From: a virus
Length of the DNA stretch: 56,042 nt
IMG/VR virus record: IMGVR_UViG_3300017973_000002
Coordinates: 1-56,042 of that record
Strand: one strand, 5' to 3'
Part shown: in pieces, positions 1-56,042 of the stretch
Numbering within the stretch: position 1 is the first letter of the stretch
Layout: every line of letters begins with the position of its first letter
The notes under the pieces: generated by a model
What the model saw: only the letters and a program-made list of their open reading frames with translations
Database searches by the model: none
Told to the model about the DNA's origin: nothing
Made by a program: the position numbers and the translations under genes

Positions 1-123
1 ATAGAAGAAATGATAATTCAGTTGTTTGTATGATGCGTGATTTACAAACTGAATGGGGTAAGGTTACTCACGTTACAATAACTGCACAACAACAGCCGAA
101 CTGGTCAGAAAAACAAATGTTCA
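1..123. repeat. Terminal duplication, left copy (identical to 55920..56042)
   Basis: Direct comparison: 1..123 and 55920..56042 are identical base for base. This implies a 55,919-bp circular or circularly permuted unit. Confidence 0.95.
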
Positions 124-254
124 AAAATGAATTGTTCGGTAAAGAAAGTGTAGCTATTGAGGTATTCCCTAAAGAAAGTGAATTAGTTGATAAAGCAGAA
201 ATGTATCACTTGTGGGTTTTACATGAAACACAGTTACCTTTCGGTATTGATTGA
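1..254 (+). CDS. 3' part of the wrap-around early CDS that starts at 55799 (hypothetical, 124 aa in total)
   Basis: The frame of track ORF 30..254 is continuous with ATG 55799 across the duplicated junction. Stop TGA 252..254. Confidence 0.75.
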   Translation, partial: RRNDNSVVCMMRDLQTEWGKVTHVTITAQQQPNWSEKQMFKNELFGKESVAIEVFPKESELVDKAEMYHLWVLHETQLPFGID

Positions 255-271
255 AAAAGGAGAGAGTACGA

Positions 272-430
272 ATGACTGAGAATGAAAAACCGTTAGTTAA
301 GTACGATGGCAAATGGTGGGTATTGTATAGTGTAAAAGATGGAATGGCCACAATCTGGACGAATGGGCAACCTGCTCTTGTTCCAGAAGAATTACTTCAA
401 TATGAAAAAGGGCATAAAAAAGGGGAATAA
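272..430 (+). CDS. Hypothetical small early protein (52 aa, MTENEKPLVKYDGKWWVLYSV...)
   Basis: ATG 272 preceded by AAAAAGGAGAGAG. Below the track size cutoff. It replaces the 5' extension of track ORF 339..704. Confidence 0.55.
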   Translation: MTENEKPLVKYDGKWWVLYSVKDGMATIWTNGQPALVPEELLQYEKGHKKGE

Positions 431-434
431 TCTA

Positions 435-704
435 ATGCGCAAATGCGGTGTATGTGAGAAGGTTATAATCAGTGGCATTTATAATGACCAATGTTTAGGT
501 GTAAAGCATGATTATTATTGTTCAGACGACTGTTTAGAAACTGAAATTACAAAGGAATTTGCAAAGGAACTATACCAGAATGAAGCGATCTACTGGACGG
601 ATTGGGAAGTAGATGATTGCGTTGAGTGTGAGAAGGAATTTAGCACGACTGAATTAATACCACATGAAGATGAATACTATTGTAAGGATTGTTTACCGAA
701 GTAG
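435..704 (+). CDS. Cys-rich zinc-finger-like early protein (89 aa)
   Basis: ATG 435 with AAAAAGGGG upstream. Two CxxC-type pairs (CGVCEK ... CVECEK ... CKDC). The track ORF starts further upstream in the same frame. Confidence 0.7.
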   Translation: MRKCGVCEKVIISGIYNDQCLGVKHDYYCSDDCLETEITKEFAKELYQNEAIYWTDWEVDDCVECEKEFSTTELIPHEDEYYCKDCLPK

Positions 705-729
705 AAGCGCTCATGCTTCTGCTTTTTTT
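703..729 (+). terminator. Intrinsic terminator
   Basis: AGAAGC-GCTCAT-GCTTCT hairpin followed by GCTTTTTTT, directly after the stop at 704. Confidence 0.6.
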
Positions 730-743
730 CATTATTCTAAAAA

Positions 744-772
744 TTAAGAGTATGGGAAATGAATGGTATAAT
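744..772 (+). promoter_or_regulatory. Sigma-A-type promoter with extended -10 (TTAAGA-N17-TATAAT, TGn present)
   Basis: TGGTATAAT at 764..772, TTAAGA at 744..749. Sits between a terminator and the RBS of 813..1547. Confidence 0.55.
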
Positions 773-812
773 TAAACAGTTGTAAACACCAATTATAAAA
801 GGAGTTTTTAGA

Positions 813-1547
813 ATGACGAATACAGATATTTTCGAGAAAGCAATGGATTTTACTAAGTTACGCAAAGATACTAAGAAGCGTGTATTTCAAGAATTACTAG
901 CTAAAGAAAAATTAGAATCTTTATTTATAGCAGACCCAGATTGTTTAGCTGACATACTTACTGATCGTGGCTATGAACTTTTTGAAAACATGGTTGTTAA
1001 TGATGTAGAAACTGGGGTAGAACTATTCATTTACATTACGAAAGATAACGAGTTTTCAATGGGTTATCTTGTTACACATAACGAAGCATTTGAATCAGTA
1101 GTTAAAGAAATGACAGAGTTACCAGAGAATCATAAGTCTAATACAGAATTAGAAGCAGAAGAAAATGATGAAGAAATAGCAGAAGAATTAGCAGAAATGA
1201 ATCATATTGCAGATACTCTTATACAAGAACTGAAAGACGTTCTTCGAAAAGAAAAAAAAGCAATGGAAAAAGAATTCCTTGAAATGTTAGATATTAAAAC
1301 AGTTCCAATGACGGATAAAGAAATGGGTTCATTGATAAAAAGAAATGGGTATGCTTTCTTTGAAAATAGAGAAACACTATCTAAAAATGAATTCCGTACA
1401 ATATTAGCATGTATCCATGTAGAAACAGAAGAATTACAGTTCGGTCGGTTGGTCGATTTAAACGTTAAAGGCGTACATTCAGCTTCGATTACAGTTCAAA
1501 AATTAAATAAAGGCGAAGCGAAAGTTATACGTGTGGAGCAGGATTAA
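813..1547 (+). CDS. Acidic 244-aa protein with an internal two-module duplication (RGYELFEN / NGYAFFEN). Function unknown. Stand-alone cassette.
   Basis: ATG with AAAGGAG RBS. Own promoter and flanking terminators. Central EAEENDEEIAEELAE acidic linker. Confidence 0.8.
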   Translation: MTNTDIFEKAMDFTKLRKDTKKRVFQELLAKEKLESLFIADPDCLADILTDRGYELFENMVVNDVETGVELFIYITKDNEFSMGYLVTHNEAFESVVKEMTELPENHKSNTELEAEENDEEIAEELAEMNHIADTLIQELKDVLRKEKKAMEKEFLEMLDIKTVPMTDKEMGSLIKRNGYAFFENRETLSKNEFRTILACIHVETEELQFGRLVDLNVKGVHSASITVQKLNKGEAKVIRVEQD

Positions 1548-1562
1548 TTCCTGCTTTTTTAT
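1537..1562 (+). terminator. Intrinsic terminator ending the rightward early unit
   Basis: AGCAGGA-TTAAT-TCCTGCT hairpin overlapping the stop codon, followed by TTTTTTATTTT. Confidence 0.75.
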
Positions 1563-2004
1563 TTTGTCGCCCACGGAAAAAGGCCACAAACGACACCCAC
1601 TTATCGTTTGCAACCCCTCCTTAATGGACATTTGAGTTGTAAATACATAACTAGAAAAAGATACTTGGATAATTAATAACATGCTTTTGCTACGGTACAT
1701 TGTGAAAACAAGCCAAACTATTGTAAACTCAAAATTTTAAAAAGAATAACAGTGAAATAACCCTTTGCAATATAAAATGTTCTGACACACAAAATAGACC
1801 ACTCGCATAAGTTCATTTGATACTAATGTAAGCCTTAAACATGAACTAGATTCGGATCGGAATACAGTTACTTTGTTTTTGAACTACATTTAGATACATT
1901 GAAAGTATGTGACTAGTCTATATGCGCTGTGAAAAACACTTTCTACACGGAAGGTTTTCAGTAAATTTAGTATACCATTATTCGACAAAAAAACCAATCG
2001 AAAA

Positions 2005-2253
2005 TTATTTATTTTTACGCTTTTCATTCTCTTTTTTTCCGTTCCAATAATCCTTTGTTTGTTGCCTTGCTTTCTCTACGTTGTAAGTTATCTGGAGGAT
2101 ATTTTCGTGAAGTTTATCTTGCACTGGTAATGGGTCATATTCTGGATAATATCGTTTACACCATTCCCAAGCAAATCTCTTTTTGCTACGTTCTGTTAAA
2201 CGCCAGTATAGGGGAGGTAGCTTAACATCATGAATTACGTCTTGTGTATTCAA
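2005..2253 (-). CDS. Hypothetical protein (82 aa), TTG start
   Basis: Track ORF. The only in-frame start is TTG with a weak RBS. It is the last ORF of the leftward operon. Confidence 0.4.
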   Translation of the reverse strand: MNTQDVIHDVKLPPLYWRLTERSKKRFAWEWCKRYYPEYDPLPVQDKLHENILQITYNVEKARQQTKDYWNGKKENEKRKNK

Positions 2254-2650
2254 GTATGCTATATCCTGCCATATCTAATAATGTATCCTCGATGCGCTCA
2301 TCTTTCACTTCTGCTTCTAGGTTATCTAGCACCAGTGTTTTTAATCGACTGAATTTATCGTTAATTCTGATTAATGGCACAATATCCCCAAAGTTATTAA
2401 CAGTATCCACATAACTATTTTTGTAGTCACGGTTCTTCCTAACTAAGATATTAGCCAAATGAATACACGCTTCTTGTAAAGCTGTTTCGTATGGGTTATG
2501 AGTTGTCATTAGCTTTCCTAGTCGCTTTTCAGCTTCTTCCCTCGATTTAATCACAACTGATTCTCGTCTTTCAATATCACCATTTACTTTTTCTAAAAGC
2601 ATGTTATGTTCTTTTAATGCTCTATCCATAAAAAATTGTCCTTCATTCAT
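2228..2650 (-). CDS. DUF1599-like (nucleotide-modification-associated) protein
   Basis: VRKNRDYKNSY...FGDIVPLIRINDKFSRLKTL matches my recollection of the DUF1599 signature (KN.DYG ... R..DK..RL). Confidence 0.6.
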   Translation of the reverse strand: MNEGQFFMDRALKEHNMLLEKVNGDIERRESVVIKSREEAEKRLGKLMTTHNPYETALQEACIHLANILVRKNRDYKNSYVDTVNNFGDIVPLIRINDKFSRLKTLVLDNLEAEVKDERIEDTLLDMAGYSILEYTRRNS

Positions 2651-3012
2651 GTTAATCCCACCCTTTCAGCAATTTGTGATAGCACAGCTAAACGCCATCT
2701 TCCAATGGTACTTCCATCTGCATGTAGTTTCAGTCCTACACCATCACAGTTCAGTCTTTTTGTTTTGTTCCAGTAAAGCAACTGGATCATCATTTTCTTT
2801 TCTTCTGGTAGCGTACTGTAAACTTCATCGAACACGTCAACAAACAATACTTTTTGTTGCAAGTGAGTATTATCTAAATAACCTATGAGTTTACCTTCGA
2901 AACGCCCTTGACTATAAATCACAGATTTTTCAGCATGACGAACTTCTCTTTTAATATCATCATACCTTTCAATCTGTCTGGCGATATAGCTTCTAGCTTC
3001 TTTACTAACCAC
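2647..3012 (-). CDS. ArpU/RinA-like late transcriptional regulator (putative)
   Basis: GTG start with AAAGGAG RBS. About 120 aa. C-terminal sigma-region-4-like HTH (GSTIGRWRLAVLSQIAERVGL). Position next to the sigma factor at the operon end. Confidence 0.55.
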   Translation of the reverse strand: MVSKEARSYIARQIERYDDIKREVRHAEKSVIYSQGRFEGKLIGYLDNTHLQQKVLFVDVFDEVYSTLPEEKKMMIQLLYWNKTKRLNCDGVGLKLHADGSTIGRWRLAVLSQIAERVGLT

Positions 3013-3532
3013 TCATCGCAACTCCTTTCATGCGTGATATTGCCTTTAATAACAATCGGCTTACGTGTGTTTGAGAAAGGCCAGTTTCTTTTGCTACTTC
3101 ACTTTGCGTTCTCCCATCAAAATAAAGCCTTTGAATAATGTAATTCTGCAATTTGGAACATTTTGATAATAAAAAACGAAGGTATTCGCTATTTTCCAGT
3201 GTGTCATCATCTTTTTTGCCAATCAGCTCTATGAGTAACACGTCATTCTCTCTAGGTTCATCAAGACTGGTAACAATTCCAGACCGTTTCCCAGTTGTAA
3301 GTTTACGAATTTCAGATAAAAAAAGGTTATCTATCACGACATATACATACGTGCTAAGAGTGTACCCTTTTTCTTTTTTGAAGGTTGATACAGCACGGCA
3401 CAACCCTTCATAAGCAATGGATATACATTCTTCTTTCGTCCACCCAGTTGAAGTTGCCCAGTGGATCGCACGGTTAATCGCTAATCCGATATTTTGTTCG
3501 ACTATTGCTTGTCCTTCTACGTCCAGTCGCAA
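3005..3532 (-). CDS. Phage-encoded sigma-70-family sigma factor (regions 2 and 4 only)
   Basis: TTG start behind AAAAGGGGTG. Region 2-like AYEGLCRAVSTFKKEKGYTLSTYVYVVIDN. Region 4 HTH RTQSEVAKETGLSQTHVSRLL. Confidence 0.85.
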   Translation of the reverse strand: MRLDVEGQAIVEQNIGLAINRAIHWATSTGWTKEECISIAYEGLCRAVSTFKKEKGYTLSTYVYVVIDNLFLSEIRKLTTGKRSGIVTSLDEPRENDVLLIELIGKKDDDTLENSEYLRFLLSKCSKLQNYIIQRLYFDGRTQSEVAKETGLSQTHVSRLLLKAISRMKGVAMSG

Positions 3533-3947
3533 CCCTAGTCACCCCTTTTAACTTCGCTTTCTCCTTTTTCGCCTTTAAATATTCATCAAGGTCTATGAAG
3601 TCATAATATTTATGTTTATCAGTTAAAAGTTTCAAGTTAAAGTGTGGGTATTTGTATTCAAAAAGTTTGTGTTTTAGTTTAAATGTTTCTGTTTTTTGCC
3701 CTTTCACATCGACAACTTCTATTCGCCCATCTGCATAAACAACCAAAAAATCTGCAATGTAATTAATCGCTCGGTAATGTTTTCCATTCTTTTTAAATGC
3801 TTCTTGCAAAAGGAAAGGCACTTGCATTTCAAATCGTTCCACAACACCTGCAAGGATTAAATCCATCAACACACGATAGTAACGTGCTTCCATTTTGGAA
3901 TCGAACACATGATTATCTAATTGCACCTTACTGTTGTTGTATTTCAT
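3474..3947 (-). CDS. DUF1064-family protein (PD-(D/E)xK-like, putative junction-resolving nuclease)
   Basis: MKYNNSKVQLDNHVFDSKMEARYY ... IADFLVVY...VEVVDVKG pattern typical of DUF1064. Confidence 0.7.
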   Translation of the reverse strand: MKYNNSKVQLDNHVFDSKMEARYYRVLMDLILAGVVERFEMQVPFLLQEAFKKNGKHYRAINYIADFLVVYADGRIEVVDVKGQKTETFKLKHKLFEYKYPHFNLKLLTDKHKYYDFIDLDEYLKAKKEKAKLKGVTRVATGRRRTSNSRTKYRISD

Positions 3948-3948
3948 A

Positions 3949-4473
3949 TCAGTACCCAGTATCTTGTCTGATATGATTCACTTTATTTTTAAGTACATAA
4001 CCTTGTTCAATTTGTTCAAGTGTGAAACCAAGTAGAACACCAAGATTTAGGTAAGCTGAAATAACAGTTTCCCATGTAACGGAAGGTAGTTCAGATGCAA
4101 TCATATACTCACCAACTGCATAAATAATTCTGCTAATTTGGTGCATAATCGCTGTATATTGTGCTTCTTCACCAGTCACATGTTCTTTATGAGGTGTATA
4201 AACCAGCGTGTAGTCTACTTCAAGTAAATTCCCAATACTAAGAACAAAGTGAAGTCCATCAACATATTCACCTAGCAGACTTACATCACTTTTTGGGAAT
4301 GGTGATTCAGACCAAAATTTAAACCTTCTCCATTCATTGACCATTTCACCTAGTTCAACAAAGAAAGCAAGATAGCGTTCTTCTAAATTCGCACCGGTTA
4401 ATTTCTTTTCAGCGATAACACGTTGATCTAACTTCTCCTGCATTTGAGATAACTTATAAGCTAATCCAGACAT
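3949..4473 (-). CDS. Dimeric all-alpha dUTPase (dUTPase_2 family)
   Basis: About 174 aa. FFVELGEMVNEWRRFKFW and DGLHFVLSIGN motifs. Confidence 0.7.
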   Translation of the reverse strand: MSGLAYKLSQMQEKLDQRVIAEKKLTGANLEERYLAFFVELGEMVNEWRRFKFWSESPFPKSDVSLLGEYVDGLHFVLSIGNLLEVDYTLVYTPHKEHVTGEEAQYTAIMHQISRIIYAVGEYMIASELPSVTWETVISAYLNLGVLLGFTLEQIEQGYVLKNKVNHIRQDTGY

Positions 4474-4475
4474 TG

Positions 4476-4736
4476 TTATTCCCCCTTAATTTCAGTAAAT
4501 CCAAGATGTTCCGCAATTACCTTAAAACGTTTTTCTCCAATTCCGTGGCCTACTTCATCAAGTGTTGCGACTTTATCCTTGAAGTAGTTTAGTGCATGTT
4601 CTACACCTTCTTGACGGCCTTTTGCACGCCCCTCGTTGTATGCTTGTTGAATATCTTTTTCAGTAAATCCTTTTCTGGCTTTTCTAACTAATTCGAATTG
4701 CTTTTGCCTTCTTAATTTTCTGTCAAATCCACTCAA
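4476..4736 (-). CDS. Hypothetical protein with C-terminal helix-hairpin-helix-like motif
   Basis: Track ORF with ATG. GHGIGEKRFKVIAEHLG near the C-terminus. Confidence 0.6.
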   Translation of the reverse strand: MSGFDRKLRRQKQFELVRKARKGFTEKDIQQAYNEGRAKGRQEGVEHALNYFKDKVATLDEVGHGIGEKRFKVIAEHLGFTEIKGE

Positions 4737-4748
4737 AAAAAATGCCCC

Positions 4749-5369
4749 CTAGTTGTAGGTGATACCTAATTTACTTTTCCATCTTGAAAATGTTTTGAAG
4801 CTAACGCCCCATTTTTCTGCTAGTTCGTGATCGTTATTCACCGTCAATCGGTCACGCATGTAATCACGTTTCGTATACTCTTGGAGCAACTGCTCTAATT
4901 TACCAACTGCTTTTTCTACACCTACATCTGCTTTCCAATGTCTAAGTGTACTGTATCCTACCCCTAAAATCTCCGCAATTTCACGGTCATGTAAACCACT
5001 TTTCGTATAACTCAAATACTTTTTGGTTGTTAGTCCTTCTAACACACGTTCAGTTTTGATAAGTCCCCATGCTTTTTTTCTGCGGTGCAATGTACTACTA
5101 GGTACGTTGTAATGCTTGATTATTTCACGGTCAGTCATTTTCTTACTAGCTTTCAAATAAACAGCTTCGGTAAAATCATCATGTTCTTTTGTAGCTGTAC
5201 CATTTGTGAGAATGACACCTAATTTTTTTAACCCTTTTCCAACTGGGCAACCAGTTAAGCAAAATCCTTCTTGCACGGAAAAATTAAAGCGCTTGCGAAT
5301 TTCTTCTGCAATTTGACAGCCCTTGCATTGTTCTTCTAATGTTTCGAAATCAATCCTCTGTTTCTTCAT
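4749..5369 (-). CDS. Cys-cluster plus triple helix-turn-helix repeat DNA-binding protein
   Basis: Preferred start ATG 5369 (GAGGT RBS); the track start 5426 has no RBS. CKGCQ...CLTGCP cluster. Three repeats end in STLHRRKKAWGL, STLRHWKADVGV and KTFSRWKSKLGI. Confidence 0.7.
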   Translation of the reverse strand: MKKQRIDFETLEEQCKGCQIAEEIRKRFNFSVQEGFCLTGCPVGKGLKKLGVILTNGTATKEHDDFTEAVYLKASKKMTDREIIKHYNVPSSTLHRRKKAWGLIKTERVLEGLTTKKYLSYTKSGLHDREIAEILGVGYSTLRHWKADVGVEKAVGKLEQLLQEYTKRDYMRDRLTVNNDHELAEKWGVSFKTFSRWKSKLGITYN

Positions 5370-5634
5370 CGCCCATATACCTCGTATTATCGTGAATACC
5401 TCTCGGTCTTGGATTAATTCGGTCATTGATAGATAAATCCATAATCAATGCGCATACTTCGTCATATGTCCTTCGTTTGTTGTACTTTTTTTTCAAGTAC
5501 ATATAAATTGTTTTCAATGATTGGCCTTGCCACCACAAATACACACAGTCCTCTACTTCACTAAACGTGAAGCAAAGGTCTAGGTCAGCAAGTGCAATGA
5601 ATAATTTTTGGTCATTACTTTCACTTGTTTTCAA
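5350..5634 (-). CDS. Hypothetical protein (94 aa), TTG start
   Basis: Track ORF. GTGAGGT RBS 9 nt upstream of the TTG. Confidence 0.55.
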   Translation of the reverse strand: MKTSESNDQKLFIALADLDLCFTFSEVEDCVYLWWQGQSLKTIYMYLKKKYNKRRTYDEVCALIMDLSINDRINPRPRGIHDNTRYMGDEETED

Positions 5635-5788
5635 ACCTAATTAACCTCACTTCACCTTTTTTGTCTATCAATCACACAGAATAGCGCTCATTCTTCTCAA
5701 AATCGCTCCTATTCAACGAAAATACGATTTTAATACTAAGACAGCCACCCACTACTAAACTATCAAAATTCGACAATAAAACACATAT

Positions 5789-6622
5789 TTATTTTTTCAA
5801 AGATTCTTCAAACTCTTTCATTCTATTTTTAGCAAGTTCTCTGCGATAAGAAGTTGCTTTATTTTCAACTATCAAACTCGTTTCAACTAAACGATCATAC
5901 GAACGCACGCCAATTTGGTCAGCAAGTTCAACTGGTTTTAAATTCGATGTGCAAAAGGTTGGTAGTTTTCTGCGATAACGACCATCAATAATGTCAAACA
6001 TCGTTTCTTGCACCCAGTCCGTTAATTTCTCTGCACCAATGTCATCGAGTACCAGTAAGTCACATTCCAGTAACGCTTTCATAATTTGATGTTCAGATTC
6101 TTTTTGCCCTTTGCCAAATGTACTTCTGATTCTGCGTAATAGTTCTGGCACACTTTGAAAGACAACAATGTACCCTTTTTCATTTAGCGCATTTGTAACA
6201 GAAGCGCCTAAATGAGTTTTTCCATTCCCGTATGTTCCCCAGATTAATAATGCTTCTTGTTTCCAGTTAGGAAATTCTTCAATGAATTGTTTAGTTGCTT
6301 TAAATACAAGTTCTGTTCCTTCACGATGTTTGAAGTTTTCTAGTGTTGCTTGCGCAAATTTTTCACCTAAGTTGCTGATAGAAAATAATTTGCGTATTGC
6401 TTGTTGTTTTTCAAACTGCTCAAATTCTCGTATGCGCTTTGTTTCAAGTTCCGTTACGCATTTGCAAACTGGTTGCACCCAAGAATCAATATTTAATTCT
6501 GGAATTTGCGCCCTATGTCTTGGAATGAACGTACCACAATGTTCACAGTGTTTACCTTCTGAACCTTCATCACAAGCTGATTCCATCAAAATACTCTGGA
6601 TCGAGTTTGTTATCCCCTTCAT
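5789..6622 (-). CDS. DnaC/IstB-like AAA+ helicase loader with N-terminal zinc finger
   Basis: Walker A GTYGNGKTHL, Walker B LLVLDDIGAEK, CEHCG...CKC. RBS AAAAGGTG. Confidence 0.85.
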   Translation of the reverse strand: MKGITNSIQSILMESACDEGSEGKHCEHCGTFIPRHRAQIPELNIDSWVQPVCKCVTELETKRIREFEQFEKQQAIRKLFSISNLGEKFAQATLENFKHREGTELVFKATKQFIEEFPNWKQEALLIWGTYGNGKTHLGASVTNALNEKGYIVVFQSVPELLRRIRSTFGKGQKESEHQIMKALLECDLLVLDDIGAEKLTDWVQETMFDIIDGRYRRKLPTFCTSNLKPVELADQIGVRSYDRLVETSLIVENKATSYRRELAKNRMKEFEESLKK

Positions 6623-7403
6623 TGCTTTTCACACCTTTTGTTTTCTCTGCCACAGTAAGTTCATACGTATCTAAATAGTTATGGTTATTTAAAAACGTAC
6701 TTGGGTATCGTATATATTGGTCGATAGTATGCGCATGCGCAATATAATGCGCATATCGTTGCGTACCTTCTAAGATTTGCTCAAAACTGTGTTTCTTTAA
6801 GGCTTGTTTGAATTTCTCTAATGCACGCTTCTTATCAACCTTCTTGGGATAGACTTCCCAGAAAGAATCAAATTGCGCATGTAAATGCGTATATGTTTTA
6901 TTTTCTTTTTCTTTTTCTTTTTCTTTTTCTTTTTCTTTTTCCCCACTATCCGAATTTGCTGTGGATAACTCTTGTTCTATACCCTCAAAAGCCTTTACGA
7001 ATAAGGTTTTGATATATTCGTTAGGAATGTGTTGCGCAATGCGTAAAAGTTGCGTTTTATCCTTAACTTTGCGCAACTCACTGCGCACGCAATCTAAAAT
7101 AGGCTTACCAGTGTTATATAAGTTGTATTTTCCCCAGTTCAAAATGCAAATTTCTCTTGTTTCAGTATTGTATGTTATTAAACGGTGGTGATTTATGAAG
7201 CGTTCTAAAATGGCATTAACACTTTCAATCGTCCAACCCATTTCAAAAGCCATCTTCTTTTTTGTTATTTCATAAATCCCGATCTGTGAAGCGTTTGGAT
7301 TCGTCAATAAATACAAATAAAAATACTTATCTTCGGGAGTAAACATCTCTGTTACTTTTGAATCTTCCCAGAAAGCTGTATGAACTACACGATACTTTGC
7401 CAA
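6570..7403 (-). CDS. Phage replisome organizer (DnaD-like N-terminal domain)
   Basis: TTG start behind AAGGGAGG. MAKYRVVHTAFWEDSKV...YFYLYLLTNPN...GIYEIT pattern. Internal (EK)6 linker. Confidence 0.75.
   Translation of the reverse strand: MAKYRVVHTAFWEDSKVTEMFTPEDKYFYLYLLTNPNASQIGIYEITKKKMAFEMGWTIESVNAILERFINHHRLITYNTETREICILNWGKYNLYNTGKPILDCVRSELRKVKDKTQLLRIAQHIPNEYIKTLFVKAFEGIEQELSTANSDSGEKEKEKEKEKEKENKTYTHLHAQFDSFWEVYPKKVDKKRALEKFKQALKKHSFEQILEGTQRYAHYIAHAHTIDQYIRYPSTFLNNHNYLDTYELTVAEKTKGVKSNEGDNKLDPEYFDGISL
6905..6940. repeat. Hexanucleotide microsatellite (CTTTTT)6 = in-frame (GAAAAA)6 coding (EK)6
   Basis: C at 6905, 6911, 6917, 6923, 6929 and 6935 with T5 between. Lies in the linker of the replisome organizer. 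Confidence 0.9.
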
Positions 7404-7430
7404 CTATTGTTTCCTCCCTTATATGGTTTA

Positions 7431-7625
7431 TCATTTTTCCTTTAAATGCTTTTCCATCATTGTTTCTTTATGTTCATCTGGAACTAAAATAATACGCCCA
7501 TCTTCGTCCATAAAAATCGCTAGTTTCGTTACACCATCTATTAATCCTAAGTGTTCACGAATATGTGCAGGAATACCAAGTTGACCTGCCTTACCTAAAA
7601 CACGACTACCACCATAAAAAATCAT
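7431..7625 (-). CDS. AbrB/SpoVT (MazE-fold) domain DNA-binding protein, first gene of the replication module
   Basis: ATG behind TAGGAGGAAA. LGIPAHIREHLGL...GRIILVP swapped-hairpin-type motif. 64 aa. Confidence 0.7.
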   Translation of the reverse strand: MIFYGGSRVLGKAGQLGIPAHIREHLGLIDGVTKLAIFMDEDGRIILVPDEHKETMMEKHLKEK

Positions 7626-7669
7626 TTGTATTTCCTCCTAAAATTCAACATAATTTGACAACCTTGTAG

Positions 7670-7698
7670 ACTATATCATATTTTGCACGAAATATTAA
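7670..7698 (-). promoter_or_regulatory. Candidate sigma-A promoter for the replication module (TTAATA-N17-TATAGT with TGn)
   Basis: Minus-strand reading: TTAATA (7698..7693), 17-nt spacer, TGATATAGT (-10 at 7675..7670). An opposing TTGACA (7655..7660) with TATTTT 18 nt downstream forms a back-to-back plus-strand promoter. Confidence 0.4.
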
Positions 7699-7906
7699 GG
7701 AGAAAAACAAGAAACTGACAACAAATATAATAAATTAATAAAATTTATGAATAAATCATAACAAACAATGGAAGAAATTAACGAATAATGGAGAAAAATG
7801 GAAGTTACATAAACATCTTATATTTTTCACAGAATACTTACAACACTTGAAATTTTGTAAAAAATATAGTAATAAAAATAGCCAGTCTGACGACTGACCT
7901 TTTCCC

Positions 7907-8059
7907 TCACTTTTTATCCTTCACTGGTTTTTTATATTTAAAATAAGTGTCCTCCCAAAATTTAGCGTTAGTCTTATATTCAAGTAGTTTAGTTACTAAA
8001 AAGGTAATAACGACCCCTTCAAATCCTGCAAAAGCAAACACCCAATCTATTTCAGGCAT
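7907..8059 (-). CDS. Small membrane protein (50 aa, MPEIDWVFAFAGFEGVVITFLV...)
   Basis: ATG 8059 behind AAGGGGGT. One hydrophobic helix. Below the track cutoff. Confidence 0.45.
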   Translation of the reverse strand: MPEIDWVFAFAGFEGVVITFLVTKLLEYKTNAKFWEDTYFKYKKPVKDKK

Positions 8060-8087
8060 TATCTAAACCCCCTTAGAATAAAAAAGT

Positions 8088-8417
8088 CTACCTAACTTTT
8101 AGGTTTCCATCTTGATCTAAATTGCGCTCGCCCCAGTCCTCAAACCATTTGCGAACCTCTTTATACTTATGCGCTTCATCGTGACAATTTCGGCAAATCG
8201 TAACACCATTTCTTTTATGTCCAGTACCGCCTTGACTACGGAATATAATATGGTGCGGTACACTTTCTAAATAGGCGCTCCCACATCTTACGCAACGTCC
8301 ACCATCACGTTCAAAAATCTCTTGAATGGTTTTAGCTGTAAAACGAGAAATAACCCCTTTTTTCGCTTTTAAACGCTTATGAGTTGGTTTCGGTACGGCA
8401 CGCACTTCATTAAACAT
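8088..8417 (-). CDS. HNH endonuclease
   Basis: CVRCGS...PHHIIFRSQGG...NGVTICRNCHDEAH (HNH with flanking Cys pairs). Confidence 0.85.
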   Translation of the reverse strand: MFNEVRAVPKPTHKRLKAKKGVISRFTAKTIQEIFERDGGRCVRCGSAYLESVPHHIIFRSQGGTGHKRNGVTICRNCHDEAHKYKEVRKWFEDWGERNLDQDGNLKVR

Positions 8418-8571
8418 GACAAACCGCCTTTGCTAACGTACAGAGCAAGTAGAACAGCATGAGTAAATAAATCAGCTCGGTATGTTTCCGTTGCTTTTTC
8501 TTCATTAATTCATACGTTACTAATAGAACAAGAATTGAACCAGTTATTAAAATAATCATGTTATCTATCAT
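8410..8571 (-). CDS. Small membrane protein (53 aa)
   Basis: ATG 8571 behind GTGAGGTG. Two hydrophobic stretches. Its stop overlaps the HNH start. Below the track cutoff. Confidence 0.45.
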   Translation of the reverse strand: MIDNMIILITGSILVLLVTYELMKKKQRKHTELIYLLMLFYLLCTLAKAVCHV

Positions 8572-8580
8572 CTGGACACC

Positions 8581-9075
8581 TCACTCAAAAGTATTGCCAC
8601 GTTCTTCCGCACGGCCACCCTTAACCATATCTTTTATAGAATTAATTGCAGATTCATATGAAAGGGCGATCCCTTCCCATCGTTTAAAGTTCCCTTCGTG
8701 GTGAGAAGCTAGTTCCAGTTGTTCACCTTTTGCACGTCTTGAAAGATACTGGGCATCAGTTGAATTGGATAACTTGTCGTTATACTTTCCTAGCTTCACG
8801 TTCTCGTACATATTCGCCTGCTGAATTTCTGCATGTGCTTCATAATACTTTTGTTGCTTACGGTAATAGCCACTGATTAGATATGCGTAACGTTGTGCGT
8901 AAGAATACCAGTATTCCATTTTTGCCAGTTCTACACGTCCTAGAAGCGCCCCTTCATTCAAATGCACTTCATACGCTTCAATCTTCTTTAAATAGTCATT
9001 GTGGTTTTTCACGTAATTCAGAATGGCATTATCTTCCAAACCTTGCAATGCTTCAATTGTTGATGATACACTCAT
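8581..9075 (-). CDS. Hypothetical protein (164 aa)
   Basis: ATG with GGGGTGAAAAT RBS. Track ORF. Confidence 0.7.
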   Translation of the reverse strand: MSVSSTIEALQGLEDNAILNYVKNHNDYLKKIEAYEVHLNEGALLGRVELAKMEYWYSYAQRYAYLISGYYRKQQKYYEAHAEIQQANMYENVKLGKYNDKLSNSTDAQYLSRRAKGEQLELASHHEGNFKRWEGIALSYESAINSIKDMVKGGRAEERGNTFE

Positions 9076-9126
9076 ATTTTCACCCCATAAAAAAACTCCC
9101 TATAATATAGGGAGCATACGAATTTT

Positions 9127-9390
9127 TTATGGTTTTAACCGTCTGATTTTTTCTCTTAACGCTTCGTGGTGTTGAGTAGAACGTTCATATCCAGTGATAA
9201 ATCTTTTTATTTCTTTTAGGGCGACTGACAATGCTTCGTACATTTCATCGCCTTCTTTGTATTCTTTTAGTTTACTTTCCGTTTTTGCTTGTTGATCCAG
9301 TAATATTGATACTTTGTTTTGGTACATATCAATACGTTCCGTTAAAGAAGCGATAATTACATTACATTCAGTTCTTGTCAGTAGGCTCAT
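9127..9390 (-). CDS. Hypothetical coiled-coil protein (87 aa)
   Basis: ATG with GAGGGA RBS. Track ORF. Confidence 0.65.
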   Translation of the reverse strand: MSLLTRTECNVIIASLTERIDMYQNKVSILLDQQAKTESKLKEYKEGDEMYEALSVALKEIKRFITGYERSTQHHEALREKIRRLKP

Positions 9391-9550
9391 TTTTTATTCC
9401 CTCACATAAAGTCTGAATAAATAGTAACATTTGGAATTTGTGTTCATAATATTCCCTTTTTAATAAATGTAATTCACGTTGAGTTCGTAAGTGCATTAAA
9501 CATAGCGTAACAACAATGAGGTTAAATGATATTACAAAGAATGTATCCAT
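9368..9550 (-). CDS. Hypothetical small membrane protein (60 aa)
   Basis: Track ORF. N-terminal hydrophobic helix. Weak RBS. Confidence 0.45.
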   Translation of the reverse strand: MDTFFVISFNLIVVTLCLMHLRTQRELHLLKREYYEHKFQMLLFIQTLCEGIKNEPTDKN

Positions 9551-9558
9551 ATTTTCAT

Positions 9559-10422
9559 TTATTCCAATTCAAGAACTTCTTGTTTGTCTATTTCAGTTTC
9601 TAAAAATGGGAATGGTTCTTTATTATTCCCTTCAAATACCCAACGCAACTGTTTGATTGGTTGATGGTCAAGGAATTTTCTAAACGCTTTAAAGACAATT
9701 GCCATTAGTTCTAATTCCCACTTATTACCTTTTCTATCTGGTGGTGTTAATAAACGGTCACGCAAACGAATGACTGGTGAATCCATTTGAGGGTGATACC
9801 CACTAATTAAAGCATTTATAAATTCTTCTGCTTCTTCTTCATTGTAACGGCTACAAATAATTAAAGATGTAACGAGAATCGTTCCTGCACCACACTGTTT
9901 AAAAATTAACGACCTTTTCATTTTTAAAACCATGTACTGAATTTCTTCATTGTTATTCTCAACGTACTGGATAATATCAGCCGTTGAAACGTATCTGTAA
10001 TTCGCTACGTCTAAACTGAAAGTTGATTTATCTTCGGTAGTTTCCCAGTGGATTAATCGTCTTGCCACCGCACCTGCTACAAATCCATTTTTAACATTCA
10101 TTAATCCTAATACTTGACCAACATTTCTAAGTTTACTGTTAGTGTCAATTGTTCGGAAAGCGTGTGGATCTTCTATGTCGGTTACAATAATCATTGGAAC
10201 TGGTACGCCTGCTTTGATAACCGCATTTAGACGATGTTGCCCATCAATTAATTCTCCATCTTTATTAAAACGAATGGTATCGCCATTCATTGACCACTTT
10301 CCATCAGCAATATCTTTAGACAATTTAAGAACATGAAATCGGTCTAACGGTCTGTTATTTTGATTTTTAGTTAAGTATTGAACTGCAATATCTGGTGTAA
10401 CTAATACCTCATTGAATTTCAT
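9559..10422 (-). CDS. ParB/sulfiredoxin-fold (ParBc) domain protein
   Basis: GELIDGQHRLNAV motif in the N-terminal third. AAAGGGGA RBS. Confidence 0.75.
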   Translation of the reverse strand: MKFNEVLVTPDIAVQYLTKNQNNRPLDRFHVLKLSKDIADGKWSMNGDTIRFNKDGELIDGQHRLNAVIKAGVPVPMIIVTDIEDPHAFRTIDTNSKLRNVGQVLGLMNVKNGFVAGAVARRLIHWETTEDKSTFSLDVANYRYVSTADIIQYVENNNEEIQYMVLKMKRSLIFKQCGAGTILVTSLIICSRYNEEEAEEFINALISGYHPQMDSPVIRLRDRLLTPPDRKGNKWELELMAIVFKAFRKFLDHQPIKQLRWVFEGNNKEPFPFLETEIDKQEVLELE

Positions 10423-10454
10423 GACATTTTTCCCCTTTGTTAATTCTCTCTTTT

Positions 10455-10643
10455 TTATTTTTGTTCTTCTTCGTGCTGAACGACCTTTTGATATAGATTA
10501 ACTAAATCATTCAACAGTTTTACTTGGTCTACTAACCAATAAACTTCATGTTCAAAATGAGTATATTTATCGCCATCTTGACGAAAAATAAAATCACTTT
10601 CTAATACTTTCTCGATTTTCTCTACTCGTTTTATATCTAACAC
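10455..10643 (-). CDS. Hypothetical protein (about 62 aa)
   Basis: Preferred start GTG 10643 behind AAGGAG. The track start 10658 would place its RBS inside the upstream terminator hairpin. Confidence 0.5.
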   Translation of the reverse strand: MLDIKRVEKIEKVLESDFIFRQDGDKYTHFEHEVYWLVDQVKLLNDLVNLYQKVVQHEEEQK

Positions 10644-10658
10644 AATATTCTCCTTCAC

Positions 10659-10687
10659 AAAAAAATTACCCTTCCAGAGAGGAAGGG
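10659..10687 (-). terminator. Intrinsic terminator/attenuator inside the leftward operon
   Basis: CCCTTCC-AGAGA-GGAAGGG hairpin (10669..10687). On the minus strand it is followed by UAAUUUUUUU. Confidence 0.55.
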
Positions 10688-10694
10688 CAACTTG

Positions 10695-10889
10695 TTAGTT
10701 GAATTTTTCATATACAAAAGTCGCAACCTCTACGATGTCTAAATTATATTTTTGTAGGTCTTGTGGGTGCATGTAGTTGAATAACTCATACATCACATTT
10801 GTTTCATTGATTATCATGTTTTTTTCTGTTAATTCTGACAGAACCAAGTTATACAAATCGTTAAATGAATTACAGTATTCGCTTATCAT
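10695..10889 (-). CDS. Hypothetical protein (64 aa)
   Basis: Track ORF. ATG overlaps the upstream gene end. No clear RBS. Confidence 0.45.
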   Translation of the reverse strand: MISEYCNSFNDLYNLVLSELTEKNMIINETNVMYELFNYMHPQDLQKYNLDIVEVATFVYEKFN

Positions 10890-11229
10890 CGGACAGCACT
10901 AATGAATCATGTTTTTTATTTTGTGTAACCATATCACTTACAAACGGTGAAGCAATGATTGGGCATTTATTATGTGAAGGTTGCCACCCTCTAATGATAA
11001 AACCTTTCGGTCTTGTCAGTTCACCGTTTTCTTTTGTCCATTCACCGTAAGTATCAACTAAATCAAAATAACCATGTTCATTTTTTGCTAAAAAATCTGC
11101 AATTGTATTAAACGCTTCTTGTACGTGTGTTGGAACGACTGGTGGTGCGACAATTGTATCTTCACCTAATAATTGATAATCACTTGGTAAAATTGTTGTA
11201 CGTGGTTTTTGTTGACGTACCATTGACAT
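10870..11229 (-). CDS. Hypothetical protein (119 aa)
   Basis: ATG behind AAAGGAGAAG. Track ORF. Confidence 0.7.
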   Translation of the reverse strand: MSMVRQQKPRTTILPSDYQLLGEDTIVAPPVVPTHVQEAFNTIADFLAKNEHGYFDLVDTYGEWTKENGELTRPKGFIIRGWQPSHNKCPIIASPFVSDMVTQNKKHDSLVLSDDKRIL

Positions 11230-11247
11230 TTATCATCTTCTCCTTTT

Positions 11248-11670
11248 TTAAAAAGGAAGATCATCGTCTTTTATATCTATTCCTTTTCCCCCAAATGGTT
11301 CGCTAGGGAAGTGCTTGTTATCTTGCTTCGGTTGTGAACTTCCATCTTTTGATTTTGGCTCTAAGAACTGCACACTATCTGCAACTACTTCTGTAACATA
11401 TACACGTTTTCCGTCTTGACCTTCATAGTTCCTAGTTTGAATACGGCCTTCGACCCCTGCCAGTGAACCCTTTGTTAAATAGTTCGCCACGTTTTCAGCA
11501 GGCTTTCTCCATACAACACAATTGATAAAATCAGCATCACGTTCACCTTGCTCATTCGAAAAAGTACGATTGACAGCGAGGGTAAAGGTAGCAACAGCCA
11601 CCCCATTCGGTGTATATTTCAAATCTGCTTCTTTAGTTAATCGTCCGACTAATACTACTCGATTTATCAC
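11248..11670 (-). CDS. ssb: Single-stranded DNA-binding protein
   Basis: [25 protein letters not shown]-fold N-terminus and acidic DDDLPF tail. GTG behind AGGGGGA. Confidence 0.95.
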
Positions 11671-11692
11671 GTATAATCCCCCTAATTTGCAA

Positions 11693-12358
11693 TTAAGCTA
11701 CTGGTTTAGTATTTTTTTCTTTTTGCTTTTTAATGTACGCTTCGACTTGGCTAATGCTTGCGATTATTTGTTGTGGTGTTAGGTTATCGACTGATTTAAT
11801 GTTCAGCACCCCATACACTTCCTCAACTTTACGCCCAACCATTTCTGCATATTCCGTGCATAGTGTAACTAAATTATCAACTTGTTCATCGGTTGCTAAA
11901 TCACGCACGTTTCCTTCTGCTTTTTCATGGAATCTGTCTGCATCGTCATGGTCAGTAGCAATAGAAAATTGTTTTAATAAGAAATACTTCTCACCATAAG
12001 TTAGCGCTTTACCAATTGCTTTTGCATTATCCCCAGTATCAAGACCCGAAGTAGACCACGGTATCACAACTTTTTCTTCGGGATTTTCGGCATTAACCCA
12101 CGTCATTTTTAAATCGAGGTCATATTCGTAATTGATAACTAATACATTTTTTGCGTTCGTGCGTTCTCGTGCCACGAGTGTCTTACCAACAATTTCAGTT
12201 GTTAAAACAAGACCAACTTCATCTAACTTTTGACGAACAGCACCAATTACTTGTGAAGATGATACATAATTGTATTGCTGTGACTTTGCTTCTTTTTGAA
12301 GATAAGGAACAGATTTTCTGACTTCTAATAACTTTTGATAAATGTTTTTAACCGCCAT
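11693..12358 (-). CDS. ERF-family single-strand annealing recombinase
   Basis: [43 protein letters not shown] matches the ERF N-terminal pattern. Adjacent to exonuclease and SSB. Confidence 0.8.
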
Positions 12359-12360
12359 GT

Positions 12361-13383
12361 TTACATTCCTCCTAAGTTTTCAACAGTGAATTTACGTGAA
12401 GGATTTCCCGTTTTGACAACTTCTTTATAAACGTCTGGATAGTCAGCTTGTAATTTCTTACTATCAACAGTAGTACGTCCTTTCACATTTCCCCATGCAA
12501 CACGATAAGAAATTAACCCTCTATTATATTCAGCTTTTTTATAGTCACCAATTAGGATTTTTAACTTATTGGTACATTCAGCTTCTTGCTCTTTTAGGTG
12601 GTCAATTTGGAATTTCAAATTATCTCGTTTTTCCAGTAGTTCTTCAATGTCCAGTCCTTCGAGATAAAGAATTTCTTCGACTGTTCCTTGTGGGTACATT
12701 GTGTTTACGATTTCAGTTGAAGAATCACTTCCAGTAAGTTCTGGTGGAATGTCATTATCTAACCTTTCCATAAAGTGTTCAGCTTGGAATAAATAAGAAT
12801 CAATGTATGCTTGGTTACGCTGTACTTCAACTTGGTGGAACGTGTTACCTCCGATTAGTACCGCAAAGTAACCCCATTCAAGTCCAGTTACAGCAAAGTA
12901 ATGTTGAATCTGTGCATAGTAGCTTGGCGGTATATTACCATTCGCCCATTCTTTGCGAAGATACTCACTAGCCGTTTTGATTTCAAGTATTCCGTATTCA
13001 TCAAGTTCTGGATCGTAAATTAATCTGTCAATGTTTGCAACTAGGTATGGAATGGTTCGGTGCTGAATTAAATAATGAAATTCATCAACCATTAAATGTT
13101 GGTTTTTTTCCTTAAACTTATTTGCAACAATCGGTTCAAGGATATTTCCCCATTCAACAGCTTCATTACTTACTTCGATGTGAGCCACGTTTTTCTTTTC
13201 TAAATAAAGTGTTGGTACGTCTTTATACTTATTCACTCTCATTAGAACACCTGCATCACTTCCACCGATAGTGTATGTGCCTAGTCCGTAATGATTCTTT
13301 CGTTGTTCTTGCCACTGTTCATGTGTCCAGTTAGAAAAATCAGCGACTACATTAAAATGACTTACGACTTTTTCACTTAACAT
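12361..13383 (-). CDS. YqaJ-type (lambda Exo-like PD-(D/E)xK) recombination exonuclease
   Basis: GGSDAGVLMRVNKYKDVPTLYLEKK and ILEIKTA motifs. AAGGGGGC RBS. Confidence 0.85.
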   Translation of the reverse strand: MLSEKVVSHFNVVADFSNWTHEQWQEQRKNHYGLGTYTIGGSDAGVLMRVNKYKDVPTLYLEKKNVAHIEVSNEAVEWGNILEPIVANKFKEKNQHLMVDEFHYLIQHRTIPYLVANIDRLIYDPELDEYGILEIKTASEYLRKEWANGNIPPSYYAQIQHYFAVTGLEWGYFAVLIGGNTFHQVEVQRNQAYIDSYLFQAEHFMERLDNDIPPELTGSDSSTEIVNTMYPQGTVEEILYLEGLDIEELLEKRDNLKFQIDHLKEQEAECTNKLKILIGDYKKAEYNRGLISYRVAWGNVKGRTTVDSKKLQADYPDVYKEVVKTGNPSRKFTVENLGGM

Positions 13384-13396
13384 GGCGTTTGCCCCC

Positions 13397-13594
13397 TTAT
13401 TTTCCCAAATGCCACCACCGTTTGCGTTTTGGTTCGAGGACGTTGATGTTTTTTCTAAGGTTGCGTACTTCTTGTTCGAGTTGTTCTAGTTGTTTTTTTA
13501 ATAGAAGTAATTCCATATCTTGCCCTTCGGACTTTTCCTGCAAGCGTTCAATGTTGGCACTGGAACTTAAAATAAATTCTTCCAATATGTGCAT
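13397..13594 (-). CDS. Hypothetical coiled-coil protein (65 aa)
   Basis: ATG behind AAAGGAG. Track ORF. Confidence 0.65.
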   Translation of the reverse strand: MHILEEFILSSSANIERLQEKSEGQDMELLLLKKQLEQLEQEVRNLRKNINVLEPKRKRWWHLGK

Positions 13595-13600
13595 GTTGCT

Positions 13601-13750
13601 TTACTCCTTTTTTGACTGAACATCACCGTTTGTTTCAATCCATTTAATAATGAGATCGGTCATTGTTAAGTTTTCTTTTTCGGCTATTTCTTTCAGCTTC
13701 TTCTTTAGGCTTACTGGCAAATAGATAGATAACGGCACACGCCCTTCCAT
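13601..13750 (-). CDS. Ribbon-helix-helix (Arc/CopG-like) DNA-binding protein, first gene of the leftward operon
   Basis: Start moved to ATG 13750 (AAAAGGGGTG RBS), because the promoter -10 at 13790..13795 puts the transcript start inside the track's 5' extension. RVPLSIYLPVSLKKKLKEIAEKENLTMTDLI. Confidence 0.7.
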   Translation of the reverse strand: MEGRVPLSIYLPVSLKKKLKEIAEKENLTMTDLIIKWIETNGDVQSKKE

Positions 13751-13789
13751 TGTTTCACCCCTTTTCAGAAAATTTAAAATCATACTTTC

Positions 13790-13818
13790 ATTATATTATA
13801 GTCAAGTTTTTCCGTCAA
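13790..13818 (-). promoter_or_regulatory. Consensus sigma-A promoter of the leftward early operon (TTGACG-N17-TATAAT)
   Basis: Minus-strand TTGACG = 13818..13813, TATAAT = 13795..13790, spacer exactly 17 nt. Confidence 0.75.
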
Positions 13819-13821
13819 TAT

Positions 13822-13835
13822 GTATAGACGTATAG
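13822..13835. promoter_or_regulatory. Candidate operator: GTATAG-AC-GTATAG direct half-site pair abutting the -35
   Basis: GTATAG at 13822..13827 and 13830..13835. The same half-site occurs as the palindrome CTATACGTATAG in the rightward early promoter (51489..51500). Confidence 0.5.
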
Positions 13836-13919
13836 ATAAAAAGAATAAAAAAAATATTCACTCTCTTTCTTTTCATCATAAAGGTGCGCACCAGACAATA
13901 ATATAGAAAGAAGGTATTC

Positions 13920-13984
13920 ACCAGTGAACACCTACACTGTTCTTTGACAATTGGATAGTATCTAGTGAATAACCAGTGAACACC
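13920..13984. repeat. Two 13-bp direct repeats ACCAGTGAACACC, 52 bp apart, upstream of the par cassette
   Basis: 13920..13932 and 13972..13984 are identical. The first is embedded in the inverted repeat TTCAC-CA-GTGAA. Confidence 0.85.
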
Positions 13985-14075
13985 CATTTAAAAAGGGGGG
14001 ACGTTGGCTATTTTGGAAGCGACCAAGCGACCGACCGACCCTGCGAAAATTCTGAAAATTGAAAGGGGTAAGAAA

Positions 14076-14483
14076 ATGGGGGAGAAGGATAAGTATTTTA
14101 ATCGCATATCAAATGGTAAACCGAAGCGCCCTACTCAACATGACATTAAACGTGAAATTCTAATTCAAAAAGTCCACCATATTGATCGCCATGTTGATAT
14201 TAAAGTGTATGTGACGGAAGAAGAACACGCTTATTTAAATCAACAAGCAAAATTTAAACAAAGTTCCGTGACAAAGATTTGCACAAATGCACTAAAGAAA
14301 GTAACGTCAGAATACCGTGAGTTTCCAGAGTTTGAATACGAAAAATCAGCTTATATGGTTCACTTTTCTGTTCCTCGTGCTTGCTACAATCAAATTGTGG
14401 GTCATTCCGTGAACTGGAAGTGCAGTATAAGAGAAGCAACACAACGAGTTTTTAATTATGGGTATGAACTAGGTTTGTTGTAA
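14076..14483 (+). CDS. Hypothetical protein with two RHH-like segments (135 aa)
   Basis: ATG 14076 behind GAAAGGGG; the track's TTG 14004 start has no RBS. IKVYVTEEEHAYLNQQAK and VHFSVPRACYNQIVGH beta-strand-plus-helix patterns. Confidence 0.65.
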   Translation: MGEKDKYFNRISNGKPKRPTQHDIKREILIQKVHHIDRHVDIKVYVTEEEHAYLNQQAKFKQSSVTKICTNALKKVTSEYREFPEFEYEKSAYMVHFSVPRACYNQIVGHSVNWKCSIREATQRVFNYGYELGLL

Positions 14484-15079
14484 TGGTTAGAATATTCAGT
14501 GAATTGAATTTACTGGAAGTAGAGGAATGGCGATATGGAACGAACCGAGAACAACGCCAGTATAAAAGGTATAAAAAAGGGAAACAATTTCTAACCGTTG
14601 AAATTCCGCACAAGGTTTTGCAACGTGCAAGAGTTTTTTGTGATGATGTAACGGAAATGCAAGTTCACTGGGAGTTTGAGCTGAACGATCTATTCAAAGT
14701 TTTAGCAACGAATTTCATTCTTTGGTTACGTGAACAAAGTGAACCAACAGATGTATATGAAGGACTTCAAAATATGTATCAGCATTTTAAACGAACTTAT
14801 AATGGGGTAGAGAAAAACCATACACATCTAGTTGGGTTTCACCGTTCCGATTACAGACCAGTGACCGTTGAACTTGAATATGGAACGATTCATCGGTTAG
14901 AAGTGTTGCTTGAAGATATGGACTATCTGAAACCAAAACACGAGTACACAGTCGAAAATGTTGTTTCTTCCTTATTATGTGACTACATTAATAAACTTCA
15001 AACGGACGGTAAGGGAGAAATTAAGAAGATGGTCAATTTCATATTAAGAGAATGGGGTGAAACGATTGAAGAAGAATGA
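14483..15079 (+). CDS. Hypothetical protein (198 aa)
   Basis: Track ORF. ATG overlaps the upstream stop (TAATG). Confidence 0.7.
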   Translation: MVRIFSELNLLEVEEWRYGTNREQRQYKRYKKGKQFLTVEIPHKVLQRARVFCDDVTEMQVHWEFELNDLFKVLATNFILWLREQSEPTDVYEGLQNMYQHFKRTYNGVEKNHTHLVGFHRSDYRPVTVELEYGTIHRLEVLLEDMDYLKPKHEYTVENVVSSLLCDYINKLQTDGKGEIKKMVNFILREWGETIEEE

Positions 15080-15959
15080 GGAAATTGTGTTAGCTGTTGA
15101 TGGTGGTTCGTATAATGTGAAAACATGCGGGGAATGTGGTCTTGATAAATTTCAATCAGCTATTGGTGAATATAATGAAGGAGAAATGGAAAGTTTCGGG
15201 GCAGACGATATGGTTTGGGAATATAAAAATGAAGATATGGAAGATAAAGGGTTTGCAGGAACTATCGCAAGGTACGAAAGTGTGAGTGGTGGGTCAAGGA
15301 AAGATATGAGTAAAAACAATTATGATGGTCAGCTTCGAATTTTACTTGGGGTTCATCGGTATTTAACGAAATACGATTTAAACCCTAGCACAATTCATTT
15401 AATGATAGGTCAACCAATTGAAACAAATGTGAAAATAGAAGCAGATGAAATGAAACGGACATTTACAGCCTTTACCCATCAAATGAAAGTGAATGGTGTT
15501 GAACGTATTCTTCCTATTAAAACTGTAACAGTGGTTCCAGAATGTGCGATTAGTTTTCAGCTATATCCAGTTCAAGAGGGAATTGTTCATTTTGTCGATG
15601 TTGGAGGGTCAACAATCAACTACGCTACTTATGAAGATGGTAAGTTTATTCGGTTAAAAAGTGGCACTATACCAGTCGGTATGAATACCGCTAAAAATGG
15701 AGAAACACAGTTAAGCACCGTTATTCGTTCCCTTTCTTTAAAAACACATGACTGGGGAAAACAAGAAAAGGTGTTTGTTCTTGGAGGGATCGCAAAAGAC
15801 GTTCATAGCCGATTAATAAGAGATTTTCCAAATGCGGTAGTTCTCTATCCAACAGTTCATGAAAATGGTGAACCGAAAATGGTTCTTCCTACATTTAGCA
15901 ACGCAATAGCTATGTACCGAGTGGGGGTTCAATTATATGGCCAGAAACAGAACGAGTAA
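15057..15959 (+). CDS. Actin-like (ParM/Alp-type) segregation ATPase
   Basis: Phosphate-1 LAVDGGSYNVK, phosphate-2 HFVDVGGSTINYA, adenosine motif VFVLGGIAKDV. Exact start uncertain (GTG 15057, TTG 15066 or GTG 15087). Confidence 0.8.
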   Translation: MKRLKKNEEIVLAVDGGSYNVKTCGECGLDKFQSAIGEYNEGEMESFGADDMVWEYKNEDMEDKGFAGTIARYESVSGGSRKDMSKNNYDGQLRILLGVHRYLTKYDLNPSTIHLMIGQPIETNVKIEADEMKRTFTAFTHQMKVNGVERILPIKTVTVVPECAISFQLYPVQEGIVHFVDVGGSTINYATYEDGKFIRLKSGTIPVGMNTAKNGETQLSTVIRSLSLKTHDWGKQEKVFVLGGIAKDVHSRLIRDFPNAVVLYPTVHENGEPKMVLPTFSNAIAMYRVGVQLYGQKQNE

Positions 15960-16251
15960 AGGGAAGCTACTTAAACGGTATAGTCTAGTCTTAAACGTCC
16001 TTGATGATGACCAAAATAACATGCACGAATACTTAGAAAAAAAAACCAACGCAAGTGCTTATTTAAAAAGTTTAGTTACCTTAGATATGAATAAAAACAG
16101 TCTACAATCGCATCAACCAGAGATTCCAATTACTTATGAAACACCACCAGTTGCACAAAATCAAGAATTCACAAACCAACCGACCGACCGAAAAAACGCT
16201 CCCCCACCAAAACAAGCATCAATTTTAAGTTCTGGGATACCGATTTTTTAA
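15937..16251 (+). CDS. Possible ParR-like adaptor (RHH-like N-terminus, disordered tail)
   Basis: Position directly after the ParM-like gene. KRYSLVLNVLDDDQNNMHEYLEK. The function is an inference. Confidence 0.6.
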   Translation: MARNRTSKGKLLKRYSLVLNVLDDDQNNMHEYLEKKTNASAYLKSLVTLDMNKNSLQSHQPEIPITYETPPVAQNQEFTNQPTDRKNAPPPKQASILSSGIPIF

Positions 16252-16279
16252 TTGACGACTTTATTAGTTATGTTATAAT
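16252..16279 (+). promoter_or_regulatory. Near-consensus sigma-A promoter with extended -10 (TTGACG-N16-TGTTATAAT), no gene downstream
   Basis: TTGACG 16252..16257, TATAAT 16274..16279, TG at 16271..16272. Confidence 0.6.
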
Positions 16280-16285
16280 AAACGC

Positions 16286-16369
16286 ACACACACCGTTTTT
16301 TGTAATAAACACACAGACATAAAAAGCTAGTTGAGTGCAATTCGCCTGCATAGTCAACTAGCTTTTTTT
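16286..16369 (+). ncRNA. Candidate ~85-nt small RNA with a CA-repeat 5' seed (CACACACACC) ending at an intrinsic terminator
   Basis: Bounded by the promoter at 16252..16279 and the terminator at 16321..16369. No ATG or SD inside. The seed is complementary to GGTGTGTGTG elements at six early-gene RBSs. Confidence 0.45.
16321..16369. terminator. Bidirectional intrinsic terminator
   Basis: AAAAAGCTAGTTGA ... TCAACTAGCTTTTTTT. 9-bp GC-containing stem (16326..16334 / 16354..16362) flanked by an A-run and a T-run. Confidence 0.8.
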
Positions 16370-16378
16370 GTGCTTATT

Positions 16379-16648
16379 TTAAACGTAAATTTCTTTTATG
16401 TTCGGATCATCATGTTCATTCGGCATTATCTTGGTGTAATACGGTGGAATCGTTTTGCGAATATCTTCTATTGTATCTGCTAATGTATAACAATTTGTTG
16501 GTTTATCTGTATCAAATAACCTTGCTACAAAGTGTTGTGGAAAATCTAACGGTTTTTCATACACAACAATAATAGGTAGTTCTATATCAGATAAATCTAA
16601 ATCACTAAAATGGTTAATGGGTTCGTTTATCATTTTATTTTTTCCCAT
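16379..16648 (-). CDS. Hypothetical protein (89 aa) co-transcribed with the abrB homologue
   Basis: Track ORF overlapping the abrB-like stop. Weak RBS (alternative ATG at 16633). Confidence 0.55.
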   Translation of the reverse strand: MGKNKMINEPINHFSDLDLSDIELPIIVVYEKPLDFPQHFVARLFDTDKPTNCYTLADTIEDIRKTIPPYYTKIMPNEHDDPNIKEIYV

Positions 16649-16919
16649 TCAATTTATCAATCTCTTTAGTAAGTAATCGTAACCCTCTTGAACTAACTGT
16701 AATTTTCCCATCTAATATAGAGATATTATCCCTAGACGTTTCACCAGTGATAACACAAGTGTTGTCATTTTTATACTTTTTAATAATGACACAATCATCT
16801 TCAACAAACATTTCGATTGGGTCATATTCATTAAATTCTAACGTCTTTCTCATTTCCTTTGGTATAACAAGTCTACCTAACGGATCAAGTTTTCGCACCA
16901 TACCAGTTGCTCTACGCAT
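16635..16919 (-). CDS. abrB: Full-length AbrB (transition-state regulator) homologue, 94 aa
   Basis: Start at ATG 16919 (GGCGGGAG RBS). It aligns over its whole length with my recollection of B. subtilis AbrB: TGMVRKLDPLGRLVIPKEMRKTL ... IIKKYKNDNTCVITGETSRDN ... versus TGIVRKVDELGRVVIPIELRRTL ... ILKKYKPNMTCQVTGEVSDDN. Confidence 0.85.
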   Translation of the reverse strand: MRRATGMVRKLDPLGRLVIPKEMRKTLEFNEYDPIEMFVEDDCVIIKKYKNDNTCVITGETSRDNISILDGKITVSSRGLRLLTKEIDKLNGKK

Positions 16920-16950
16920 TTTTCTCCCGCCTTTTTGTTGTAATCGTCTA

Positions 16951-16981
16951 AATTTTACCATATTTTGAATTAATAGGTATA
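16951..16981 (-). promoter_or_regulatory. Extended -10 promoter (TGGTAAAAT) for the abrB-like operon
   Basis: Minus-strand TGGTAAAAT = 16960..16952, about 25 nt upstream of the RBS. The -35 is weak. Confidence 0.45.
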
Positions 16982-17016
16982 AAAAAAGAACACGCCCGAT
17001 GTCGTAGACGTGTTCT
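16981..17016. terminator. Bidirectional intrinsic terminator ending the lysis cassette
   Basis: A7-AGAACACG ... CGTGTTCT-TTT. On the minus strand the stem is followed by U7. Confidence 0.75.
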
Positions 17017-17067
17017 TTTCCACCAAATATAGAATACAGAGTTTTATCGTACCTTTAATGTATCAAA

Positions 17068-17667
17068 TCACTTCGTATTTGTAAATGGTTTATATACTAC
17101 CCCAACCACTTTCAGCAAGGCTTTTGCAACAACTTCTGCTACTTCATTTTGATTAGCTTCTGCTGTAATAAAATCAGTATCAGCTTTCGTATCTACAAAT
17201 AAAAATTCACCAAGTACAACAACTGGTTTTGATTTATCAATAATCGCTACCCCACCTAAATGACTGTCTTTACTTGATTTAAGGCCACGGTCTTTAAAGC
17301 CTTTTGATACAAAGTAGCTTGCAATGTCACTGTGAATTTGTTTTGATGTGTCATTCTTTACGTTAAAGCAAAGTGATTCATAACCAGTTCCCCCACCTGC
17401 ATTTAGATGGAAAGAAAAACCTAAATCAGCTTTGTTGATGATTGCAATTCGTTTACCTAAATCATCATTCTTATTTTCACGTACATCACTCTTAGTTGAT
17501 AATGAGTTGTCAGACGTGCGAGTAAGAAGAACATTGATACCGTGGCGCTTTAAAACGGTTTCTGTTTTCTTCATTAATTGAAAAGCAACAATGTACTCTT
17601 TTACAAAACCTACTGCACCTGTGTCTGGTAATCCATGACCGGCATCTAATACGATTGTTTTAGTCAT
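17068..17667 (-). CDS. N-acetylmuramoyl-L-alanine amidase (Amidase_3) endolysin, catalytic domain only
   Basis: IVLDAGHGLPDTGAVG zinc-ligand motif. 199 aa with no room for a separate wall-binding domain. Confidence 0.85.
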   Translation of the reverse strand: MTKTIVLDAGHGLPDTGAVGFVKEYIVAFQLMKKTETVLKRHGINVLLTRTSDNSLSTKSDVRENKNDDLGKRIAIINKADLGFSFHLNAGGGTGYESLCFNVKNDTSKQIHSDIASYFVSKGFKDRGLKSSKDSHLGGVAIIDKSKPVVVLGEFLFVDTKADTDFITAEANQNEVAEVVAKALLKVVGVVYKPFTNTK

Positions 17668-18073
17668 TTTTATTATCCCCCTTATTTTTAATAATCTCTA
17701 CGGCTTGGGCTAACACTTTTGGAATGGGTAAACCGATTCTGGAACTATTTTCGATGATGGATAAAATTTCATTGGCGATATAAAAGTACGTTACCGCACT
17801 TGAAACCATACTGACTTCTCCAAGTATCCTATCTATTAAATGACCAACAGCTACAAGTGAAAACATAGCCATTTTCTTAGCAATCCCTCTAAAGCCAACT
17901 TTACTTGATAATTTACCTTCAATACCACCTGCAAGACCCCCAGTTAAGTAATCCATACATGCAAGCGTTAAAAGAACACCAAGCGCAACTGACCAACCAC
18001 CAAACAAATATCCCACCACCCCTCCTAGTAAGCCTGCTTCTACACTAAAATGATTCCATTTCCCCCAGTTCAT
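17660..18073 (-). CDS. Holin (phage_holin_4_1 / Hol44-like)
   Basis: Start at ATG 18073 behind AGGAGG; the track's 5' extension overlaps the giant gene. LACMDYLTGGLAG...LSSKVGFRGIAKK signature and three hydrophobic helices. Confidence 0.85.
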   Translation of the reverse strand: MNWGKWNHFSVEAGLLGGVVGYLFGGWSVALGVLLTLACMDYLTGGLAGGIEGKLSSKVGFRGIAKKMAMFSLVAVGHLIDRILGEVSMVSSAVTYFYIANEILSIIENSSRIGLPIPKVLAQAVEIIKNKGDNKND

Positions 18074-18120
18074 ATAACGACCTCCTATTCCTTTAAAGTG
18101 TAGAGGACAATATATGCTAA

Positions 18121-18155
18121 AAAAACGCAAAAAAAGAGGGGCATTACACCCCTCT
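18121..18155 (-). terminator. Intrinsic terminator after the giant gene
   Basis: AGAGGGG-CATTACA-CCCCTCT hairpin (18135..18155). On the minus strand it is followed by UUUUUUUGCGUUUUU. Confidence 0.7.
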
Positions 18156-18158
18156 CCT

Positions 18159-21100
18159 TTACTTTTTACGAAGTTGTTTTTCTTGCTCTTTTTTCTGTGC
18201 ATTGTATTGTTGTACCCAGTTCCAAACTTCATTTAAGTTGTTCTCGTCATGTGGCTTATATTTGTTACCAATTCGAGCAATATCCATGCGTGCTTTTTCA
18301 AGTTTTGATAAGTAATCTTTTTTCTCTTGTGGTGAGATATTCGCATTACTCACATCACGCTTCATTGCACCGATAGTTGTCATAGTTGAACGCATACCCT
18401 CATATGATTTTACAATCTCATTTGGGTGATACTTTACTCCGTACCTATCTTTTGCCCCTTCTACGACTTCATGCGCTTTGTCATAAAATTTAGTCGTGTT
18501 ACGTGATCCGAATTCATCATTTGTATAGAACATGTTACCAACCACTGGTGTATCTTTTTGTGGTTTACCCATGAACAGTTCTAGTGCGCCTGCACCGTAT
18601 TTTCCAAAGAACCCTTTGATAAAGTAATCCATTTTCATTGGAGAAATACCGCCAAAATACTTCATATCTTCTGGTGACTTCCCTTTATTCACATAGTCAA
18701 AGTACGCTTTTGCTTGCCACTTACTAAAGCTACTTGTGTTTTCGTCATATTGTTCCAATGTTGGTTTCTTTTGTAAGTAGTCTGGAACAATCGGTGAACC
18801 AAAATACGTTTTGTTGCTATTCAGTTCTAGCATTGTGCTAATCCAAATTGGTACAACTGGCATACTGAACGCTTGGTCAATTGGGTTGAACCAATCCTCA
18901 CCGATTTTACGTGCTTCTTCGCTACCAAACTGAGAATCTAAAAATCTTTCTACATAAGCCATCGGCAGGGCATACATAAATGGTTTTGCAATCGCAATAT
19001 ACCCGAACCCAGTTGGCATTAACCAATAACGGTCACGGAAATATGACGGAATATCATCGTATTTATCATCACGGTCTAATGCTTTCGCTAAGAAGTACAT
19101 CATTAAGGTAATCGGTAGAATTTTCATTGCCATACGCCCAAGCACACGCTTCGGATTTGTTTTAAACTCCGTTGATTCACGGTACATACCTTGTATGCTA
19201 CCATGTGCGAATGATACTGGCATTGTCACTTTACGGAATCCTTGATTTACACCATGTAAACGGAAGTTCGTTGTAATGATATTCGCTTCGTGACCTGCTG
19301 AAATAAAAATCTTTTCAACCTTCTTGCGATCCTCGGCCGATAACTTCTTACGTCCGTCCATAATGTCATTGAATGATAGTCCTTCTTCTTCTGCTAGTTT
19401 CTGAATCATCGCAAACCATTGACCCATGCGGTGAATACTTTCACCTTTATGGAGATACGCACTCGGATTAAAGACTTTAAATAATTTATTATTTTTTAAC
19501 TTAAACAATGTCGGGTCGCCAGTTGGAAGTAAATCTTCCATTTTATTTGCTTTACGGAAATTTCGTAAAACAGATTCAGTTGAAGCGCTCATGCCCCCAC
19601 TATTGATGTATTGTTCAGTCGTATTTTTATCCATTCCAAGTGCAAGTGCTGTACCTTTGAATAAAGAGTATATCGCCCCTCGGCCACTGTTCGTTTGCAT
19701 TGCTGTACCCATTGTGTCACGAACTAATGAATCTGTGATGAATTTTGCGGTTGCGATATTTGTTAAACGTGTAAATCCAGATAGTCTACTTACAATTCGT
19801 AAATATGCTCCAACTGTTAGAGGTTGCATACTTGCTAAAGCATTATAAATATCTGGTGCAACTCGCATGAAAACTGGAATACGTTTACCTTTACTGTCAT
19901 ACTTCCAATTCATCAAGATTGGTTCTTTACTGCTTAACTGGTCACGTTTCATGAAAATCTGGAATACGTGTCCAGATAGAGAACCTTCTACATCATCTGG
20001 GTTAATACCTAAATCTTGATTAAGGATCGTTGCAACAGCTTCATCAATTTGCCCTGCTGAAATTCTTGCTACATAGCTTTGTGAAGGAATGATTTCACCA
20101 AATTGCCCCATACCTTCGGTTCTAAGTGCATTTTCTAAGCTATTTAAGACCCCTTTAAATTCTGCACTCGTTTCTGTTTCAACTAGCTTATACATTGAAG
20201 CTGTTAAGAAGTCTAACACAATCGCTTGTTTACCAGTGTAGGTTTTAACAGTTTGACGTGCTGATTTACGTTGTCCGTCTTGGCCGTTCAATCCTTCTCT
20301 CTTACTTGCATAATATGTTGGAATGTAGAAACTTGAGCCTTGTTTTACTTTTTCTTTTGTAATTTCATCAATGACTGTTCCTTGAAGTGCTTTTTCTAAG
20401 ACGATGTTACTTAGGTTTTCTGTGTACTCTTTAACGATATTTTCAAGGAATGGGAATAATTGTCTGCTATCCTCGATAATTTTCTTCGTTAAATTTTCAC
20501 TCATTGGGTTCACTTCAAACTTCTGTTCACCATCTTGGTTGAGCCTTGAATAACGTTCATTGTATCGGTATGCCTGCATAATAACAGATAATGTTTCAAA
20601 TGCGCTCATATCATTTTCTTTTCCAAGAATTGTATCAAGCGCTTGTTGAATAGCAGGACTTCTCATACCATCAAGTGCTTTACCTTTTAAGGTTAAATTG
20701 ATTTTTTCAAGTCCGTCCATTGCTACTTCTTGCAAGCTACGTGAACTAATTGCGTGAAGGTTCGCAAGTTCTTTAGGATTAGTAATACTTGAATCTTTTT
20801 TGTATTCTTTATAGAAATTTTCATAACGTTTTAGTGTACTTGGTGGAACGACTGTTTTATCTTCACGTTCTATCGCAAGGTATAAATCATGTAAGTGGTC
20901 TGGTAATTCACTGAAATTATCATACTGAATGATATTACGTCCACTGTTATCCTTCGCCCAACCAGTAAAGCTATTAATCGCTTTATCTCGGCCTTCACCT
21001 GCAAGTACCACACGTTTCACTAATTGGAAGTCTTTAATGTCACCATTCGCTTTTTCCATATCTTGAAATGGTATTGTGAAATCAACTAAGTCAAATACTC

Positions 21101-24100
21101 TACGTGCTACGAATCCTTTGACTGTTCCAGTTAATTTTTTACGAATTGGCGCATGTTTATCAACTTTCCCAACTTTGTATTCTTCACCGATCCCTTTTGA
21201 AATCTTATCGTCTTTTGGGAATTTAACTGTTCCAGAACCTCTTGTGAAGCTATCGCCTTCTGTATCCTTCGTTGCCCACTCTTTAGCATCATCAAAAGCA
21301 CTTTTCAGTTCCTTGTTTCCTTCGATGAACGTATCAATGAAAGAAACTGATTGTGGTGCTAGTTGTTTCGCCCCTTCATTGTCGATAAAGTACATCTGGA
21401 ATAGTTCAGCAAGACCTTCTTCTGCAACTTCTACTGGGTTTAATCCAGTTAAATCTGGGTACACTTCATTCGCTACATGTGTTAATTCTTTTTCGAGTGA
21501 TTTAAACACATCGAATCCAACATTATTCACAAACGCATGACCAAGTTCATGTGCCGTTACACGTAAGTTATGAACTTCTACCCCTCTAACGTTACCAGTC
21601 TTTCTGTGCGTATCATACATCGCTCTAACTTGCGAGCCACCACGGACGTATCCTTCACGTAAAACCGTATCAAGTGCATTGGCTATTCTATCACCAATTT
21701 TCTTCGCAACCTTCGGACTAATGACATTCGTTGTACCACCATCAAGACTTGTATCTAATAAGTTTTTGATACGGTCTTTTTTACCTGCTTTTAAGTTTTT
21801 AGCTGTGTTATTTTCACCTTCTGCTTTTGTGCGTTGTTCAGCTTCTTGTTGTCTTATGCTTTCAGCATTGTGTTTACGTTTTGTTGCTTCGCCCTCTGTA
21901 ATCCCTTTACGGTCTGTACGTTGGTAGTTGCGAATAAATTCCGTAACTGGCATTTGTTCTGAATTACCAGTCGTATAAATTTCGTGTTCTGTTTCATTTC
22001 CCGCACCGAATAAATCTGGATCACTAGACTTCGTAATATCTGTGATTTCTGAAACAACTACATCTGTTTTATAGTCTGGTTTATCTTCTTTAAGTTTCTG
22101 CTTATTTTTCGAAGGAACTGCACGGTAATCAATACCAGTCACCGTATAAAGTTTTCCGTCAGCTCTAAATACAGTATCAAAATTATTTGTTAATTCATGT
22201 TGTAAGGCTTCTTGACGTAAGCTAATGACATTGTTTTCAAGTTCTCTTAGCTTATCGCCCTCGGTGAAGTTTTCCGTTGCTTTCTTCTCTGATTCTTTTT
22301 TCGCAACTTCTAGTTCAGCTAACTGTTTTTCAGTGTATGGAGAATAACCTTTCTTCGCTAATGTTTCTACTGTATTTTCAAGACGTGCCATTGTTCCACG
22401 TCCTTCACTAGCAATAATATCACTAGCTTGAGTACGATTATAACCATTTACTGTACCGTCTTTTGCAATTTCACCGATTATTAAACTTTCATCAAGACCT
22501 AATGACTGATATGCGCTTTTACGTCCGTACATTACAACGTCCACACCACCAAGTTGACCAAGAACCTCTTGATAGTTTTGTTTACGTTCTTTTTTACGAA
22601 TGTCTAACACTTTCTCACGTAAGGCTTCTGTACCTTCCTTACGGTCTGTAAATGTTTTTCCGTCCATCACTAAATGAAAATCATCGCCACGAGTTGATTT
22701 AGCTTTTGCTTCTAACTTTTTATCAAAAGCAAGGGTTTCTTCTAAACTAGCTTTCTTCTCTGGGTATTCAGCAATTAGTTTAATTGCTTTCCCTTTTTGC
22801 TTCGTAAACTCACGCTGTAAATCAACTAAACGTCTAATCTCTTTTTCTATTTTCATTAATTCAATCATGCTCGTGTTACCAGTTGCACTCGCTTTGATTT
22901 CAGAAAAACTCATAATCTGTTCAGCGATTTCGTCCATCGAACGAATTTCAGTACCACCAGACATTACCTGTGCGATGAATTTCGCTTTGCTTTCAAGGGT
23001 ATTCCACATTAGGGCATCAAAACTTCCCTCGGTTACATAAGTCTTTATCGCAACATTTGGATTGAAGTTCCCTTGACGGATAATACGTCCCTCACGCTGT
23101 TCGATGTCGGCAGGTCGCCAAGTGGGATCAGCATGATGTAGCATTGTTAGACGTTTTTGTAAGTTCATACCAACGCCCATTTTTCCAGTTGAACCAATTA
23201 ATATTCGAATTTGCCCATCATTAAATAATTGAGATAATTTTTTCTTTTGGTCTGGTTTATTGTAATCGTGGATAAAGGCGATATGGTTTTCATCTATACC
23301 AAGTTCTACCAAACGATCTTTTAGGTTTTGGTACATACTTTTGTCAAACGCACTATCGTTATTACCTTCATCATCTTCTTTTACTTTGTCACTTGCTTTT
23401 GGTACACCAATATCCATGAATACAATCTGCGTACCATTATCAAACTTAAATTCTTTCCCTTCGCCATCAACACCTACATTATCTTTTGTTGTTCGTTTGT
23501 ACTCGTCAACTACTCCATTTGCAATTTCATTTAACTTGCTTCTTGGGTCACTCTCGGCTGTTCCATCAAATAAACGATAATCAAGCGCTAGTTGTTTACC
23601 TTCACCAGTTAGTTTCAGTGGATTGTCTTTAGAAGGGTCGTCAATTCCATTCGCTACAACTTCAGCACGTTTGACTATTATTTCTAAGTAAGTCCGTTGC
23701 TTTTCGTTCATAGGTGTTGTGATGGTAATACGGTCAGCATTTGGTCGTTTTAAATACGGAATATCATCAGCCATTTTTATATCAGCAATTGACTTAAAGA
23801 TACGCATAAGTTCAGCTACACTTGTAAATTTAGAAAAACGAGTTTTCTCAACGAATTTTCCTGCGGTATTTAATTCAACAGAATTTACTGTTGATCCAAA
23901 CATCTGCGCCCAACCATCAAAATGTTCCATACCTAGCTGTTTTAATTCATTTGGTGCAAGATAACGAAGTGTTGTAAACATTTCAGCCATACTATTTGCA
24001 ATGGGTGTACCAGTTGCAAAAACAACTTTACCGTTATTCTTATTCATATAGGAAGTTTTCATATACATATCAAACGCTTGTTGGCTATTTGAATTTGGCA

Positions 24101-27100
24101 AACCACCAATGCTTCCTAGTTTTGTATGGTATTGCAAATTCTTATAGCTGTGTGCTTCATCGACAAATAAAGCATCAACGCCTAATTCTTCAAATGAAAT
24201 CCCTAAATCTTTTTTATCTTTCTGCATTAAGGTTTCAATCTTTGCTTCATGCTTTTCAATCACTTTTTGAATTTCTTTTACTGTTGGCGACTTCCCATCT
24301 TCACTTTGTACGCTTTCAAGGAACGAACGTAATTTTGAAATTTCAGAATGAAGAAACTCTTGTTCATTCTCTGGGTTCAGTCCAAGTCGTTTAAAACTTT
24401 CGTAACTCATAATGACTACATCATAGTCACCATATTTTACATCAGCTAATGAACGGAAACGTAAAGCACGGTTCTTTTCAACTTCCATTTCGTACTGTTC
24501 ATCGCTCCACTTAGCATTACGAGTAATTGTGATCCCTGCAATATCCTTTTCTGTTTTCCCAGTCCCAATGACTTTGATTTTAGCGTTCGGATACGAATGT
24601 TGGAATTCCCTTGCGTGCTGTTCCATCATAAAAGTAGGAACAACCATCATTGGTTTTTTGATAATTCCTAGTCGTCTACCTTCCATGATTGAAACTTGCA
24701 TTTCTAAACTTTTTCCCGCACCCACAACATGTGCCAGTAACGTATTTGCTGAACGTAATATACGCATAACCGCATCTTTTTGGTGCTTGTATAACTTATA
24801 AACTGGGTTTAGGTTCGGAATTTCAACTGGGTTTTCATCAGTTCCATACATTCTCTCGCCATCGTATGTTCTTGGAACAACACTTGTGAATGAATCATTA
24901 TAGAGTTTCGTTAAATTTTCATTTACATCTGGTTCACCAATGACGAATTGTTTTAATTCATTCTGCAACTGTTCAACCACACGGTTAGAGATATTCAAGA
25001 TTTCTTCCCTTGCTTTATCTTGTTCACGCATAGGAGTATTTTCTACATCTAACGGTGGTTTTGATGATTTCATATTCATTAAATCTTCAATGACTTGGAT
25101 TCCAGTTTTTCCATACTTCGCATACTTGTGGCTAATCGCAAATGTTTCATTATTATGATGAGAACGTCCAGTTGTCGATTTTAACCCCCACGTTGCTGTA
25201 TCAAAGTTATGTGTGACTGTTACATTACTTAAACCAAGCGTTTTTTCAATGAATCGTTTGTAAACTTCTTTTGGAATCCACCCTTGTCCAAAACGAATGT
25301 CGTCAGCAATTTGTTCCATTGTTAATTGTGACGGAAGAACCTTTTCAAGTTCTGCAATATTACGGTTTAATCCATTCGCTTTTGCTACTGCTAATTTTTT
25401 AGCGATATTTCCACTTAAATACTCATCGTCCGTTACATACGCTTTTTCTTGTGGGTCATAGTAAATGTGACCATCTTTTTCAAGTTCTGCGATTGTATCG
25501 TCTTTTGATTTACCAAGTAAGTCGGAAACTAATTGAAGGTCTAACTCACCACGATGAACAAGTGATAAATTAAGCGCTTCTTTTACATTACCTTTTGTAT
25601 CCATTACAACATCTGGAAATGTTTGACGCGCCTTGAATAAATCAACTTTTGCCCACTTCTTACCATCTCGTTTTTCAAGTGAACGAAGCATAGCAACTGT
25701 ATGAACATCTTTTTCAAATGGTGTGAGTACCCCTTGTTTATTCATTTCACCGTGGGTTTTCACAAAATCATCATACATTTTATTTAACGCTTCACGTTCT
25801 TTTACCATATCTTCTGACGGAATGGCTTTGTTTTCTTCTTTTGCCATTAAGTCTAAGTAAGATTGGCGAACCTTTAATGAATCTCTTAATACTGGAACGT
25901 GTTCTTTTGCTACTTTATATGGAATCCATTGACCATATGTGTACTGGAAGAATACACCACCACGCTCATGAATTGCCCCTTCATGTTGGCCGATTGTTTC
26001 TTTTGCCCAGTCCTCACTTACAGCGTTATTCACTTTTACTGGCACATCACTTACCGCATTACCGTGAATAAAACGATTTTCAAAAATCTTTTTAATCGTT
26101 TCAAAAGCCTTTTTGAACTTTTCTTCGAATCCATCATTCGTAAACACTAGTTCGTCATGGTAGCGAGTACCTTCTTTCATTCCCCCTGCAAGTTGCTCTG
26201 GGTTTGCAATGAAGTATTCATTTAATTTACTGCGACTTCTACCGTCATAGCTGACATTTTCTGCGATACGTGAAGATGTGTGATTACTACCTTGTACTTT
26301 TTTACGGAAAAATAAAATATCCGTTGCAACATTTGTGCCTGCGTGTTTAAATGCTCCTTGCGGTAAACGGATCGCTTCAAAAAAGTCTGTATTCGCTTCA
26401 ATATATCCACGAACTTGTTGACTTTGCCATTCCTTCCCATCAAGTGAGCTAGTCGAAGTGATTAATAAACCAATACCACCTTCTTTTAAAAGGTCTAGGT
26501 TCTTCACTAGGAAGTAATCATGCACGTTATGTGTCGCATAAGTCATTAAAACTCCGTTATGGTCTAATTTCCCTTTTGGTAGACGGTTGCCTTCTTCGTC
26601 TTTTTTCTGACCTTTCGTTTTGTCCGTGTAAGTTAAATCATTTACTTTCTTATCAACGAACGGAACATTACCAATAACAACATCAAAGCTACCTTCGGTT
26701 GCGCTAAAATTTTGGAATCCCATATGATGATGGGTTTGGTTCGGATACAGTGCCTTTGTAATTCGGTGCGATAAATCATTCAGTTCAACTGTTGTGAATT
26801 TATGTTTCCCTTTTACTTCATCAACTGGGAACGCTCCAACAAACATACCGTTACCAACTGAACTTTCTAAGATTTTTCCACCATCAAAGCCTGCTCCAAG
26901 TAATACATCATACATTTGACTAGCGATTTCGTGACTTGTGTAAAAACTTGTTAAGACTGTATCACGCATACCTTCCCACTCTTGCTGTGTAATCAATCCA
27001 CTTTCTACGTGTGACTGTAATTCAGCATATTGTGGTTTTGATCGGTCAAAATATTCTGGTAAACCGCCCCAACCTTGATATTTAGCTAGAGTATCTAATT

Positions 27101-30100
27101 CCTCTGCTGTACCAAAACGGTCTTCACGTTCTAACATTTTAAGAACGTTAATTGCTTTTATGTTGTTCTCAAAACGTTTTTTTGCATTTGGTTCAAAAAT
27201 ATCCTCTGTAATTACATGGTCTAACGGAACAATTCGCTCATGAGGGATTCCATTATTTGACGGTGACGTGATAGTATCTCCTGCTGATCCATTCGGTTGT
27301 TTTGTCCCTTGATTGGATTCTGTACTAGGCTTGCTGTCATTTGTTCGTTTACTGCCGTCATTAGGTCTTTCTCCGTCTTTTCCAGAAACAGTTTCAGTTG
27401 GTTTGTTTGTTTCAGTTCCTTGTACTGGTTCGGTTGGCGTTCCATTAGGTAGCTTTCCAGTTCCGTTAATGTTGGAAACATTCTTTTCACCCTCTTTATT
27501 TAATCTTTCGAGCGCTTTAGCAATAACTAGTTTTGATGAACGGTCATTAAACATTTGGTCTAAGACTTTCATTTCACCATCACGATTATTTTCCATCGCA
27601 TCATTCATACGGTCTACTACCCAGTCTGTGATATGTCTATTGAATATCATTGACAAGTTATTTACTGAATCATTTGGGTTTTCTTTAACATATGTTTGGA
27701 AGTTAGGAAAGTTTGCTAATTTCTCTGCAAAGTGATTTACACCGTCAGTAAATTTTTCAAGACTTGCTTCTCCGCTTCCCAAATCGGTATTCCCTTTGCC
27801 AGTAACGTCTGCATTTCCTTGTTCATTTCCTTTTGTTTCTGTATCGCTAGGGTTTGGAGTTGATGAAGGCTCATCTCCTTGTACTTCATTGGTTGTGTTC
27901 TCTCTAGGTGTTGGAGAAACATCAGTCCGTACCTCGTTAGCATTGTTTTTCACCTCTTGACCAAGCATTTCTTTTGCTGAATCTAATTCTTGTTGCCTTG
28001 CAAAATTAACTGTATTATAAAAATCCTCTAAATTAAAGAAACCATGCTTTTGAACGAAACTCTGTGCAGATGGAATACCGTATGCTACATCTCTTAATTC
28101 TTGCAATTTCGAACCTTCCATTGCATATTCCATGTTCATGTAATCATTTACATCAGCTACACTAAAGATATGCTTCATTTTCTTTCCATTAATATCTTCA
28201 TTGCGATATGGCATACCTAACAATTCGCCTTTAATTGGGAATATCCATTCTTGCTTAGGTTCTTGCCGTCCGAAACGCTCCATTGGTGTGAATTTAACAG
28301 TTGCAGATTTTTTATTTTCACTGTATGCCATTTCTGGGAATCCACTACCATCAACGCTATCTTCATCTAATTCAGCTTGTTTAAAATCTTCGAATTTATT
28401 ATATCGTTCAGCAGTATCAACAAATGTTTTTAGTTGTGGTTTTTTAAGTGCTTCAACTTTTTCTTTTAAAATTTCAGAAGGAGGAACTACATCGTCCTTA
28501 TTCCAAAATTGCATTGCGCCATGACTTTCCATTCCCGAAACTGTCAATCCTGCGGGTGCTAATACTCTTAACATTTCACCTTCTTTATAATCTGTTTCGA
28601 GTACCCCAGTAACATTACTTATCTTGTTTTTTACAAATGCACCTTTTTTAAATTCAGTTTCATTTTTTGTGACCGTTTCTGACCCTTGACTTTCATTTAC
28701 ACGTCCATTATCTTGCTGTGTAGTTTCATTATAAGTAGGAAGTTTTTTATTAATACGGTCAAGTGCTTTTTGCATACTAATTGTAATGCCATTTGGACGG
28801 TTACGTTCATATGTTACTTTACCAATATGTGCAGACTTACGTTTGAATCTTTGGTCTGTTATTAATCGTTCTAGTTCATGTGGTAAACGGCCATCGAATG
28901 TATAACGAATAATTTTACCATCTTTTTCAAGTTTTCCTTCTTTTGCAAATGGAATTTGAGCGTATCTTTCTGCTTCACTTAGATTTATGTCGTTCATGAT
29001 CTCATTCATACGTGCAGTGTGTTCAGATAACGTATTGATATTGTCATTTATTTGTTTTTCGTCTTGCGCTTTTTTATCTTTCTTAGCTTGTTCTTCTTGA
29101 CGTTTTTCTTCTTCTTTTTGTGCTTGTTCTTCTGCAATTTTACGATTTTCTTCTTCTGTTGCTTGACGTTCTGCTTCTTTCATACGGTTAAAATCTTCCG
29201 CATGTGCAGGGTCTTCCGTTGGTGCATTTTCCCCTAAAATTTGATTACGGATATTGTCAATTTCATGGGTAGTTAAACTCATTTCTTCCCACATTAATTT
29301 CTCTTGAATGTTATTGGTAGACAGATAAGGGTCTTTTTCTAACATATCCTTAACAGCATTATATTCTTCTGAATGGTTCGTTTGAACTTCTTGTCCACCA
29401 TCAATAAAATCTTTTGTCATTTCAATTACATCATGGTTCGTTTCTGTGTAACGGTCTGGATAGTTTTCTACTAATTTTTGTTTCATTTCATCTATGTTCA
29501 TATCAAACATATTGTAAACGTCCCAACCGTGCTGTGTATCTTCTAATACAACAGCTACATGACGATCCATTTTCCGTATCTTATTAACAAGAGATTTTCT
29601 TTCTTTCTTACTTAATGCTTGATAACGGTCATATTCCATTAAATGATGATAAATATGTTCGTCCTCTGGACTAATATCTTCTGCTTTACTGCGTTCTTTT
29701 TCTGCATACGCTTCTTGTCGTTTTTGATTTTCTTCTTCTTGTTTACGTTGTTTTTCTTTTTCAGTTGCTTTATCTTCTTTGTTTTGTTCAACTTGCTTTT
29801 TAAAATTATCTAAATGGGTTTGAAGTCCTTGATTAAACTCGATACCATTCGCTTCTGCAAATGCTTTTAGTTCTTCAAGTTTTTTCATTCGGTGCTGTGG
29901 TGTACGTTTGCCCATTGTGAAAAATTCTTTCTTCATTTCATCAAACTGTGCTTGTGCGCCTTTTTCAGACGTGCGACCAGTTTCGGCTACTTTTCCAGTG
30001 CCTTTTTTATGTTGCCATTCATATAAACGTGATGTTGGAACAACATGTGTACCAATTTTTCCTCCTGCATCAACCGTGATGTAATGTCCACTTGGATCAC

Positions 30101-32927
30101 GTTCGATTACCGTACCTCTTGTTGAATAACCGTCATTTAAAACTTTTGAAGCATTGCGTATTGGTTCTCCTTCTTCATCAAGTGAATCAGTCGTATACGA
30201 TTTCCCTTTAAAATCGTGAATAACTCGCCAACCTACTGTATCCCCTACATGATATGGGTGGTCAATCATTTGTGGTTCGTGGCCGAAACTATCGAAAACT
30301 TGTTTCAATTCTTCATGGTTATCCATTTGTTCAATTGGAATACTGTAAGTTTGATGATTATTTGAATTATGGTCATGCACATGAACTGATTTTTGCGCTT
30401 CAAATGGTCTTGTAGGGTCAATATGAAAATCCTTATCTACCTTAAATGGTATGCCATTTTTTGAAACTATTTGACCTTTAATAAAGAACGGTGAATCTAC
30501 TGTTGGTTCATTTACTGGTTGTTGCTCTTGAACTGGTTGATGAACTTCTTGTACTGGCACATCATGGATTGGTGCATTTGCTAATACTTCTGCATGGTTC
30601 AATTGTTCACCAAAATAAGCATTGTTAATTCGGTTTACGTCACGGTTTGTACGTGCTGTGTCCATTTCGTTTATATAATCATGTTGGTCTTGTGGTGATA
30701 ACTGTGAAAAGAATGGATACAGTGCATCTTCTGTATGGTGAAGTGGATCATCATTTAATTCTGGTTTCATAAATTTTTGAACTAAATCACTTGCACCTTC
30801 TACATGATTAACGTTATTTGGATTACGAAGAATCGCATGTGTTGGAATTTCTTGTGTTGCACCAGTTTTTGTATTTTTAACTGTTGTTTTATCAAGGTTC
30901 GGACTATATCCCATTACTTCTAACTGATTTTTACCAGTCGTTACGGTACTTCCAACTGGAATCAATTGGTCAAGAATGTTCTGTTTATCGTAATGGAATG
31001 GGTCGCTATGATGTGGTTGAACTTGTTCTTGAACTGGTTCTTCATTTGGAATATGGAATCCCATTTCGCCTACTTGCCCATTATCAATTACCGGACTTTG
31101 AACTGGATTATCAAGTACCGTTGCTTCTGGTAGAGAAGCCTGTGGGTGTTCAACTTGTGAACGACCAATTTGGAATTCTGTTCCTAGTGCATTTTGAACA
31201 ACTAACATAGAAGGGTCTTTTGAATCGACTACTGTTAGTGGAATCCCTTTATCTTTCCAGATAACTGTATCGCCATTCTCTACGATTGTACCGACTGGTT
31301 TTCGTGTTGAGTATTGTTGTTCCTCTGCTTTTTGATTCATTTCTTCTTTAATTTTTAAGTCATTAATATAATCATGCGTTGCATTTGTGATAACGTCCTC
31401 GCCACCATTTTGAACTAAGTCCTCGTAAGCGAAGTCATGCGCTTGTTCTTCTGTCATGCCTTGATTTAAACCGTGTTGTTTTGCGGTATCGAAACGTCTT
31501 TTTTGTTCATCTGATAAATTACTTTGTACTTTTTCATCAACATGGGTTAATATGTCATGCGCTGTATGAACACCAGTCGTAGCACCACCCATTAATGCAC
31601 CAAGCATACCTGCTTCAATGGTTGATGGGTCAGTCCATGAGAACGGATCACCTAACGCATTAGCTGAAATTCTATTTTGGTTTGCTTCTTGTATACCTTC
31701 GGTAGCTGAACCACCTGCTGTTTTTAAAGTAACTGCGCCAACCTTACCAACTTTATCAAAGATTTTACTCGTTATAGGAAGATGACCAAAACCAAGTTGC
31801 CCTGCATCGAGTAACGTATTTGTTATCAGATTGTCACGGAAGTCTTTTCCATATGCTTCTGTTGGATTAAGTCCACGTTGTTCTGCTTGGTTATAAACAC
31901 TTCCTGCTTCTTGCATAGAATCTTCCGTGGCCATTACTAAACCACTCGCAAGATGATTAGTAAGAATCCCTGCAAGACCTTGTAGTTTATTAATTTTTGA
32001 TAATCCCCCAAGTAATGCTGAACCAGTCGCATAACTAAGCGCAACGTTTGGTACGATTTCACCACCACGGTCAATTAAGTAATCTGGGTTCATTAAGTCT
32101 TTCATTTGGAACTGGTGATTATTAAATTTATCCAGTCCTTGAAAGCCTTTCATATTGTCATACGCATAGTCAGTGACACTTTTACCCATATCGTGAACTG
32201 TTTGGCTACCCATTTTATCTCCGAGGTATTTAAGTGTACCACCAATACCATCGCCTAGCATTTGGTCTGTTCCTCGTGTCCAACTTGCACCTAAACGTTC
32301 AATTGGACTTCGGTTTTCGGCTTTATCTGGTATAAGAATACCTCTTGCAAGGTCATATCCTGTTTTTAGATAACTTAGTGGGGTTTGTGGCAAGATGTCA
32401 TTCGCCACTGAACCAACTGATTTCACACCAGAATATATTTCAGAACCGACTGATTTCCCAATATCCCCTAATGCTTTCATGTAGCCCCCAACTTCATCTG
32501 TAAGGGTTGCATACGGCTTGTAGCCTTGTTGATAGCTAGATGGGTCACTTGGGACATTGGTATTCCCACTTTTGCTAGATGGTTCATCAAACAATTGGCG
32601 CATTTTATTTTCATAATGCTGTTGTTGTAAATCTTTTGCTTGTTGTTGGTATTGCTGTTGTTCTTTAATTCGTTGCCCTGCTTCATAAACATCATTGGCG
32701 TTTTGTCTTGCTTGTTCATGCGCTTGATTTTCAGCTTGAATTTGCGCTTCTTTCACTCGTTGCCCTGCTTCATAAACGTCATTGCTGTTTTGCCGTGCTT
32801 GTTCATGTGCTTTACTTTCATCTACAAGATCAGAAAACGGCATTTTAATGTTGTCTAAATTAATGTTATCCAAACTGCTTCGTTGTTCTTGGAGTTTCTT
32901 TTTCCAATAATCACTGTATTTTCCCAT
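18159..32927 (-). CDS. Giant 4,922-aa multidomain ('polyvalent', DarB-like) virion/ejection protein. Contains an N6-adenine MTase, an SNF2/DEAH helicase, an HExxH metallopeptidase and a C-terminal hydrophobic module.
   Basis: Single uninterrupted ORF. ATG behind GAAAGGAAGTGG. Motifs listed as separate features. Location in the late structural block after the SLT protein. Confidence 0.9.
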   Translation of the reverse strand: MGKYSDYWKKKLQEQRSSLDNINLDNIKMPFSDLVDESKAHEQARQNSNDVYEAGQRVKEAQIQAENQAHEQARQNANDVYEAGQRIKEQQQYQQQAKDLQQQHYENKMRQLFDEPSSKSGNTNVPSDPSSYQQGYKPYATLTDEVGGYMKALGDIGKSVGSEIYSGVKSVGSVANDILPQTPLSYLKTGYDLARGILIPDKAENRSPIERLGASWTRGTDQMLGDGIGGTLKYLGDKMGSQTVHDMGKSVTDYAYDNMKGFQGLDKFNNHQFQMKDLMNPDYLIDRGGEIVPNVALSYATGSALLGGLSKINKLQGLAGILTNHLASGLVMATEDSMQEAGSVYNQAEQRGLNPTEAYGKDFRDNLITNTLLDAGQLGFGHLPITSKIFDKVGKVGAVTLKTAGGSATEGIQEANQNRISANALGDPFSWTDPSTIEAGMLGALMGGATTGVHTAHDILTHVDEKVQSNLSDEQKRRFDTAKQHGLNQGMTEEQAHDFAYEDLVQNGGEDVITNATHDYINDLKIKEEMNQKAEEQQYSTRKPVGTIVENGDTVIWKDKGIPLTVVDSKDPSMLVVQNALGTEFQIGRSQVEHPQASLPEATVLDNPVQSPVIDNGQVGEMGFHIPNEEPVQEQVQPHHSDPFHYDKQNILDQLIPVGSTVTTGKNQLEVMGYSPNLDKTTVKNTKTGATQEIPTHAILRNPNNVNHVEGASDLVQKFMKPELNDDPLHHTEDALYPFFSQLSPQDQHDYINEMDTARTNRDVNRINNAYFGEQLNHAEVLANAPIHDVPVQEVHQPVQEQQPVNEPTVDSPFFIKGQIVSKNGIPFKVDKDFHIDPTRPFEAQKSVHVHDHNSNNHQTYSIPIEQMDNHEELKQVFDSFGHEPQMIDHPYHVGDTVGWRVIHDFKGKSYTTDSLDEEGEPIRNASKVLNDGYSTRGTVIERDPSGHYITVDAGGKIGTHVVPTSRLYEWQHKKGTGKVAETGRTSEKGAQAQFDEMKKEFFTMGKRTPQHRMKKLEELKAFAEANGIEFNQGLQTHLDNFKKQVEQNKEDKATEKEKQRKQEEENQKRQEAYAEKERSKAEDISPEDEHIYHHLMEYDRYQALSKKERKSLVNKIRKMDRHVAVVLEDTQHGWDVYNMFDMNIDEMKQKLVENYPDRYTETNHDVIEMTKDFIDGGQEVQTNHSEEYNAVKDMLEKDPYLSTNNIQEKLMWEEMSLTTHEIDNIRNQILGENAPTEDPAHAEDFNRMKEAERQATEEENRKIAEEQAQKEEEKRQEEQAKKDKKAQDEKQINDNINTLSEHTARMNEIMNDINLSEAERYAQIPFAKEGKLEKDGKIIRYTFDGRLPHELERLITDQRFKRKSAHIGKVTYERNRPNGITISMQKALDRINKKLPTYNETTQQDNGRVNESQGSETVTKNETEFKKGAFVKNKISNVTGVLETDYKEGEMLRVLAPAGLTVSGMESHGAMQFWNKDDVVPPSEILKEKVEALKKPQLKTFVDTAERYNKFEDFKQAELDEDSVDGSGFPEMAYSENKKSATVKFTPMERFGRQEPKQEWIFPIKGELLGMPYRNEDINGKKMKHIFSVADVNDYMNMEYAMEGSKLQELRDVAYGIPSAQSFVQKHGFFNLEDFYNTVNFARQQELDSAKEMLGQEVKNNANEVRTDVSPTPRENTTNEVQGDEPSSTPNPSDTETKGNEQGNADVTGKGNTDLGSGEASLEKFTDGVNHFAEKLANFPNFQTYVKENPNDSVNNLSMIFNRHITDWVVDRMNDAMENNRDGEMKVLDQMFNDRSSKLVIAKALERLNKEGEKNVSNINGTGKLPNGTPTEPVQGTETNKPTETVSGKDGERPNDGSKRTNDSKPSTESNQGTKQPNGSAGDTITSPSNNGIPHERIVPLDHVITEDIFEPNAKKRFENNIKAINVLKMLEREDRFGTAEELDTLAKYQGWGGLPEYFDRSKPQYAELQSHVESGLITQQEWEGMRDTVLTSFYTSHEIASQMYDVLLGAGFDGGKILESSVGNGMFVGAFPVDEVKGKHKFTTVELNDLSHRITKALYPNQTHHHMGFQNFSATEGSFDVVIGNVPFVDKKVNDLTYTDKTKGQKKDEEGNRLPKGKLDHNGVLMTYATHNVHDYFLVKNLDLLKEGGIGLLITSTSSLDGKEWQSQQVRGYIEANTDFFEAIRLPQGAFKHAGTNVATDILFFRKKVQGSNHTSSRIAENVSYDGRSRSKLNEYFIANPEQLAGGMKEGTRYHDELVFTNDGFEEKFKKAFETIKKIFENRFIHGNAVSDVPVKVNNAVSEDWAKETIGQHEGAIHERGGVFFQYTYGQWIPYKVAKEHVPVLRDSLKVRQSYLDLMAKEENKAIPSEDMVKEREALNKMYDDFVKTHGEMNKQGVLTPFEKDVHTVAMLRSLEKRDGKKWAKVDLFKARQTFPDVVMDTKGNVKEALNLSLVHRGELDLQLVSDLLGKSKDDTIAELEKDGHIYYDPQEKAYVTDDEYLSGNIAKKLAVAKANGLNRNIAELEKVLPSQLTMEQIADDIRFGQGWIPKEVYKRFIEKTLGLSNVTVTHNFDTATWGLKSTTGRSHHNNETFAISHKYAKYGKTGIQVIEDLMNMKSSKPPLDVENTPMREQDKAREEILNISNRVVEQLQNELKQFVIGEPDVNENLTKLYNDSFTSVVPRTYDGERMYGTDENPVEIPNLNPVYKLYKHQKDAVMRILRSANTLLAHVVGAGKSLEMQVSIMEGRRLGIIKKPMMVVPTFMMEQHAREFQHSYPNAKIKVIGTGKTEKDIAGITITRNAKWSDEQYEMEVEKNRALRFRSLADVKYGDYDVVIMSYESFKRLGLNPENEQEFLHSEISKLRSFLESVQSEDGKSPTVKEIQKVIEKHEAKIETLMQKDKKDLGISFEELGVDALFVDEAHSYKNLQYHTKLGSIGGLPNSNSQQAFDMYMKTSYMNKNNGKVVFATGTPIANSMAEMFTTLRYLAPNELKQLGMEHFDGWAQMFGSTVNSVELNTAGKFVEKTRFSKFTSVAELMRIFKSIADIKMADDIPYLKRPNADRITITTPMNEKQRTYLEIIVKRAEVVANGIDDPSKDNPLKLTGEGKQLALDYRLFDGTAESDPRSKLNEIANGVVDEYKRTTKDNVGVDGEGKEFKFDNGTQIVFMDIGVPKASDKVKEDDEGNNDSAFDKSMYQNLKDRLVELGIDENHIAFIHDYNKPDQKKKLSQLFNDGQIRILIGSTGKMGVGMNLQKRLTMLHHADPTWRPADIEQREGRIIRQGNFNPNVAIKTYVTEGSFDALMWNTLESKAKFIAQVMSGGTEIRSMDEIAEQIMSFSEIKASATGNTSMIELMKIEKEIRRLVDLQREFTKQKGKAIKLIAEYPEKKASLEETLAFDKKLEAKAKSTRGDDFHLVMDGKTFTDRKEGTEALREKVLDIRKKERKQNYQEVLGQLGGVDVVMYGRKSAYQSLGLDESLIIGEIAKDGTVNGYNRTQASDIIASEGRGTMARLENTVETLAKKGYSPYTEKQLAELEVAKKESEKKATENFTEGDKLRELENNVISLRQEALQHELTNNFDTVFRADGKLYTVTGIDYRAVPSKNKQKLKEDKPDYKTDVVVSEITDITKSSDPDLFGAGNETEHEIYTTGNSEQMPVTEFIRNYQRTDRKGITEGEATKRKHNAESIRQQEAEQRTKAEGENNTAKNLKAGKKDRIKNLLDTSLDGGTTNVISPKVAKKIGDRIANALDTVLREGYVRGGSQVRAMYDTHRKTGNVRGVEVHNLRVTAHELGHAFVNNVGFDVFKSLEKELTHVANEVYPDLTGLNPVEVAEEGLAELFQMYFIDNEGAKQLAPQSVSFIDTFIEGNKELKSAFDDAKEWATKDTEGDSFTRGSGTVKFPKDDKISKGIGEEYKVGKVDKHAPIRKKLTGTVKGFVARRVFDLVDFTIPFQDMEKANGDIKDFQLVKRVVLAGEGRDKAINSFTGWAKDNSGRNIIQYDNFSELPDHLHDLYLAIEREDKTVVPPSTLKRYENFYKEYKKDSSITNPKELANLHAISSRSLQEVAMDGLEKINLTLKGKALDGMRSPAIQQALDTILGKENDMSAFETLSVIMQAYRYNERYSRLNQDGEQKFEVNPMSENLTKKIIEDSRQLFPFLENIVKEYTENLSNIVLEKALQGTVIDEITKEKVKQGSSFYIPTYYASKREGLNGQDGQRKSARQTVKTYTGKQAIVLDFLTASMYKLVETETSAEFKGVLNSLENALRTEGMGQFGEIIPSQSYVARISAGQIDEAVATILNQDLGINPDDVEGSLSGHVFQIFMKRDQLSSKEPILMNWKYDSKGKRIPVFMRVAPDIYNALASMQPLTVGAYLRIVSRLSGFTRLTNIATAKFITDSLVRDTMGTAMQTNSGRGAIYSLFKGTALALGMDKNTTEQYINSGGMSASTESVLRNFRKANKMEDLLPTGDPTLFKLKNNKLFKVFNPSAYLHKGESIHRMGQWFAMIQKLAEEEGLSFNDIMDGRKKLSAEDRKKVEKIFISAGHEANIITTNFRLHGVNQGFRKVTMPVSFAHGSIQGMYRESTEFKTNPKRVLGRMAMKILPITLMMYFLAKALDRDDKYDDIPSYFRDRYWLMPTGFGYIAIAKPFMYALPMAYVERFLDSQFGSEEARKIGEDWFNPIDQAFSMPVVPIWISTMLELNSNKTYFGSPIVPDYLQKKPTLEQYDENTSSFSKWQAKAYFDYVNKGKSPEDMKYFGGISPMKMDYFIKGFFGKYGAGALELFMGKPQKDTPVVGNMFYTNDEFGSRNTTKFYDKAHEVVEGAKDRYGVKYHPNEIVKSYEGMRSTMTTIGAMKRDVSNANISPQEKKDYLSKLEKARMDIARIGNKYKPHDENNLNEVWNWVQQYNAQKKEQEKQLRKK
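18822..19148 (-). other. Three hydrophobic, transmembrane-like segments near the C-terminus of the giant ORF
   Basis: MAMKILPITLMMYFLAKAL (from aa 4594), YWLMPTGFGYIAIAKPFMYALPMAYV (from aa 4634), FSMPVVPIWISTMLEL (from aa 4687). Confidence 0.55.
21537..21551 (-). other. HExxH zinc-metallopeptidase motif within the giant ORF
   Basis: VTAHELGHAFVNN, with HELGH at aa 3793-3797. Confidence 0.6.
23067..24722 (-). other. SNF2/DEAH-box helicase core within the giant ORF
   Basis: Walker A GAGKS (aa 2736-2740, nt 24708..24722). DEAH (aa 2923-2926, nt 24150..24161). Motif VI QREGRIIRQGN (aa 3277-3287, nt 23067..23099). Confidence 0.85.
26658..26873 (-). other. N6-adenine DNA methyltransferase catalytic core within the giant ORF (motif I to motif IV)
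   Basis: Motif I ILESSVGNGMFVG (aa 2019-2031, nt 26835..26873). Motif IV NVPF, a (D/N)PP(Y/F) variant (aa 2087-2090, nt 26658..26669). Confidence 0.75.
32658..32810 (-). repeat. 87-bp (29-aa) tandem duplication at the N-terminus of the giant protein
   Basis: AHEQARQNSNDVYEAGQRVKE... / AHEQARQNANDVYEAGQRIKE... . CGTTGCCCTGCTTCATAAAC recurs at 32671 and 32758. Confidence 0.85.
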
Positions 32928-32989
32928 GTTCCACTTCCTTTCTGCTCACTAGAGCATACGAAAAAAGAGTAGGGATAACCCCCACTCTC

Positions 32990-33415
32990 TTAGTACCATT
33001 TATTTTTATCCCAGAACGCTAAGGCTTTCTCAACTGAACCGTATCGTTCGGTTGCGTATTTATATGCTAAAACAATTTGGTCTACTGGATCGTTGTAATT
33101 TAAGTTAGGATACTTTTTCGCATAAGTTTTTACTGTGCCGTTTAGGAACTGAGCATATCCATGAGCCGTACTGCTTGGATTCTTCGAATTGGCATTTAAG
33201 CCACTTTCCCTAGCAATTAACTCTGTTAGGTTTTGTGCTTCGGAAGATGGCACACCTTTATTAACAGCTTGTGATAAATGACCATTGAACGTTTGTAAGT
33301 TCTTGCTGTTACTAAATTGCGGTGTTTTCCAGTAATTATTATACGTTCCAGTATTATTCGTTATCATCTCACCCTTTACTTGTGTATTTGGTGCTACTTT
33401 CCCCCAGTGTTCCAC
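32990..33415 (-). CDS. Lytic transglycosylase (SLT domain) virion-associated lysin
   Basis: ARESGLNANSKNPSSTAHGYAQF (catalytic E-S and GYxQ motifs). Start uncertain (GTG 33415 or ATG 33367). Confidence 0.8.
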   Translation of the reverse strand: MEHWGKVAPNTQVKGEMITNNTGTYNNYWKTPQFSNSKNLQTFNGHLSQAVNKGVPSSEAQNLTELIARESGLNANSKNPSSTAHGYAQFLNGTVKTYAKKYPNLNYNDPVDQIVLAYKYATERYGSVEKALAFWDKNKWY

Positions 33416-35415
33416 GGTGGAGCTGTTGAACTTGATGAAGTAGTACCAGTGCCGTAAAGTAACTTATCTAAGCCGAGTGTTTTAACAACTTTTCCAATAT
33501 CAACGCCTTGTTTTGCCCATTCTTCTGCATGTTTACCAAATTCTTCTGCAATTTGGGATTTAGTTGCGTTTCTCGACATAAACCCTGCAATAACTTTTTG
33601 CGTTGCTTGTTCACGCATTTGTTTTTGTTGAGCCGTTCCACCGTTTTTAAGTTCAGCTTGCATTTGATTTTGTAGTAATTTTGCGTTTTCAACATCAATT
33701 TTCAACTTATCAATGCTGTAATTTTTCTTGTTTAAATCTCTTTCGATTGCTAGTTTTTCTTTATCAATCGTGAAAGCATTGTTATTAAGCGTTTGAGTAT
33801 TTTTGTTTTTCTCTCTTTCAATTGCATTTTTCTCTTTATCAATCGCAAAATTATTTGATGTAACTGTTTTTGTATTTTGAATATCAGCATTTTGCTTAAT
33901 TGCGCTTTGTGTTGTTACACCAGTTTTATTCATATTGATAGCCATTTGGCCTACCTTCGTACCAGTGTTGAATAGTTTGGTTGCATCTACACCTAATGAA
34001 CCTAATTGATTTTGTAAAGTTCTGAATCTATTTAGTTCAGAAGCACTCATGCTACCTTTACTATCTGCTTGCGTTTTTAATTGCATCATCTGGTCAACAA
34101 TTGGTTGAATACGAGGGTCGATGTATTTACCAGTCATATCTGCCACTGTCTTCGCATTTGCAAGCGATTGTTGTGAACCAGTTAATGTTGGGTTCAACTT
34201 ACTTGTATTTAGCATACTGTCATACATGTTTGTTGTTTTACCAATTGGATCAATATTATATCCACGAGAAGCTAGGAACTGTTGAATCGAAGTAGCTTTT
34301 TGACTAGCTAACGCTCTAGCTTTAGGGTCTGTACTTGCTTCAATGATTTGTTTTTGTTTATACAACTCATCTAAGTAAGGTCTTGCTTCTGCTGAAATGT
34401 AGTTTCCAGTTAAGTCGCCCTCTTTCATAGCGAACTCTTTATCCCAGTGTTGTTGACTATCTGTTGTATTGATATTCCAACGTCTAGTATCTTCCATTGT
34501 TTTCATTAAATCCATGATGTTATTGAAACTGTTATTCGTGTTACCTTGATTCATCGTGTTGTATTGTTGTAAGTTTTGGAATCCTTGTTGCAATCGGTTT
34601 TGATACATTTCTTCTGCGCCTGCTTGTTTTTCAGCTTCCAGACGGTTCATGCTATCAGTGATCGCATTATTCTGTACGTTTTGGTTGTTGTAAATATCAG
34701 CCATCGCATTTTGACGGTTCATTGCAAGCCTTAAATTTTGGTCGTCTGCAATACCACCATTTATACCGTTATCAGTCTGATTTTGCGCTTGTTGTAACCC
34801 TTGAAGAAAATAATTATGGTCTAGGTTATTAACTGAACTATTTACGCCTGCTTCAATTTGGCGAAGTTGGTTGTTATATCCATCTTCTTTCGCTTTACGA
34901 AGAACTTCTGCTTGCTGTAAAGCATAGTCCTTTGAATAATCAATACCGATTTTTTGACCCATTTCTTGGATCGTTGGCATTTTCTGTTGTTGCTGTGCCA
35001 TTTGCAACGCCATTGCCATTAATGGATTCATCTGCGATTGTTGTTGTATTGGATTTGGCATTTGCCCCATATTTGGCATTTGACCCATTGGCGGTTGTTG
35101 TCCCATATTTGGCATTTGGTTCATTGGTGGACGTTGCCCCATGCCCATGTTTGGTTGCTGAAATGGATTTGGCTGAACTGGTGGGCGCATTTGCCCATTG
35201 TTTGGCATTTGCCCCATATTCGGCATTGGTTGAAACGGATTAGGCATAACTTGAGGGCGCATTTGCCCCATGTTAGGCATTTGTCCCATGCTTGGATTTA
35301 ACGGTAATACTTGAGGGCGCATTTGCGCCCCTTGTTGCATAGGATTAAACGGTAACATTTGAGGTTGCATTTGCGCCCCTTGTAGCTTATTAGGTAGTGG
35401 CGTTGGCATTACCAT
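33394..35415 (-). CDS. Q/P/M-rich repeat protein (673 aa), probable internal virion/ejection protein
   Basis: ATG behind AAGGGGGA. N-terminal degenerate PNMGQM(R)P repeats, a long Q/N-rich helical region, and IDKEKxAIER repeats. Confidence 0.85.
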   Translation of the reverse strand: MVMPTPLPNKLQGAQMQPQMLPFNPMQQGAQMRPQVLPLNPSMGQMPNMGQMRPQVMPNPFQPMPNMGQMPNNGQMRPPVQPNPFQQPNMGMGQRPPMNQMPNMGQQPPMGQMPNMGQMPNPIQQQSQMNPLMAMALQMAQQQQKMPTIQEMGQKIGIDYSKDYALQQAEVLRKAKEDGYNNQLRQIEAGVNSSVNNLDHNYFLQGLQQAQNQTDNGINGGIADDQNLRLAMNRQNAMADIYNNQNVQNNAITDSMNRLEAEKQAGAEEMYQNRLQQGFQNLQQYNTMNQGNTNNSFNNIMDLMKTMEDTRRWNINTTDSQQHWDKEFAMKEGDLTGNYISAEARPYLDELYKQKQIIEASTDPKARALASQKATSIQQFLASRGYNIDPIGKTTNMYDSMLNTSKLNPTLTGSQQSLANAKTVADMTGKYIDPRIQPIVDQMMQLKTQADSKGSMSASELNRFRTLQNQLGSLGVDATKLFNTGTKVGQMAINMNKTGVTTQSAIKQNADIQNTKTVTSNNFAIDKEKNAIEREKNKNTQTLNNNAFTIDKEKLAIERDLNKKNYSIDKLKIDVENAKLLQNQMQAELKNGGTAQQKQMREQATQKVIAGFMSRNATKSQIAEEFGKHAEEWAKQGVDIGKVVKTLGLDKLLYGTGTTSSSSTAPPWNTGGK

Positions 35416-35431
35416 GTAATTTCCCCCTTAC

Positions 35432-36334
35432 TTACATAAACGGATTGTACTGTGTAGTTGCTTGTCCCATTTGTGTTTGATATTGTTGAAGCGCTTTATA
35501 ATAATTCATCATTTGTTCCATTTGGCTGTATTTTGACTGTAAATCAGTAAATTGTTGTTGCCACTGTGTTTGTTGTTGTTGCCACTGTTGTTGCTGTGCA
35601 AGATAATTCGGGTCTTGTTGGTAATTCATTTGTTGTTGTTGTTGCGGTTGGTATTGTTGGAACATATTTTGCACTTGTTGTAACAGTGAATTGTTATTAT
35701 TTTGCATCATTTGGCTATAATCAAAAACACTTTGCGGTTGTTGGTACATCGAACCGAAAGGATCACCAGTTTGATAACCGCCATAACCCCCTTGACCACC
35801 GTACATATCCATTTGTGGTTGACCACCGTAATTAGGATAATTTGTTACTTGCGGTTGACCACCGTAGTAAGGATAATTTGTTACTTGCGGTTGTTGATTT
35901 GGATTGTAATTCCCCATATCCATCTGCGGATTCGGATTGTAAGGCATTGTTTGATACCCGCCATTTGGGTTTGATGGCTGAGTAGGGTTATACGGCATAG
36001 TCTGTTTGCCCCCTTGCGCCATATCTTGTGTCATAGGCGGTTTTGCTTGTGTCACTGGTGCTTGCACTGGCGGTTTCGCTTGTGTTACTGGTGGTTTTGC
36101 TTGTGTTACTGGCGCTTGCGTTACTGGTGGTTTCGCTTGTTGTGTCACTGGTGGTTTCGCTTGTGTTTGTGGTGGCTTATTGATATACCCCATTAACTGT
36201 TGATTTTGCTGTGCTGAACCAGTGTAATTAGCTATTCCATACTGACCTGCAAGTTTTGAACGATTATTATAACTGCTATCCATACCTTTTGATTTCATTA
36301 AATCGACAACTGATGAACCAGTGTTTAATGCCAT
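35432..36334 (-). CDS. Repeat-rich virion protein (300 aa): small N-terminal domain, (A)KPPVTQ repeats, G/Y/Q-rich and polyQ tail
   Basis: Start at ATG 36334 (AGAAGGTG RBS). The sequence repeats are visible in the translation. Confidence 0.8.
   Translation of the reverse strand: MALNTGSSVVDLMKSKGMDSSYNNRSKLAGQYGIANYTGSAQQNQQLMGYINKPPQTQAKPPVTQQAKPPVTQAPVTQAKPPVTQAKPPVQAPVTQAKPPMTQDMAQGGKQTMPYNPTQPSNPNGGYQTMPYNPNPQMDMGNYNPNQQPQVTNYPYYGGQPQVTNYPNYGGQPQMDMYGGQGGYGGYQTGDPFGSMYQQPQSVFDYSQMMQNNNNSLLQQVQNMFQQYQPQQQQQMNYQQDPNYLAQQQQWQQQQTQWQQQFTDLQSKYSQMEQMMNYYKALQQYQTQMGQATTQYNPFM
36040..36185. repeat. Imperfect 21-bp tandem repeats (GGTGGTTTYGCTTGTGTTACT) coding AKPPVTQ units
   Basis: Six to seven units read directly. 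In frame with the CDS on the minus strand. Confidence 0.85.
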
Positions 36335-36410
36335 AAAAGTCACCTTCTTTTTTAAATTTTCTAACTTTATATTTAAAGTACCGTTTCAAAACGTATTAAA
36401 ACTGGCAATC

Positions 36411-38138
36411 TTAGACGATCTGAAACTCGTAAGTAATTTTTAATGTATTCCCCACTGTTTTTGTAACTGGTTGCGGGAGTAGGATTCGTGAAGTAAGTGG
36501 CTGTAATCTATGCGAAACCCATGTGTAAGTTGCATTTGGGAATACAGCATCATAAAACGTAATCCATGTACCACCATTATTTTTTGCGCCACAATTAAAA
36601 AAATGATAATCTCCGTATATAGGGTCAATAACTAGCCCATCAACTCCATAATTACCACCATGATTTTCAGAAAACACATAGCTTTTTGCTATAAAACTGA
36701 AATTATTATCAAGGTCGTATAAATGGATTCCAAAGTTTCCACTACCTATTCCAATTAGTAACGCTCTCTTTTTTAAATCAACACCTATTAATTTTGGGTG
36801 ATAAAGAGTGGTAGTGTTGGAAGGATCATAATTACAGTTTAATGTTAATTTCGATGGTGTTGGTGAATACAAATGCGAACTGACAAGAGGATAACTTCCT
36901 ACTAAATTAAAAGATTTATCAAACTTTAAAATACATGCTTCGCATAAATGAGAATTTGCAGTAGGTTTGGAAGTATCTATTGTAGTAAGAATATAGTGAT
37001 AGTTTAAATCTGAACTAATTTCAATTTTATACCCTCTTACAGTTCCGTTTGCATATGACGTTCCACCTTCCGCAGTAAATACATTATTTATTAAATAATT
37101 AAAATTCGGTAATTTGGAAGTCATATCAATAACTTGAACACTACCATCTGCCTTGCTGATTTTAACCATTTTCCCTTTCCCTAATGTTGGAAATGCCGAA
37201 GGTGAGTTTTTCATATAAATTACTGGAAAAGTATATAAATACCCTTCATCTTCTCCGTAGGGAGTATTCAAAGCGTATAGATTACTTGAACCCATATCAA
37301 TTGCACAATTATTAAAAGCCATAACGCTTGTATCAACTACTCTTGCTAACGTTAATTGGATTGGGTAGGCTGTACTTGGTTGACTGTAATTATAAAAAGC
37401 CATTTTAACTGGTGACGTAGCTGTTAATTGGTATCTTAGTGTATCTCCATAAAAAACAATTAATTGATTAGAATACATACTTTGAACCATACCGTAAATT
37501 GATTTTCCTTCTAATCCAGTTGGCGCTCCATAACGACTATCATTTGAAGCCATTAGTATTCTTGATTTTTCTTGTGGCTGAGGGTATTGCAGTCCTTGTG
37601 TATCACCAAAAGTAAAGCCTATACTTTGAAATATTCCATTTGCACAGTTTGTTGGAAAATCGAAAACGTGTTTCGCATAACGAAAAGCAGTTGTACTTTC
37701 TGCTTCATTGTATGTTCCATAAAGTGCTGTCGGTGAAGCATTTTTAAATCGGTCTTGTGTACCTACAACAAATCCTTTCATAATATATTCTTTAGAAGGA
37801 TTTTCGGGTGAATTATCTGTTGTTAAATATACATTCTTAAAAATATCAGCAGTTAAAACCGTTCCACTAGCAGGGTTTAAAAGAGGATCACCGTTTACAT
37901 TCTTTGAATTTTTACCTATATATTGAAAAATCTGTCCTGCTTGTGATTCTATATAATTATTAAATAAATTTGGAGAAATAAAATTTTCTCCTTTCACTTC
38001 CTCGACTTTTTTTCCAGTTGCTTCGTCGAAAATTTCAACTGTCACTTTCCCAATTACATTACTTTCTTCTTTGTATTTTGTAACTTCTTCGTATTCTAAT
38101 GTTTCTAGGTTACGATATGACGCTTTTGTTTCTCTCAT
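36411..38138 (-). CDS. Virion structural protein (575 aa), probable tail/receptor-binding component
   Basis: ATG behind AGGGGGATAAAT. Position after the fibre gene. Function inferred from synteny only. Confidence 0.8.
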   Translation of the reverse strand: MRETKASYRNLETLEYEEVTKYKEESNVIGKVTVEIFDEATGKKVEEVKGENFISPNLFNNYIESQAGQIFQYIGKNSKNVNGDPLLNPASGTVLTADIFKNVYLTTDNSPENPSKEYIMKGFVVGTQDRFKNASPTALYGTYNEAESTTAFRYAKHVFDFPTNCANGIFQSIGFTFGDTQGLQYPQPQEKSRILMASNDSRYGAPTGLEGKSIYGMVQSMYSNQLIVFYGDTLRYQLTATSPVKMAFYNYSQPSTAYPIQLTLARVVDTSVMAFNNCAIDMGSSNLYALNTPYGEDEGYLYTFPVIYMKNSPSAFPTLGKGKMVKISKADGSVQVIDMTSKLPNFNYLINNVFTAEGGTSYANGTVRGYKIEISSDLNYHYILTTIDTSKPTANSHLCEACILKFDKSFNLVGSYPLVSSHLYSPTPSKLTLNCNYDPSNTTTLYHPKLIGVDLKKRALLIGIGSGNFGIHLYDLDNNFSFIAKSYVFSENHGGNYGVDGLVIDPIYGDYHFFNCGAKNNGGTWITFYDAVFPNATYTWVSHRLQPLTSRILLPQPVTKTVGNTLKITYEFQIV

Positions 38139-38148
38139 ATTTATCCCC

Positions 38149-40029
38149 CTAGCTTAATAACCAGTTTAGTAAATTTTGTACGATAGTCTTTCCGTTTGTT
38201 GTTAATTGGATAGCGTTTAAATAACCGAAAACAGCTATTTTTTTAGGATAGGTAGTGCTATTCGCTAATAAAGTGTTTTCAGAAATAATAGAAGCACCTA
38301 CTCGATTAACAGAAGTAGTCACTCCAAAATTACCTCGTATTATTAAATTATCAACATAACCACAATCATCACCTTTTGATGCTGAAACGTCTTTACTGTA
38401 TTGAAATGTGATTGTATAAGTTCCTGTTGGATATGTTTTACTAAAATTCGCATAACTGTTACTAGTTCCACTTGTTTTCACTTCTTCAACACCGTTTACA
38501 ATAAACTTAAAATAATCAGGACTTTCTGATGATGCCATATAATCAAATGCAATTGTAACTGGACTTACTGAAAAGACAGTAGTTGTCATTTTTGTTGTTT
38601 GACTATCTAAGATAGTAGGGTTCGTTAAGGCTCTCCCTCCGAACCTTCCTTTTCCTATCGCTGAACTTCCCCATGTCCCACCAGTAAATGTCCATGTTAA
38701 AGTGTTTGATATACCATTCTCAAAATCTTCGAGCAAATCAGTAGGAGTAACAACTGCTATTGAATCAGTATAAAGTAACGGTGTTCCAATTAACGTTCCA
38801 TTCACACACGTTATTACAGGATAAGCTAAGTTCAAAACACTAACATCTCCACCAGTTGAAATGTTTCCAGTAATAGATTGTGATGAACTTGATTTCACAT
38901 TTCCAATATATTCATTTACAGCATCAATAGTAGATAAACCGAATGTTTTATACGCTGTGTTTGTAGGATAAAATTTTACATCATCAGCCCCAAACAACAA
39001 AGGTTTATTACTTGTTTTGATTAAAGTCACTAAATTAGGGTAACTTTTGAATAAGTTTGTTGCATTACATAAGATAATTAAATCTGCTTTCGTTATCTTA
39101 TTACTTAAATCAGAATCAAAAAGAGTAGATTGGAGTACAGCATACCCCAAATTTAAAACAACCCCTGCAACTGCACTAGAATATTGGTCACTTAAGTTAT
39201 CACAAATGATTAACACCCTTTTATTCACAAAAAGAGGTGGTATACTTCCGCCAGTTACGATACCAGTTCCAGTGTAGGAAAGGGTATCAACTGGTAGTCG
39301 AAAAGGAAATGCTTTACTGATACTATCAAACGCAATTATATCCCCTAGATTAAATTTTAGTGCCATTTGCGATTGATCCCCCATAATAGCAGGAATTAAC
39401 GCAATTAAATCTTGAAAACTCATACCAATTGTTACATTAATGCCTTTTACAACTAAATTATCGACTAACGTTTGTTTAATCGTTTGTAATTTTGCTTGTA
39501 ATTGCGTAAAAGTATCACTAGCTTGTGCAGGCGTGCCAATAACACTCGCTAGTTGAGATTTTCCGTTATTGGCAAGCTGAAAAAGTTCATTTAAAGCCGA
39601 TACAAGGTCATTTTTTGCGCTCGTTTGCAATTGTGCTGTGTTCCCTACCTTGCTATTTACTTCATTTAAAGCGCTTGTTACGTTGTTTTTTGCAGATGTA
39701 TTTAAGGAGTTTAGGTCGCCTATCCTAGTGTCTTGACCATTAAAACTCACCCATTTACTAAATTGATCTCGTATTTTAAGAATTCCACTTGACGTGTCAT
39801 ACCATATTTTAAATTGACCAAGTGGTTCTTGTGAGCCAATGAAAACCTCATTCCCTTGACCACCGCCACCAAGTTGACCATTTTTAATTAAGTTTTCAAT
39901 GTATACAATTCGTTCATCATTATCATTATTTGCTATACGAACTAATTCATTTTCTTGATTGTACTTATAGGCTGTAACTACATCGCCATCTTTCCAGTCA
40001 TAAAAAGCACTTTTAGGTATATTTGCCAT
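38149..40029 (-). CDS. Tail fibre protein
   Basis: Tandem fibre-shaft motifs NTSAKNNVTSALNEVNSKVG and QTSAKNDLVSALNELFQ. 626 aa. Confidence 0.8.
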   Translation of the reverse strand: MANIPKSAFYDWKDGDVVTAYKYNQENELVRIANNDNDERIVYIENLIKNGQLGGGGQGNEVFIGSQEPLGQFKIWYDTSSGILKIRDQFSKWVSFNGQDTRIGDLNSLNTSAKNNVTSALNEVNSKVGNTAQLQTSAKNDLVSALNELFQLANNGKSQLASVIGTPAQASDTFTQLQAKLQTIKQTLVDNLVVKGINVTIGMSFQDLIALIPAIMGDQSQMALKFNLGDIIAFDSISKAFPFRLPVDTLSYTGTGIVTGGSIPPLFVNKRVLIICDNLSDQYSSAVAGVVLNLGYAVLQSTLFDSDLSNKITKADLIILCNATNLFKSYPNLVTLIKTSNKPLLFGADDVKFYPTNTAYKTFGLSTIDAVNEYIGNVKSSSSQSITGNISTGGDVSVLNLAYPVITCVNGTLIGTPLLYTDSIAVVTPTDLLEDFENGISNTLTWTFTGGTWGSSAIGKGRFGGRALTNPTILDSQTTKMTTTVFSVSPVTIAFDYMASSESPDYFKFIVNGVEEVKTSGTSNSYANFSKTYPTGTYTITFQYSKDVSASKGDDCGYVDNLIIRGNFGVTTSVNRVGASIISENTLLANSTTYPKKIAVFGYLNAIQLTTNGKTIVQNLLNWLLS

Positions 40030-40037
40030 ACTTCCAC

Positions 40038-42326
40038 CTACTTCCCACGGTTATTTTGCGACACATCAAACTCAAAGCCGAACCCAAGAAGTCCGAATGG
40101 TTTGTTTTCAATATGAAGTAACGTGAATTTTACACGAGTACATTCCCCTTGAACTCGCATGAATTTTGTACTTACATCATTCACCCCGAAACTAGAACGA
40201 CCAAGTAACCATTGTCCGAGAATGGTATTTTGTTCTTCCGTTAAAATATTTGGTTCTAGTATCACGTCACCGTGATTGTTAGTTGCAGGGACTAAGATTA
40301 AATTAGGTTTTTGTCCACTGGTTTGAACGATTTTACCATCAATAATTTGCACGTCAGTTCGTTCTGGGTTCACAACAACTACACGATCAGCAAAAACATA
40401 TAGATTTGAATTAACACTTACCCCATAATTTCGGAACATCATGCGTAATTGTTTTAACTTCTTTTGTAAGTAAGGTGTACCGAGGTCATATTCTTTCGTT
40501 TCAATACGGTCTTCATAGACATATCCATCATCATCAAATATCGTAGGGTCAAATACATATACATCACCAGTTTTTTTACTTTGGCCATAAAGAGTACCCC
40601 CAATGTCATATGCGTTTGTGAAGTCGAGTTTAGTAGATGTATCAATGACCCATGCCACATTTTGCTCGACATAACAACGAAGCCTTGTTTCACGGTCTGG
40701 ATAAATTAGATGATACTTATGGTCATGCACAACGCCTACTGCATTTTTATCTTTATAAACTAAGTTTGAAATTTTCAGGTCAATTCGGCTGACGTTTGCA
40801 CGTTCTTCCGTTGTACCAACTGATTCTAAGATGTTGATTCCATCTTTTGCTAAAAAGATTAGTTGGTTCTGGAAAACTTGTGCTGAATAAGGCGCAATAC
40901 AACCAACGGTGGAGTTTAGAACAATTCGTGTAAAATCACTTGGACTTTTTCCGTAAACTGCTTGAATTGTTGTTTCCGTAAAGGCAACTAACATATCACG
41001 GTAACGAACAAGCGCTGTCAATGGTTCGATATTTCGTGTATCAAACTGAAGCGTATTTGGTACTGGAAAGTAATCTGTTTTCTTTAGGTCTGATACATAC
41101 ATCATAGAGTTATTTGTATCATCACCATAAACGATAATTCGTTCCCAGTGTAAAATGATTCTCGTACAGTTATTAATCGCTGACGTATCAATCGTCTGGT
41201 TTTTATTATCTGCATACACGGTGTATTTCGGAACGATAAACCGTGCTGTTGTATTCGTGTTGCTTGCATCACGCACATAACAATCAAACTCATAATCTCC
41301 AGTTGATGTTGGTGTGAACGTAAATGTTTTATTTGCAGACCAGTCTTGAACCGTTTTAAAATCAGCTTCTCCAACTTTTCGATTAGCAAATTTGTATTCC
41401 ACATTTACCATACTAGATGGCTTACTGATATAGATTTTTAGGTCAGTTGGCGTGTTGATAATCCCTTGACGTAAAGTAGATGTTACTCCTTCAATTCGAA
41501 GGGCGCTTGCTACACCATCTTGAATATAATTATTCGGATCATCTGCAAGTCCGTTCGTTCCAACATAGAGAACTTCAAGAGGTGTAGGAGTATAGGGTGT
41601 TATAACTTTCGCTACTGCCCCATCAAATTCAACTAGCTTCGTGCCAGTGGCGATAATTAACTTATTTTTATACTGAATCGCTTCGATTGGTCGTTTTGTT
41701 TGGAATCCACTTGGTAAATTTACGATTGGAATAAGTGTACTTTCAACTTCATAATTCAGTTCTAGGTTATTTCCATATAAAAATGCTTGAACATCATTAC
41801 TAGATGGATTATACGTCCAGTTTGTTTCACTATCTGCAAGAGAAAATTCAAACTCTTTCGAACTAACAAGTGAAACTTGTTTTGCTTTTGAAATTCCAAC
41901 AACAACTTGATATGGACTATTAGCGCTATCTGTTATCGTGACATTCCCACCAACTTTAGCGTTCGGTACACTTACTTTGATAATTCTGAAACCTTTACCA
42001 TTAGCATCTACACCACTTCGAGCATAAGTGTAGGTTTGAGTTTCATTCAGTGTAATGCTATCAATTGGGTCTTGATATAACTTTCCACTTACTGCTCTTA
42101 TTTCAAGAGGTTTTCTTCCACGTCTAATAAGGCGAAAAAATCCTTGCCCAAAACCTTTTATTGGATTATTCCAGTATTTTTTCATTCCGTATCTACGTGA
42201 TAAATCACCCGATAATCCAATGTCGATGTTATTTAAGACAGAAAATTCATTGTCTGGTAACAAATAAGCATTTGAAACTGAATTCATTCCACCGTTACTA
42301 AAATTTCCGTAATCACTGGATTGCAT
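40038..42326 (-). CDS. Large tail (nozzle / tail-tubular-B-like) protein, 762 aa
   Basis: Start at ATG 42326 (AGGGGGTGG RBS, TAATG overlap with the upstream stop). Size and position match podovirus tail-tube proteins. No motif support. Confidence 0.8.
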   Translation of the reverse strand: MQSSDYGNFSNGGMNSVSNAYLLPDNEFSVLNNIDIGLSGDLSRRYGMKKYWNNPIKGFGQGFFRLIRRGRKPLEIRAVSGKLYQDPIDSITLNETQTYTYARSGVDANGKGFRIIKVSVPNAKVGGNVTITDSANSPYQVVVGISKAKQVSLVSSKEFEFSLADSETNWTYNPSSNDVQAFLYGNNLELNYEVESTLIPIVNLPSGFQTKRPIEAIQYKNKLIIATGTKLVEFDGAVAKVITPYTPTPLEVLYVGTNGLADDPNNYIQDGVASALRIEGVTSTLRQGIINTPTDLKIYISKPSSMVNVEYKFANRKVGEADFKTVQDWSANKTFTFTPTSTGDYEFDCYVRDASNTNTTARFIVPKYTVYADNKNQTIDTSAINNCTRIILHWERIIVYGDDTNNSMMYVSDLKKTDYFPVPNTLQFDTRNIEPLTALVRYRDMLVAFTETTIQAVYGKSPSDFTRIVLNSTVGCIAPYSAQVFQNQLIFLAKDGINILESVGTTEERANVSRIDLKISNLVYKDKNAVGVVHDHKYHLIYPDRETRLRCYVEQNVAWVIDTSTKLDFTNAYDIGGTLYGQSKKTGDVYVFDPTIFDDDGYVYEDRIETKEYDLGTPYLQKKLKQLRMMFRNYGVSVNSNLYVFADRVVVVNPERTDVQIIDGKIVQTSGQKPNLILVPATNNHGDVILEPNILTEEQNTILGQWLLGRSSFGVNDVSTKFMRVQGECTRVKFTLLHIENKPFGLLGFGFEFDVSQNNRGK

Positions 42327-42946
42327 TATTGCCACCCCCTATAAATCTGTACGGTATTCGGACGTGTTCTACGAAGCATACGCTGACTATCATAAGACAT
42401 TTCTTTTTTAATGCCTTCATACTCATTAAGATAGGTCATGCGTTGATCTTGTCCTCCTTCCCAGTTCTCGTAGTAACGGATAGCACTAAACAACGGCAAA
42501 ACCCTATGATAGCGTGGCGGGAAATTCGGTTCTGTTGAAAGTGAAGGGTCTTCAGTCAAACTTGGAATCCGTTGTGGTGAGCCAAAATAATCTACACTTA
42601 ACTGAAAATCTTGTTTCATTCCCTTTTGTAAAGTTAATTGGTCGCCAAAAAGTGAGTAAGATAAGCTGTCGTCCTGTGGGTAGTAATCTTTTCTTAGTGG
42701 TCTTAATGATAGGTCATATATCTTCCCATCAACTGTAACACTTACTCTTGCAATCTCAATCACATCATTTGGAATAGTAAAAGTAGTCGTTCCACTTGAC
42801 GCTTGATAGGTCTTTGTTTTCGCAACAACAACTACATTCCCTAAATCTTCCAAACATTCATTAAATAAATCTATTATCTTTTGTGCATCTAGGTTTTTAT
42901 CAATTAAATATTGCGTTCGAGTAATTAATTCGCTTATTTTTGCCAC
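42326..42946 (-). CDS. Head-tail adaptor / tail-tubular-A-like protein (206 aa)
   Basis: GTG behind AGGGGGGG. Synteny only. Confidence 0.7.
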   Translation of the reverse strand: MAKISELITRTQYLIDKNLDAQKIIDLFNECLEDLGNVVVVAKTKTYQASSGTTTFTIPNDVIEIARVSVTVDGKIYDLSLRPLRKDYYPQDDSLSYSLFGDQLTLQKGMKQDFQLSVDYFGSPQRIPSLTEDPSLSTEPNFPPRYHRVLPLFSAIRYYENWEGGQDQRMTYLNEYEGIKKEMSYDSQRMLRRTRPNTVQIYRGWQ

Positions 42947-42961
42947 CCTTTTGTACCCCCC

Positions 42962-43369
42962 CTAACTAATCCATGAATCTTTTGCAAATGCACTTTGAAA
43001 CTCTTTTGCAAAATCCACGGTAAAATTCTTTTCATCTTTCTTCTTTCGTTCTTCTGCTTTTCGTTCGCTCTCATTGATACGGTCAAATACTTTCATTCCA
43101 TGAACACGAATGTCATTTCTCTTTACATACCGCAAGGTTCTTTCGTCCAGTTGTTTGTAAGGCGATGTAGCATTGTAAGTCGTTTCGCCACCATCTTTTG
43201 AATGAATTTCATAGCGCTCATTCTTTAGGTTGAACACCACAAATAGTTCTGGATCATACTCTTTTAATCTCTCTGGAATGTTATATGTGTTCGTAAACAA
43301 TGGTTTTAAATGAGGTCTATCCTTTAGTAAAAAATTAATCTCGTCACGTTCTAATCTGCCAAACTTCAT
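42962..43369 (-). CDS. Hypothetical virion-module protein (135 aa)
   Basis: Start at ATG 43369 (AAAGGAGA RBS, 9-nt spacing). Confidence 0.7.
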   Translation of the reverse strand: MKFGRLERDEINFLLKDRPHLKPLFTNTYNIPERLKEYDPELFVVFNLKNERYEIHSKDGGETTYNATSPYKQLDERTLRYVKRNDIRVHGMKVFDRINESERKAEERKKKDEKNFTVDFAKEFQSAFAKDSWIS

Positions 43370-43393
43370 ACCATTCAATCTCCTTTTTGTATA

Positions 43394-43432
43394 AAAAAAG
43401 AGGGTGAAAATGAATTCACCCCCCGTTTTTTT
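43394..43432 (-). terminator. Intrinsic terminator/attenuator just downstream of the major capsid gene
   Basis: GGGTGAA-AATGAA-TTCACCC hairpin (43402..43421) flanked by an A-run and a T-run. Confidence 0.65.
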
Positions 43433-43438
43433 TGTATC

Positions 43439-44602
43439 TTATGATTCTGTAATTCCAGTCATTTGGAAGTTTCCTTTTGGTTTTGAACAACCAATGTCAC
43501 TGTAACGTACAAGAGTTGCTTCCCAAACAGCTTGATTACTTACACGGTTAAGAACTGAACCGTCAGAATCTAACCATGACCAGTCCTCAATGTGGTAAAG
43601 TTTCCAAGTCGTTAAATCTAAGCCGTATAATGAGCCACTTGGACAATATTTATCTACTACGAAAGGAATCCCATTATAGGAAATTGCTTCGTATCCGCCT
43701 TCTAGTTTCATAACATCAGTGATACGTTTTTGTGCAAGCATTAAGTTTTGGTATGCACGTCTTACACCGTAACTTGACATTAAGAAGTTAGTTTTACCGC
43801 CTGCTTTACGCTCTGTTTCGTCAATTTGCTTTTGAATCGCAACTTCTGAAATAGAACCAACAGCCGATTGAATTTGTGGGTTGAACCACTTGTTATTTGC
43901 ACGGTTGATACCGTATAACGTGTTATCTGGTGTAAATACTGCTTTCATACCAGTTAATTCAAGTCCATAAGAACCAGAAACTACTACTAAGTCAGTTGCG
44001 CCAGTTGTGATTGCGCTACCAGAGATCGTAATAGAGTTTGCTACATCATCTACTGATAAGATTTCACGAGCAGAAGTATTTACTACACCACCGCTTGTAG
44101 TGAAATCTACAATCATACCTTCTGCAAGGTACAATACATCATTTACTAGAATAGTATTTGTTGCTGTACCATTCGCTTTACATACTGTTAATGTTCCAGT
44201 TCCATCACCGAAACATTGACGAGCCATGTTGTCTTTAGCATCTGCTTGTGCATCTTCTAAATCTGCTTCAAGTAATGAAATGAACGCACCGTCTTTTGAA
44301 CGAGAAGCCTTCATTGTTTTATCAGAAACTTGAATCCTAGCAAAAATGTTCTTAGTATCCCATTTAGCTTGCTTTGTTTTACGTGAGTTCGGGCTTGGTA
44401 GAATACCATCGTCTGCTCTGTTACCCACGCCACCGTTACGACCGTAACGTAAAGCCATACGAATCTCTGAACCTACAACACTTGTAGAATCACGTTCGAT
44501 AACTGAAAGGATTGGGTTAGCTGTATTTAATTGGTACTGTAATCCCGGTAAATAAAATAGTTTTAGAGCTTCGCTTGCTGAAGCCATATTTAATTGAGCC
44601 AT
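43439..44602 (-). CDS. Major capsid protein (HK97-fold inferred)
   Basis: 387 aa. Position after the scaffold gene. AAGGAGAG RBS. Followed by an attenuator typical of a highly expressed coat gene. Confidence 0.8.
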   Translation of the reverse strand: MAQLNMASASEALKLFYLPGLQYQLNTANPILSVIERDSTSVVGSEIRMALRYGRNGGVGNRADDGILPSPNSRKTKQAKWDTKNIFARIQVSDKTMKASRSKDGAFISLLEADLEDAQADAKDNMARQCFGDGTGTLTVCKANGTATNTILVNDVLYLAEGMIVDFTTSGGVVNTSAREILSVDDVANSITISGSAITTGATDLVVVSGSYGLELTGMKAVFTPDNTLYGINRANNKWFNPQIQSAVGSISEVAIQKQIDETERKAGGKTNFLMSSYGVRRAYQNLMLAQKRITDVMKLEGGYEAISYNGIPFVVDKYCPSGSLYGLDLTTWKLYHIEDWSWLDSDGSVLNRVSNQAVWEATLVRYSDIGCSKPKGNFQMTGITES

Positions 44603-44688
44603 GTTTTCACTCTCCTTATAAAGTAAAATCTCATCTTAACCTCACTATAAAGTGATTAAACCCCTTAATTTACGCAATAATTGGTAAA

Positions 44689-45570
44689 TTATAGACCTAA
44701 ACTCTTACGGTATAGCTTACTTGCTTCACCAATTGAACGAGGTTTATGTTCTTGCGCTAATGGTTGACTAGCGCCACTTTGATTACTTAAAACAACTGGT
44801 GGTTGCTGTGAAACTTTCCCTTGTAAGTATTGGTCAATAATTTGTTGTTGGATTTGTGGATTATTCAGTACATATTGATTTAAAAAGTTTGGATCATTCA
44901 CTAATTGTTGTGGTTGTGGTGCAGGAGCAACGGCACTACGTCCACGAGCCATTAAATAAACGTTCTCAAGTCCAATGCGTTCTGTTTCAGCTTCACCAAG
45001 TTCATTAACTAATTGTTGTACTTGCGGAATGGAATTATAGAAGTCTTGACCGTATTTATTCGCTACGCCTTGCACCTCATTTTGGTATTGACGTTCTTTA
45101 ATGATTGGGTCAACACCTTTGCGCGCTTCTTCAATCGCTTGCAATTTTAAATCATTGAAAAATTCAGATGGATTTTCGTAAAACTTTTCCATCATCTTTT
45201 CATTTTGTTCTTCAACCGATAATTGTGGTTCATTAACAACTGGTTGAGCCATTTGTTGTTGAAGTTGTGCCATTTGTTGTTGCAACATTTGGTTTTGTTG
45301 CATAATCATAGCCATTTCTGGACTGAATTGTGGCTGTTGTTGTTGATAAGGCGACTGGTAAGGTTCAGTAGTTGGAGCAATTTGTGTTCCTTCTACTTCA
45401 TTTGTTGTGAAAGGTTCAGTTACAACTGGTTCTTGTGGTTCAGTCGTATCAACCGTTAATGGATTTACCGCATCTGCACCTAGAAATTGGATTTCTTCAT
45501 CTGGGTTGTAACCCCCACGGAATACAAAATCCTCATCTTCTGCGAATAACTGTAAATTAAGTTTTAACAT
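44689..45570 (-). CDS. Scaffolding protein
   Basis: MLKLNLQLFAEDED N-terminus. Acidic and Q-rich helical composition. Lies between the portal and capsid genes. Confidence 0.7.
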   Translation of the reverse strand: MLKLNLQLFAEDEDFVFRGGYNPDEEIQFLGADAVNPLTVDTTEPQEPVVTEPFTTNEVEGTQIAPTTEPYQSPYQQQQPQFSPEMAMIMQQNQMLQQQMAQLQQQMAQPVVNEPQLSVEEQNEKMMEKFYENPSEFFNDLKLQAIEEARKGVDPIIKERQYQNEVQGVANKYGQDFYNSIPQVQQLVNELGEAETERIGLENVYLMARGRSAVAPAPQPQQLVNDPNFLNQYVLNNPQIQQQIIDQYLQGKVSQQPPVVLSNQSGASQPLAQEHKPRSIGEASKLYRKSLGL

Positions 45571-45587
45571 CGTTTATTACCCCTTTT

Positions 45588-47582
45588 TTAGTTAGTTGGT
45601 TGTTTCTGTGCCATTTGTTGCTGTTGCATTTGCGCCATCATTTGTTGTTGTTGCATTTGCGCTTGATACATCTGGTGTTGCTGAACATGTTGTTCAAATA
45701 TTTGAGCGATCATCTGCCCCTGCGGTGTCATTAATAATTGTTCGTAATCGGCCGATAATCGGAATTCATTGTGTTCTTCAATATGAATATCATGGTCGTC
45801 AAAAGGTTGGAACATTGGCATTTGACCTTGTTTCATCATGCGATTCTCACGTTTCGCTCTAGTTTCATGCAAGGTGTAATCATCATCAATTCCAAATTCC
45901 CAGTGACCCACTTCGATAAGTTCAAGAATCTTCTTCGCACCTTCACGACTGTAAGGGTTGGTTTCGAATTTATTGAATATTCCAGTATTAATTAAGTCGA
46001 ATACCATCTGTCTACGTTGTGCAGGTGTTTCTGCAAGCGCTGAACTGTTTTCGATAATTACATCATCACTATTTAAGTCGCTTGCGTGCCACGTCATAAT
46101 ATCAACGTCACGTCCATAACATTGAACCATGCGTTGTTCACTTGCGAACTGACGGTATAAACGTAACCATTGTTTAGCAACTTGCACCATTGCATCTGCA
46201 ATACGTGAAGCTGTCATCGAAATTCTTGTATCATCTTGTTCATTAGCGATCCCAAGAGCAACCCCAGATTTAACTCCAGAAGGCGCTTCACTGAACCTCG
46301 ATAATTCAGACACACCACTCACGGCCGTAAATTCTGCAAGTAACGTTTGTGATTCACTCTCAAAAGAAGAAGGAAGTGAAGGGAATACAACTGGTTCTGG
46401 TTTCCCAACTCCACTGTTATAACGAATTCGATTAGCAGGACTGTTATTTAGTTCGCTATCATCATCTAAACTTCCAATTGGTTCGTACCACTGACCCACG
46501 GCAACTAGGTTCAAATACTCTGCTTTACGGTTACGGAGCGCATTATATCGTCTTTGAATTGGAATACAACGCTCTGCAATCGACTGACCCCAAAATACAT
46601 TAGGTAATTCGATAGAAGGAATACGTACAAATGGGAAGTCACGTTTTCCGTCCTCACCATTTGCATAAGGAAGGTCGCCCGCATAGAGAACTTTATCGCT
46701 TGCAACAACGATAAATCGTCCATTAGGGTATGATTTTGATTCACGCTCGTAATATTCTTTCACGATGGCGTGATCCTTTAGTCTTTCATTCTTTGTTTTG
46801 TACCCACCTGCGTTGTAACTCATTCCAGATAGGCCAGAACTAGATTGAAGGGCAAAACTATCAACTGATTCTGAATTAACGGCTACACCATACATATCCT
46901 CAATGTCACGAATATGGTAAGCACGAGCATGAATAACCGAACGACATTCCTCTAAATTGTTTCGGTTTGAATTATCTGGGTAGATTTCGTAAGGACTAAC
47001 AACACTTACTTCAATATCTCCCTCAAATATTTCAACCTCTTGTTGAGAAGGGAATAAAAATCCATCAACTTGTTGTTGTGTTGTTTGAACCATCGTTCCA
47101 AGTGAACGTCCTTTGCCACTATGCCAAACATTTTTAATAAAAGCTGTTCCGCAATGTTCTAGCCAAGTTATAACGTCACTGTATTTATCACTCATTTTCT
47201 CGTCATGCCACTTGCTAGTAAGTACCATTGTAGAAACTTTGCTTGCTTGTTCATCGCTATCTTCATTAGAAGCAGGTCGTGTTTTCATAATTGGCTTTTG
47301 TCTAGTCAATCGAGCGATCCTTGTTTCTATGATGGTAGCAATCTGGTTAAATACTTCACGTTCTTGCCACCAGTATAGCTTCGGAACTTCCTCAATCTTA
47401 CGAAGCTGTGTATTAATGTTGAGGAATTGGTTTCCTTTAATCATTTCAGTATTCAATCGCCACTGTAATTCATAAGGAATACGTTCACTTTGTCTACGTC
47501 TGTATTCATTGTTGACGAAATCAGCATATTCTTCTACATAATTCAGACCTTCACCATCGAGTTTCACGTTTTGAACGTCCAT
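45588..47582 (-). CDS. Portal protein with a Q/M-rich C-terminal tail
   Basis: 664 aa. Position after the terminase region. GGGGGTGAG RBS. C-terminus QAQMQQQQMMAQMQQQQMAQKQ. Confidence 0.8.
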   Translation of the reverse strand: MDVQNVKLDGEGLNYVEEYADFVNNEYRRRQSERIPYELQWRLNTEMIKGNQFLNINTQLRKIEEVPKLYWWQEREVFNQIATIIETRIARLTRQKPIMKTRPASNEDSDEQASKVSTMVLTSKWHDEKMSDKYSDVITWLEHCGTAFIKNVWHSGKGRSLGTMVQTTQQQVDGFLFPSQQEVEIFEGDIEVSVVSPYEIYPDNSNRNNLEECRSVIHARAYHIRDIEDMYGVAVNSESVDSFALQSSSGLSGMSYNAGGYKTKNERLKDHAIVKEYYERESKSYPNGRFIVVASDKVLYAGDLPYANGEDGKRDFPFVRIPSIELPNVFWGQSIAERCIPIQRRYNALRNRKAEYLNLVAVGQWYEPIGSLDDDSELNNSPANRIRYNSGVGKPEPVVFPSLPSSFESESQTLLAEFTAVSGVSELSRFSEAPSGVKSGVALGIANEQDDTRISMTASRIADAMVQVAKQWLRLYRQFASEQRMVQCYGRDVDIMTWHASDLNSDDVIIENSSALAETPAQRRQMVFDLINTGIFNKFETNPYSREGAKKILELIEVGHWEFGIDDDYTLHETRAKRENRMMKQGQMPMFQPFDDHDIHIEEHNEFRLSADYEQLLMTPQGQMIAQIFEQHVQQHQMYQAQMQQQQMMAQMQQQQMAQKQPTN

Positions 47583-47587
47583 TTAAC

Positions 47588-47845
47588 TCACCCCCAGTCA
47601 TCATCTTCATTGTTTAATTGATAGGCCACTGCCATTCGTTTTTCGAGAAAGTTATCAGTGGTCGCCTTCTTAGGTGAATTCACTTCTAATCGTTCCTCAT
47701 TGAGCCTATTAAACAATGTTTCAATTAACTTACGATTCCGTTCTGCTTGATTCTCATACGCTTTTAAACAGTCACGATATAAAGAAATTAAGAAGCCATT
47801 AACCGATAGTAATAGCACCGTTACAACAATGATTGAAGTCGTCAT
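47588..47845 (-). CDS. Small membrane-anchored protein (85 aa)
   Basis: Track ORF. N-terminal hydrophobic helix. ATG overlaps the upstream stop. Confidence 0.6.
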   Translation of the reverse strand: MTTSIIVVTVLLLSVNGFLISLYRDCLKAYENQAERNRKLIETLFNRLNEERLEVNSPKKATTDNFLEKRMAVAYQLNNEDDDWG

Positions 47846-48294
47846 TCTTCATCACTAGCTGTATCAACTATTTCATTAATCGCTTCATGGAGTTCAGCTT
47901 TATTCATGCGACTGTATCCTTTAATGTCTAGTTGTCTTGCTAACGATCTTAAATCCTCAACTGTCATTGGTTCGAGGTCTAATGTTTCACCATCATCTAA
48001 CCCAACTGGAATGACAATTACATCTTCAACTGTTGGAACATTCACAATTGGAATGTGCTGTGTAATGGTCACATCTGCTAAATTGTAGTGAGCCTTAACA
48101 AATTCCAATAATTCTTCTGGTAAGTTCGTCAAAATTTCATGCGCTTCTTTTTCCGTGATGTTATATTTCTTAATTGGTGAACCATCTTCTAGTCCGATTT
48201 GGTACTTTGCTACACCACTTGAATTAAATACATCACTCGTACACCAATCGTGCGCAAGGTGTATCGTCACTAAACTTCTATAATTGCGTGTCAT
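47842..48294 (-). CDS. Protein with a C-terminal Rho_N/SAP-like domain
   Basis: LRSLARQLDIKGYSRMNKAELHEAINE. AAGGAGG RBS. Confidence 0.7.
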   Translation of the reverse strand: MTRNYRSLVTIHLAHDWCTSDVFNSSGVAKYQIGLEDGSPIKKYNITEKEAHEILTNLPEELLEFVKAHYNLADVTITQHIPIVNVPTVEDVIVIPVGLDDGETLDLEPMTVEDLRSLARQLDIKGYSRMNKAELHEAINEIVDTASDEE

Positions 48295-48534
48295 GATTAA
48301 TCCTCCTTATTCGCTTTGTTCATGTTCCTATATGAAACACAAACAAAGAGAACGCTAGATTTTTAGGTACTAGCGTAACCCCCTCGAACACGTCCTTAAC
48401 AGCATGAGGTCAACTGAGAAAGGAGTATCTACTACCCTATTAGAATTGACCGTCTAAAGGGAAACGCCACGAAATATACGTGTAGAATGGTATTTCAGTA
48501 GATATACGGCAGGACATGTGTGTTTACATTTAGT

Positions 48535-48924
48535 TTAAATCGTATAAACCTTCTCATTTCTGCAACTTAGCACAGGAACACTAACAACTTCTTCTTTTGT
48601 ATCAACAAAATAAAAGTCATTCGTAGCGAATGGATCATACGAGATTTCACGTTTCCTTTTATCATCAACAACCTTTTGACAGTGGCGCAATGTACCTTCG
48701 GCAAACGCATGAACATTACGGCTACCAGTCTTTTTAACTCTTGCTCTTGCACCATTTTGGACACGGAACGTCACGTTATCTAGTACAATGAAATGCGAAT
48801 AACCTAGCACTAACTGTGTCTTCTTATCTCTTATAGAGAAGAAGCCATTGTGTAAGTTTCGATAGACTTGAACGAGTTGGCCATGTTCTACTGTTCTATT
48901 TTCACGAGGGTAGAACATCACCAA
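48535..48924 (-). CDS. Hypothetical protein (129 aa)
   Basis: Track ORF in the late block. Confidence 0.65.
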   Translation of the reverse strand: MVMFYPRENRTVEHGQLVQVYRNLHNGFFSIRDKKTQLVLGYSHFIVLDNVTFRVQNGARARVKKTGSRNVHAFAEGTLRHCQKVVDDKRKREISYDPFATNDFYFVDTKEEVVSVPVLSCRNEKVYTI

Positions 48925-49208
48925 GCCTCTTTGATAAGATAATGTTCAACAAGGTATCGTTCTTCTTGGCGATGATACCCAATGTATTTATCTAGTTCGT
49001 TCAATCCATGAACTAATGCGTAATACTCACCAATTGTTTCATCAAATTCTTTTGGATCGACACATGCTGACGTTCCTACAATTTCAAACCCATTATTAAG
49101 GGTTAGTAAAGCAACCGTTGTTTTTTCGCCCATTTTTTTAAATTCTGTTGTATTAACGTGTTTCCCATATAATTCCTCTTGATATTTACTTAATTTCATA
49201 TCACTCAT
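48918..49208 (-). CDS. Gp49-like protein (N4 gp49 / Sf6 gp66 family)
   Basis: TTVALLTLNNGFEIVGTSACVDPKEFDETIG matches my recollection of that family's core. Confidence 0.6.
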   Translation of the reverse strand: MSDMKLSKYQEELYGKHVNTTEFKKMGEKTTVALLTLNNGFEIVGTSACVDPKEFDETIGEYYALVHGLNELDKYIGYHRQEERYLVEHYLIKEAW

Positions 49209-49368
49209 ACCCCTTACAATTCGTTGTTATTTGAAGCTGTGCATCACAATTTTCACCAGTGCAATACCATAAGCCAACAATACCTTCTTCACACTCACAC
49301 CCAGTTACTTCATCGCATGTAAAGTCGCCAATCCAACCTAATTGAGATTCACATATTGGACATTTCAT
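49201..49368 (-). CDS. Zinc-ribbon mini-protein (55 aa)
   Basis: ATG 49368 behind AAGGAGA. CPIC...C..C.C...C...C. Below the track cutoff. Confidence 0.5.
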   Translation of the reverse strand: MKCPICESQLGWIGDFTCDEVTGCECEEGIVGLWYCTGENCDAQLQITTNCKGYE

Positions 49369-49380
49369 TTAACATTCTCC

Positions 49381-50784
49381 TTATACCAATCGCTGTCGGT
49401 TCTTTTTAAGCGACTGAATGAGTTTTTGTTTATGCAAGTAGATAACGCTCTGTTGTTCTGCTGTTGGTTTAGATTTCATTGGCCTGCTCATATGGAAATA
49501 TCGAATACTCTCGGCACAATGATCCTCTTGTCTGTCTGCAATATCTTCACGCTTCTTTTCATCTCTAACTAAATAAGGAAGGGTGCGCACAAGATTTACG
49601 CAAGTGCTGAATATCTGCCAATTCGGTAAACCGTCTGCTTGGTCTTGCATTTCTTCTGCTACACGTTGCCAACCGATAACACGGCTATTGTCTGCTCGAA
49701 TTAATGGAATACCTTCCTCTAAGAACACCTCGGCTATGTTTTTACCGATTATCTTACCGTCCTTAACAGCTTGTAGTCCTCGTGTCTGCCACATATCAGG
49801 AGAAGCAACTGTATATTGAATGTCTTCTGGAACTTCATTTCCGTTATCATCTATCATTACTGACATTCGGTTAATCATCTTAGCAACATCAGAAGCCATT
49901 GTTTCATTAACATACAGTTCTCGATACGTGTATGAGCGCCCATCTTGGTCAACTGCGTGCCAGTAAACTGCGCAATGATCCTTAAATCCCCAGTCAATAC
50001 TTCTATAACGTTTCCAATGACTAGGAACTTCGAAAGGAGCAACCACATGTTTCTTTCTATCCCAGTTCGAGAAGTATTGTCCTTGTAGTGAATCCCAATC
50101 TCCATATAGAAAGGCTCTCTTTTCATCTTCTGGTAGGTTCTCAAGACGTTTGACATAGTTAGGGTCATTCTTCATTAGAATCTCATTGTCATACACGGTA
50201 GCAGGAATAAACTCAACTCGATTACCAGTTAATTCATCAATTACAATTTTTTCACCGTAGTTAGTTCGTTCTATATAATTCGTTTTCACCCAACCAAAAC
50301 CCACACCGTTTGGGTTACACGTTGCTTTAAACTTGGTCTTAAATCCTTTCGGACTTCGCAAACATGAGAGAAGAACTTGAATTGACCGTTCCTCGTGCTT
50401 GGTCAGTTCATCAACTCCAATGAAGTCGATACTCCTACCTTGATACTTATTGGCATCTTGCCAATTGGCGATGTAACGGAAGTAAACCTTTGTACCATTT
50501 TTAAGAGTAGCGATGTGCTTTCCTTCATTGTAGGAATATAAATCTTCTGGCCACTTAGCTTTCATTTCTGCAATTAAGTTAGCTTCGAGATCATCATACG
50601 TTTCCCTAAAAAGATAGATAGTTGCACCATTATTTTTAAGACCGTAGGCCAATGCCTCCATCATTAAGGCACATGACTTACCGCCACCCTTTGCGCCACC
50701 ATATAACACTTCTTCACAATTGGAAGAATGAAATAATGCTTGCTTTTTATTTGCGGTATATTCAACATCAACTTCTTTTTCCAT
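49381..50784 (-). CDS. terL: Terminase large subunit
   Basis: Walker A GGAKGGGKS, Walker B-like IDFIGVDE, C-terminal nuclease-sized domain. AAAGGAG RBS. Confidence 0.9.
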   Translation of the reverse strand: MEKEVDVEYTANKKQALFHSSNCEEVLYGGAKGGGKSCALMMEALAYGLKNNGATIYLFRETYDDLEANLIAEMKAKWPEDLYSYNEGKHIATLKNGTKVYFRYIANWQDANKYQGRSIDFIGVDELTKHEERSIQVLLSCLRSPKGFKTKFKATCNPNGVGFGWVKTNYIERTNYGEKIVIDELTGNRVEFIPATVYDNEILMKNDPNYVKRLENLPEDEKRAFLYGDWDSLQGQYFSNWDRKKHVVAPFEVPSHWKRYRSIDWGFKDHCAVYWHAVDQDGRSYTYRELYVNETMASDVAKMINRMSVMIDDNGNEVPEDIQYTVASPDMWQTRGLQAVKDGKIIGKNIAEVFLEEGIPLIRADNSRVIGWQRVAEEMQDQADGLPNWQIFSTCVNLVRTLPYLVRDEKKREDIADRQEDHCAESIRYFHMSRPMKSKPTAEQQSVIYLHKQKLIQSLKKNRQRLV

Positions 50785-50884
50785 TGGTCGGAACTCCTTT
50801 CAGAATAATTGGAAAATTTTAGGCTGCGGAATTTATATCGTCCTCTTTTTTAAAGAGAATACGAAAAAGAAAAGGGCATAACCC

Positions 50885-51349
50885 CTATTCTTCTGAAGGT
50901 CTTGGAATATTGAAATTAACTCTGATATTTCCAGTTTGTTCTGATTCCACTTTGTCGGTGAACATCTTCAAATACTTACCTAATAGTTCGAGGGATTTAT
51001 TTGCGCCAGCGCTATCAAATTTCCATTCGCCCGATTCTACCCACTCACCATCGACTTTTATCATCACTGGTACACGTTGCATACAGCGTTCAACGTTCTC
51101 TTGCAAACGATCAAGTACCCATTGGGCGGTTATTCCAGATTGTTCAGCTATTTTTCTTTGTTTTTCTTCAATCGCTTGCTTGACATTAACATTTGACAAC
51201 AATCGTGAAGCGCTAGTATTAGCAACTTTGTCATTACTAGCTGAATAGCCTGCTCTTTTATATGCTTGCGTTCCGTTCATATCAATGCAATATTCCTCTA
51301 CGAAACGTTGTTGTTTCGGGGTTAGTTGTTCAAAAGCTGATTTACTCAT
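50885..51349 (-). CDS. terS: Terminase small subunit (Terminase_2-like)
   Basis: LTPKQQRFVEEYCIDMNGTQAYKRAGYS signature. AAGGAGGAAT RBS. First gene of the late block. Confidence 0.85.
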   Translation of the reverse strand: MSKSAFEQLTPKQQRFVEEYCIDMNGTQAYKRAGYSASNDKVANTSASRLLSNVNVKQAIEEKQRKIAEQSGITAQWVLDRLQENVERCMQRVPVMIKVDGEWVESGEWKFDSAGANKSLELLGKYLKMFTDKVESEQTGNIRVNFNIPRPSEE

Positions 51350-51478
51350 ATATTAATTCCTCCTTAAATTGATAAGGTCTTGGTAAGGTTTTGCTATGGT
51401 TCTGCTAAGGTCAGTATACAAAGCAAGAACTATTTGATTTTCGCAATTAAGAATCGTTCGACAAATTAGATAGTATAC

Positions 51479-51507
51479 TTGCATACATCTATACGTATAG
51501 ATATAAT
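51479..51507 (+). promoter_or_regulatory. Consensus sigma-A early promoter (TTGCAT-N17-TATAAT) with palindromic operator CTATACGTATAG in the spacer
   Basis: TTGCAT 51479..51484, TATAAT 51502..51507, perfect 12-bp palindrome 51489..51500. Two further GTATAC palindromes at 51414..51419 and 51473..51478. Confidence 0.75.
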
Positions 51508-51540
51508 GAAGGTAATCAAATAGAAAAGGGTGTGTTGTTA

Positions 51541-51783
51541 ATGGACGAACAATTAACGAAAACAGATTTAAAAAAGGTTCTTAAAATGTTTAAGGAAATT
51601 ACTTTAAATGATGTAGATATGGAAGAATTCGCAAGTGAACTTATGGAAAAGTCTGAAACGCATTATGAAAAGGATAGAGAAGAAAAAGGGGAGCGTTATC
51701 AAGAAGTTGGTGAAGCATTTCAAGAATTAGCAGAAGCCTTTCAGAACTTATATGGATTACTTGAAGACCATTTGCACGATTAA
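51541..51783 (+). CDS. Highly acidic 80-aa first early protein
   Basis: ATG 51541 behind AAAAGGG. By my count about 23 D/E versus about 10 K/R. EAFQELAEAFQNL internal repeat. Confidence 0.7.
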   Translation: MDEQLTKTDLKKVLKMFKEITLNDVDMEEFASELMEKSETHYEKDREEKGERYQEVGEAFQELAEAFQNLYGLLEDHLHD

Positions 51784-51792
51784 ATATTACAA

Positions 51793-51835
51793 GCCGATTG
51801 GGTTGAGGTCTGGTCGGCAAAGGATTATTTAATCC
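51793..51835 (+). promoter_or_regulatory. Intergenic module A: GC hairpin plus palindrome GGATTATTTAATCC
   Basis: Hairpin GCCGA...TCGGC 51793..51818. Palindrome 51822..51835, 12-13 nt before the GGTGTGTG SD element. Confidence 0.6.
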
Positions 51836-51858
51836 AATATGCCAAAGGGGTGTGTGTA

Positions 51859-52080
51859 ATGGGGAATTTAAAAACGGTTATTAACTTTATGCAACGTAAC
51901 GATCCTAACGGTGACTGGAAACAGCTTCTAAAGGAATATCAGCAAGGCGATGTAACTCTTGAATTTCTACTTTGTGTCTGTGATGAAACTCTTACAGCTT
52001 GGCATAACGAATCTGGCGATGATGAATACTTATCAGTTCTTGTAACTTTACACAAGGCAGAAAAGGAACTGGTGAGTTAA
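51859..52080 (+). CDS. Hypothetical early protein (73 aa)
   Basis: ATG 51859, AAAGGGG RBS. The track start is an upstream GTG inside the GT tract. Confidence 0.65.
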   Translation: MGNLKTVINFMQRNDPNGDWKQLLKEYQQGDVTLEFLLCVCDETLTAWHNESGDDEYLSVLVTLHKAEKELVS

Positions 52081-52224
52081 ATGAAAAACTGGTCAATTGA
52101 AAAAAGAGTAATGGATAACATACTTCGTAAAATGCACAAACAGTGGCGAAAGCATTTCGATACGCAAGAAGATTATATGAAGTGGCAAAGAAAGAACTTC
52201 GCTAAGTTTCTTAATATGGATTGA
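52081..52224 (+). CDS. Hypothetical basic early protein (47 aa)
   Basis: ATG abuts the preceding TAA (GGTGAGTTAAATG). Below the track cutoff. Confidence 0.45.
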   Translation: MKNWSIEKRVMDNILRKMHKQWRKHFDTQEDYMKWQRKNFAKFLNMD

Positions 52225-52236
52225 ATAATCCTAACG

Positions 52237-52280
52237 CCTATCAACTTCGGTTGGTAGGTGATACATGGATTGTTAAATCC
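52237..52280 (+). promoter_or_regulatory. Intergenic module B: hairpin CCTATCAAC-TTCG-GTTGGTAGG plus palindrome GGATTGTTAAATCC
   Basis: Hairpin 52237..52258. Palindrome 52267..52280. Confidence 0.6.
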
Positions 52281-52298
52281 TAATCTTAGTGAAGGTGT

Positions 52299-52712
52299 GT
52301 GGTGTGTGTGGAAAGTAAAATTTTGCGTTTAAAGAAGGAAACACCAAAGGTTGAAGTAGATATGAATAGTAAGGTTAGTTCAATAGTTAAGGCATTAGGC
52401 GAATTTGCTTTAAACTATGTGACTATCCAAAAAGGGAAAGACGGTGCTTATAGCTACATGTGGATACATGGCAAATTTGAACTTGCTAATTATCCATTTG
52501 AAATAGAAGTGCGCATTGGCCATCATTACGTTTGGTTAGAACATATCTTTATTGACCAAACAGAACGCCAAGATGAAGTTACAACAGATGTATTAGTATC
52601 AATTGGCTTACCAGATAATTTGGTTACTTTCGCATTTACAGAGCATTTAAAACACCATGCTGATTTAGTTGATTACTTCAAACTCTTTGTTCCAGTTGAG
52701 GATAGAGTATGA
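52299..52712 (+). CDS. Hypothetical early protein (up to 137 aa)
   Basis: Track ORF. Start ambiguous (GTG 52299/52302/52308 inside the GT tract, or ATG 52362). Confidence 0.65.
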   Translation: MVCVESKILRLKKETPKVEVDMNSKVSSIVKALGEFALNYVTIQKGKDGAYSYMWIHGKFELANYPFEIEVRIGHHYVWLEHIFIDQTERQDEVTTDVLVSIGLPDNLVTFAFTEHLKHHADLVDYFKLFVPVEDRV

Positions 52713-53026
52713 GTTACGCGGTAGGTAAAGATATTGCTAGTGAAACTTTAAAGGCGCTCGGTGGTACTGGGCGCTTGTCAGCAATGATTGGTGCAAAAGA
52801 TTTTGTCTATTCTAAAGATGGTGCTGTTCGTTTTCGTTTCAAGATGTGCAAGAACGTCAATATGGCTCTAGTTTCTTTAAATGGCCTTGACCTTTACGAT
52901 CTCAAATTTATGAGAGTAAATACTAGGAAGTTTACATGTGATGATGTGGACGTGTTTGAAAATATATATGTAGAAGATTTGAAACGAACTTTTGAAGCCT
53001 ATACTGGCCTTTATCTAACTTTATAA
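52709..53026 (+). CDS. Hypothetical early protein (105 aa)
   Basis: ATGA overlap with the upstream stop. Track ORF. Confidence 0.7.
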   Translation: MSYAVGKDIASETLKALGGTGRLSAMIGAKDFVYSKDGAVRFRFKMCKNVNMALVSLNGLDLYDLKFMRVNTRKFTCDDVDVFENIYVEDLKRTFEAYTGLYLTL

Positions 53027-53041
53027 AAAGGTGTGTGTGTG

Positions 53042-53212
53042 ATGACAATTAACCAAAAGATTGCGCAAATGGAAGCTGAAATTAAGTTATTTAACTGGTT
53101 GCTAGGAATTGCGATTTTGAAAGGCAGAACGGAACTCGTTATGAAGTATTCAAGTGCGGTAGGCGAACTTTACTTGATGAAATTAGAATTGGAGGAAACA
53201 TTCTATGCCTAA
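53042..53212 (+). CDS. Hypothetical early protein (56 aa)
   Basis: ATG 53042 behind AAAAGGTGTGTGTGTG. Below the track cutoff. Confidence 0.5.
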   Translation: MTINQKIAQMEAEIKLFNWLLGIAILKGRTELVMKYSSAVGELYLMKLELEETFYA

Positions 53213-53411
53213 AAAAATTAAAGTCCACGTTGAATGTCGTTTGTGTAATGAAGATATACCATTAAAGGTTCGTCAAAAGGATATAGATAAGTACATGAGT
53301 GGTGAAGGATTAATTCAAGATATATTCCCTTACTTAACTGCACCAGAACGTGAGTTAATAAAATCTGGTACTTGTGGCGATTGTTGGAAAGAAATGTTTG
53401 GTGTAAGTTGA
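53205..53411 (+). CDS. Zinc-ribbon early protein (68 aa)
   Basis: CRLCNE ... CGDCW. GGAGGAAA RBS. Confidence 0.7.
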   Translation: MPKKIKVHVECRLCNEDIPLKVRQKDIDKYMSGEGLIQDIFPYLTAPERELIKSGTCGDCWKEMFGVS

Positions 53412-53641
53412 TGGCTAAAACGAATGATTATTACGCTATGTGTTTATGTGATATTGAACGTATCGCTAAAAAATTAAGGTATTCAAGTGATGATAGAGAG
53501 CAATTACGAGTGTTGGTTGTTGATACGGAGTTTTATGAAACTTATCGTGAAGAAGTATCAAGTGATGGTTTTGACCCCGATTGGTTAGAGAATTACATGA
53601 TAGATAAAATTAAAAATTTCCCTTTTAAACAAACAGATTGA
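53411..53641 (+). CDS. Hypothetical early protein (76 aa)
   Basis: ATG 53411 overlaps the upstream TGA. The track ORF's 5' extension is discounted. Confidence 0.65.
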   Translation: MAKTNDYYAMCLCDIERIAKKLRYSSDDREQLRVLVVDTEFYETYREEVSSDGFDPDWLENYMIDKIKNFPFKQTD

Positions 53642-53652
53642 TAATGCTAATG

Positions 53653-53695
53653 CCTATCAGTAAAAACTGGTAGGTTTTTATGGATTATTGAATCC
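53653..53695 (+). promoter_or_regulatory. Intergenic module C: hairpin CCTATCAG-TAAAAA-CTGGTAGG (+TTTTT) plus palindrome GGATTATTGAATCC
   Basis: Hairpin 53653..53674. Palindrome 53682..53695. Confidence 0.6.
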
Positions 53696-53720
53696 AATAA
53701 ATTAAAAAGGTGTGTGTTAG

Positions 53721-53900
53721 ATGGCGAAAATAATTGAATTCAAAGGTGACGACCTTTCGTGCGATTGTGGAAACAAACCTTCCTTAGATGGTTTTTTCCC
53801 ATGTACGGCTACTGGGGAACTTTGCGAACCAGTTGGAACTTGGGAAGGTCATTACAAATGCGCTAGTTGTGGCCAAATTTACTTATGGGAGGGTCAATGA
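53721..53900 (+). CDS. Cys-rich zinc-ribbon early protein (59 aa)
   Basis: ATG 53721 behind AAAAAGGTGTGTGTT. CDCG...C...C...CASCG. Below the track cutoff. Confidence 0.55.
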   Translation: MAKIIEFKGDDLSCDCGNKPSLDGFFPCTATGELCEPVGTWEGHYKCASCGQIYLWEGQ

Positions 53901-54268
53901 TGGGTTTTAAAATCATTCGTGATTTTGTTAGTGAGAAAGATGAAGATACTTATGCTGTTGGCAGAGAATCTAAACCCCCTCGTCATTGGATACAAGGTTT
54001 TGTTGGTAAAGAACTAAACGATCCAGTTTACAGCTTCAACAATGGCGAGATTAAAGTCCGTTTATTGGACGATGATGGAGGTATACATTATCATGCACTG
54101 GTTGATGATGATGATGAATCATGTGAGTTATTACTACGTTGGGGCGAAGCAATGTCTGGTGCTGTTGTAATTGATATGCACATTGATAGCTACAAGGCAA
54201 TGTATGGCGAACCTAAGTATACAAAGCTATTAAGCAAGGACGGTAAGTGGTATTCACACATGAGTTAA
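53897..54268 (+). CDS. Hypothetical early protein (123 aa)
   Basis: ATG 53897 (GGGAGGG RBS, ATGA overlap). The track ORF's 5' extension is discounted. Confidence 0.7.
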   Translation: MMGFKIIRDFVSEKDEDTYAVGRESKPPRHWIQGFVGKELNDPVYSFNNGEIKVRLLDDDGGIHYHALVDDDDESCELLLRWGEAMSGAVVIDMHIDSYKAMYGEPKYTKLLSKDGKWYSHMS

Positions 54269-54289
54269 ATTAATAAGGCGGTGTGTTGT

Positions 54290-54496
54290 ATGGATAAGAA
54301 AGAATTAACGGAATTGTGTGAGGAAGTTTTCGAGTTATATGTGAAGTGTTCAAAAGATACTTATGTATTCGCTCAAGTATGCGGTGTTCTTACTGCAACT
54401 ATTAGTTCTGGTAAAACAGAAGTTAGCATTGAAGAATTGTTGAAAAGTTCCAAAGAATTTATGCTCGAAAAATCAAAAATATATGGGGTGAAATAA
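54290..54496 (+). CDS. Hypothetical early protein (68 aa)
   Basis: ATG 54290 behind AAGGCGGTGTGTTGT. Confidence 0.65.
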   Translation: MDKKELTELCEEVFELYVKCSKDTYVFAQVCGVLTATISSGKTEVSIEELLKSSKEFMLEKSKIYGVK

Positions 54497-54954
54497 TGTC
54501 ATATTTCAATAAAAGTTCAAAACCGATTAGTTTACAAGATGCGCATAATGAATTCAGCAAAATGAAAAGTGCTATTCGTAACGCACTGTATGTACTAGGT
54601 GACGATTGCGACAACCTTCGTACAGATCGTGAGGACTTAGACCAAGAGTTTTTCAGAACTCAATACCGTTCTTTGGTAGATAAAGCAGATGATATTTACC
54701 GTCGTTTAGAATACTTATCAAAGCCAATCAAAGAACAAGGCTATATTAAACATAATTCTGGAAAACGTTACGAGTTGCCTAGTGGCACTTACTTTACGAG
54801 TGGTGATACTTGCGAGATTCTATACAACGACCCTAGATACGATGAACAATACTGGGTTTATACATCTATCGAACATAATGGTGAGGATTATTACGCAACA
54901 TCACTTGGTAAGGACGTTTCAATCAAAGGTATGATGGTTCGAGTTAGGGGGTAG
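54496..54954 (+). CDS. Hypothetical early protein (152 aa)
   Basis: Track ORF. ATG overlaps the upstream TAA. Confidence 0.7.
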   Translation: MSYFNKSSKPISLQDAHNEFSKMKSAIRNALYVLGDDCDNLRTDREDLDQEFFRTQYRSLVDKADDIYRRLEYLSKPIKEQGYIKHNSGKRYELPSGTYFTSGDTCEILYNDPRYDEQYWVYTSIEHNGEDYYATSLGKDVSIKGMMVRVRG

Positions 54955-54958
54955 TTTT

Positions 54959-55204
54959 ATGGAGAGTTTACTCATTAAACCAGATATAACAAAAAAATAT
55001 TTTACAGTATATGAAGCACTTGAAGATTTAGGGTTTAAGAAAATTGCACCGCATGATTTACCAAATTGGACTTTTGATTTTATTCCAGATGATTACGAAA
55101 ACAGAGTGGTTGAAAAAGATGATAAATATTTTATTTTTGTAAGTATGGATCATTTTAACTCTAAAATTTACGGAATACAATTGAACCCAATTAAAGGAGA
55201 GTAA
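54959..55204 (+). CDS. Hypothetical early protein (81 aa)
   Basis: Track ORF. AGGGGG RBS. Confidence 0.7.
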   Translation: MESLLIKPDITKKYFTVYEALEDLGFKKIAPHDLPNWTFDFIPDDYENRVVEKDDKYFIFVSMDHFNSKIYGIQLNPIKGE

Positions 55205-55205
55205 A

Positions 55206-55556
55206 ATGAACTCACAAGAAGTAATGAACGCACCCTTTGACGTAGCAACACATAAAAAAACATTTATAAATTATCTGGAAATTGTTATCTTGGAAGATGG
55301 GACAGTCGAGTATGCTGTTCCTTCTCACCAAGAGAAATTGATTGCGCTTTCGTGCAAAAAGCTAAATGTGACTAGAGATGAATTGAATGATTTATGCCCA
55401 CCAGAATACTATTTTGATTTTATGAACTGGTTGTGCATGATCTCTAAAGCTGTTGCCTTGTGGAATGAGTATATGATTGGAGAACCAAACGCACAGCAAC
55501 TACAAACTATTCAGCAATTAGTTGAAGAAAAATTATATCGTGGAGTGGTTGGTTGA
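55206..55556 (+). CDS. Hypothetical early protein (116 aa)
   Basis: Track ORF. AAAGGAGAG RBS. Confidence 0.7.
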   Translation: MNSQEVMNAPFDVATHKKTFINYLEIVILEDGTVEYAVPSHQEKLIALSCKKLNVTRDELNDLCPPEYYFDFMNWLCMISKAVALWNEYMIGEPNAQQLQTIQQLVEEKLYRGVVG

Positions 55557-55560
55557 AATA

Positions 55561-55806
55561 ATGACAACAAAAGAAGCTACAAAACAATTTGAACCACATG
55601 AAAAACTGGCGCTGAATAGCGCCTTGTATTTTTACATTATGAATCTGAAAAAGTTACTCAATATTAGCCAAGAGATAAACAATACAGAATCAGTGGTTTA
55701 CTACAAAGAAGAATTAGAAATCACATACGCTTTGTATAAAAAGGTAATGGGTTTTGAATATTCTCATAAAGGTGATTGTCAAAGGGGAATAGACACAAAT
55801 GAATAG
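55561..55806 (+). CDS. Hypothetical early protein (81 aa)
   Basis: ATG 55561 chosen over the overlapping upstream start of the track ORF. Confidence 0.6.
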   Translation: MTTKEATKQFEPHEKLALNSALYFYIMNLKKLLNISQEINNTESVVYYKEELEITYALYKKVMGFEYSHKGDCQRGIDTNE

Positions 55807-56042
55807 GGCAGAACGTAGAAGACAAGAAAAAGGCCATCAAATAGTTGGGTGGACAAAACACCCTTCTCCTAAAGAATTAAAAAGAGGTGATGGTTGGTTC
55901 GGTGAACTAGACAGAGTTTATAGAAGAAATGATAATTCAGTTGTTTGTATGATGCGTGATTTACAAACTGAATGGGGTAAGGTTACTCACGTTACAATAA
56001 CTGCACAACAACAGCCGAACTGGTCAGAAAAACAAATGTTCA
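55799..56042 (+). CDS. 5' part of the wrap-around early CDS (continues as 1..254)
   Basis: ATG 55799 (MNRAERRRQEKGHQ...). Open to the window end, and in frame with 30..254 through the 123-bp duplication. Confidence 0.7.
   Translation, partial: MNRAERRRQEKGHQIVGWTKHPSPKELKRGDGWFGELDRVYRRNDNSVVCMMRDLQTEWGKVTHVTITAQQQPNWSEKQMF
55920..56042. repeat. Terminal duplication, right copy (identical to 1..123)
   Basis: Same comparison. The repeat lies inside an ORF that reads through the junction in frame. Confidence 0.95.

Follow-up and report, generated by a model that had tools for sequence, protein, structure and literature searches.

The c4 RNA of phages P1 and P7 is an immunity RNA that blocks the ribosome-binding site (RBS) of icd/ant. 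In Firmicutes, sRNAs such as RoxS/RsaE, FsrA, and SR1 are transcribed from their own sigma-A promoters, end at intrinsic terminators, and carry an unpaired pyrimidine- or C-containing seed, by which they pair with the G-rich SD regions of several mRNAs. In phage T4, RegA/RegB shut off many early cistrons together, at the post-transcriptional level, via a signature in or near the RBS. The known phage riboregulators of phage genes, namely, c4, sar, OOP, and aQ, have one target each. Both P1/P7 c4 and P22 sar serve as precedents for phage antisense RNAs, and those phage riboregulators of phage genes that are covered in a 2025 review all stem from Gram-negative systems (PMC12197685).

This study concerns a promoter-terminator cassette on the plus strand of a phage genome, the whole 56,042-nt stretch of which (IMG/VR record IMGVR_UViG_3300017973_000002; the window) was analysed. 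From the sequence of this single genome it is tentatively proposed, with a chance that we place somewhat below even, that this cassette is the gene for a trans-acting, SD-occluding sRNA aimed at the phage's own early operon.

The phage genome and the cassette promoter

The window represents a complete genome assembled as a circle, the last 123 nt of which repeat the first 123 nt, with a unique length of ~55.9 kb and a GC content of 36.6%. The phage is uncultured and, judged from its genes, looks like one of a Bacillus-type (Gram-positive, Bacillus-like) host; the nearest matches of its ParM-like protein are Bacillus-group phage proteins (~34% identity), and the genome also codes for a sporulation-type sigma factor and an AbrB/SpoVT-like regulator. 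An early/replication operon runs leftward on the minus strand from a promoter at 13818 (TTGACG-17-TATAAT) and encodes an RHH protein, a YqaJ exonuclease, ERF, SSB, a DnaD-like replisome organiser (6570-7403), a DnaC-like loader (5789-6622), a dUTPase, and the sigma factor. The par operon (14004-16251, plus strand) comprises orf159, orf198, a ParM-like gene (15057-15959) and, as its final gene, a parR-like gene (15937..16251, stop codon TAA at 16249-16251); its products gave ALP_N and partition-protein matches. Two copies of TTCACCAGTGAACACC upstream of the par operon are the likely parC. A downstream parC centromere was considered for the cassette and rejected, the likely parC lying upstream of the operon and the cassette repeats being unrelated to it.

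On the other side of the cassette, the minus strand carries a two-gene unit (16379..16919) that is convergent with it and has its own extended -10 promoter. This unit consists of the gene for the AbrB/SpoVT-like regulator (94 aa, 16635-16919) and orf84, which encodes an acidic 84-aa protein (16379-16633), and it is insulated by a terminator (17015-16981, minus strand) from the late operon, which runs on the minus strand from TerS/TerL, portal, capsid, and tail genes to a 4922-aa polyvalent protein and then to holin and amidase, and ends at that terminator. The cassette is located among maintenance and regulator genes that form an island of separate transcription units, i.e., par followed by abrB-like/orf84. 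A rightward plus-strand operon of small ORFan genes extends from 51541 across the junction to 1547. The cassette and the start regions at the head of this operon (16.3 kb vs 51.5-54.3 kb) are 35 kb apart in window coordinates and ~20 kb apart around the circle.

The cassette begins with a sigma-A-type promoter on the plus strand (16252..16279), composed of the -35 hexamer TTGACG (16252-16257), a 16-nt spacer, and a TG-extended -10 element, TGtTATAAT (16271-16279; TG at 16271-16272, TATAAT at 16274-16279). The -35 hexamer begins immediately (1 nt) past the parR stop codon, with an A/T tract just upstream, at the stop codon itself. In a scan of both strands of the whole genome (112 kb), only three sites reached at least 11 of 12 promoter matches; the cassette promoter is the sole one of the three with a TG-extended -10 and is the best sigma-A-type match genome-wide, in agreement with the original prediction, which had claimed a near-consensus promoter right after the last par gene. 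The chance of one of three such sites in 112 kb landing in this ~70-nt stretch is ~0.002. Identified by consensus match, this promoter serves no protein gene, the next plus-strand gene being >35 kb away, and a leader or attenuator of a downstream gene was rejected, since no plus-strand gene follows.

The promoter bears directly on an alternative that is considered fairly unlikely, namely that there is no separate functional RNA here and that the region is the par 3' UTR with a shared terminator, in which the promoter hexamers are remnants or have arisen by chance, the genome being AT-rich. A GC content of 36.6% fits this explanation, while an 11/12 match with a TG extension is found once per genome, exactly at the cassette, which argues against it.

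The predicted RNA, its seed, and the shared terminator

Transcription would start at A16286, 7 nt past the -10, giving a predicted non-coding RNA of ~84 nt (16286..16369, plus strand) with its 3' end in a U-run. As had been claimed for the stretch from promoter to terminator, ATG and SD are absent in 16280-16369. Small ORFs were considered on both strands and rejected: the plus strand has a TTG ORF (16331-16483) inside the terminator without an SD, and on the minus strand no start codon follows an RBS-like motif. In the predicted fold, the first ~36 nt at the 5' end are unpaired and the terminator hairpin follows, the single-stranded part being 16286-16320. Rfam scans (gathering and E-value) matched no family in the cassette and returned only generic hairpin matches far below threshold, so that a known RNA family was rejected as well.

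The unpaired 5' end contains the first seed (16285..16301, plus strand), which reads CACACACACC-G-UUUUUU and is antisense to a ribosome-binding signature made of an A-run and GGTGTGTG(TG). Its elements are CACACACACC at 16285-16294, G at 16295, and T6 at 16296-16301, and ACACACA follows at 16309-16315; both the CA seed and the second ACACACA had been pointed out in the original prediction and lie where it placed them. The segment covering the -10 and the seed is duplicated as a direct repeat on the plus strand, with TTGTAATAAACACACAGACA at 16300..16319 corresponding to TTATAATAAACGCACACACA at 16273-16292 (85% identity, 27-nt spacing), and the ACACACA in the duplicate is a possible second seed. 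Genome-wide, CACACAC occurs on the plus strand only in the cassette and at 38803. The internal duplication of the seed segment is a further point against the view that no separate functional RNA exists.

Facing the promoter is the strong bidirectional terminator that had been described originally (16321..16369, both strands; stem 16321-16339 / 16347-16367). It consists of an outer stem (16321-16334 / 16354-16367) and an inner 5-bp helix, followed on the plus strand by T7 at 16363-16369 (U7) and on the minus strand by the U5 that corresponds to A5 at 16321-16325. The 85-nt RNA folds with -22.8 kcal/mol (z = -4.7), and among hairpins followed by T6 or more the one in the cassette is the second-strongest genome-wide and the strongest on the plus strand. 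No other terminator was found between the parR stop and 16321, the shared hairpin being the first one downstream of parR, and a single terminator is thus common to the par operon, the candidate sRNA, and the convergent abrB-like/orf84 unit. Because it also ends these two protein-coding units, the terminator is not independent evidence for a separate RNA gene; it would be present with or without an sRNA, and what independently speaks for an RNA gene is the promoter together with the seed. That a terminator is required anyway is also a point for the reading as a mere par 3' UTR. The par mRNA is predicted to run through the cassette and would carry the identical CA seed in its 3' UTR, and in its predicted architecture the cassette matches 3'-UTR-type sRNAs that have a promoter of their own and share the mRNA terminator.

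Transcription across the bidirectional terminator is convergent, and the overlap is confined to the ~49-nt terminator. This arrangement is relevant to the possibility, regarded as unlikely, that the RNA is real but has another role, its match to the early RBSs being incidental. It could be a cis-antisense RNA to the 3' end of the abrB-like/orf84 mRNA, acting via the common terminator hairpin in the manner of type I toxin-antitoxin or SR4/RatA pairs, a regulator of host mRNAs, or only a functional element of the par 3' UTR. Via the shared terminator, ~49 nt of the convergent RNAs are fully complementary; the 3' end of the sRNA is common with the par mRNA; and host targets are conceivable. A cis-antisense role is hard to reconcile with the convergent mRNA ending short of the single-stranded part (16286-16320), which leaves that part without a cis partner. 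Nor do the convergent genes, which code for an AbrB-like regulator and for the acidic, non-hydrophobic orf84 product of 84 aa, fit a role of type I kind, which would call for a small membrane toxin. A type I toxin-antitoxin system (pAD1 par/Fst, bsrG/SR4, txpA/RatA) was rejected on the same grounds, the convergent genes containing no small hydrophobic toxin peptide and orf84 no hydrophobic segment. A defence system was likewise considered for the cassette region and rejected.

Complementarity to the start regions of the early operon

The original prediction had listed six SD/spacer sites antisense to the seed, and all six are found, with match lengths of 10, 10, 9, 9, 8, and 7 nt. All lie on the plus strand in the rightward operon, at 7-14 nt before the start codons. 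The first (51529..51535, 7 nt) is GGTGTGT in the SD/spacer of the first early cistron (ATG 51541), and the second (51849..51857, 9 nt) is GGTGTGTGT before ATG 51859, in a region that holds a further 9-nt match, AAAAACGGT, at 51870-51878. The third (52294..52310) is a tandem GGTGTGTG-GTGTGTGTG before GTG 52308, and the fourth (53030..53041) is GGTGTGTGTGTG before ATG 53042. The fifth (53709..53717, 9 nt) is again GGTGTGTGT, here before ATG 53721, and the sixth (54279..54286, 8 nt) is CGGTGTGT before ATG 54290. At 52301 and 53030, GGTGTGTGTG is antisense to the seed over 10/10 nt; this 10-mer has three exact copies in the genome, two in the early operon and one, antisense, in the cassette. The perfect match is short, i.e., 9-10 nt, or 14-16 nt with a bulge.

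In the initial 3 kb of the rightward operon, the six cistrons account for every start that follows a gap (15 nt or more). The GT-type RBS is present at 6/6 gap-preceded starts in 51.5-54.3 kb vs 0/11 coupled starts; the remaining cistrons up to 55799 overlap the upstream gene or start no more than 4 nt from its stop, and two later gap-preceded genes (272 and 813) have canonical SDs. At the level of sequence, the GT-type motif is a mark of the predicted independent ribosome entry sites of the operon head. Wherever a seed match of at least 8 nt falls in a start region, it is 7-14 nt upstream of an early-operon start codon and belongs to a GT-type RBS. Their restriction to early GT-type RBSs weighs against an RNA whose real role lies elsewhere.

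Several controls were used to assess the complementarity. Allowing at most one mismatch, GGTGTGTGTG occurs at 10 sites vs 2.6 expected, and 0/100 shuffles reach 10. Empirically, 0.0058 10-mers antisense to any of the six start regions are expected per 36-nt genome stretch. An unrestricted duplex scan of the genome was inflated by long internal loops and was replaced by short-seed and accessibility-corrected scoring. With a 20-nt seed, the six GT-type starts rank 1-6 of 75 by duplex energy (-16.3 to -20.7 kcal/mol vs a median of -7.5), and the observed sixth-best duplex is equalled by random genomic 20-mers in 0.3% of trials and by dinucleotide shuffles of the seed in 6.3%. With correction for the accessibility of both RNAs, five of the six rank 1-5 of 64 (-9.6 to -13.3 vs a median of ~-5.1), the sixth site (52308) giving no interaction under the 25-nt length limit of this scoring; the observed fourth-best score is reached by random genomic 36-mers in 1.7% and by shuffles in 6.7%. 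The fourth target is the best predicted duplex (-20.7 kcal/mol, and -13.3 after accessibility correction). The comparison of duplex energies with shuffled controls that had been proposed along with the original prediction puts the six sites at the top of 75, with shuffles at 6-7%. Because the six sites share one motif, they are statistically one coincidence and not six. As a single coincidence, the seed/target match has p ~0.006-0.07 depending on the control, which is moderate evidence, supportive and not overwhelming.

This moderate statistical support for targeting is also consistent with the absence of a separate functional RNA, in which case the CA run would be a decayed inverted copy of the module of A-run and GGTGTGTG that is repeated in the early operon. 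Three of the target sites lie in longer modules, composed of a 10-11-bp hairpin, the palindrome GGATT-N4-AATCC, exactly 13 nt, and GGTGTGTG. The minus strand of the cassette reads hairpin - TTTTTATG - ... - AAAAAACGGTGTGTGTG, which resembles the layout of these early intergenic modules. Beyond a 16-nt motif, however, the alignment with the modules is unconvincing, the cassette having no GGATT palindrome and no hairpin similarity, and the minus-strand motif has neither a start codon nor an ORF after it. An inverted duplication of the whole module was likewise considered and rejected.

Outside the operon head, an extra bipartite site (8 + 12 bp) is located at 5643..5682 on the minus strand, upstream of orf94 (5350-5634) in the leftward operon. 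Its duplex was the best non-self one in the genome-wide scan (-25.8 kcal/mol), a value from the unrestricted scan that is inflated by long internal loops, and to regard this site as an additional target is speculative. The RBS of the DnaC-like loader, AAAAGGTGTG (6631-6640, minus strand), is also partly complementary to the seed. This partial match touches on a third explanation, held to be very improbable, in which a par-proximal RNA acts in plasmid-prophage replication, as a primer or a copy-number control RNA. Such an RNA would suit a non-coding unit that directly adjoins partition genes, and there is a precedent in the RNA-based origins beside parABS in extrachromosomal mycobacteriophage prophages (PMC7157519). 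The phage, on the other hand, has its own DnaD-like replisome organiser and DnaC-like loader, an 84-nt RNA with a strong terminator would hardly serve as a primer, and neither iterons nor an AT-rich unwinding element were found nearby.

Relatives were sought at the levels of DNA and protein. Megablast and blastn against phages and plasmids gave no relatives; searches with ParM, orf84, amidase, capsid, TerL, and YqaJ in viral and genome contigs gave no cassette-bearing relatives; and ParM, orf84, and the C-terminus of the giant protein gave no relatives of this phage in a set of 5.8 billion proteins. DNA patterns of the early module and the cassette gave no relatives in viral, metagenome, and genome contigs, three viral matches to the seed pattern being chance coding matches. 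Across the collections searched, no relative of the cassette, of its flanking proteins, or of the early module came up, and the only other copies of the locus there are 100% identical (an ENA twin, L001, and a Logan contig, L051). Among the TerL relatives (up to 53% identity), the GT-type RBS is absent. One distant relative (L002, TerL 53% identical) has 14 copies of a module of hairpin and RBS, TTTAAGGGGGT, in its early operon; the part of this contig that was read showed no convincing antisense cassette. Since L002 has a repeated RBS module, a shared RBS motif alone does not imply an RNA regulator, and repeated RBS signatures seem characteristic of operons of this kind.

Proposed regulation and comparison with known systems

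For a trans-acting RNA that occludes the SDs of the early operon, the following sequence of events is envisaged. The host sigma-A RNA polymerase would start at about A16286 and halt at the shared terminator, yielding the ~84-nt RNA. Its unstructured 5' end, ACACACACC-G-UUUUUU followed by the second, degenerate CA copy, would pair with the A-run and GGUGUGUG that form the SD and spacer of six cistrons of the rightward operon, and the pairing would block 30S binding. The intervening cistrons, which overlap or abut the upstream stop, are probably translationally coupled to the six entry points, so that one RNA may turn down at least 11 genes, perhaps 16. Its role could be immunity in a prophage/plasmid state, or that of a timer shutting early translation in lytic growth, and both are equally compatible with the data.

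The original prediction had gone further in calling the RNA a trans-acting repressor of a host-takeover operon that lacks a visible CI-type repressor. What stands of this claim is an orphan unit with a promoter, a terminator, and no ORF, a free 5' end with its seed, and specific complementarity to six sites in the target arrangement given above; from these we infer that the RNA is produced, that it represses, and at what time. The label of a host-takeover operon is not supported, its products being ORFans with no informative family matches. Nor is the statement on the repressor: paired TCTATAC sites are present at both early promoters, as an inverted pair between -35 and -10 at the rightward one and as a direct pair just upstream of -35 at the leftward one, and the genome codes for RHH, HTH, and AbrB-like proteins, of which the HTH protein has weak similarity to CI repressors and the AbrB-like gene adjoins the cassette. 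A protein layer of early control is likely on the basis of these sites and genes. Given the operator-like sites and DNA-binding proteins, it is more plausible that the RNA would reinforce a repressor than that it would substitute for one. A plasmid-prophage or lysogenic life would be deduced from ParM/ParR, which is its sole basis; ParM homologues are present in many Bacillus phages, and no integrase was seen in the genome.

In a bolder version, which is possible but must be called doubtful, the single ~84-nt RNA would be a master translational switch, with the A-run and GGUGUGUG as a private code of SD and spacer and the anti-code placed beside the partition genes. If true, 11-16 translationally coupled genes would be silenced by one RNA, in an RNA-only immunity/timing circuit with a multi-target intragenomic regulon. 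It would also mean that a phage is able to create a translational address code of its own, that immunity or timing can be achieved by a compact RNA-based mechanism, and that a portable multi-gene translational off-switch for Bacillus-type hosts may be available. The combination of a repeated RBS signature with an orphan antisense seed would provide a search recipe for orphan phage genomes.

Of the known systems, P1/P7 c4 resembles the proposed RNA as a ~77-nt phage RNA that acts in trans via short complementary stretches over an RBS (PMC12197685), and it likewise comes from a phage of plasmid-prophage type with partition genes. Whereas c4 has a single target and is released by processing from that target's operon, in which it is encoded upstream, the cassette RNA has its own promoter and at least six proposed targets with a common motif. 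The host of the cassette phage is, moreover, Gram-positive (Bacillus-like), and the Rfam covariance model of C4 found no match in the cassette, i.e., no homology of sequence or structure. By analogy, the cassette RNA would work in the manner of P1 c4 while standing outside the c4 family, from which it differs in homology and in operon arrangement. P22 sar and lambda OOP are comparable as short terminated phage RNAs that base-pair with the messages of phage regulatory genes and thereby repress their translation or stability; they are transcribed opposite a single target and are fully complementary to it, whereas the cassette RNA is trans-encoded and partially complementary to many sites.

Compared with RoxS/RsaE, FsrA, and SR1, the cassette RNA is phage-encoded, its proposed targets are the phage's own genes, and it has no Rfam match; its seed, a CA repeat ending in CC followed by a U-run, fits a phage-private signature and not the generic GGAGG. 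Like sRNAs of the MicL/DapZ type, the cassette has a promoter at the very end of the upstream ORF (here parR) and shares the operon terminator, although MicL/DapZ-type sRNAs are mainly found on enterobacterial chromosomes and depend on Hfq. In mycobacteriophages with parABS and without RepA, RNA-based origins are known (PMC7157519); here, the RNA is par-proximal as well, but a DnaD-like organiser is encoded. Lastly, the parallel in T4, RegA/RegB, differs in the nature of the effectors, which are proteins in T4, whereas the effector proposed here is an RNA.

Genome completeness and coding content

The two ends of the contig (positions 1-123 and 55920-56042) overlap exactly over 123 nt, which shows that it represents a complete genome that is circular (or terminally redundant). 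An ENA assembly of 55,931 bp and a Logan contig derived from SRR7004341 contain identical copies of this genome. A sigma factor of the SigF/G/E/K type is encoded by the phage on the minus strand (3005-3532), implying that the late promoters are phage-specific and that the host is a spore-forming Firmicute. Roughly one quarter of the genome is taken up by a single ORF of 4922 aa (18159-32927, minus strand), the product of which resembles a 'large polyvalent protein', with Eco57I-like, SNF2/helicase, and LPD38 domains. Within a set of 5.8 billion proteins, the closest relative of this protein shares just 34% identity with it, over the C-terminal part.

Operator-like sites and putative regulators

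Paired TCTATAC half-sites are present at each of the two early promoters (51480-51510 and 13791-13840). At the rightward promoter, the pair is inverted (TCTATACGTATAGA, 51488-51501) and is located between the -35 and -10 elements, and at the leftward promoter (TTGACG-17-TATAAT) a direct pair is present on the minus strand (13822-13836), immediately upstream of the -35. These paired sites probably constitute a protein operator that is common to both early promoters.

Next to the candidate sRNA, an abrB/SpoVT-like gene and orf84, an acidic ORFan, form a separate transcription unit (16379-17015, minus strand), which is flanked by the late-operon terminator (17015-16981) on one side and the shared bidirectional terminator on the other, and which has a promoter with an extended -10 (TGgTAAAAT). 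The two genes could encode a regulator pair that is expressed in the prophage state. Two copies of TTCACCAGTGAACACC, 52 bp apart, directly precede the par operon (13894-13984), and the palindrome TTCACcagTGAA is present within both; this pair is likely a parC/operator for the ParR-like protein.

Complementary sites and organization of the rightward operon

Two further sites complementary to the candidate sRNA are located on the minus strand, namely, a bipartite site of 8 + 12 bp upstream of orf94 (5643-5682), and the RBS of the DnaC-like helicase loader (AAAAGGTGTG, 6631-6640). Either of these could link the candidate sRNA to the replication operon.

Based on cistron spacing, the rightward operon (51541-56042 and 1-1547) is predicted to be arranged in translationally coupled blocks, within which successive cistrons either overlap (-8, -4, or -1 nt) or are separated by 0-4 nt. 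Over the first 3 kb of the operon, every block has at its head a GT-type RBS, i.e., an SD and spacer complementary to the CA-repeat seed of the candidate sRNA. The 3' end of the gene upstream of the cistron at 54290 carries a CACACA (54256-54261) that can base-pair in cis with that cistron's GT-type SD. This pairing, at -5.7 kcal/mol, is no better than that of shuffled sequences; the element could occlude the SD locally until the upstream gene is translated.

Palindromes and repeated modules in early operons

The 14-bp palindrome GGATT-N4-AATCC is confined to the early operon, with copies at 51822-51835, 52218-52231, 52267-52280, and 53682-53695. In three cases, a hairpin of 10-11 bp precedes the palindrome, and the distance from the palindrome to the downstream GGTGTGTG is exactly 13 nt. 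The palindrome could act as a DNA operator, or as an RNA stem-loop that serves as a processing or stability element. In a distant relative (L002), the TerL of which is 53% identical, the early operon (2463-8130, minus strand) contains 14 copies of a module made up of a hairpin (GAGTnnTTAnnACTC), AAAATAnnTTTAAGGGGGT, and ATG. This observation points to repeated hairpin/RBS modules as a general feature of early operons of this sort.

Follow-up and report, generated by a model that had tools for sequence, protein, structure and literature searches.

A giant reading frame at the end of the late region

The stretch of DNA analysed here (the window, 56,042 nt) consisted of a 55,919-nt unit and a 123-nt terminal overlap. 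On its minus strand, 18159..32927 encoded one open reading frame of 4,922 aa with an ATG start and a single terminal stop, which took up 26.4% of the unit and specified a protein with a computed mass of 556 kDa and a pI of 5.8. No stop codon preceded the terminal one in this frame, whereas the two other frames of the same interval contained 329 and 599. A ribosome binding site, AAAGGAAGUGG, lay ~5 nt 5′ of the ATG. Both the uninterrupted 14.8-kb frame and the good ribosome binding site of the original prediction were thus found, and the gene is real. Its source record (ENA ERZ27251256, contig k141_1990640) is one contig from one sample, and clustering of ~15 billion proteins at 90% identity left the giant protein as a singleton. 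The frame gained independent support from the closest full-length relative, a protein of 4,919 aa with 48% identity over its length that is encoded on a separate 48.5-kb contig with the same gene order, and from a third contig encoding a 51%-identical fragment.

Genes for TerS, TerL, portal, major capsid protein (MCP), adaptor and tail proteins lay upstream of the giant gene on the same strand, and the lysis genes lay downstream (Table 1); no spanins were seen at the lysis cassette. The short-tail genes included a match to Pfam SU10_adaptor and a 765-aa protein matching the PHROG 'head closure Hc3', the label of P22 gp10, and PHROG and Pfam searches of the late genes found no tape measure, tube or sheath families, which together support a short-tailed virion architecture. 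The closest MCPs were those of actinophages (25-30% identity), and pairwise BLASTP revealed no similarity between the structural neighbours and PEp14 proteins. As predicted from the sequence, the giant gene followed a gene for a lytic transglycosylase (SLT) and two genes for low-complexity proteins of 673 and 303 aa. The PHROG matches of the SLT protein included tape-measure families. The 303-aa protein combined a Q/P-rich tail with a DUF3597-type N-terminal domain that is possibly peptidoglycan-binding, and PHROG and Pfam searches with the 673-aa protein gave no match.

Terminator-like structures flanked the gene on both sides, also as predicted. None of 200 shuffled sequences folded as well as the upstream hairpin (z = -3.6), and the contig of the 4,919-aa relative carried a hairpin and U-run at the same position with a different stem sequence. 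This hairpin likely acts in partial termination or attenuation or stabilises the 5′ end, and its place just upstream of the giant gene could mean separate regulation.

Table 1. Features of the giant gene and its neighbours, in the direction of transcription; aa, residues of the giant protein unless a protein length is meant
Feature	Position (bp)	Strand	Remarks
303-aa protein	35432..36343	-	22% Q, AKPPVTQ repeats; Cys-free; candidate co-ejected protein
Q/N/M-rich protein, 673 aa	33394..35415	-	MPNMGQ repeats; Cys-free; candidate co-ejected protein
SLT lytic transglycosylase, 141 aa	32990..33415	-	Pfam SLT E 8e-6; Cys-free
Hairpin	32958..32990	-	11 bp + U-run; between SLT stop codon and giant-gene RBS
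Two 29-aa repeat copies, aa 40-97	32637..32810	-	AHEQARQN[S/A]NDVYEAGQR[V/I]KE...; Q-rich N-terminus
Conserved N-terminal block, aa ~158-603	31119..32456	-	Gly/Ala-rich; BLASTP to metagenomic giants
Lineage-specific region, aa 541-985	29973..31307	-	Four or five short beta-looking modules (xxGDxV-type)
KE-rich helical region, aa 986-1341	28905..29972	-	Composition
Uncharacterised region and S/T/N/P-rich linkers, aa 1342-1900	27228..28904	-	Up to 42% STNP
N6-adenine MTase (predicted), aa 1901-2700	24828..27227	-	DarB-type, Eco57I-like; Pfam Eco57I; accessory WH_1 + DUF8437
SNF2-family helicase/translocase (predicted), aa 2701-3400	22728..24827	-	Pfam SNF2-rel_dom + Helicase_C
Post-helicase helical region, aa 3401-3729	21741..22727	-	Ends in low-complexity linker
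HExxH domain, aa 3730-3912	21192..21740	-	Predicted gluzincin-type metallopeptidase
Helical conserved region, aa 3913-4598	19134..21191	-	Many invariant columns
LPD38 domain, aa 4599-4790	18558..19133	-	Pfam PF18857, E 2e-27 to 1e-28
Helical tail, aa 4791-4922	18162..18557	-	K/Q/E-rich end
Intrinsic terminator	18120..18160	-	14-bp stem structure at 18130-18160, z = -4.1; directly after giant stop codon, before holin gene
Lysis cassette	17068..18073	-	Holin (Phage_holin_4_1, 137 aa) + Amidase_3 endolysin; directly downstream of giant gene

Domain anatomy of the giant protein

The original prediction had read the chain as a string of modules, nearly all of which were recovered. Self-BLAST aligned the two copies of the 29-aa repeat with 20/29 identical residues; BLASTP against metagenomic giants found the repeat in no relative. 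The predicted Gly-rich region corresponded to aa 100-500 (11-14% G) and overlapped the conserved N-terminal block, for which there was no Pfam model. This block contained two hydrophobic helices at aa 291-333 (hydropathy) and a glycine-zipper-like GMLGALMGGATTG at aa 439-452. In BLASTP it matched the metagenomic giants P0125 (34% identity, E 2.5e-62), P0128 (E 3e-50) and P0126 (E 7e-35), and also P0127, P0130 and P0131. A weak profile match (5.4 bits; maximum of 200 shuffles 0.4) linked it to the N-termini of the VvAW1, Vib1211A and PTXU04 proteins.

The lineage-specific region had no homolog in Pfam, PHROGs, annotated phages or the closest giants. The predicted ~50-aa beta-rich modules could be made out on inspection at aa 541-971 and 1424-1483. 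However, the internal repeat was not significant in self-BLAST and the modules matched no family or relative. Two KE-rich stretches were located at aa ~1001-1100 and ~1201-1300 (30-33% K+E), and the region holding them aligned with P0130 (35% identity, E 5e-47) and, over part of its length, with P0128 and P0131. Residues 1342-1800 gave no match in annotated phages, profile families or the closest giants, and composition placed the S/T/N/P-rich linkers at aa 1600-1900.

The two enzymes predicted for the middle of the chain were recognised in profile searches (Pfam Eco57I, SNF2 and Helicase_C), and the methyltransferase (MTase) region also carried precomputed PF28553 and PF28554 assignments. The pair is a P1 DarB-type dyad, an N-terminal N6-adenine MTase fused to an SNF2 ATPase. 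MTase motif I (ESSVGNGMF) was conserved and motif IV was GNVPF, the latter being GNPPF in the proteobacterial phage homologs. GNVPF was also present in P0126, P0134, P0138 and P0150; as the NVPF variant occurs in 5/12 giants, it appears to have been selected rather than to have decayed. N-x-P-[FY] variants can be active in Erm/KsgA methyltransferases. SNF2 motifs I (GAGKS), II (DEAH) and VI (QREGRIIRQGN) were intact. With phmmer, the MTase matched PEp14, LASTA, VvAW1 and JC1 at E 1e-53 to 1e-80, and the SNF2 region matched phage giants at E 1e-118 to 1e-127. An alignment of ~1,650 aa showed 30-33% identity with the giant proteins from PEp14, LASTA, Itty13, Atu_ph08, VvAW1 and Ralstonia/Burkholderia phages. 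A tblastn search aligned P1/P7 darB with the giant (27.8% identity, E 1e-12), and PHROG 10089, 'DarB-like antirestriction', matched with E = 0 as far as aa 3695. In one relative, L012, the polypeptide was split at the post-helicase linker by an in-frame TAG followed by a new ATG ORF.

The C-terminal module of ~1,200 aa held an invariant HExxH...E and, after it, LPD38 with its three hydrophobic helices. The predicted HExxH motif occurred once, at aa 3793, and all five of H3793, E3794, H3797 and E3837/E3841 were invariant in 12 giants; AHELGHAF was kept in L012 and aligned with AHEMAHYL of the Vibrio phage giants. Pfam ATLF matched the domain below the cut-off (E 1e-3) and the Pfam polyvalent-protein metallopeptidase family did not match it. 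Its AF2 model showed three strands and helices (pLDDT ~80), and in Foldseek it weakly matched both minigluzincins and a transcriptional regulator of M. tuberculosis (6cz6/6d2s). Further along, pLDDT was 85-92 at aa ~3972-4202, and a profile of the VvAW1, Vib1211A, PTXU04 and Pascal proteins matched aa 4144-4884 (E 5e-39). LPD38 scored 97-101 bits (cut-off 27), carried the conserved motifs [IA][AP]KPF and FG.P[IV]VP, and contained the three predicted hydrophobic segments (aa 4599-4617, 4641-4659 and 4686-4704). An NCBIfam search of the giant gave no match, a PLxRFG motif was absent, and its C-terminus did not align with those of PEp14 and LASTA.

When the model of the C-terminal 1,200 aa was compared with the PDB in Foldseek, nothing matched at E <= 1e-3, and in particular neither T7 gp14/15/16 nor the N4/DEV ejection proteins. 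The predicted channel-forming role is therefore putative; what speaks for it are the hydrophobic helices, genuine and conserved, which lie at both conserved ends of the chain. Foldseek against BFVD gave 51 matches, with E values as low as 1e-27. These were 'large polyvalent protein associated domain' proteins, elsewhere carrying MTase, LT_GEWL, RelA/SpoT or Zeta toxin.

Relatives, known systems and cysteine suppression

An exhaustive search returned 2,045 cluster representatives with the C-terminal module, which was always C-terminal; among them were giants of 4,017-5,132 aa. P0125 and P0128 kept both conserved ends, with DdrB-ParB replacing the MTase-SNF2 dyad. Read from these alignments, the anatomy of the giant is a conserved N-terminal block and a conserved C-terminal module around a swappable middle. 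Among cultured phages there were homologs of 4,433-4,914 aa. That of Erwinia phage PEp14 (60.7 kb) had 4,914 aa, 24% of the genome, and lay in the same slot; gp69 of Burkholderia phage JC1 had 4,515 aa (22%), and the homolog of Vibrio phage VvAW1 took 28% of a 38.7-kb genome. The view that such a size is unusual for a 56-kb phage was not upheld. PEp14, JC1, Pascal and P0126 shared with the window a common slot, in which the end of the morphogenesis module is followed by the giant and then by the lysis genes.

The closest known systems are the 'DarB-like antirestriction' proteins Bcep22 gp75, JC1 gp69, PEp14 gp27 and LASTA gp01 of ~60-kb Proteobacteria podophages (Lessievirus/Pavtokvirus type). 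These proteins have 4,400-4,900 aa (21-24% of the genome) and, like the giant, are encoded by the last morphogenesis gene before the lysis genes, carry the N6A-MTase and SNF2 dyad (30-37% identity) and lack Cys, as do the products of the genes just upstream. The dyad is present in JC1 gp69, whose C-terminus is of the LPD38 type but matched the C-terminal module weakly (E 2.4e-5). MS identified this protein in virions purified on CsCl by 51 unique peptides, which came from a whole-lane digest that does not give its size (PMC9144972). There are also differences. In PEp14 the SLT is fused N-terminally (gp27 SLT motif), and the CSP3 homolog is annotated 'soluble lytic transglycosylase/helicase/methylase', whereas in the window SLT is encoded by the separate 141-aa gene and is absent from the giant ORF. 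The C-terminus of the PEp14 and LASTA proteins is of another kind, carrying the annotation PLxRFG (LASTA/SopranoGao, NCBI). The remaining structural genes are unrelated (BLASTP vs PEp14), motif IV is NPPF, not NVPF, and the hosts are Gram-negative, whereas the host of the window is probably a member of the Bacillota.

VvAW1 gp01 (3,640 aa), Vibrio 1.211.A gp14, PTXU04 gp25 (E. coli) and Pascal gp19 (Bacillus, 1,672 aa) have the same C-terminal module, occupy the same slot and are Cys-free, but are shorter and only 22-24% identical. VvAW1 gp01 also has the MTase-SNF2 dyad and an aligned HExxH; similarity searches matched the MTase-helicase to neither Pascal nor PTXU04. P1 DarB (2,255 aa) has a homologous dyad, is packaged in the head and acts in cis to shield the DNA that enters against type I restriction (PMC5512222). 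Unlike the giant, it belongs to a myovirus, contains 9 Cys and is without the N-terminal block, HExxH domain and LPD38. DarB needs DarA/Hdf-type helpers for packaging, and no homologs of these were seen among the window ORFs scanned.

Podovirus ejection proteins can carry an enzyme needed at DNA entry (PMC13434306, PMC11445570). N4 gp50 (vRNAP), DEV gp71 and T7 gp16, the largest of three ejection proteins, resemble the giant in being giant, Cys-free, bead-like chains with hydrophobic membrane-associating segments and smaller Cys-free ejection proteins encoded alongside. SLT activity is fused in T7 gp16 and adjacent in the window. No sequence or fold similarity to these proteins was detected (Foldseek, C-terminal model), and the cargo of N4 gp50 is an RNA polymerase whereas that of the giant would be an anti-restriction dyad. 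Polyvalent proteins, as described by Iyer, Burroughs, Anand, de Souza and Aravind (2017), join unrelated conflict domains in one polypeptide in a late-gene context. Iyer et al. described the MTase-helicase dyad, a zincin-like HExxH and LPD38, the last found only in phages. The giant combines N6A-MTase, SNF2, HExxH and LPD38 in one ORF in a phage late-gene setting; the metallopeptidase Pfam model of Iyer et al. does not recognise its HExxH domain.

Cysteine suppression is a hallmark of podovirus ejection operons (PMC11445570). The giant contained 0 Cys in 4,922 aa, compared to 0.9% in the other window ORFs (P ~ 6e-20), and with the three genes upstream formed a run of four contiguous genes with 0 Cys in 6,039 aa. 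Cys-free genes were also present just upstream of the PEp14 and JC1 giants, and 19 family proteins, 77,453 aa in total, had no Cys at all. T7 gp15/16, N4 gp50/51/52 and P22 gp7/20/16 were likewise Cys-free, whereas the portals, hubs and spikes of these phages contained Cys. The four-gene cassette marks a likely ejection apparatus, and the absence of Cys along the entire chain suggests that the whole giant passes the channel.

Proposed role and competing explanations

We consider it probable that the giant belongs to the DarB-like giant virion proteins, polyvalent proteins of the phage type, and is packaged and ejected. The polyvalent, DarB-like part of the prediction agreed with Pfam LPD38, the PHROG match and the tblastn alignment to P1 DarB. 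Packaging and ejection are supported by the C-terminal module shared with virion-borne JC1 gp69, the common slot and Cys suppression. The giant would be made late, a few copies being built into the capsid of the short-tailed virion. It would then be threaded domain by domain through the portal-tail channel, ahead of or with the DNA, its co-travellers being the putative cell-wall-binding low-complexity protein, the Q/N/M-rich protein and the SLT transglycosylase. The N-terminal block and C-terminal module may serve as an invariant chassis for packaging, ejection and probably membrane association, with the hydrophobic helices as candidates for insertion. The middle would be exchangeable cargo; here the DarB-type N6-adenine MTase-SNF2 would load on the entering DNA, giving it protection in cis against restriction (in P1 DarB, type I). 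Once delivered, the chain may be cut into units by the HExxH domain. Points against this reading are that virion association is read from the sequence of one metagenomic contig, that motif IV is NVPF rather than NPPF, and that P1 DarB, the sole functionally tested relative, is myoviral, contains Cys and depends on packaging helpers. The missing PDB match of the C-terminal model, the missing match of the HExxH domain to the polyvalent-protein metallopeptidase family, the hairpin ahead of the gene and the lack of similarity between the structural neighbours and PEp14 proteins also count against it.

It is conceivable, though rather unlikely, that the giant is a polyprotein precursor cut by HExxH in the low-complexity linkers, either ahead of assembly or in its course, with some fragments packaged and the rest acting in the producing cell. 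The invariance of HExxH...E in the 12 giants fits this, as do the metallopeptidase-driven processing proposed by Iyer et al. and the cleavage of P1 DdrB before packaging that they note; in L012, the helicase and HExxH parts are separate ORFs split in the linker, which suggests that the units can work apart. However, Cys suppression spans the entire chain, the peptidase is a prediction with a weak fold match, and N4 vRNAP and the metallopeptidase carriers ArdC/TraC1 are delivered full length (PMC5512222).

That the giant is not packaged at all, and is either a late cytoplasmic methylase-helicase acting on progeny DNA or an early anti-defence enzyme whose late-block position is incidental, seems improbable. 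It has its own ribosome binding site and the terminator-like hairpin just upstream, and many stand-alone MTase-SNF2 proteins (~850-1,200 aa) occur in bacterial genomes and ICE-like elements, but 3,000 aa of non-enzymatic sequence, the phage-only LPD38 with its hydrophobic helices, total Cys suppression as in proven ejection proteins, and the conserved slot with a homolog found in virions would all be left unexplained. An external structural or adhesion protein (a giant fibre, cell-wall binder or tape-measure-like ruler) is more doubtful still: the position after tail-fibre genes, the small beta-looking modules, the coiled-coil-like KE-rich stretches and the tape-measure matches of the adjacent SLT protein are offset by a DNA methylase and SNF2 ATPase with intact motifs, which are senseless outside the cell, by the absence of Ig-like or fibre repeats (Pfam searches, self-BLAST) and of any tail tube or sheath for a tape measure, and by homologs that are internal virion proteins. 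The joining of several genes by errors in a single contig is scarcely credible, as the single sample and the one relative split at a linker stand against the off-frame stop counts, the independent relative in the same context and the homologs in cultured phages.

The class of the giant protein is already known; the lineage here is an unsampled, low-GC one that probably infects Gram-positive hosts. A broader reading, which we put forward tentatively, is that the giants are a general cargo platform and that the window is the first complete monoderm (Bacillota-type), possibly plasmid-like, podophage example. Any conflict enzyme might then be inserted at the low-complexity linkers, be it the DarB dyad, DdrB-ParB, RelA/SpoT, Zeta toxin or lysozyme, and Cys suppression would be more than a periplasm-related adaptation. 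To enter a monoderm cell, a phage must pass both a thick wall and one membrane. This requirement could account for the SLT being encoded by a gene of its own, for the two Cys-free partners rich in Q/N/P and for the ~1,200 lineage-specific residues of beta modules and coiled coils.

Polyvalent virion proteins of giant size rank with the largest proteins that phages encode and, to our knowledge, almost nothing about them has been tested except in P1 DarB and N4 vRNAP. The giant does not overturn current understanding. It raises the questions of how a 0.55-MDa chain would be packaged and threaded through a ~35 Å channel, whether the invariant HExxH is a processing peptidase and whether foreign enzymes could be delivered with the platform. 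Through it, the range of the DarB-type giants widens beyond ~60-kb Proteobacteria podophages to include an unsampled low-GC lineage, and together with its relatives it makes their chassis-plus-cargo organisation explicit, with conserved ends and either the DarB dyad or DdrB-ParB between them.

The giant reading frame and its homologs

Analysis of the window, a 55,919-nt unit plus a terminal overlap of 123 nt, revealed that 26.4% of this unit was occupied by one ORF which started with ATG and encoded a giant protein of 556 kDa (pI 5.8). The ORF contained zero internal stops, whereas the other two frames across it contained 329 and 599. A homologous frame of 4,919 aa (P0126), 48% identical to the giant over its length, was found on an independent 48.5-kb metagenomic contig (L014), where it was followed by holin_4_1 and then amidase, with ALP_N, YqaJ, RecT and SSB genes near. 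The reading frame and synteny of the giant were thus independently validated, and the uninterrupted frame of the original prediction was upheld. The giant derives from contig k141_1990640 of ENA ERZ27251256, and a relative is recorded in Logan as SRR13007714_28456. The ATG was preceded by the RBS AAAGGAAGUGG. An 11-bp hairpin with a U-run (z = -3.6) lay between the SLT stop codon and this RBS, and a 14-bp terminator (z = -4.1) immediately 3′ of the giant's stop codon, which agreed with the predicted RBS and terminators on both sides. The upstream hairpin may act as an attenuator, so that the giant is expressed less than the ejection genes 5′ of it, or may stabilise the mRNA at its 5′ end. A hairpin and U-run also lay directly 5′ of the RBS of the 48%-identical relative; the two stems were unrelated in sequence.

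A megablast of the giant gene against 50,697 phage records gave zero matches, and all window proteins tested were singleton 90% clusters. A tblastn search with aa 1880–3700 of the giant, which includes the P1 DarB-type MTase–SNF2 dyad, matched 148 phage records, the best being ~30–33% identical across 85–93% of the query. The best dyad matches were giants of ~55–63-kb podophages of Erwinia, Klebsiella, Pseudomonas, Agrobacterium, Sinorhizobium, Ochrobactrum, Ralstonia, Burkholderia and Microcystis, together with that of the 38.7-kb Vibrio phage VvAW1. The giant of PEp14 (60.7 kb) had 4,914 aa (24% of the genome) and was followed by endolysin and holin genes; that of LASTA had 4,433 aa (21%); JC1 gp69 had 4,515 aa (22%) and was followed by two small reverse-strand genes, with the lysis module after; and VvAW1 gp01 had 3,640 aa (28%). 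The C-terminal ~550 aa of the giant also matched same-slot proteins in smaller podophages, among them gp19 (1,672 aa) of Bacillus megaterium phage Pascal, whose gene is flanked by those for a lytic tail protein and the holin. Neither the size nor the genome share of the giant is therefore unprecedented, and the claim that its size is unusual for a 56-kb phage did not hold.

In MN270259.1 (L003, 'Streptococcus phage phi-SgaBSJ31_rum'), a DarB-like SNF2 gene was interrupted by a retron-type reverse transcriptase; the insert is probably a group II intron. This SNF2 gene adjoined a relaxase, a Tn5252 orf9 homolog, zeta/epsilon toxin-antitoxin genes and AbiGI, and overall the region has the appearance of an ICE, not of a phage.

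Coordinates of features in the window and on two related contigs
Feature	Record	Position	Strand	Remarks
Cys-rich ORF	window	339-704	+	121 aa; 9 Cys (7.4%); no PHROG match
ParB-like gene	window	9559-10422	-	
Actin-like gene (ALP_N/ParM-type)	window	15057-15959	+	
MazE/AbrB-type antitoxin gene	window	16635-16961	-	
Holin, mechanical ORF	window	17660-18232	-	190 aa
Giant ORF	window	18159-32927	-	4,922 aa
MTase motif IV	window	26666-26680	-	GNVPF, aa 2086-2090
Segment with no detectable relative	window	27528-28904	-	aa 1342-1800
Segment with no detectable relative	window	29973-31307	-	aa 541-985
Upstream hairpin and U-run	window	32958-32990	-	
Q/N/M-rich protein	window	33394-35415	-	673 aa; low complexity; Cys-free
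Q/P-rich protein	window	35432-36343	-	303 aa; low complexity; Cys-free; 22% Gln
Hairpin and U-run	L014	188-216	+	
ALP_N gene	L014	21635-22495		
In-frame TAG in linker	L012	3155-3220		

Conserved ends and variable middle

Matches to Pfam LPD38 (E 2e-27) and to PHROG 10089 'DarB-like antirestriction' (E = 0; profile length 4,647) placed the giant among the phage polyvalent proteins, as predicted; P1 DarB itself showed 27.8% identity by tblastn (E 1e-12). The module list drawn up from the sequence was essentially correct: there was a 29-aa repeat present twice, with 20/29 positions identical, a Gly-rich region, two KE-rich stretches, S/T/N/P linkers, an Eco57I-type MTase, SNF2 and Helicase_C domains detected by Pfam, a single HExxH at aa 3793 and three hydrophobic segments at aa 4599–4704, within LPD38. 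The '~50-aa beta modules' were left without statistical support, as self-BLAST of the giant revealed nothing significant.

BLAST against the metagenomic giants divided the protein into three zones, an N-terminal block, a variable middle and a C-terminal module. The N-terminal block (aa ~158–603) was kept in P0125 (E 2.5e-62), P0128, P0126, P0127, P0130 and P0131, and a weak trace of it was seen in the VvAW1/PTXU04 group (5.4 bits, the best of 200 shuffles scoring 0.4). The enzymes and LPD38 apart, hydrophobic helices occurred only in this block (aa 291–333), which also had a glycine-zipper-like stretch. A tblastn search of phages with aa 1–1650 gave zero matches. A PEp14-type SLT region at the N-terminus of the giant was rejected, as a profile of the PEp14, LASTA and JC1 N-termini was not significant against it. 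Two segments, ~900 aa together, had no detectable relative, even in the 48%-identical homolog, which points to cargo or spacer modules that evolve rapidly or were acquired recently; in the BLAST against the giants, aa 604–985 and 1342–1800 were left unmatched.

In the variable middle, the MTase–SNF2 dyad was common to the giant and to P0126, P0134, P0138 and P0150. The middles of P0125 and P0128 contained a DdrB-like ParB domain (Pfam E 1e-34 and 1e-36), and Pfam detected neither MTase nor helicase in these two proteins. The catalytic motifs of the dyad were intact in the giant apart from MTase motif IV, which reads GNPPF in proteobacterial phage homologs. As the NVPF variant recurred in five of the 12 metagenomic giants (GNQPF in one), it is a lineage trait. 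A third contig, L012 (JGI 3300040998, Ga0395526_020285; 45% GC), was 51% identical over aa 2728–3678 of the giant. Here an in-frame TAG in a low-complexity linker stood between the helicase and HExxH parts, and in the same frame past the TAG a new ATG ORF matched aa 3736–3875, AHELGHAF included. The gene may truly have split, the TAG may be a sequencing error, or the stop codon may be read through.

The C-terminal module (aa ~3730–4915) was conserved in all relatives. An exhaustive HMMER search with aa 3723–4922 revealed 2,045 representatives at E <= 1e-3, of which 441 reached E <= 1e-10; these proteins had ~1,000–5,132 aa and without exception matched at their C-terminus. Seven proteins (4,017, 4,919, 5,106, 4,275, 2,117, 4,644 and 4,957 aa) aligned over the full 1,200 aa with 35–42% identity. 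H3793, E3794 and H3797 were among the invariant residues, as were E3837/E3841 about 40–44 residues on, a predicted gluzincin-like arrangement. This is consistent with a sub-threshold Pfam match to the anthrax lethal factor family and with the AlphaFold model of the module (21-sequence MSA; pLDDT 70, pTM 0.58), in which aa 3732–3912 formed three strands plus helices. A PDB sequence search with the HExxH region gave nothing better than E > 0.1. Foldseek of the model against the PDB revealed no significant match; weak local similarity was limited to minigluzincins and an M. tuberculosis transcriptional regulator (6cz6/6d2s), and the ejection proteins of T7, N4 and DEV were not among the hits. The channel function claimed for the giant is unproven. 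Against BFVD there were 51 significant matches (E down to 1e-27, TMq up to 0.50 across >1,000 columns), all of them C-terminal pieces of phage 'large polyvalent protein associated domain' proteins, other pieces of which were annotated as methylase, LT_GEWL lysozyme, RelA/SpoT, Zeta toxin and crystallin-like.

Gene order and the cysteine-free cassette

The minus-strand genes were ordered TerS, TerL, portal, a 293-aa protein, MCP, SU10-type adaptor, a 765-aa P22 gp10-like ('Hc3') protein, tail fibre, a 575-aa protein, the 303-aa and 673-aa proteins, a 141-aa SLT, the giant, holin and an Amidase_3 endolysin. As the late genes yielded neither a tape measure nor a tube or sheath, a short-tailed virion is the best inference. 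The 303-aa protein had a DUF3597-type, possibly wall-binding, N-terminal domain followed by AKPPVTQ repeats, and the 673-aa protein began with ~15 MPNMGQ-like repeats; that domain apart, neither had Pfam or PHROGs homologs. Both are candidates for ejection partners that span the wall. Membership in the Lessievirus/Pavtokvirus backbone was rejected, as pairwise BLASTP of the giant's neighbour genes against those of PEp14 revealed nothing. The mechanical holin ORF began within the giant's terminator region; on the source contig the holin was called as 137 aa, starting at 18073 after an AGGAGG RBS, and the long form is probably not real. The Cys-rich ORF near the start of the window may encode a zinc-binding early protein. 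No tRNA genes were present in the window.

The giant contained no Cys, against 44 expected at the 0.9% frequency of the other 49 ORFs (P ~ 6e-20). The three genes upstream were also Cys-free, giving 6,039 contiguous residues without Cys, flanked by the 575-aa tail protein (6 Cys) and the holin (1 Cys). Zero Cys were found in 19 family proteins (77,453 aa), in the three genes upstream of the PEp14 giant and in the MS-verified JC1 virion proteins gp67 and gp68. The same was true of the ejected proteins N4 gp50, gp51 and gp52 (4,294 aa), T7 gp15 and gp16, and P22 gp7, gp20 and gp16 (1,309 aa); ejected T7 gp14 had 1 Cys. The P22 proteins that are not ejected, TerL, portal, gp10, gp14 and tailspike, had 6, 4, 7, 4 and 8 respectively, and head-packaged DarB of the myovirus P1 had 9. 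The property itself is not a new observation: Cys suppression was published in 2024 as a trait conserved in the Schitoviridae ejection operon, ascribed to envelope passage (PMC11445570, which cites an earlier note on N4 gp50), and it was therefore used here as an established criterion. New in this analysis is its extension to DarB-like giants, P22, T7 and the cassette of the window.

Host, proposed mechanism and standing

The GC content of 36%, the closest endolysin and RecE-like matches in Bacillus, Geobacillus and Paenibacillus phages (34–38%), the fact that no spanins were seen and the presence of a MazE/AbrB-type antitoxin point to a Bacillota host. The closest MCPs were those of actinophages (25–30% identity). 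Single-protein queries of viral contigs revealed no related locus, and a 3-sequence alignment search of GTDB genomes and IMG/VR revealed no relative, so neither a named host nor a prophage relative emerged. The window encoded a ParB-like protein, an actin-like partition protein and the antitoxin, and L014 also had an ALP_N gene; no integrase was seen in those ORFs that were scanned. The lineage may persist as a plasmid prophage.

The giant is very probably packaged and ejected, as originally predicted. Its homolog JC1 gp69 yielded 51 unique peptides from CsCl-purified virions (PMC9144972). A three-ejection-protein rule for short-tailed phages was set out for N4, the giant vRNAP of which is described as beads on a string that thread a channel of ~35 Å (PMC13434306). 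By analogy with this model and with P1 DarB (PMC5512222), we infer that the giant would be packaged in few copies and ejected together with its three Cys-free partners, among which the SLT and the putative wall-binding protein would handle peptidoglycan. The hydrophobic helices of both conserved ends would anchor the giant while the MTase–SNF2 cargo worked on the entering DNA, resulting in restriction evasion. The invariant HExxH domain may free units at the linkers, as proposed by Iyer et al.; the split gene in L012 suggests that units are able to function separately. The upstream hairpin, the position of which is kept in L014, may throttle transcription into the very long gene and so set stoichiometry.

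The original interpretation stood as to kind, polyvalent and DarB-like, and failed as to rarity: the giant is a member of an already known protein class, in an unsampled lineage. The added value is modest, an explicit map of chassis (the conserved ends) and cargo (the variable middle), together with the Cys-free cassette.

Follow-up and report, generated by a model that had tools for sequence, protein, structure and literature searches.

The middle part (aa ~1800-3700) of a giant 4,922-aa phage protein is, as judged from its sequence, genuinely homologous to the methylase-helicase dyad of DarB. We analysed a 56,042-nucleotide window, which covers positions 1 to 56,042 of the IMG/VR virus record IMGVR_UViG_3300017973_000002. 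The reading that we favour, with a probability of roughly 0.65, is that an LPD36-like domain, an N6-adenine methyltransferase and an SNF2 translocase form a DarB-family cargo within a cysteine-free giant virion protein, which would act against restriction in cis. The fusion of a methylase and a helicase in giant virion proteins has already been described (PMC5512222, PMC9144972) and this is not a new kind of system.

18159-32927, minus strand: giant ORF of 4,922 aa, probable polyvalent virion or ejection protein, without stop or cysteine codons

The ORF takes up 26.4% of the 55,919-bp genome, whose GC content is low (36%), and an identical protein is called as a gene on the ENA contig ERZ27251256:k141_1990640. 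Its 4,922 residues include no cysteine, where about 38 would be expected; the other ORFs contain 0.78% cysteine (P ~2e-17).

Identity of the methylase-helicase dyad

The first-pass annotation had placed a DarB-like methyltransferase-helicase core at 22938-27080 (aa 1950-3330 of the giant ORF). The homology was borne out by significant profile matches, of which the strongest was phrog_10089, "DarB-like antirestriction", at aa 1654-3695 (E=0, 1087 bits). The proposed resemblance to large methylase-helicase proteins can be stated as direct homology to P1 DarB, which aligned in three colinear BLASTP segments that correspond to the methylase (4e-19), the SNF2 N-lobe (2e-19) and the helicase C-lobe (2e-13). 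The proposed extent needs a small correction: the PHROG match and the conservation profile against the sibling protein P0134 showed that the homologous core is somewhat wider, at aa ~1800-3700 or roughly positions 21800-27500 of the window. The Pfam scores of the single dyad domains were weak (SNF2-rel_dom 5e-7, Helicase_C 2e-6 and the Eco57I methylase 1.8e-5, the last lying exactly at the gathering cut-off). The family profile matched, in the PDB, the SNF2 ATPases ISWI, INO80, SsoRad54 and RapA (7e-10 to 2e-7) as well as HsdM, M.TaqI and EcoKI M. At E<=1e-10, 2,081 homologues were found.

A regex check recovered all of the previously quoted motifs at their residues: AKYQGWGGLPEYFD at aa 1948-1961, ILESSVGNGMFVG at aa 2019-2031, NVPF at aa 2087-2090, YLSGNIAKKL at 2503, GQGWIP at 2547, GAGKS at 2736-2740, DEAH at 2923-2926 and QREGRIIRQGN at 3277-3287. 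Across the entire giant ORF, NVPF was the sole match to either [DNS]PP[YFW] or N[VIL]PF. It had been regarded as a variant of motif IV, but it proved to be the family-wide form that is found in 37 of 40 homologues and in DarB itself. The GxGG, YTS, motif I, GNVPF, GAGK[ST], DEAH-xYKN, TGTP and QREGRxxRQGN motifs all matched columns that are 80-100% conserved among these 40 homologues. The parts of the dyad, with the evidence for each in brackets, are as follows.

26958-27200, minus strand: helical domain with GWGG (aa 1953-1956), aa ~1910-1990, corresponding to LPD36/GxGU (conserved columns, model)
26148-26957, minus strand: gamma-class N6-adenine DNA methyltransferase domain, aa ~1990-2260 (Pfam, BLASTP, profile, Foldseek)
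24828-26147, minus strand: inter-domain region with conserved YLSGN and GxxWIP, aa ~2261-2700 (columns of alignment A2)
23628-24827, minus strand: SNF2-type ATPase N-lobe and helical insert, aa ~2701-3100 (Pfam, profile, BLASTP, motifs)
22668-23360, minus strand: helicase C-terminal lobe, aa ~3190-3420, with motif VI QREGRIIRQGN at 3277 (Pfam, NCBIfam, BLASTP)

LPD36 and its GxGU signature were described previously (PMC5512222). In the corresponding domain of the giant protein, which was modelled as helices with a pLDDT of 80-95, the Y/G/W/G/G columns are 90-100% conserved among the homologues, and G43, W44 and G45 are invariant in alignment A2. In the methylase domain, the YTS helix occupies aa 1996-1998, motif I (ILESSVGNGMF) starts at aa 2019 and motif IV reads GNVPF at aa 2086-2090. 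The methylase fold is borne out by structure comparison, as the top Foldseek matches of the AF2 model of this domain (pLDDT 79) were all N6-adenine DNA methyltransferases (E 3e-9 to 1e-6). Two of the methylase motifs depart from the common form: a valine in motif I replaces the cysteine that is usual in the family (40 homologues), and the "TP" helix reads "TS", as it does in about half of the homologues. Columns Y594, L595, S596 and W641 of the inter-domain region are invariant in alignment A2, and the precomputed annotation of the source lists two more recent Pfam families, WH_1 and DUF8437, for the giant protein. The SNF2 N-lobe has Walker A GAGKS at 2736, DEAH at 2923 and TGTP at ~2974, while the C-lobe gave partial NCBIfam matches to DISARM DrmD and others.

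Flanking domains and exchange of the middle domains

31128-32450, minus strand: conserved N-terminal domain, aa ~160-600 (exhaustive phmmer search, BLASTP HSP map)
21330-21605, minus strand: probable zincin-like metallopeptidase domain, a tentative assignment, aa ~3775-3866 with HELGH at 3793 (Pfam ATLF 1.5e-3, sub-threshold)
18258-19874, minus strand: C-terminal "chassis" module, aa ~4352-4890 (LPD38, tblastn, hydropathy scan)

The exhaustive phmmer search found the N-terminal domain near the N-termini of over 100 large proteins, and many of these are 2,000-5,700 aa long. It had no match in Pfam or PHROG, and the N-terminal 1,650 aa matched no sequenced phage. HELGH is kept in P0134 and is aligned with AHEMAH of the Vibrio phage gp14; metallopeptidases of polyvalent proteins have been described (PMC5512222). 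Within the C-terminal module, two scans placed Pfam LPD38 at aa 4620-4786 (window positions 18570-19070; 2e-27 and 8e-29), and the hydropathy scan found the sole strongly hydrophobic segment of the giant ORF at aa 4595-4617. The tblastn matches of this module included gp19 of Bacillus phage Pascal, Vibrio phage gp14 and others. Because its model failed (pLDDT 46), an anchoring or ejection role for the module can only be guessed at.

In P0134, a 4,919-aa protein from another metagenome, the dyad is the best-conserved part at 55-79% identity, with a peak in the helicase blocks (79%); the N-terminal third (14-34%) and the C-terminal part (31-52%) are less alike. P0134 keeps all of the dyad motifs, except that GAGKS is conservatively replaced by GAGKT and DEAH by DEAQ. 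Other giants have both protein ends in common and differ in their middle domains, and the cargo exchanged among the members of the chassis sub-family includes ddrB-ParB, the Strawberry-notch helicase and ART. The dyad is absent from the chassis relatives P0127 and P0130, and Pascal gp19 matched in the C-terminal module only, with LPD38 as its only Pfam domain. The protein appears to be modular with the dyad as a cargo cassette, and to belong to a short-tailed (podovirus-like) phage, whose host is probably a member of the Firmicutes.

Gene neighbourhood and virion status

The virion module runs in the order terminase, portal, capsid, adaptor and tail, and the giant ORF is its last gene.

35432-36343, minus strand: 303-aa ORF without cysteine, weakly similar to cell-wall peptidases (PHROG L-alanyl-D-glutamate peptidase 2e-14)
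33394-35415, minus strand: cysteine-free 673-aa ORF with Met/Pro/Gln-rich repeats, candidate companion ejection protein
32990-33415, minus strand: 141-aa ORF with an SLT lytic-transglycosylase domain, just upstream of the giant ORF (Pfam SLT 8e-6; gene call on the ENA contig)
18130-18160, minus strand: strong intrinsic-terminator-like hairpin with a 14-bp stem and a T run, which overlaps the giant ORF stop and precedes the holin gene
17068-18073, minus strand: lysis cassette directly after the giant ORF (Pfam)
17660-18073, minus strand: holin, Phage_holin_4_1
17068-17667, minus strand: endolysin, Amidase_3

The gene calls on the ENA contig leave an 85-nt gap at the hairpin. Family scans gave no match for the 673-aa ORF, and by synteny the 303-aa ORF sits where Pascal has its "lytic tail fiber protein". 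No spanin was found in this genome. A ParM-like partition gene is present and suggests a plasmid-prophage stage.

The earlier proposal that the dyad is fused into an ejection protein is supported by four independent, indirect lines of evidence. The first is the gene position. The second is the domain order SLT ... MTase ... helicase ... LPD38, which is that of BcepIL02 gp70 (with SLT as a separate ORF here); JC1 gp69, a homologue of gp70, was detected in CsCl-purified virions by mass spectrometry with 51 unique peptides (PMC9144972). The third is the LPD38 C-terminal module, which also occurs in the product of the corresponding final structural gene in other podoviruses, including Pascal gp19 at the same gene position. 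The fourth is the lack of cysteine, which also applies to BcepIL02 gp68-70, Pascal gp19, Vibrio gp14 and N4 gp50/51/52; such suppression of cysteine has been published as a mark of the proteins that N4-like phages eject (PMC11445570). From these lines, we infer that the giant protein is packaged and ejected.

Discussion

The dyad of the giant protein has the same parts in the same order as P1 DarB (2,255 aa), i.e., a GxGG helical domain, a GNVPF N6-adenine methylase, an SNF2 lobe with GxGK[ST]/DExH and a helicase C-lobe, although the two are only 23-31% identical. As a head protein, DarB gives protection against EcoB/EcoK, and Dar acts only in cis, being co-ejected with the DNA (PMC5512222, PMC9024508, PMC12707154, PMC12810830). 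Late synthesis and carriage in the virion were shown for DarB and would be expected of the giant protein. DarB is, however, a stand-alone myovirus protein with nine cysteines, whereas here a cysteine-free protein holds the dyad in its middle (aa ~1800-3700) between N- and C-terminal modules of its own. The N-terminal 30 residues of DarB direct it to the head, and it requires DarA, Hdf, DdrA, DdrB and Ulx. The general family scans gave no match to DarA, Hdf, DdrA or Ulx here, and the Bcep22-like phages lack these four as well (PMC9144972).

The giant "DarB-like antirestriction" virion proteins of the Bcep22-like podoviruses Bcep22 (gp75), BcepIL02 (gp70) and JC1 (gp69), as well as of PEp14, SopranoGao, VvAW1 and Itty13-type phages, are also close to the present one. 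They have 4,500-4,700 aa compared to 4,922 aa here, occupy more than 20% of the genome as the present one does, and are likewise cysteine-free and encoded by the last virion-module gene before the lysis genes, with colinear domains, in which the MTase is followed by SNF2/helicase and, near the C-terminus, by LPD38. The dyad is 29% identical to that of BcepIL02 gp70 over 1,663 aligned columns (E 1e-169), but its flanks have no BLASTP similarity to gp70 and the C-terminal relation is seen only via Pfam LPD38. SLT is fused to the N-terminus in gp70 (aa 77-168) but has an upstream ORF of its own here; no LPD3 was detected in the present protein, and the zincin-like HELGH domain was undetected in gp70 using Pfam. 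A low-GC genome, an amidase endolysin and the lack of a detected spanin further distinguish this phage from the Bcep22-like phages. The polyvalent dyad proteins of Iyer, Burroughs, Anand, de Souza and Aravind (2017; PMC5512222) match point by point, with LPD36 (GxGU), an EcoKI/TaqI-like methylase and a SWI2/SNF2 ATPase; they also unite these with LPD domains and a zincin metallopeptidase in a single polypeptide encoded by a late gene, and nothing essential differs. The N4 virion RNA polymerase gp50 is similarly giant (3,500 aa), cysteine-free and multi-domain; it leaves the virion by way of a short tail, is preceded by smaller ejection proteins that likewise lack cysteine and has a HExxH metallopeptidase in its C-terminal region, as identified by Iyer et al. 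(PMC5512222). Its cargo, however, is an RNA polymerase rather than a methylase-helicase. Sequence comparison revealed no similarity, and gp50 had no LPD38 match.

A different use of the same parts, which we consider unlikely, would be genome internalisation: a giant protein anchored in the envelope by its hydrophobic LPD38 module would reel in the DNA using the SNF2 translocase, with methylation as a by-product or secondary benefit, and thus do the job of the virion RNA polymerase in N4 or the host polymerase in T7. SNF2 enzymes are dsDNA translocases (PMC5512222), and the ejected N4 giant stays membrane-anchored and transcriptionally active there (PMC13434306). The one hydrophobic segment falls within the C-terminal module, conservation is highest in the helicase blocks, and such a motor would fit the cis-only action of Dar. 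However, P0127 and P0130 lack the dyad and Pascal gp19 shares the C-terminal module only; therefore, such a motor is no general need for DNA entry in the chassis family. Moreover, P1 darB mutants are established to be viable on non-restricting hosts (Iida 1987, as cited in PMC12707154), and conservation of the methylase motifs equals that of the motor motifs.

Somewhat more doubtful still is epigenetic self-marking or regulation, in which the incoming genome would be marked against host DNA or for early transcription, replication or plasmid-prophage maintenance. The ParM-like gene would suit this, but anti-restriction is the only genetic phenotype known for a member of the family, and no methyl-dependent nuclease or reader was present among the annotated ORFs of the window. 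An offensive, restriction-like enzyme (type ISP, IIG or III-like) against host or competitor DNA is very improbable: the Pfam match is the Eco57I (type IIG) methylase domain, BsaXI and BpuSI are among the Foldseek matches and the coupling of methylase and helicase recalls type I and type III enzymes, but the matched portions of the type IIG enzymes are methylase domains, no specificity subunit was found and Pfam, PHROGs and NCBIfam detected no nuclease domain in all 4,922 aa. An equally improbable reading is a catalytically dead relic that serves only as a bulk internal head protein or scaffold; the family's usual motif I cysteine is lost and no paper in the literature found shows a methylase activity of DarB, but all of the catalytic motifs of both enzymes are intact and lie in the best-conserved segment of two giants that are otherwise 14-50% identical.

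For the DarB-family cargo acting in cis, we infer methylation, ATP-driven translocation and an anti-restriction outcome from the sequence. The giant protein would be made late and packed in the capsid and, at infection, may leave loosely folded through the tail together with the DNA, the N-terminal and C-terminal (LPD38) modules serving packaging, ejection or envelope anchoring. The HELGH metallopeptidase may free the modules by self-cleavage. In the cell, the ATP-using SNF2 motor would track along the incoming genome, while the linked methylase would modify adenines and/or the motor would displace host enzymes. Against this reading, one review favours physical shielding as the hypothesis for Dar (PMC12707154), and no paper in the literature found shows DNA methylation or translocation by DarB or any giant homologue. 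Under the favoured reading, the incoming DNA would be protected in cis against type I-like restriction even before the first phage gene is expressed.

Identity of the methylase-helicase dyad

The segment at 22938-27080 (aa 1950-3330), which the first-pass annotation had read as a DarB-like methyltransferase-helicase core, lies within a single uninterrupted ORF of 4,922 codons (18159-32927, minus strand; hereafter the giant), and five independent lines of evidence, i.e., profiles, BLASTP, motifs, PDB profile matches and an AlphaFold2/Foldseek model, showed that it is a true DarB-type methylase-helicase. In a PHROGs profile search, phrog_10089 ('DarB-like antirestriction') covered aa 1654-3695 (E = 0, 1087 bits). 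The Pfam SNF2-rel_dom and Helicase_C domains scored above their cut-offs and the Eco57I methylase domain exactly at its cut-off. The similarity to P1 DarB that had been anticipated was significant, as BLASTP against this protein (from NC_005856) returned three colinear segments that corresponded to the methylase (4e-19), the SNF2 N-lobe (2e-19) and the C-lobe (2e-13).

A regular-expression check recovered all of the previously quoted motifs at the quoted residues: motif I, ILESSVGNGMFVG, from aa 2019; NVPF at aa 2087, which is the sole motif-IV-like match within the giant ORF; GAGKS at aa 2736; DEAH at aa 2923 and QREGRIIRQGN at aa 3277, together with the flanking segments AKYQGWGGLPEYFD from aa 1948, YLSGNIAKKL from aa 2503 and GQGWIP from aa 2547. 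In an alignment of the giant with 40 homologues, taken from the 2,081 that the core search had yielded, its YxGWGG, YTS, LEPSxGxGxF, GNVPF, GAGK[ST], DEAHxYKN, TGTP and QREGRxxRQGN signatures fell in columns that were 80-100% conserved; motif I of the giant reads ILESSVGNGMF and motif IV reads GNVPF. The latter had previously been considered to be a variant, but GNVPFG was found in 37 of the 40 homologues and P1 DarB likewise has GNVPF, which makes it the normal motif IV of the family. The SNF2 motifs GAGKS, DEAH, TGTP and QREGRIIRQGN also agreed with the family consensus. The 'TP' motif that caps the helix ahead of the methylase core, where it touches the catalytic Asn, is represented in the giant by YTS-H, and because the 40 homologues comprised 25 with TS, 14 with TP and one with TQ, this motif appears to be variable within the family. 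A lone match to the PLxRFG motif (P-M-E-R-F-G, aa 1548) was disregarded as it had no profile support.

The segment that precedes motif I, which had been noted for its likeness to large methylase-helicase proteins, does resemble the family and corresponds to the GxGU signature of LPD36, the helical domain that always precedes the methylase of the dyad (Iyer et al., PMC5512222). The columns of GWGG at aa 1953-1956 were invariant in 27 sequences and 90-100% conserved in 40, and the region was modelled as helices. An N-terminal LPD36 helical domain with GxG[GAS] is thus present, as judged from motif and position rather than from an LPD36 profile.

Solved structures were reached by the family profile only, and a phmmer search of the PDB with the entire ORF gave no match. 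Among the SNF2 ATPases the profile matched ISWI (7e-10) as well as INO80, SsoRad54 and RapA, and among the N6-adenine methylases it matched HsdM (7eew, 2e-6), M.TaqI (2.5e-4) and the M subunit of EcoKI (2e-3). An AlphaFold2 model of aa ~1910-2576 had a mean pLDDT of 79, and its best PDB matches in Foldseek were almost exclusively N6-adenine DNA methyltransferases (E 3e-9 to 1e-6), including type I HsdM subunits, BsaXI, PacII, M.BseCI, CamA and M.TaqI. Judging from sequence and model, the methylase is predicted to be of the EcoKI/TaqI-like (gamma-class) N6-adenine type, in which motif I is a SAM motif and motif IV is of the NPP[YF] type, and to be followed on its C-terminal side by a fused, putative ATPase of the SWI2/SNF2 clade. 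A methylase that is joined to a helicase is also what a restriction enzyme of type I, III, ISP or IIG would offer, but such an enzyme would bring a nuclease and a specificity determinant, and scans of the 4,922 aa, ~2,000 of which have no family match, detected neither a nuclease nor an HsdS-type family.

Genome and gene neighbourhood

Bases 1-123 are identical to 55920-56042 (100% over 123 nt), and therefore the assembly is that of a closed circular (or terminally redundant) genome of 55,919 bp, a complete phage genome, of which the giant ORF occupies 26.4%. The main features are as follows.

Features of the window (coordinates, strand, feature)
50885-51349, minus, small terminase
49381-50784, minus, large terminase
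45588-47582, minus, portal
43439-44602, minus, major capsid protein
42326-42946, minus, SU10-type adaptor (podovirus type)
Between the adaptor and the peptidase-like ORF, minus, tail and internal-virion-like genes
35432-36343, minus, peptidase-like ORF, 303 aa, cysteine-free
33394-35415, minus, repeat-rich ORF, 673 aa, cysteine-free
32990-33415, minus, separate SLT lytic transglycosylase ORF, 141 aa, with a 22-nt overlap with the end of the upstream ORF
18159-32927, minus, giant ORF, 4,922 aa
18130-18160, both strands, strong terminator-like hairpin, 14 bp, GC-rich, T runs on both sides, overlapping the stop codon of the giant
After the terminator, minus, holin and then Amidase_3 endolysin
~16500-16930 (19009-19293 on contig L027), minus, small AbrB/MazE-antitoxin-like ORF directly after the endolysin
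15057-15959, with 14004-15079, plus (opposite to most genes), actin-like (ParM/ALP_N) partition ATPase
3005-3532, minus, RNA polymerase sigma-factor-like protein (PHROG 8e-27)

The giant, which is longer than 3,500 aa, is the last gene of the virion module and adjoins the lysis genes. The hairpin at 18130-18160 looks like a bidirectional terminator that divides the virion module from the lysis cassette, and in BcepIL02 bidirectional terminators are annotated at the same place. No tape-measure-like gene was seen within the window, and a scan for promoter-like sites gave fewer of them than did shuffled sequence, so that no promoter is claimed. A 154-aa plus-strand ORF inside the giant gene (21076-21540) was taken to be spurious, as there is no gene call for it on the source contig. 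The remaining genome encodes RecE/Erf recombination, DnaD/DnaC-type replication, the sigma factor and the ParM-like partition ATPase. The sigma-factor-like gene adjoins genes for a Holliday-junction resolvase and an NTP pyrophosphohydrolase, and the AbrB/MazE-like ORF is possibly a regulator or an antitoxin. An SLT ORF upstream of an LPD38 protein was also observed on another contig (L008).

Several repeats were recorded in this part of the genome. A 76-nt tandem duplication with 86% identity (32661-32736 and 32748-32823) at the extreme N-terminus of the giant (aa ~36-90) encodes two copies of 'HEQARQN(S/A)NDVYEAGQR(V/I)KE', short in-frame tandem repeats at 35030-35389 (minus strand) form a 'PNMGQMRP' array, rich in Met, Pro, Gln and Asn, in the N-terminal part of the 673-aa ORF, and a further in-frame array (36004-36178, minus strand) lies within the peptidase-like ORF of 303 aa.

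No match was obtained when the core and 33000-56042 were compared by megablast with 50,697 phage records. [quoted passage not shown] The low GC content of the genome (36%), an amidase endolysin for which no spanin was detected and the DnaD-type replication genes suggest a Firmicutes host. The ParM-like gene, which is also present on a related 48-kb contig (L028), suggests a plasmid-prophage (phage-plasmid) lifestyle such as that of P1.

Architecture of the giant and its relatives

The domain order of the giant is methylase, SNF2, Helicase_C, a probable zincin and LPD38 (Pfam, aa 4620-4786, E 2e-27). The zincin is probable on the basis of HELGH at aa 3793 and a sub-threshold match of the anthrax-lethal-factor type (1.5e-3). 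The giant is a polyvalent protein, since a single ORF within the structural module combines a methylase with an SNF2 ATPase, a probable zincin and LPD38. Pfam scans found no SLT domain inside it. Its C-terminal ~540 aa are similar to the C-terminal ends of the equivalent large proteins in other podoviruses (Bacillus phage Pascal gp19, Vibrio phage 1.211.A gp14, E. coli PTXU04, Thalassomonas BA3 and a pelagiphage), and Pascal gp19 lies between a 'lytic tail fiber protein' and a holin, which is the position of the giant itself. The AlphaFold2 model of this C-terminal module had a pLDDT of 46, which is too low for a fold search.

The word-indexed core search returned nothing above 36% identity, but the reading that the giant has no close relative was overturned by an exhaustive representative search; since the word-indexed search had missed both an identical protein and the sibling P0134, absence from it is uninformative. 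With aa 1-1200 as the query, the exhaustive search found the identical protein on ENA contig ERZ27251256:k141_1990640, the 4,919-aa P0134 (55-79% identical in the core) on a syntenic 48-kb contig (SRR13007714) with a holin, an amidase, a ParM-like gene and YqaJ/RecT, and more than 100 further proteins, many of them 2,000-5,700 aa long, that have an N-terminal domain (aa ~160-600) in common with the giant. When the first 1,650 aa were compared with phages by tblastn, no match was obtained. The shared domain (31128-32450; relatives P0127-P0252) is Gly/Ala-rich and conserved, has no Pfam or PHROG match, and its owners often also have the C-terminal LPD38 module.

Between their ends these proteins vary: P0127 has a ParB domain of the DdrB type, P0128 a DdrB-ParB domain with a different methylase and a Strawberry-notch-type helicase, and P0123 an ADP-ribosyltransferase (ART). 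Based on these differences, the dyad appears to be a cargo cassette in a conserved chassis, which is the sense of 'polyvalent protein' in Iyer et al. 2017 (PMC5512222), and sequence comparison points to an unnamed chassis family with exchangeable cargo between shared ends.

The possibility that the dyad is a dead relic inside such a chassis is disfavoured by the distribution of constraint. In 200-residue blocks, the identity between the giant and P0134 was 14-34% up to aa 1800, 55-79% from there to aa 3400 and 31-52% in the remainder, and at the sequence level the dyad is therefore the most constrained part of the giant. P0134 also keeps all of the catalytic motifs, with GAGKT for GAGKS and DEAQ for DEAH as the sole changes.

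Absence of cysteine

The giant contains no cysteine codon. In the 29 further ORFs that reach 150 aa or more, 70 of 9,002 residues are Cys (0.78%), a rate at which ~38 would be expected in the giant (P ~2e-17). On the same strand, the remaining two frames contain 77 and 217 TGT/TGC triplets. The 673- and 303-aa ORFs a short distance upstream of the giant (33394-35415 and 35432-36343, minus strand) are also devoid of cysteine, as are BcepIL02 gp68, gp69 and gp70, Pascal gp19, Vibrio gp14, the protein P0121 and the N4 ejection proteins gp50, gp51 and gp52. Among the chassis relatives with a length of 2,000 aa or more, 38 of 49 are free of cysteine, and over the relatives as a whole its frequency is 0.03%. 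P1 DarB has nine cysteines, the median for the Firmicutes homologues of ~2,300 aa is 0.7% and the ICE-type DarB homologues also contain cysteine.

Cysteine suppression is a conserved trait of the ejection operon of the Schitoviridae (N4-like phages), for which passage through the periplasm was offered as an explanation (PMC11445570). By this analogy, the observed absence of cysteine provides independent compositional evidence that the giant would be an ejected protein, and its two upstream neighbours (673 and 303 aa) are probably ejected as well. The periplasm explanation is a poor fit for phages of Gram-positive hosts, i.e., Pascal and probably the phage studied here. In the Bcep22-like phage JC1, mass spectrometry of virions purified in CsCl identified the homologue gp69 from 51 unique peptides (PMC9144972), and both the gene position and the zero cysteine count lend indirect support to the view that the giant, too, would be physically present in virions.

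Comparison with known systems

The closest named relatives are the giant 'DarB-like' virion proteins of the Bcep22 type, with P1 DarB as the closest where the dyad is taken by itself. Both are covered by a published concept, the methylase-helicase dyad of polyvalent proteins. BcepIL02 gp70 (4,667 aa, annotated as 'DarB-like antirestriction') is likewise the last gene of the virion module before the lysis genes. Pfam places its domains in the order SLT, methylase, Helicase_C, LPD3 and LPD38, with LPD38 at aa 4348-4552 (6e-36) compared with aa 4620-4786 (2e-27) in the giant, and the two dyads are 29% identical over 1,663 columns (E 1e-169). In the Bcep22-like phages the SLT is fused to the N-terminus of the giant, whereas here it is a separate upstream ORF. 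The giant further differs from these relatives in its orphan N-terminal third, its zincin-like domain and its very low identity (at most 36% to the great majority of homologues), and its phage differs in its low-GC genome, its probably Gram-positive host and its ParM-like partition gene. These differences leave the kind of system unchanged, and standard PHROGs annotation would label the giant gene correctly.

Proposed mechanism

Homology, intact motifs, a modelled methylase fold, late-module position, a shared chassis, cysteine suppression and differential conservation are established. P1 DarB is a head protein that is present in ~40 copies per virion, is believed to enter the cell and protects against EcoB/EcoK (PMC9024508; PMC12810830), and the Dar system is active only in cis (PMC12707154). 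Such cis protection of co-injected DNA from type I restriction was demonstrated for P1 only (PMC5512222; PMC9024508; PMC12707154). Iyer et al. proposed that the injected dsDNA serves as a track for the SNF2 motor and is modified by the methylase during translocation (PMC5512222). The giant ejected enzyme of N4 is thought to travel loosely folded, like beads on a string, and to refold in the cell (PMC13434306). In the papers that were consulted, we found no demonstration of methyltransferase or translocase activity for any member of the DarB family.

In our proposal, the giant would be packaged, ejected and refolded, after which the dyad would track along the incoming genome and either methylate it or shield it from restriction of a type I-like kind; the polyprotein may be cleaved into its modules by the HELGH peptidase. 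Rival readings of the dyad, as an import motor, an epigenetic marker, a restriction-like enzyme or a dead relic, are considered less probable. In a bolder reading, the SNF2 motor would be retained by the chassis at the entry pore, so that the genome would be actively pulled in and methylated base by base by a co-translocational 'import and mark' machine as opposed to a freely diffusing anti-restriction factor. This reading further supposes an unnamed chassis family (N-terminal aa ~160-600, C-terminal metallopeptidase-LPD38, exchangeable cargo) and a phage-plasmid of a probably Gram-positive host to which the periplasm explanation for cysteine loss would not apply. Taken jointly, it is unlikely, and we would give it roughly one chance in eight.

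Significance

The module is typical for its protein class and the finding mainly confirms a correct annotation. It is a well-resolved example, i.e., an uncultured low-GC phage whose circular genome of 55.9 kb is complete and has a quarter of its coding capacity in what would be one injected protein, and fragments of aa ~1800-3700 could be used to ask whether DarB-type proteins methylate DNA and translocate on it. The cysteine-free signature carries the published N4-like rule to unrelated giants, including those of phages with Gram-positive hosts. Among the sibling giants both ends are kept and the middle is swapped (DarB dyad, DdrB-ParB, Strawberry-notch helicase, ART), which supports the idea that the multi-protein Dar system of P1 and the podoviral giants draw on a shared toolbox of injected counter-defence domains.

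Follow-up and report, generated by a model that had tools for sequence, protein, structure and literature searches.

GU-rich tags at six gene starts of a putative early phage operon and a candidate small RNA bearing their complement

Described initiation-region motifs and phage small RNAs

Among the systems closest to the one analyzed here are the start-associated sequences (SAS) of Cluster K mycobacteriophages and their extended form (ESAS), described by Pope et al. in 2011 (PMC3203893); the function of SAS was still being called unknown in 2024-2025. Here we analyze a viral stretch of 56,042 nt (IMGVR_UViG_3300017973_000002:1-56042, hereafter the window), in which six plus-strand genes at 51.5-54.3 kb, standing at the head of a small-ORF operon, share a layout of an A-run, GGTG, (TG)n and the start codon. 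Like SAS, this tag is a short asymmetric motif over the Shine-Dalgarno sequence (SD), a few nucleotides before the starts of many non-structural genes, and it occurs in one orientation except for a single reverse copy away from gene starts. It is likewise conserved beyond what pairing with 16S rRNA needs, and about half of its sites carry an upstream inverted-repeat extension comparable to the ESAS subset. In contrast, the A-run-GGTG-(TG)n motif does not match the Cluster K consensus GGGATAGGAGCCC, the six sites lie in one operon rather than numbering 13-19 across the right arm, and the reverse copy has its own predicted consensus promoter and terminator. ESAS are reported to contain promoters, whereas none was found within the extension cassette here. 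Host phylum and phage type differ as well, in that this phage has a podovirus-type portal and its host is probably a member of the Bacillaceae. Given the different motif, the probable host and the portal type, we regard the tag as an analogue of SAS and not as a member of that class.

The c4 antisense RNA of P1 and P7 (immI) also blocks the gene behind its target through coupling by way of icd, and multi-target small RNAs such as GcvB, acting on C/A-rich elements, and RsaE/RoxS, with C-rich seeds directed at G-rich SDs, occlude ribosome-binding sites (RBSs). Together with P22 sar and lambda OOP, c4 belongs to the phage small RNAs whose short seeds block an RBS, as covered in a review that also mentions GcvB (PMC12197685). 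The RNA proposed below would resemble c4 in blocking an RBS together with a coupled gene, and the ParM-like partition gene of this phage recalls P1, which is a plasmid prophage. However, c4 is processed from the transcript of its own target and controls one site (ant), and sar and OOP are cis-antisense RNAs with full complementarity, whereas a separately transcribed RNA would here address six dispersed, purpose-built tags. As with GcvB, RsaE and RoxS, one short unpaired seed is predicted to pair at or beside the SD of many targets and to repress translation. The polarity is reversed relative to GcvB, with a CA-rich small RNA and GU-rich targets, and, unlike for all three, the targets are the phage's own genes and the sites look purpose-built rather than like natural enhancer or SD sequences. 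Each known phage antisense RNA acts at a single site, and our literature search turned up no RNA that works in trans on many scattered sites of a phage's own genome.

Proteins provide the remaining comparison. In T4, RegB cleaves early initiation regions at GGAG, RegA binds to many such regions, and the targets are inactivated together at the early-to-middle transition (PMC3014915). T4 and the present phage are alike in that some early messages form a subset with a common motif in the initiation region (GGAG and A/U-rich operators in T4); the effectors are proteins in T4, whereas an RNA is proposed here.

Six tagged initiation regions

The six strings listed by a first-pass annotation of the window are all present where it placed them. 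Tag 1 (51524..51543; AAAAGGGTGTGTTGTTA + ATG, with a G/T tract at 51528-51539 and ATG at 51541) heads the first early cistron, ~10 nt into the 5' UTR from a putative early promoter (51479..51507, plus strand, TTGCAT-17-TATAAT). The spacer of this promoter holds a 16-bp perfect palindrome, ATCTATACGTATAGAT (51487-51502), which is likely its operator. Tag 2 (51844..51861; AAAGGGGTGTGTGTA + ATG, tract 51847-51857, ATG 51859) heads unit 2, to which TAAATG couples the gene at 52081-52224. Tag 3 (52291..52310; GAAGGTGTGTGGTGTGTGTG, a double tract at 52294-52311) heads unit 3, which starts at GTG 52302, as in the Logan call, or at GTG 52308, and to which ATGA couples the gene at 52709-53026. Immediately 3' of the stop codon TAA at 53024-53026 follows tag 4 (53025..53044; AAAAAGGTGTGTGTGTG + ATG, tract 53030-53041, ATG 53042), the head of unit 4, with overlapping genes at 53205 and 53411. 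Tag 5 (53704..53723; AAAAAGGTGTGTGTTAG + ATG, tract 53709-53718, ATG 53721) heads unit 5 with an overlapping gene at 53897/53900-54268, and tag 6 (54276..54292; AAGGCGGTGTGTTGT + ATG, tract 54280-54289, ATG 54290) heads unit 6, after which closely packed genes follow from 54496. All six tags lie on the plus strand. Within the first 3 kb of the operon, every cistron that follows a gap of at least 15 nt is tagged and none of the overlapping, coupled cistrons is. The description of these genes as a co-regulated subset stands insofar as they head six translational units of one operon, with co-regulation itself probable; the early assignment of the operon is suggested by its position and promoter type.

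The pattern is not a product of chance, as the first-pass annotation had argued. Across the whole genome, GGTGTGTG occurs 6 times versus 1.24 +/- 1.0 expected, a count reached in 0 of 100 shuffles, and all copies except one lie just 5' of, or overlap, a start codon; the sole copy away from gene starts is on the opposite strand, at 16285-16294. The 7-mer GGTGTGT is not enriched in number (9 versus 6.0 expected in the genome), but seven of its nine copies fall within the six initiation regions. Among 76 gene calls, the final 10 nt before the start contain 9-10 G/T residues at the six sites and ~5.4 elsewhere. With a looser cut-off, a G/T-rich spacer is found in 6 of 18 early-operon genes versus 1 of 58 others (Fisher p = 5e-4), and in the lone gene outside the operon, 6622(-), an A-rich spacer comes after AAAGGTGTG; the tag itself was found in none of the 58 genes outside the operon. 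On an identical Logan contig, gene calls made independently put the starts at exactly the six positions given above. The tag ends 0-2 nt 5' of the start at the six sites, and at site 3 it overlaps its own GTG.

Inspection of the individual elements narrows what is unusual about this architecture. GGTG is the usual SD core in this phage, and GGGGTGA is common to many of its genes, so the G/U-only spacer rather than the SD is the unusual part; the claim of an unusual SD-(GT)n architecture holds for the spacer and fails for the SD. The pure repeats are also shorter than the (GT)4-6 originally described, at (GT)3-5, and are interrupted in four of the six sites. In predicted mRNA folds the tags are mostly unpaired. 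By hand alignment, only AGGUG of the tag can pair with the 16S 3' end and (UG)n cannot, and the anti-SD energies of the tag sites, -8 to -11, are ordinary.

Three of the six tags are preceded by an intergenic hairpin cassette. The cassette 5' of tag 2 (51793..51835) comprises a hairpin at 51793-51818 and the small hairpin GGATTATTTAATCC (51822-51835), whose end is 13 nt 5' of GGTG. That of tag 3 (52218..52280) comprises GGATTGAATAATCC at 52218-52231, a hairpin at 52236-52259 and GGATTGTTAAATCC at 52267-52280, and that of tag 5 (53652..53695) a terminator-like hairpin with a T-run at 53652-53675 and GGATTATTGAATCC at 53682-53695, all on the plus strand. Sites 2, 3 and 5 thus share an ESAS-like extension, in which GGATTnTTnAATCC ends 13 nt upstream and is accompanied by a larger hairpin. 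They are copies of a single cassette, so these three sites are not fully independent; sites 1, 4 and 6 carry the tag without the cassette. Across the three copies the 8-nt tag is invariant, whereas the adjoining 13-nt linker has diverged, and the hairpins have diverged with compensatory changes and use G.U pairs in their arms. Invariance of the tag amid this divergence points to selection acting on it.

No close relative of this phage was found in any collection searched. Relatives with 71-75% TerL identity have ordinary GGAGG-type SDs and A/U-rich spacers, and two of them (L049 and L083) retain the small-hairpin-plus-SD cassette without the tag. The ordinary SDs of these relatives indicate that the tag is a lineage-specific addition.

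A candidate anti-tag RNA and its predicted pairing

The reverse copy of the tag lies between convergent genes and coincides with the predicted +1 of a plus-strand promoter (16252..16279; TTGACG, 16 nt, TG-n-TATAAT) that agrees with the consensus at 11 of 12 positions. Only one other site in the genome scores 11/12, and it lacks the TG of an extended -10; the rough chance of the reverse copy coinciding with such a promoter start is ~3e-4. From this promoter to a predicted terminator extends a candidate small RNA of ~85 nt (16285..16369, plus strand). It comprises the 5' seed CACACACACC (16285-16294), U6 (16296-16301), a second CA motif, AAACACACAG (16307-16316), and a strong terminator hairpin (16321-16367) with U7 at 16363-16369. 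The seed is unpaired in both the MFE and centroid folds (z = -4.66), and the candidate contains no ORF and has no plus-strand gene downstream. Rfam 15 gave no match at gathering threshold across the whole window, and within 16200-16420 it gave sub-threshold, hairpin-driven hits only. By prediction, the candidate combines the features of a trans-acting small RNA, namely its own promoter, a Rho-independent terminator, the lack of coding capacity and an unpaired seed.

When the 18-nt 5' end of the candidate was scanned for duplexes against non-self loci on both strands of the genome, the six tags ranked 1, 2, 3, 4, 6 and 9. They are the six best of 76 initiation regions, at -16.3 to -19.2 kcal/mol versus -14.8 kcal/mol for the next best, and 0.9% of shuffled seeds yield six hits. 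These rankings are not independent of discovery, because the RNA was found via the complement of the tag, and energies of -16 to -19 kcal/mol for the seed alone are of moderate strength. When the full RNA was cofolded with the tagged initiation regions one at a time, the net energies were -8 to -18 kcal/mol, with predicted pairing that spans the SD through the start. Of the three roles that the first-pass annotation had considered for the GT tracts, a target for a CA-seed RNA is the one that we favor, given a promoter- and terminator-bounded candidate that carries the exact complement and has the six tags as its best predicted targets.

We place the probability that pairing between tag and anti-tag RNA represses translation of the early units at roughly 0.6. 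In this mechanism, the GU tracts would act as address tags between the GGUG SD core and the start of the first cistron of each unit. The RNA from 16285-16369 would be made by the genome's strongest sigma-A-type promoter and ended by the hairpin-U7 terminator, and its unpaired 5' end, CACACACACC-G-UUUUUU, would carry the tag complement, with the second CA motif behind it. Pairing is predicted to involve 8-10 bp, often reaching the A-run 5' of the SD, and the duplex would mask both SD and spacer along with the start-codon edge. 30S subunits would be kept from the six head cistrons, and overlapping downstream cistrons would also be silenced via translational coupling. The RNA would resemble the 16S anti-SD tail, with CACC followed by a U-rich stretch, and would reach further into the spacer; that extra reach is why it could out-compete ribosomes on tagged messages only. 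The net result may be a coordinated post-transcriptional shut-off of early ORFan genes, or their silencing in a carried state. The sequences, their places in the genome, the statistics and the computed structures and energies are direct results of this wholly computational analysis; synthesis of the RNA, its pairing in vivo, the repressive effect and the timing of action are what we infer from them. With a sigma-A-like promoter, synthesis of the RNA would begin together with that of its targets at the start of infection, and the mechanism needs an argument from threshold, timing or lysogeny.

Tags and complements in unrelated phages

A comparable layout of repeated tags and a single anti-tag occurs in an unrelated phage, which also speaks for the CA-seed role. 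On IMG/VR contig 3300033559_000068 (61% GC), GGTGTGTG occurs 13 times versus 1.3 expected. Twelve copies share the strand of the genes and lie at or immediately 5' of an ATG, and at least nine of these 12 tracts open ORFs of 69-371 codons in the non-structural region. The remaining copy is the only one on the other strand and lies within ACACACACACC, the 11-nt loop at the tip of a 56-nt hairpin (z = -4.9). This hairpin is located in the intergenic gap that follows the capsid genes, and 34 nt upstream is a second ACACACC. In relatives whose capsid protein is 80-84% identical, an ordinary terminator stands in its place and tags are absent. Because the contig was found by a search for the tag, only its anti-tag is an independent observation. 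At the level of the system, tag and anti-tag are both present in the L204 lineage and both absent from L207-L210.

The Cluster K1 mycobacteriophages Anaya and Adephagia each have a single reverse SAS copy, located in a gap free of coding sequence and carried by the apical loop of a hairpin. Stem differences between the two phages preserve or improve pairing, and the loop is invariant. In TM4 (Cluster K2), at least 10 sense SAS are present, and no reverse copy was found anywhere at up to 3 mismatches. TM4 indicates that tags of this general kind can exist without an anti-tag, such that an intrinsic role is possible.

One could suppose that initiation efficiency is set by the G/U-only spacer alone, which might be an unstructured or standby stretch or might pair with rRNA, with no trans partner and with the CA locus unrelated or an optional modulator. 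We consider this account unlikely as a whole, even with the fixed place of the mostly unpaired tags relative to the start, the SAS of TM4, and the recurrence of the GGUGUGUG core at or immediately 5' of 12 ATG codons in the unrelated high-GC phage in its favor. GGUGUGU is also complementary to the universal 16S segment ACACACC at 1394-1400 (the 1392R/1406F primer site), and GGCGGTGTGT of site 6 to 16S 1394-1403. That 16S strand, however, is found at the decoding site on the downstream side of the P site rather than alongside the SD-start spacer, and the 16S 3' tail is complementary to no part of the tract past GGUG. The closest relatives, moreover, express homologous cassettes with ordinary A/U-rich spacers, and the account leaves unexplained both the reverse copy at the +1 of the strongest promoter and the hairpin-loop copies in two other lineages. 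Shared ancestry would instead have the tag ride a mobile cassette of hairpin, small hairpin and SD that was copied as early genes shuffled, with the likeness of sites due to recency or gene conversion and their function that of a working RBS only. Regulatory cassettes (PeSL) mediate shuffling in T4-type phages, sites 2, 3 and 5 are clearly copies, and relatives have the same kind of cassette. We nevertheless find this explanation very doubtful, given tagged sites without a cassette (1, 4 and 6), cassettes of relatives without a tag, a tag that stays invariant while its flanks diverge and hairpin changes compensate, and a reverse copy for which it offers no reason.

Recognition of A-run-GGUG-(UG)n by a phage or host RNA-binding protein, either a RegA-like translational repressor or a nuclease that cuts the SD as RegB does in T4, has those two proteins as precedent (PMC3014915) and would suit a single-stranded tag common to a defined early subset. 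Most proteins of this phage are ORFans and could hide such a factor; these aside, RegA, RegB, KH, S1, CSD, Sm and CsrA-type domains are absent by Pfam from the proteins scanned or precomputed. A protein operator predicts neither an exact complement within a non-coding promoter/terminator unit nor the loop-displayed complements of the other two lineages, and we judge it distinctly unlikely. Binding of a regulator to double-stranded GGTGTGTG/CACACACC, as operator or roadblock, is highly improbable. It would make the 16285 copy an operator over the predicted transcription start that it overlaps, and the phage does encode several DNA-binding proteins (HTH, RHH and AbrB type), but a DNA site has no need to lie at -12 to -1 of the start in 6/6 cases and always on the coding strand. 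The G.U pairs in the cassette arms point to RNA, as do the RNA hairpin loops that hold the complements of other lineages, and the early promoter has a separate, different palindromic operator. We give still less credence to slippage, the tuning or phase-varying of expression through variable SD-start spacing that had been put forward for these tracts. They are dinucleotide repeats whose lengths differ among sites, but frequent slippage needs repeats longer than 3-5 units, those here are interrupted in most sites, the Logan contig matches the window at 100% identity across the region with no differing second genome copy on record, and the complement is left unexplained.

Repression by an anti-tag RNA, if true, would mean that one small RNA and six landing pads time or silence a block of early, probably host-takeover genes, a compact and portable design of orthogonal tag and anti-tag for controlling translation. 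It would also supply SAS, catalogued in hundreds of mycobacteriophage genomes since 2011, with a concrete and testable mechanism. A wider reading, to which we give tentative assent at less than even odds, draws on this Bacillaceae phage, the 61%-GC metagenomic phage and the Cluster K1 mycobacteriophages. It holds that unrelated phage lineages run an addressable translational switch, in which short tags on selected non-structural genes are fused to the SD and the complement on one non-coding RNA silences all tagged genes. The complement would be displayed at an RNA 5' end or in a hairpin loop. Were this reading true, the GU tags described here and the SAS of 2011 would be the same device, with the odd reverse copy as the regulator.

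Genome organization and the tagged early operon

The first 123 bases of the window (1-123) are identical to the last 123 (55920-56042), and a Logan contig (L047, SRR7004341) with 100% identity bridges the end to the start; the window therefore holds an entire phage genome, circular or permuted, with 55,919 bp and ~37% GC. Gene calls delineate a + strand operon made up of small ORFans (from 51541 through the junction to 1547; terminator at 1535-1557), a - strand replication operon (13921-2005: RecE-like, Erf, SSB, DnaD-like, DnaC-like, HTH regulator, dUTPase and sigma factor), a + strand ParM-like module (14004-16251) and a - strand late block (51349-16379: TerS, TerL, SU10/P22-type portal, a 4922-aa polyvalent protein, holin, endolysin and an AbrB-like protein). 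We label the small-ORF operon early on the basis of a sigma-A-like promoter (51479-51507) and its gene content, and the host is probably a Bacillus relative because one early protein has homologues in Bacillaceae (Robertmurraya, Sutcliffiella and others).

Several further features accompany this layout. A 16-bp perfect palindrome, ATCTATACGTATAGAT (51487-51502), takes up the spacer in the putative early promoter, and related half-sites, ATAGACGTATAG (13816-13835), overlap the -35 element of the replication-operon promoter; together they likely form a shared operator, to which a 49-aa ribbon-helix-helix protein (13601-13750) may bind. Between the early-operon terminator and the end of the replication operon lies a 440-bp non-coding stretch (1566-2004) that carries ACACACAAAA at 1785-1794, right after TATAAA, and in which no clear promoter/terminator unit was found. 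The ParM-like module comprises a 300-aa ParM/StbA-like actin-type partition protein followed by a small ParR-like ORF, with an AbrB/MazE-type regulator nearby (16635-16961, -). The 4922-aa ORF (18159-32927, -) occupies a quarter of the genome. It combines Eco57I-type methylase, SNF2/helicase and LPD38 domains and belongs to the polyvalent proteins, which are thought to enter the cell together with the phage DNA; on these same domains, its reading as an N4-like virion RNA polymerase with small hairpins as promoters was rejected.

The first-pass annotation had described six starts in the early operon (+ strand, 51.5-54.3 kb) at which a GT tract separates the Shine-Dalgarno sequence (SD) from the start codon. 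All six strings are present as described, and independent gene calls start directly after the tracts; the repeats, however, number (GT)3-5 rather than the (GT)4-6 first reported. Across both strands of the whole genome, GGTGTGTG occurs six times versus 1.24 expected (six or more in 0 of 100 shuffles), and the motif favors start codons over other positions, with 7 of 9 genomic copies of GGTGTGT falling within the six initiation regions. The last 10 nt before the start contain 9-10 G/T residues at these sites versus a mean of ~5.4 over 76 gene starts. GGTG is the usual SD core of the phage (GGGGTGA and similar); the unusual feature of the six sites is the G/U-only spacer, not the SD core. On hand alignment, we rejected the idea that SD/anti-SD pairing extends through the GU tract.

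Inspection of the first 3 kb of the operon reveals a tag at every cistron that follows an untranslated gap of at least 15 nt and none at cistrons that overlap or abut the previous stop (TAAATG, ATGA, TGATG, TAATG). Since tags occur only after gaps and never at coupled cistrons, the six tags head six translational units. Predicted folds leave the tags mostly unpaired in the mRNA alone, and no CA partner in cis was found within the early mRNAs, weak local pairing being seen at site 6 alone.

Sites 2, 3 and 5 sit in copies of one intergenic cassette, located upstream of the respective tags on the + strand (51793-51835, 52218-52280 and 53652-53695). Each copy presents, in order, a hairpin of 10-11 bp that contains G.U pairs and differs between copies in a compensatory way, a small hairpin GGATTnTTnAATCC, exactly 13 nt and GGTGTGTG; on alignment, the tag and small hairpin are invariant and the 13-nt linker has diverged. 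Two contigs with related TerL proteins, L049 (7289(-) and 6555(-)) and L083 (1773(-)), retain the small hairpin 11-13 nt 5' of ordinary GGAGG-type SDs with A/U-rich spacers and no GU tag. It follows that the cassette is old and that the GU spacer was added in the window phage specifically. No sigma-70 promoter was found within the cassettes, which may serve as RNA processing or stabilizer elements or as an element akin to the extended start-associated sequences of mycobacteriophages.

A candidate anti-tag RNA

Only one copy of GGTGTGTG is away from gene starts: it occupies 16287-16294 of the - strand, within an intergenic gap between convergent genes. The + strand sequence of the locus runs TTGACG-16-TGtTATAAT-aaacg-CACACACACC-G-TTTTTT-gtaat-AAACACACAG-...-long hairpin-TTTTTTT, which predicts a ~85-nt RNA (16285-16369) with CACACACACC as its 5' seed. 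A whole-genome promoter scan finds 11 of 12 consensus positions at two sites only, the putative promoter of this anti-tag RNA and 13818(-), the promoter of the replication operon; the anti-tag RNA promoter alone carries the extended -10 TG. In the predicted fold of the 88-nt anti-tag stretch the first 10 nt are free and a strong terminator hairpin follows (z = -4.66). The region holds no ORF and no + strand gene downstream, and the candidate matches no Rfam family. Taken as predicted, the promoter, free 5' end and terminator are the parts that make up a small RNA acting in trans through a 5' seed.

When the 18-nt 5' end was scanned against both genome strands, the tags ranked 1, 2, 3, 4, 6 and 9 among non-self loci, a ranking that is not independent of how the RNA was found, namely via the tag complement. 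With the same dependence, the six tags are the six best of 76 initiation regions, at -16.3 to -19.2 kcal/mol, with the next best following after a gap at -14.8; 0.9% of shuffled seeds reach six matches at the same energy level. Independent support for the RNA comes from its predicted promoter and terminator, from where its seed is located, and from there being a single reverse copy. When the full RNA is cofolded with each leader, a net gain of 8-18 kcal/mol is predicted, with duplexes extending from the SD to the start. The U-run 3' of the seed is predicted to be able to pair with the A-run 5' of the SD, and site 6 (GGCGGTGTGT) also matches the G following CACC in the RNA.

Upstream of the HTH regulator gene, a 360-nt gap contains two of the four genomic copies of CTGTGTG (5652-5681 and 5542-5548, -), and one stretch there is predicted to pair simultaneously with both CA motifs of the RNA (-24 kcal/mol). 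By this modeling, the gap may be a seventh target of the RNA, in the replication operon. The seed (16285-16296) also shares ACACACCG with the universal 16S rRNA 1394-1401 strand, and tag 6, GGCGGTGTGT (54277-54286), is complementary at every base to 16S 1394-1403, where primer 1392R anneals. This likeness may be coincidence or rRNA mimicry.

Tags and reverse copies in other phages

Close relatives of the window were sought widely. Megablast and blastn against GenBank phages and PLSDB plasmids returned no useful relative, cluster look-ups gave no protein at least 90% identical from any other phage (the JGI, ENA and Logan entries are the window genome itself), and the ParM-like protein had no homologue at E ≤ 1e-30 except itself. 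TerL relatives in IMG/VR are at most 53% identical and lack tags. The best in a 5.8-billion-protein set reach 67-75%, and the three relatives that span the early region (L049, L050 and L083) have ordinary SDs and no tags there. DUF5348 homologues occur without tags in unrelated Bacillaceae prophages, and scans of IMG/VR, JGI metagenomes and GTDB genomes for cassette and RNA-seed patterns gave chance or unrelated matches only. L050 (TerL 71%) has AAACACACACC at 3568-3578, eight nt 3' of TATAAT in a convergent intergenic gap; we do not count this as support because its four visible early genes all lack a GU tag.

An IMG/VR scan for AAAGGTGTGTG...ATG identified contig 3300033559_000068 (L204), a phage of 61% GC that shares no similarity with the window. 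Here GGTGTGTG occurs 13 times versus 1.3 expected. Twelve copies, mostly GGGGGTGTGTGATG, are found on the gene strand, either at an ATG or immediately before one; at least nine of these begin ORFs of 69-371 codons within the non-structural region, and a hairpin precedes many of them. Exactly one copy is on the opposite strand, in a 145-nt gap behind the major-head-protein gene and a 150-aa gene, where it contributes to ACACACACACC, the 11-nt loop at the apex of a hairpin of 56 nt (L204 17793-17848, in the stretch 17784-17848; z = -4.9). Another ACACACC closely precedes this hairpin on the 5' side, and a U-rich tail comes after it. Four contigs with head proteins 80-84% identical (L207-L210) have an ordinary terminator at the hairpin position and no tagged starts. 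Because the tag was the search key, its identity between the two phages is not evidence; what independently confirms the prediction of the pairing model is that a putative anti-tag exists, is unique and has this structural context. The placement of this anti-tag in the late capsid transcript fits late shut-off.

Cluster K mycobacteriophages carry a 13-bp start-associated sequence (SAS) located 3-9 nt 5' of 13-19 non-structural gene starts, about half with an upstream inverted-repeat extension; its binding partner could, according to the authors, be either protein or RNA (PMC3203893). Later papers still call its role unknown, and our literature search found no paper linking SAS to antisense RNA. 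In Anaya (Cluster K1), the single reverse SAS falls in the 385 nt of non-coding DNA that separate gp96 from gp97, where the gene strand reads GGCCUCCUAUCCC, and it occupies the apical loop of a long hairpin (L212 12834-12886 = Anaya 59,833-59,885). Adephagia, also K1, has the same hairpin between gp92 and gp93 (L213 about 6650-6710), its loop invariant and its stem differences keeping or improving pairing. TM4 (K2), which lacks the lysogeny module, has sense SAS and no reverse copy at up to 3 mismatches, on which a universal rule of SAS plus anti-SAS was rejected; across the three Cluster K genomes checked, the anti-tag is therefore common, not obligatory. Tags may also have an intrinsic role besides anti-tag pairing. 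The window system works like Cluster K SAS, to which it does not belong by sequence, and like a base-pairing small RNA with multiple targets; the searches made found no relative, Rfam family or paper that covers it.

Proposed repression by pairing and competing explanations

Pairing between the RNA and the tags probably represses translation of the tagged early units, a reading to which we give a probability of about 0.6 on support that is computational throughout. Of the roles suggested in the first-pass annotation, the one it listed first, a target for the CA-seed RNA, is the best supported. The anti-tag RNA would pair with the tags and block 30S binding at the six head cistrons, and the coupled cistrons behind them would be silenced in consequence. 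In having CACC and a U-rich stretch, the RNA resembles the 16S anti-SD tail, and its extra reach into the spacer would confer selectivity for tagged messages. Because its promoter is constitutive in type, the RNA could set a threshold for timing, such that it would end early-protein synthesis once the early promoter is shut; that promoter has the palindrome in its spacer, with related half-sites at the replication promoter. Alternatively, the RNA could keep leaky early messages silent while the phage is carried as a plasmid, a mode of carriage that the ParM-like gene and the lack of an integrase among phage proteins scanned or precomputed suggest may occur.

That the GU spacer acts by itself as an intrinsic translation signal is unlikely: the sense copies of TM4 without a reverse copy and the recurrence of GGUGUGUG speak for it, but relatives use ordinary spacers and the reverse copies would be left unexplained. 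Slightly less probable is a protein operator after the manner of T4 RegA/RegB (PMC3014915), a precedent for which no candidate domain was found here. Neutral copying of the cassette is doubtful, given a tag that is invariant amid diverged flanks and tags that also occur without the cassette. We consider an operator read in double-stranded DNA very improbable, and slippage at the repeats more so still. If the pairing between the anti-tag RNA and the tags holds, it would provide a direct experimental handle on SAS function.
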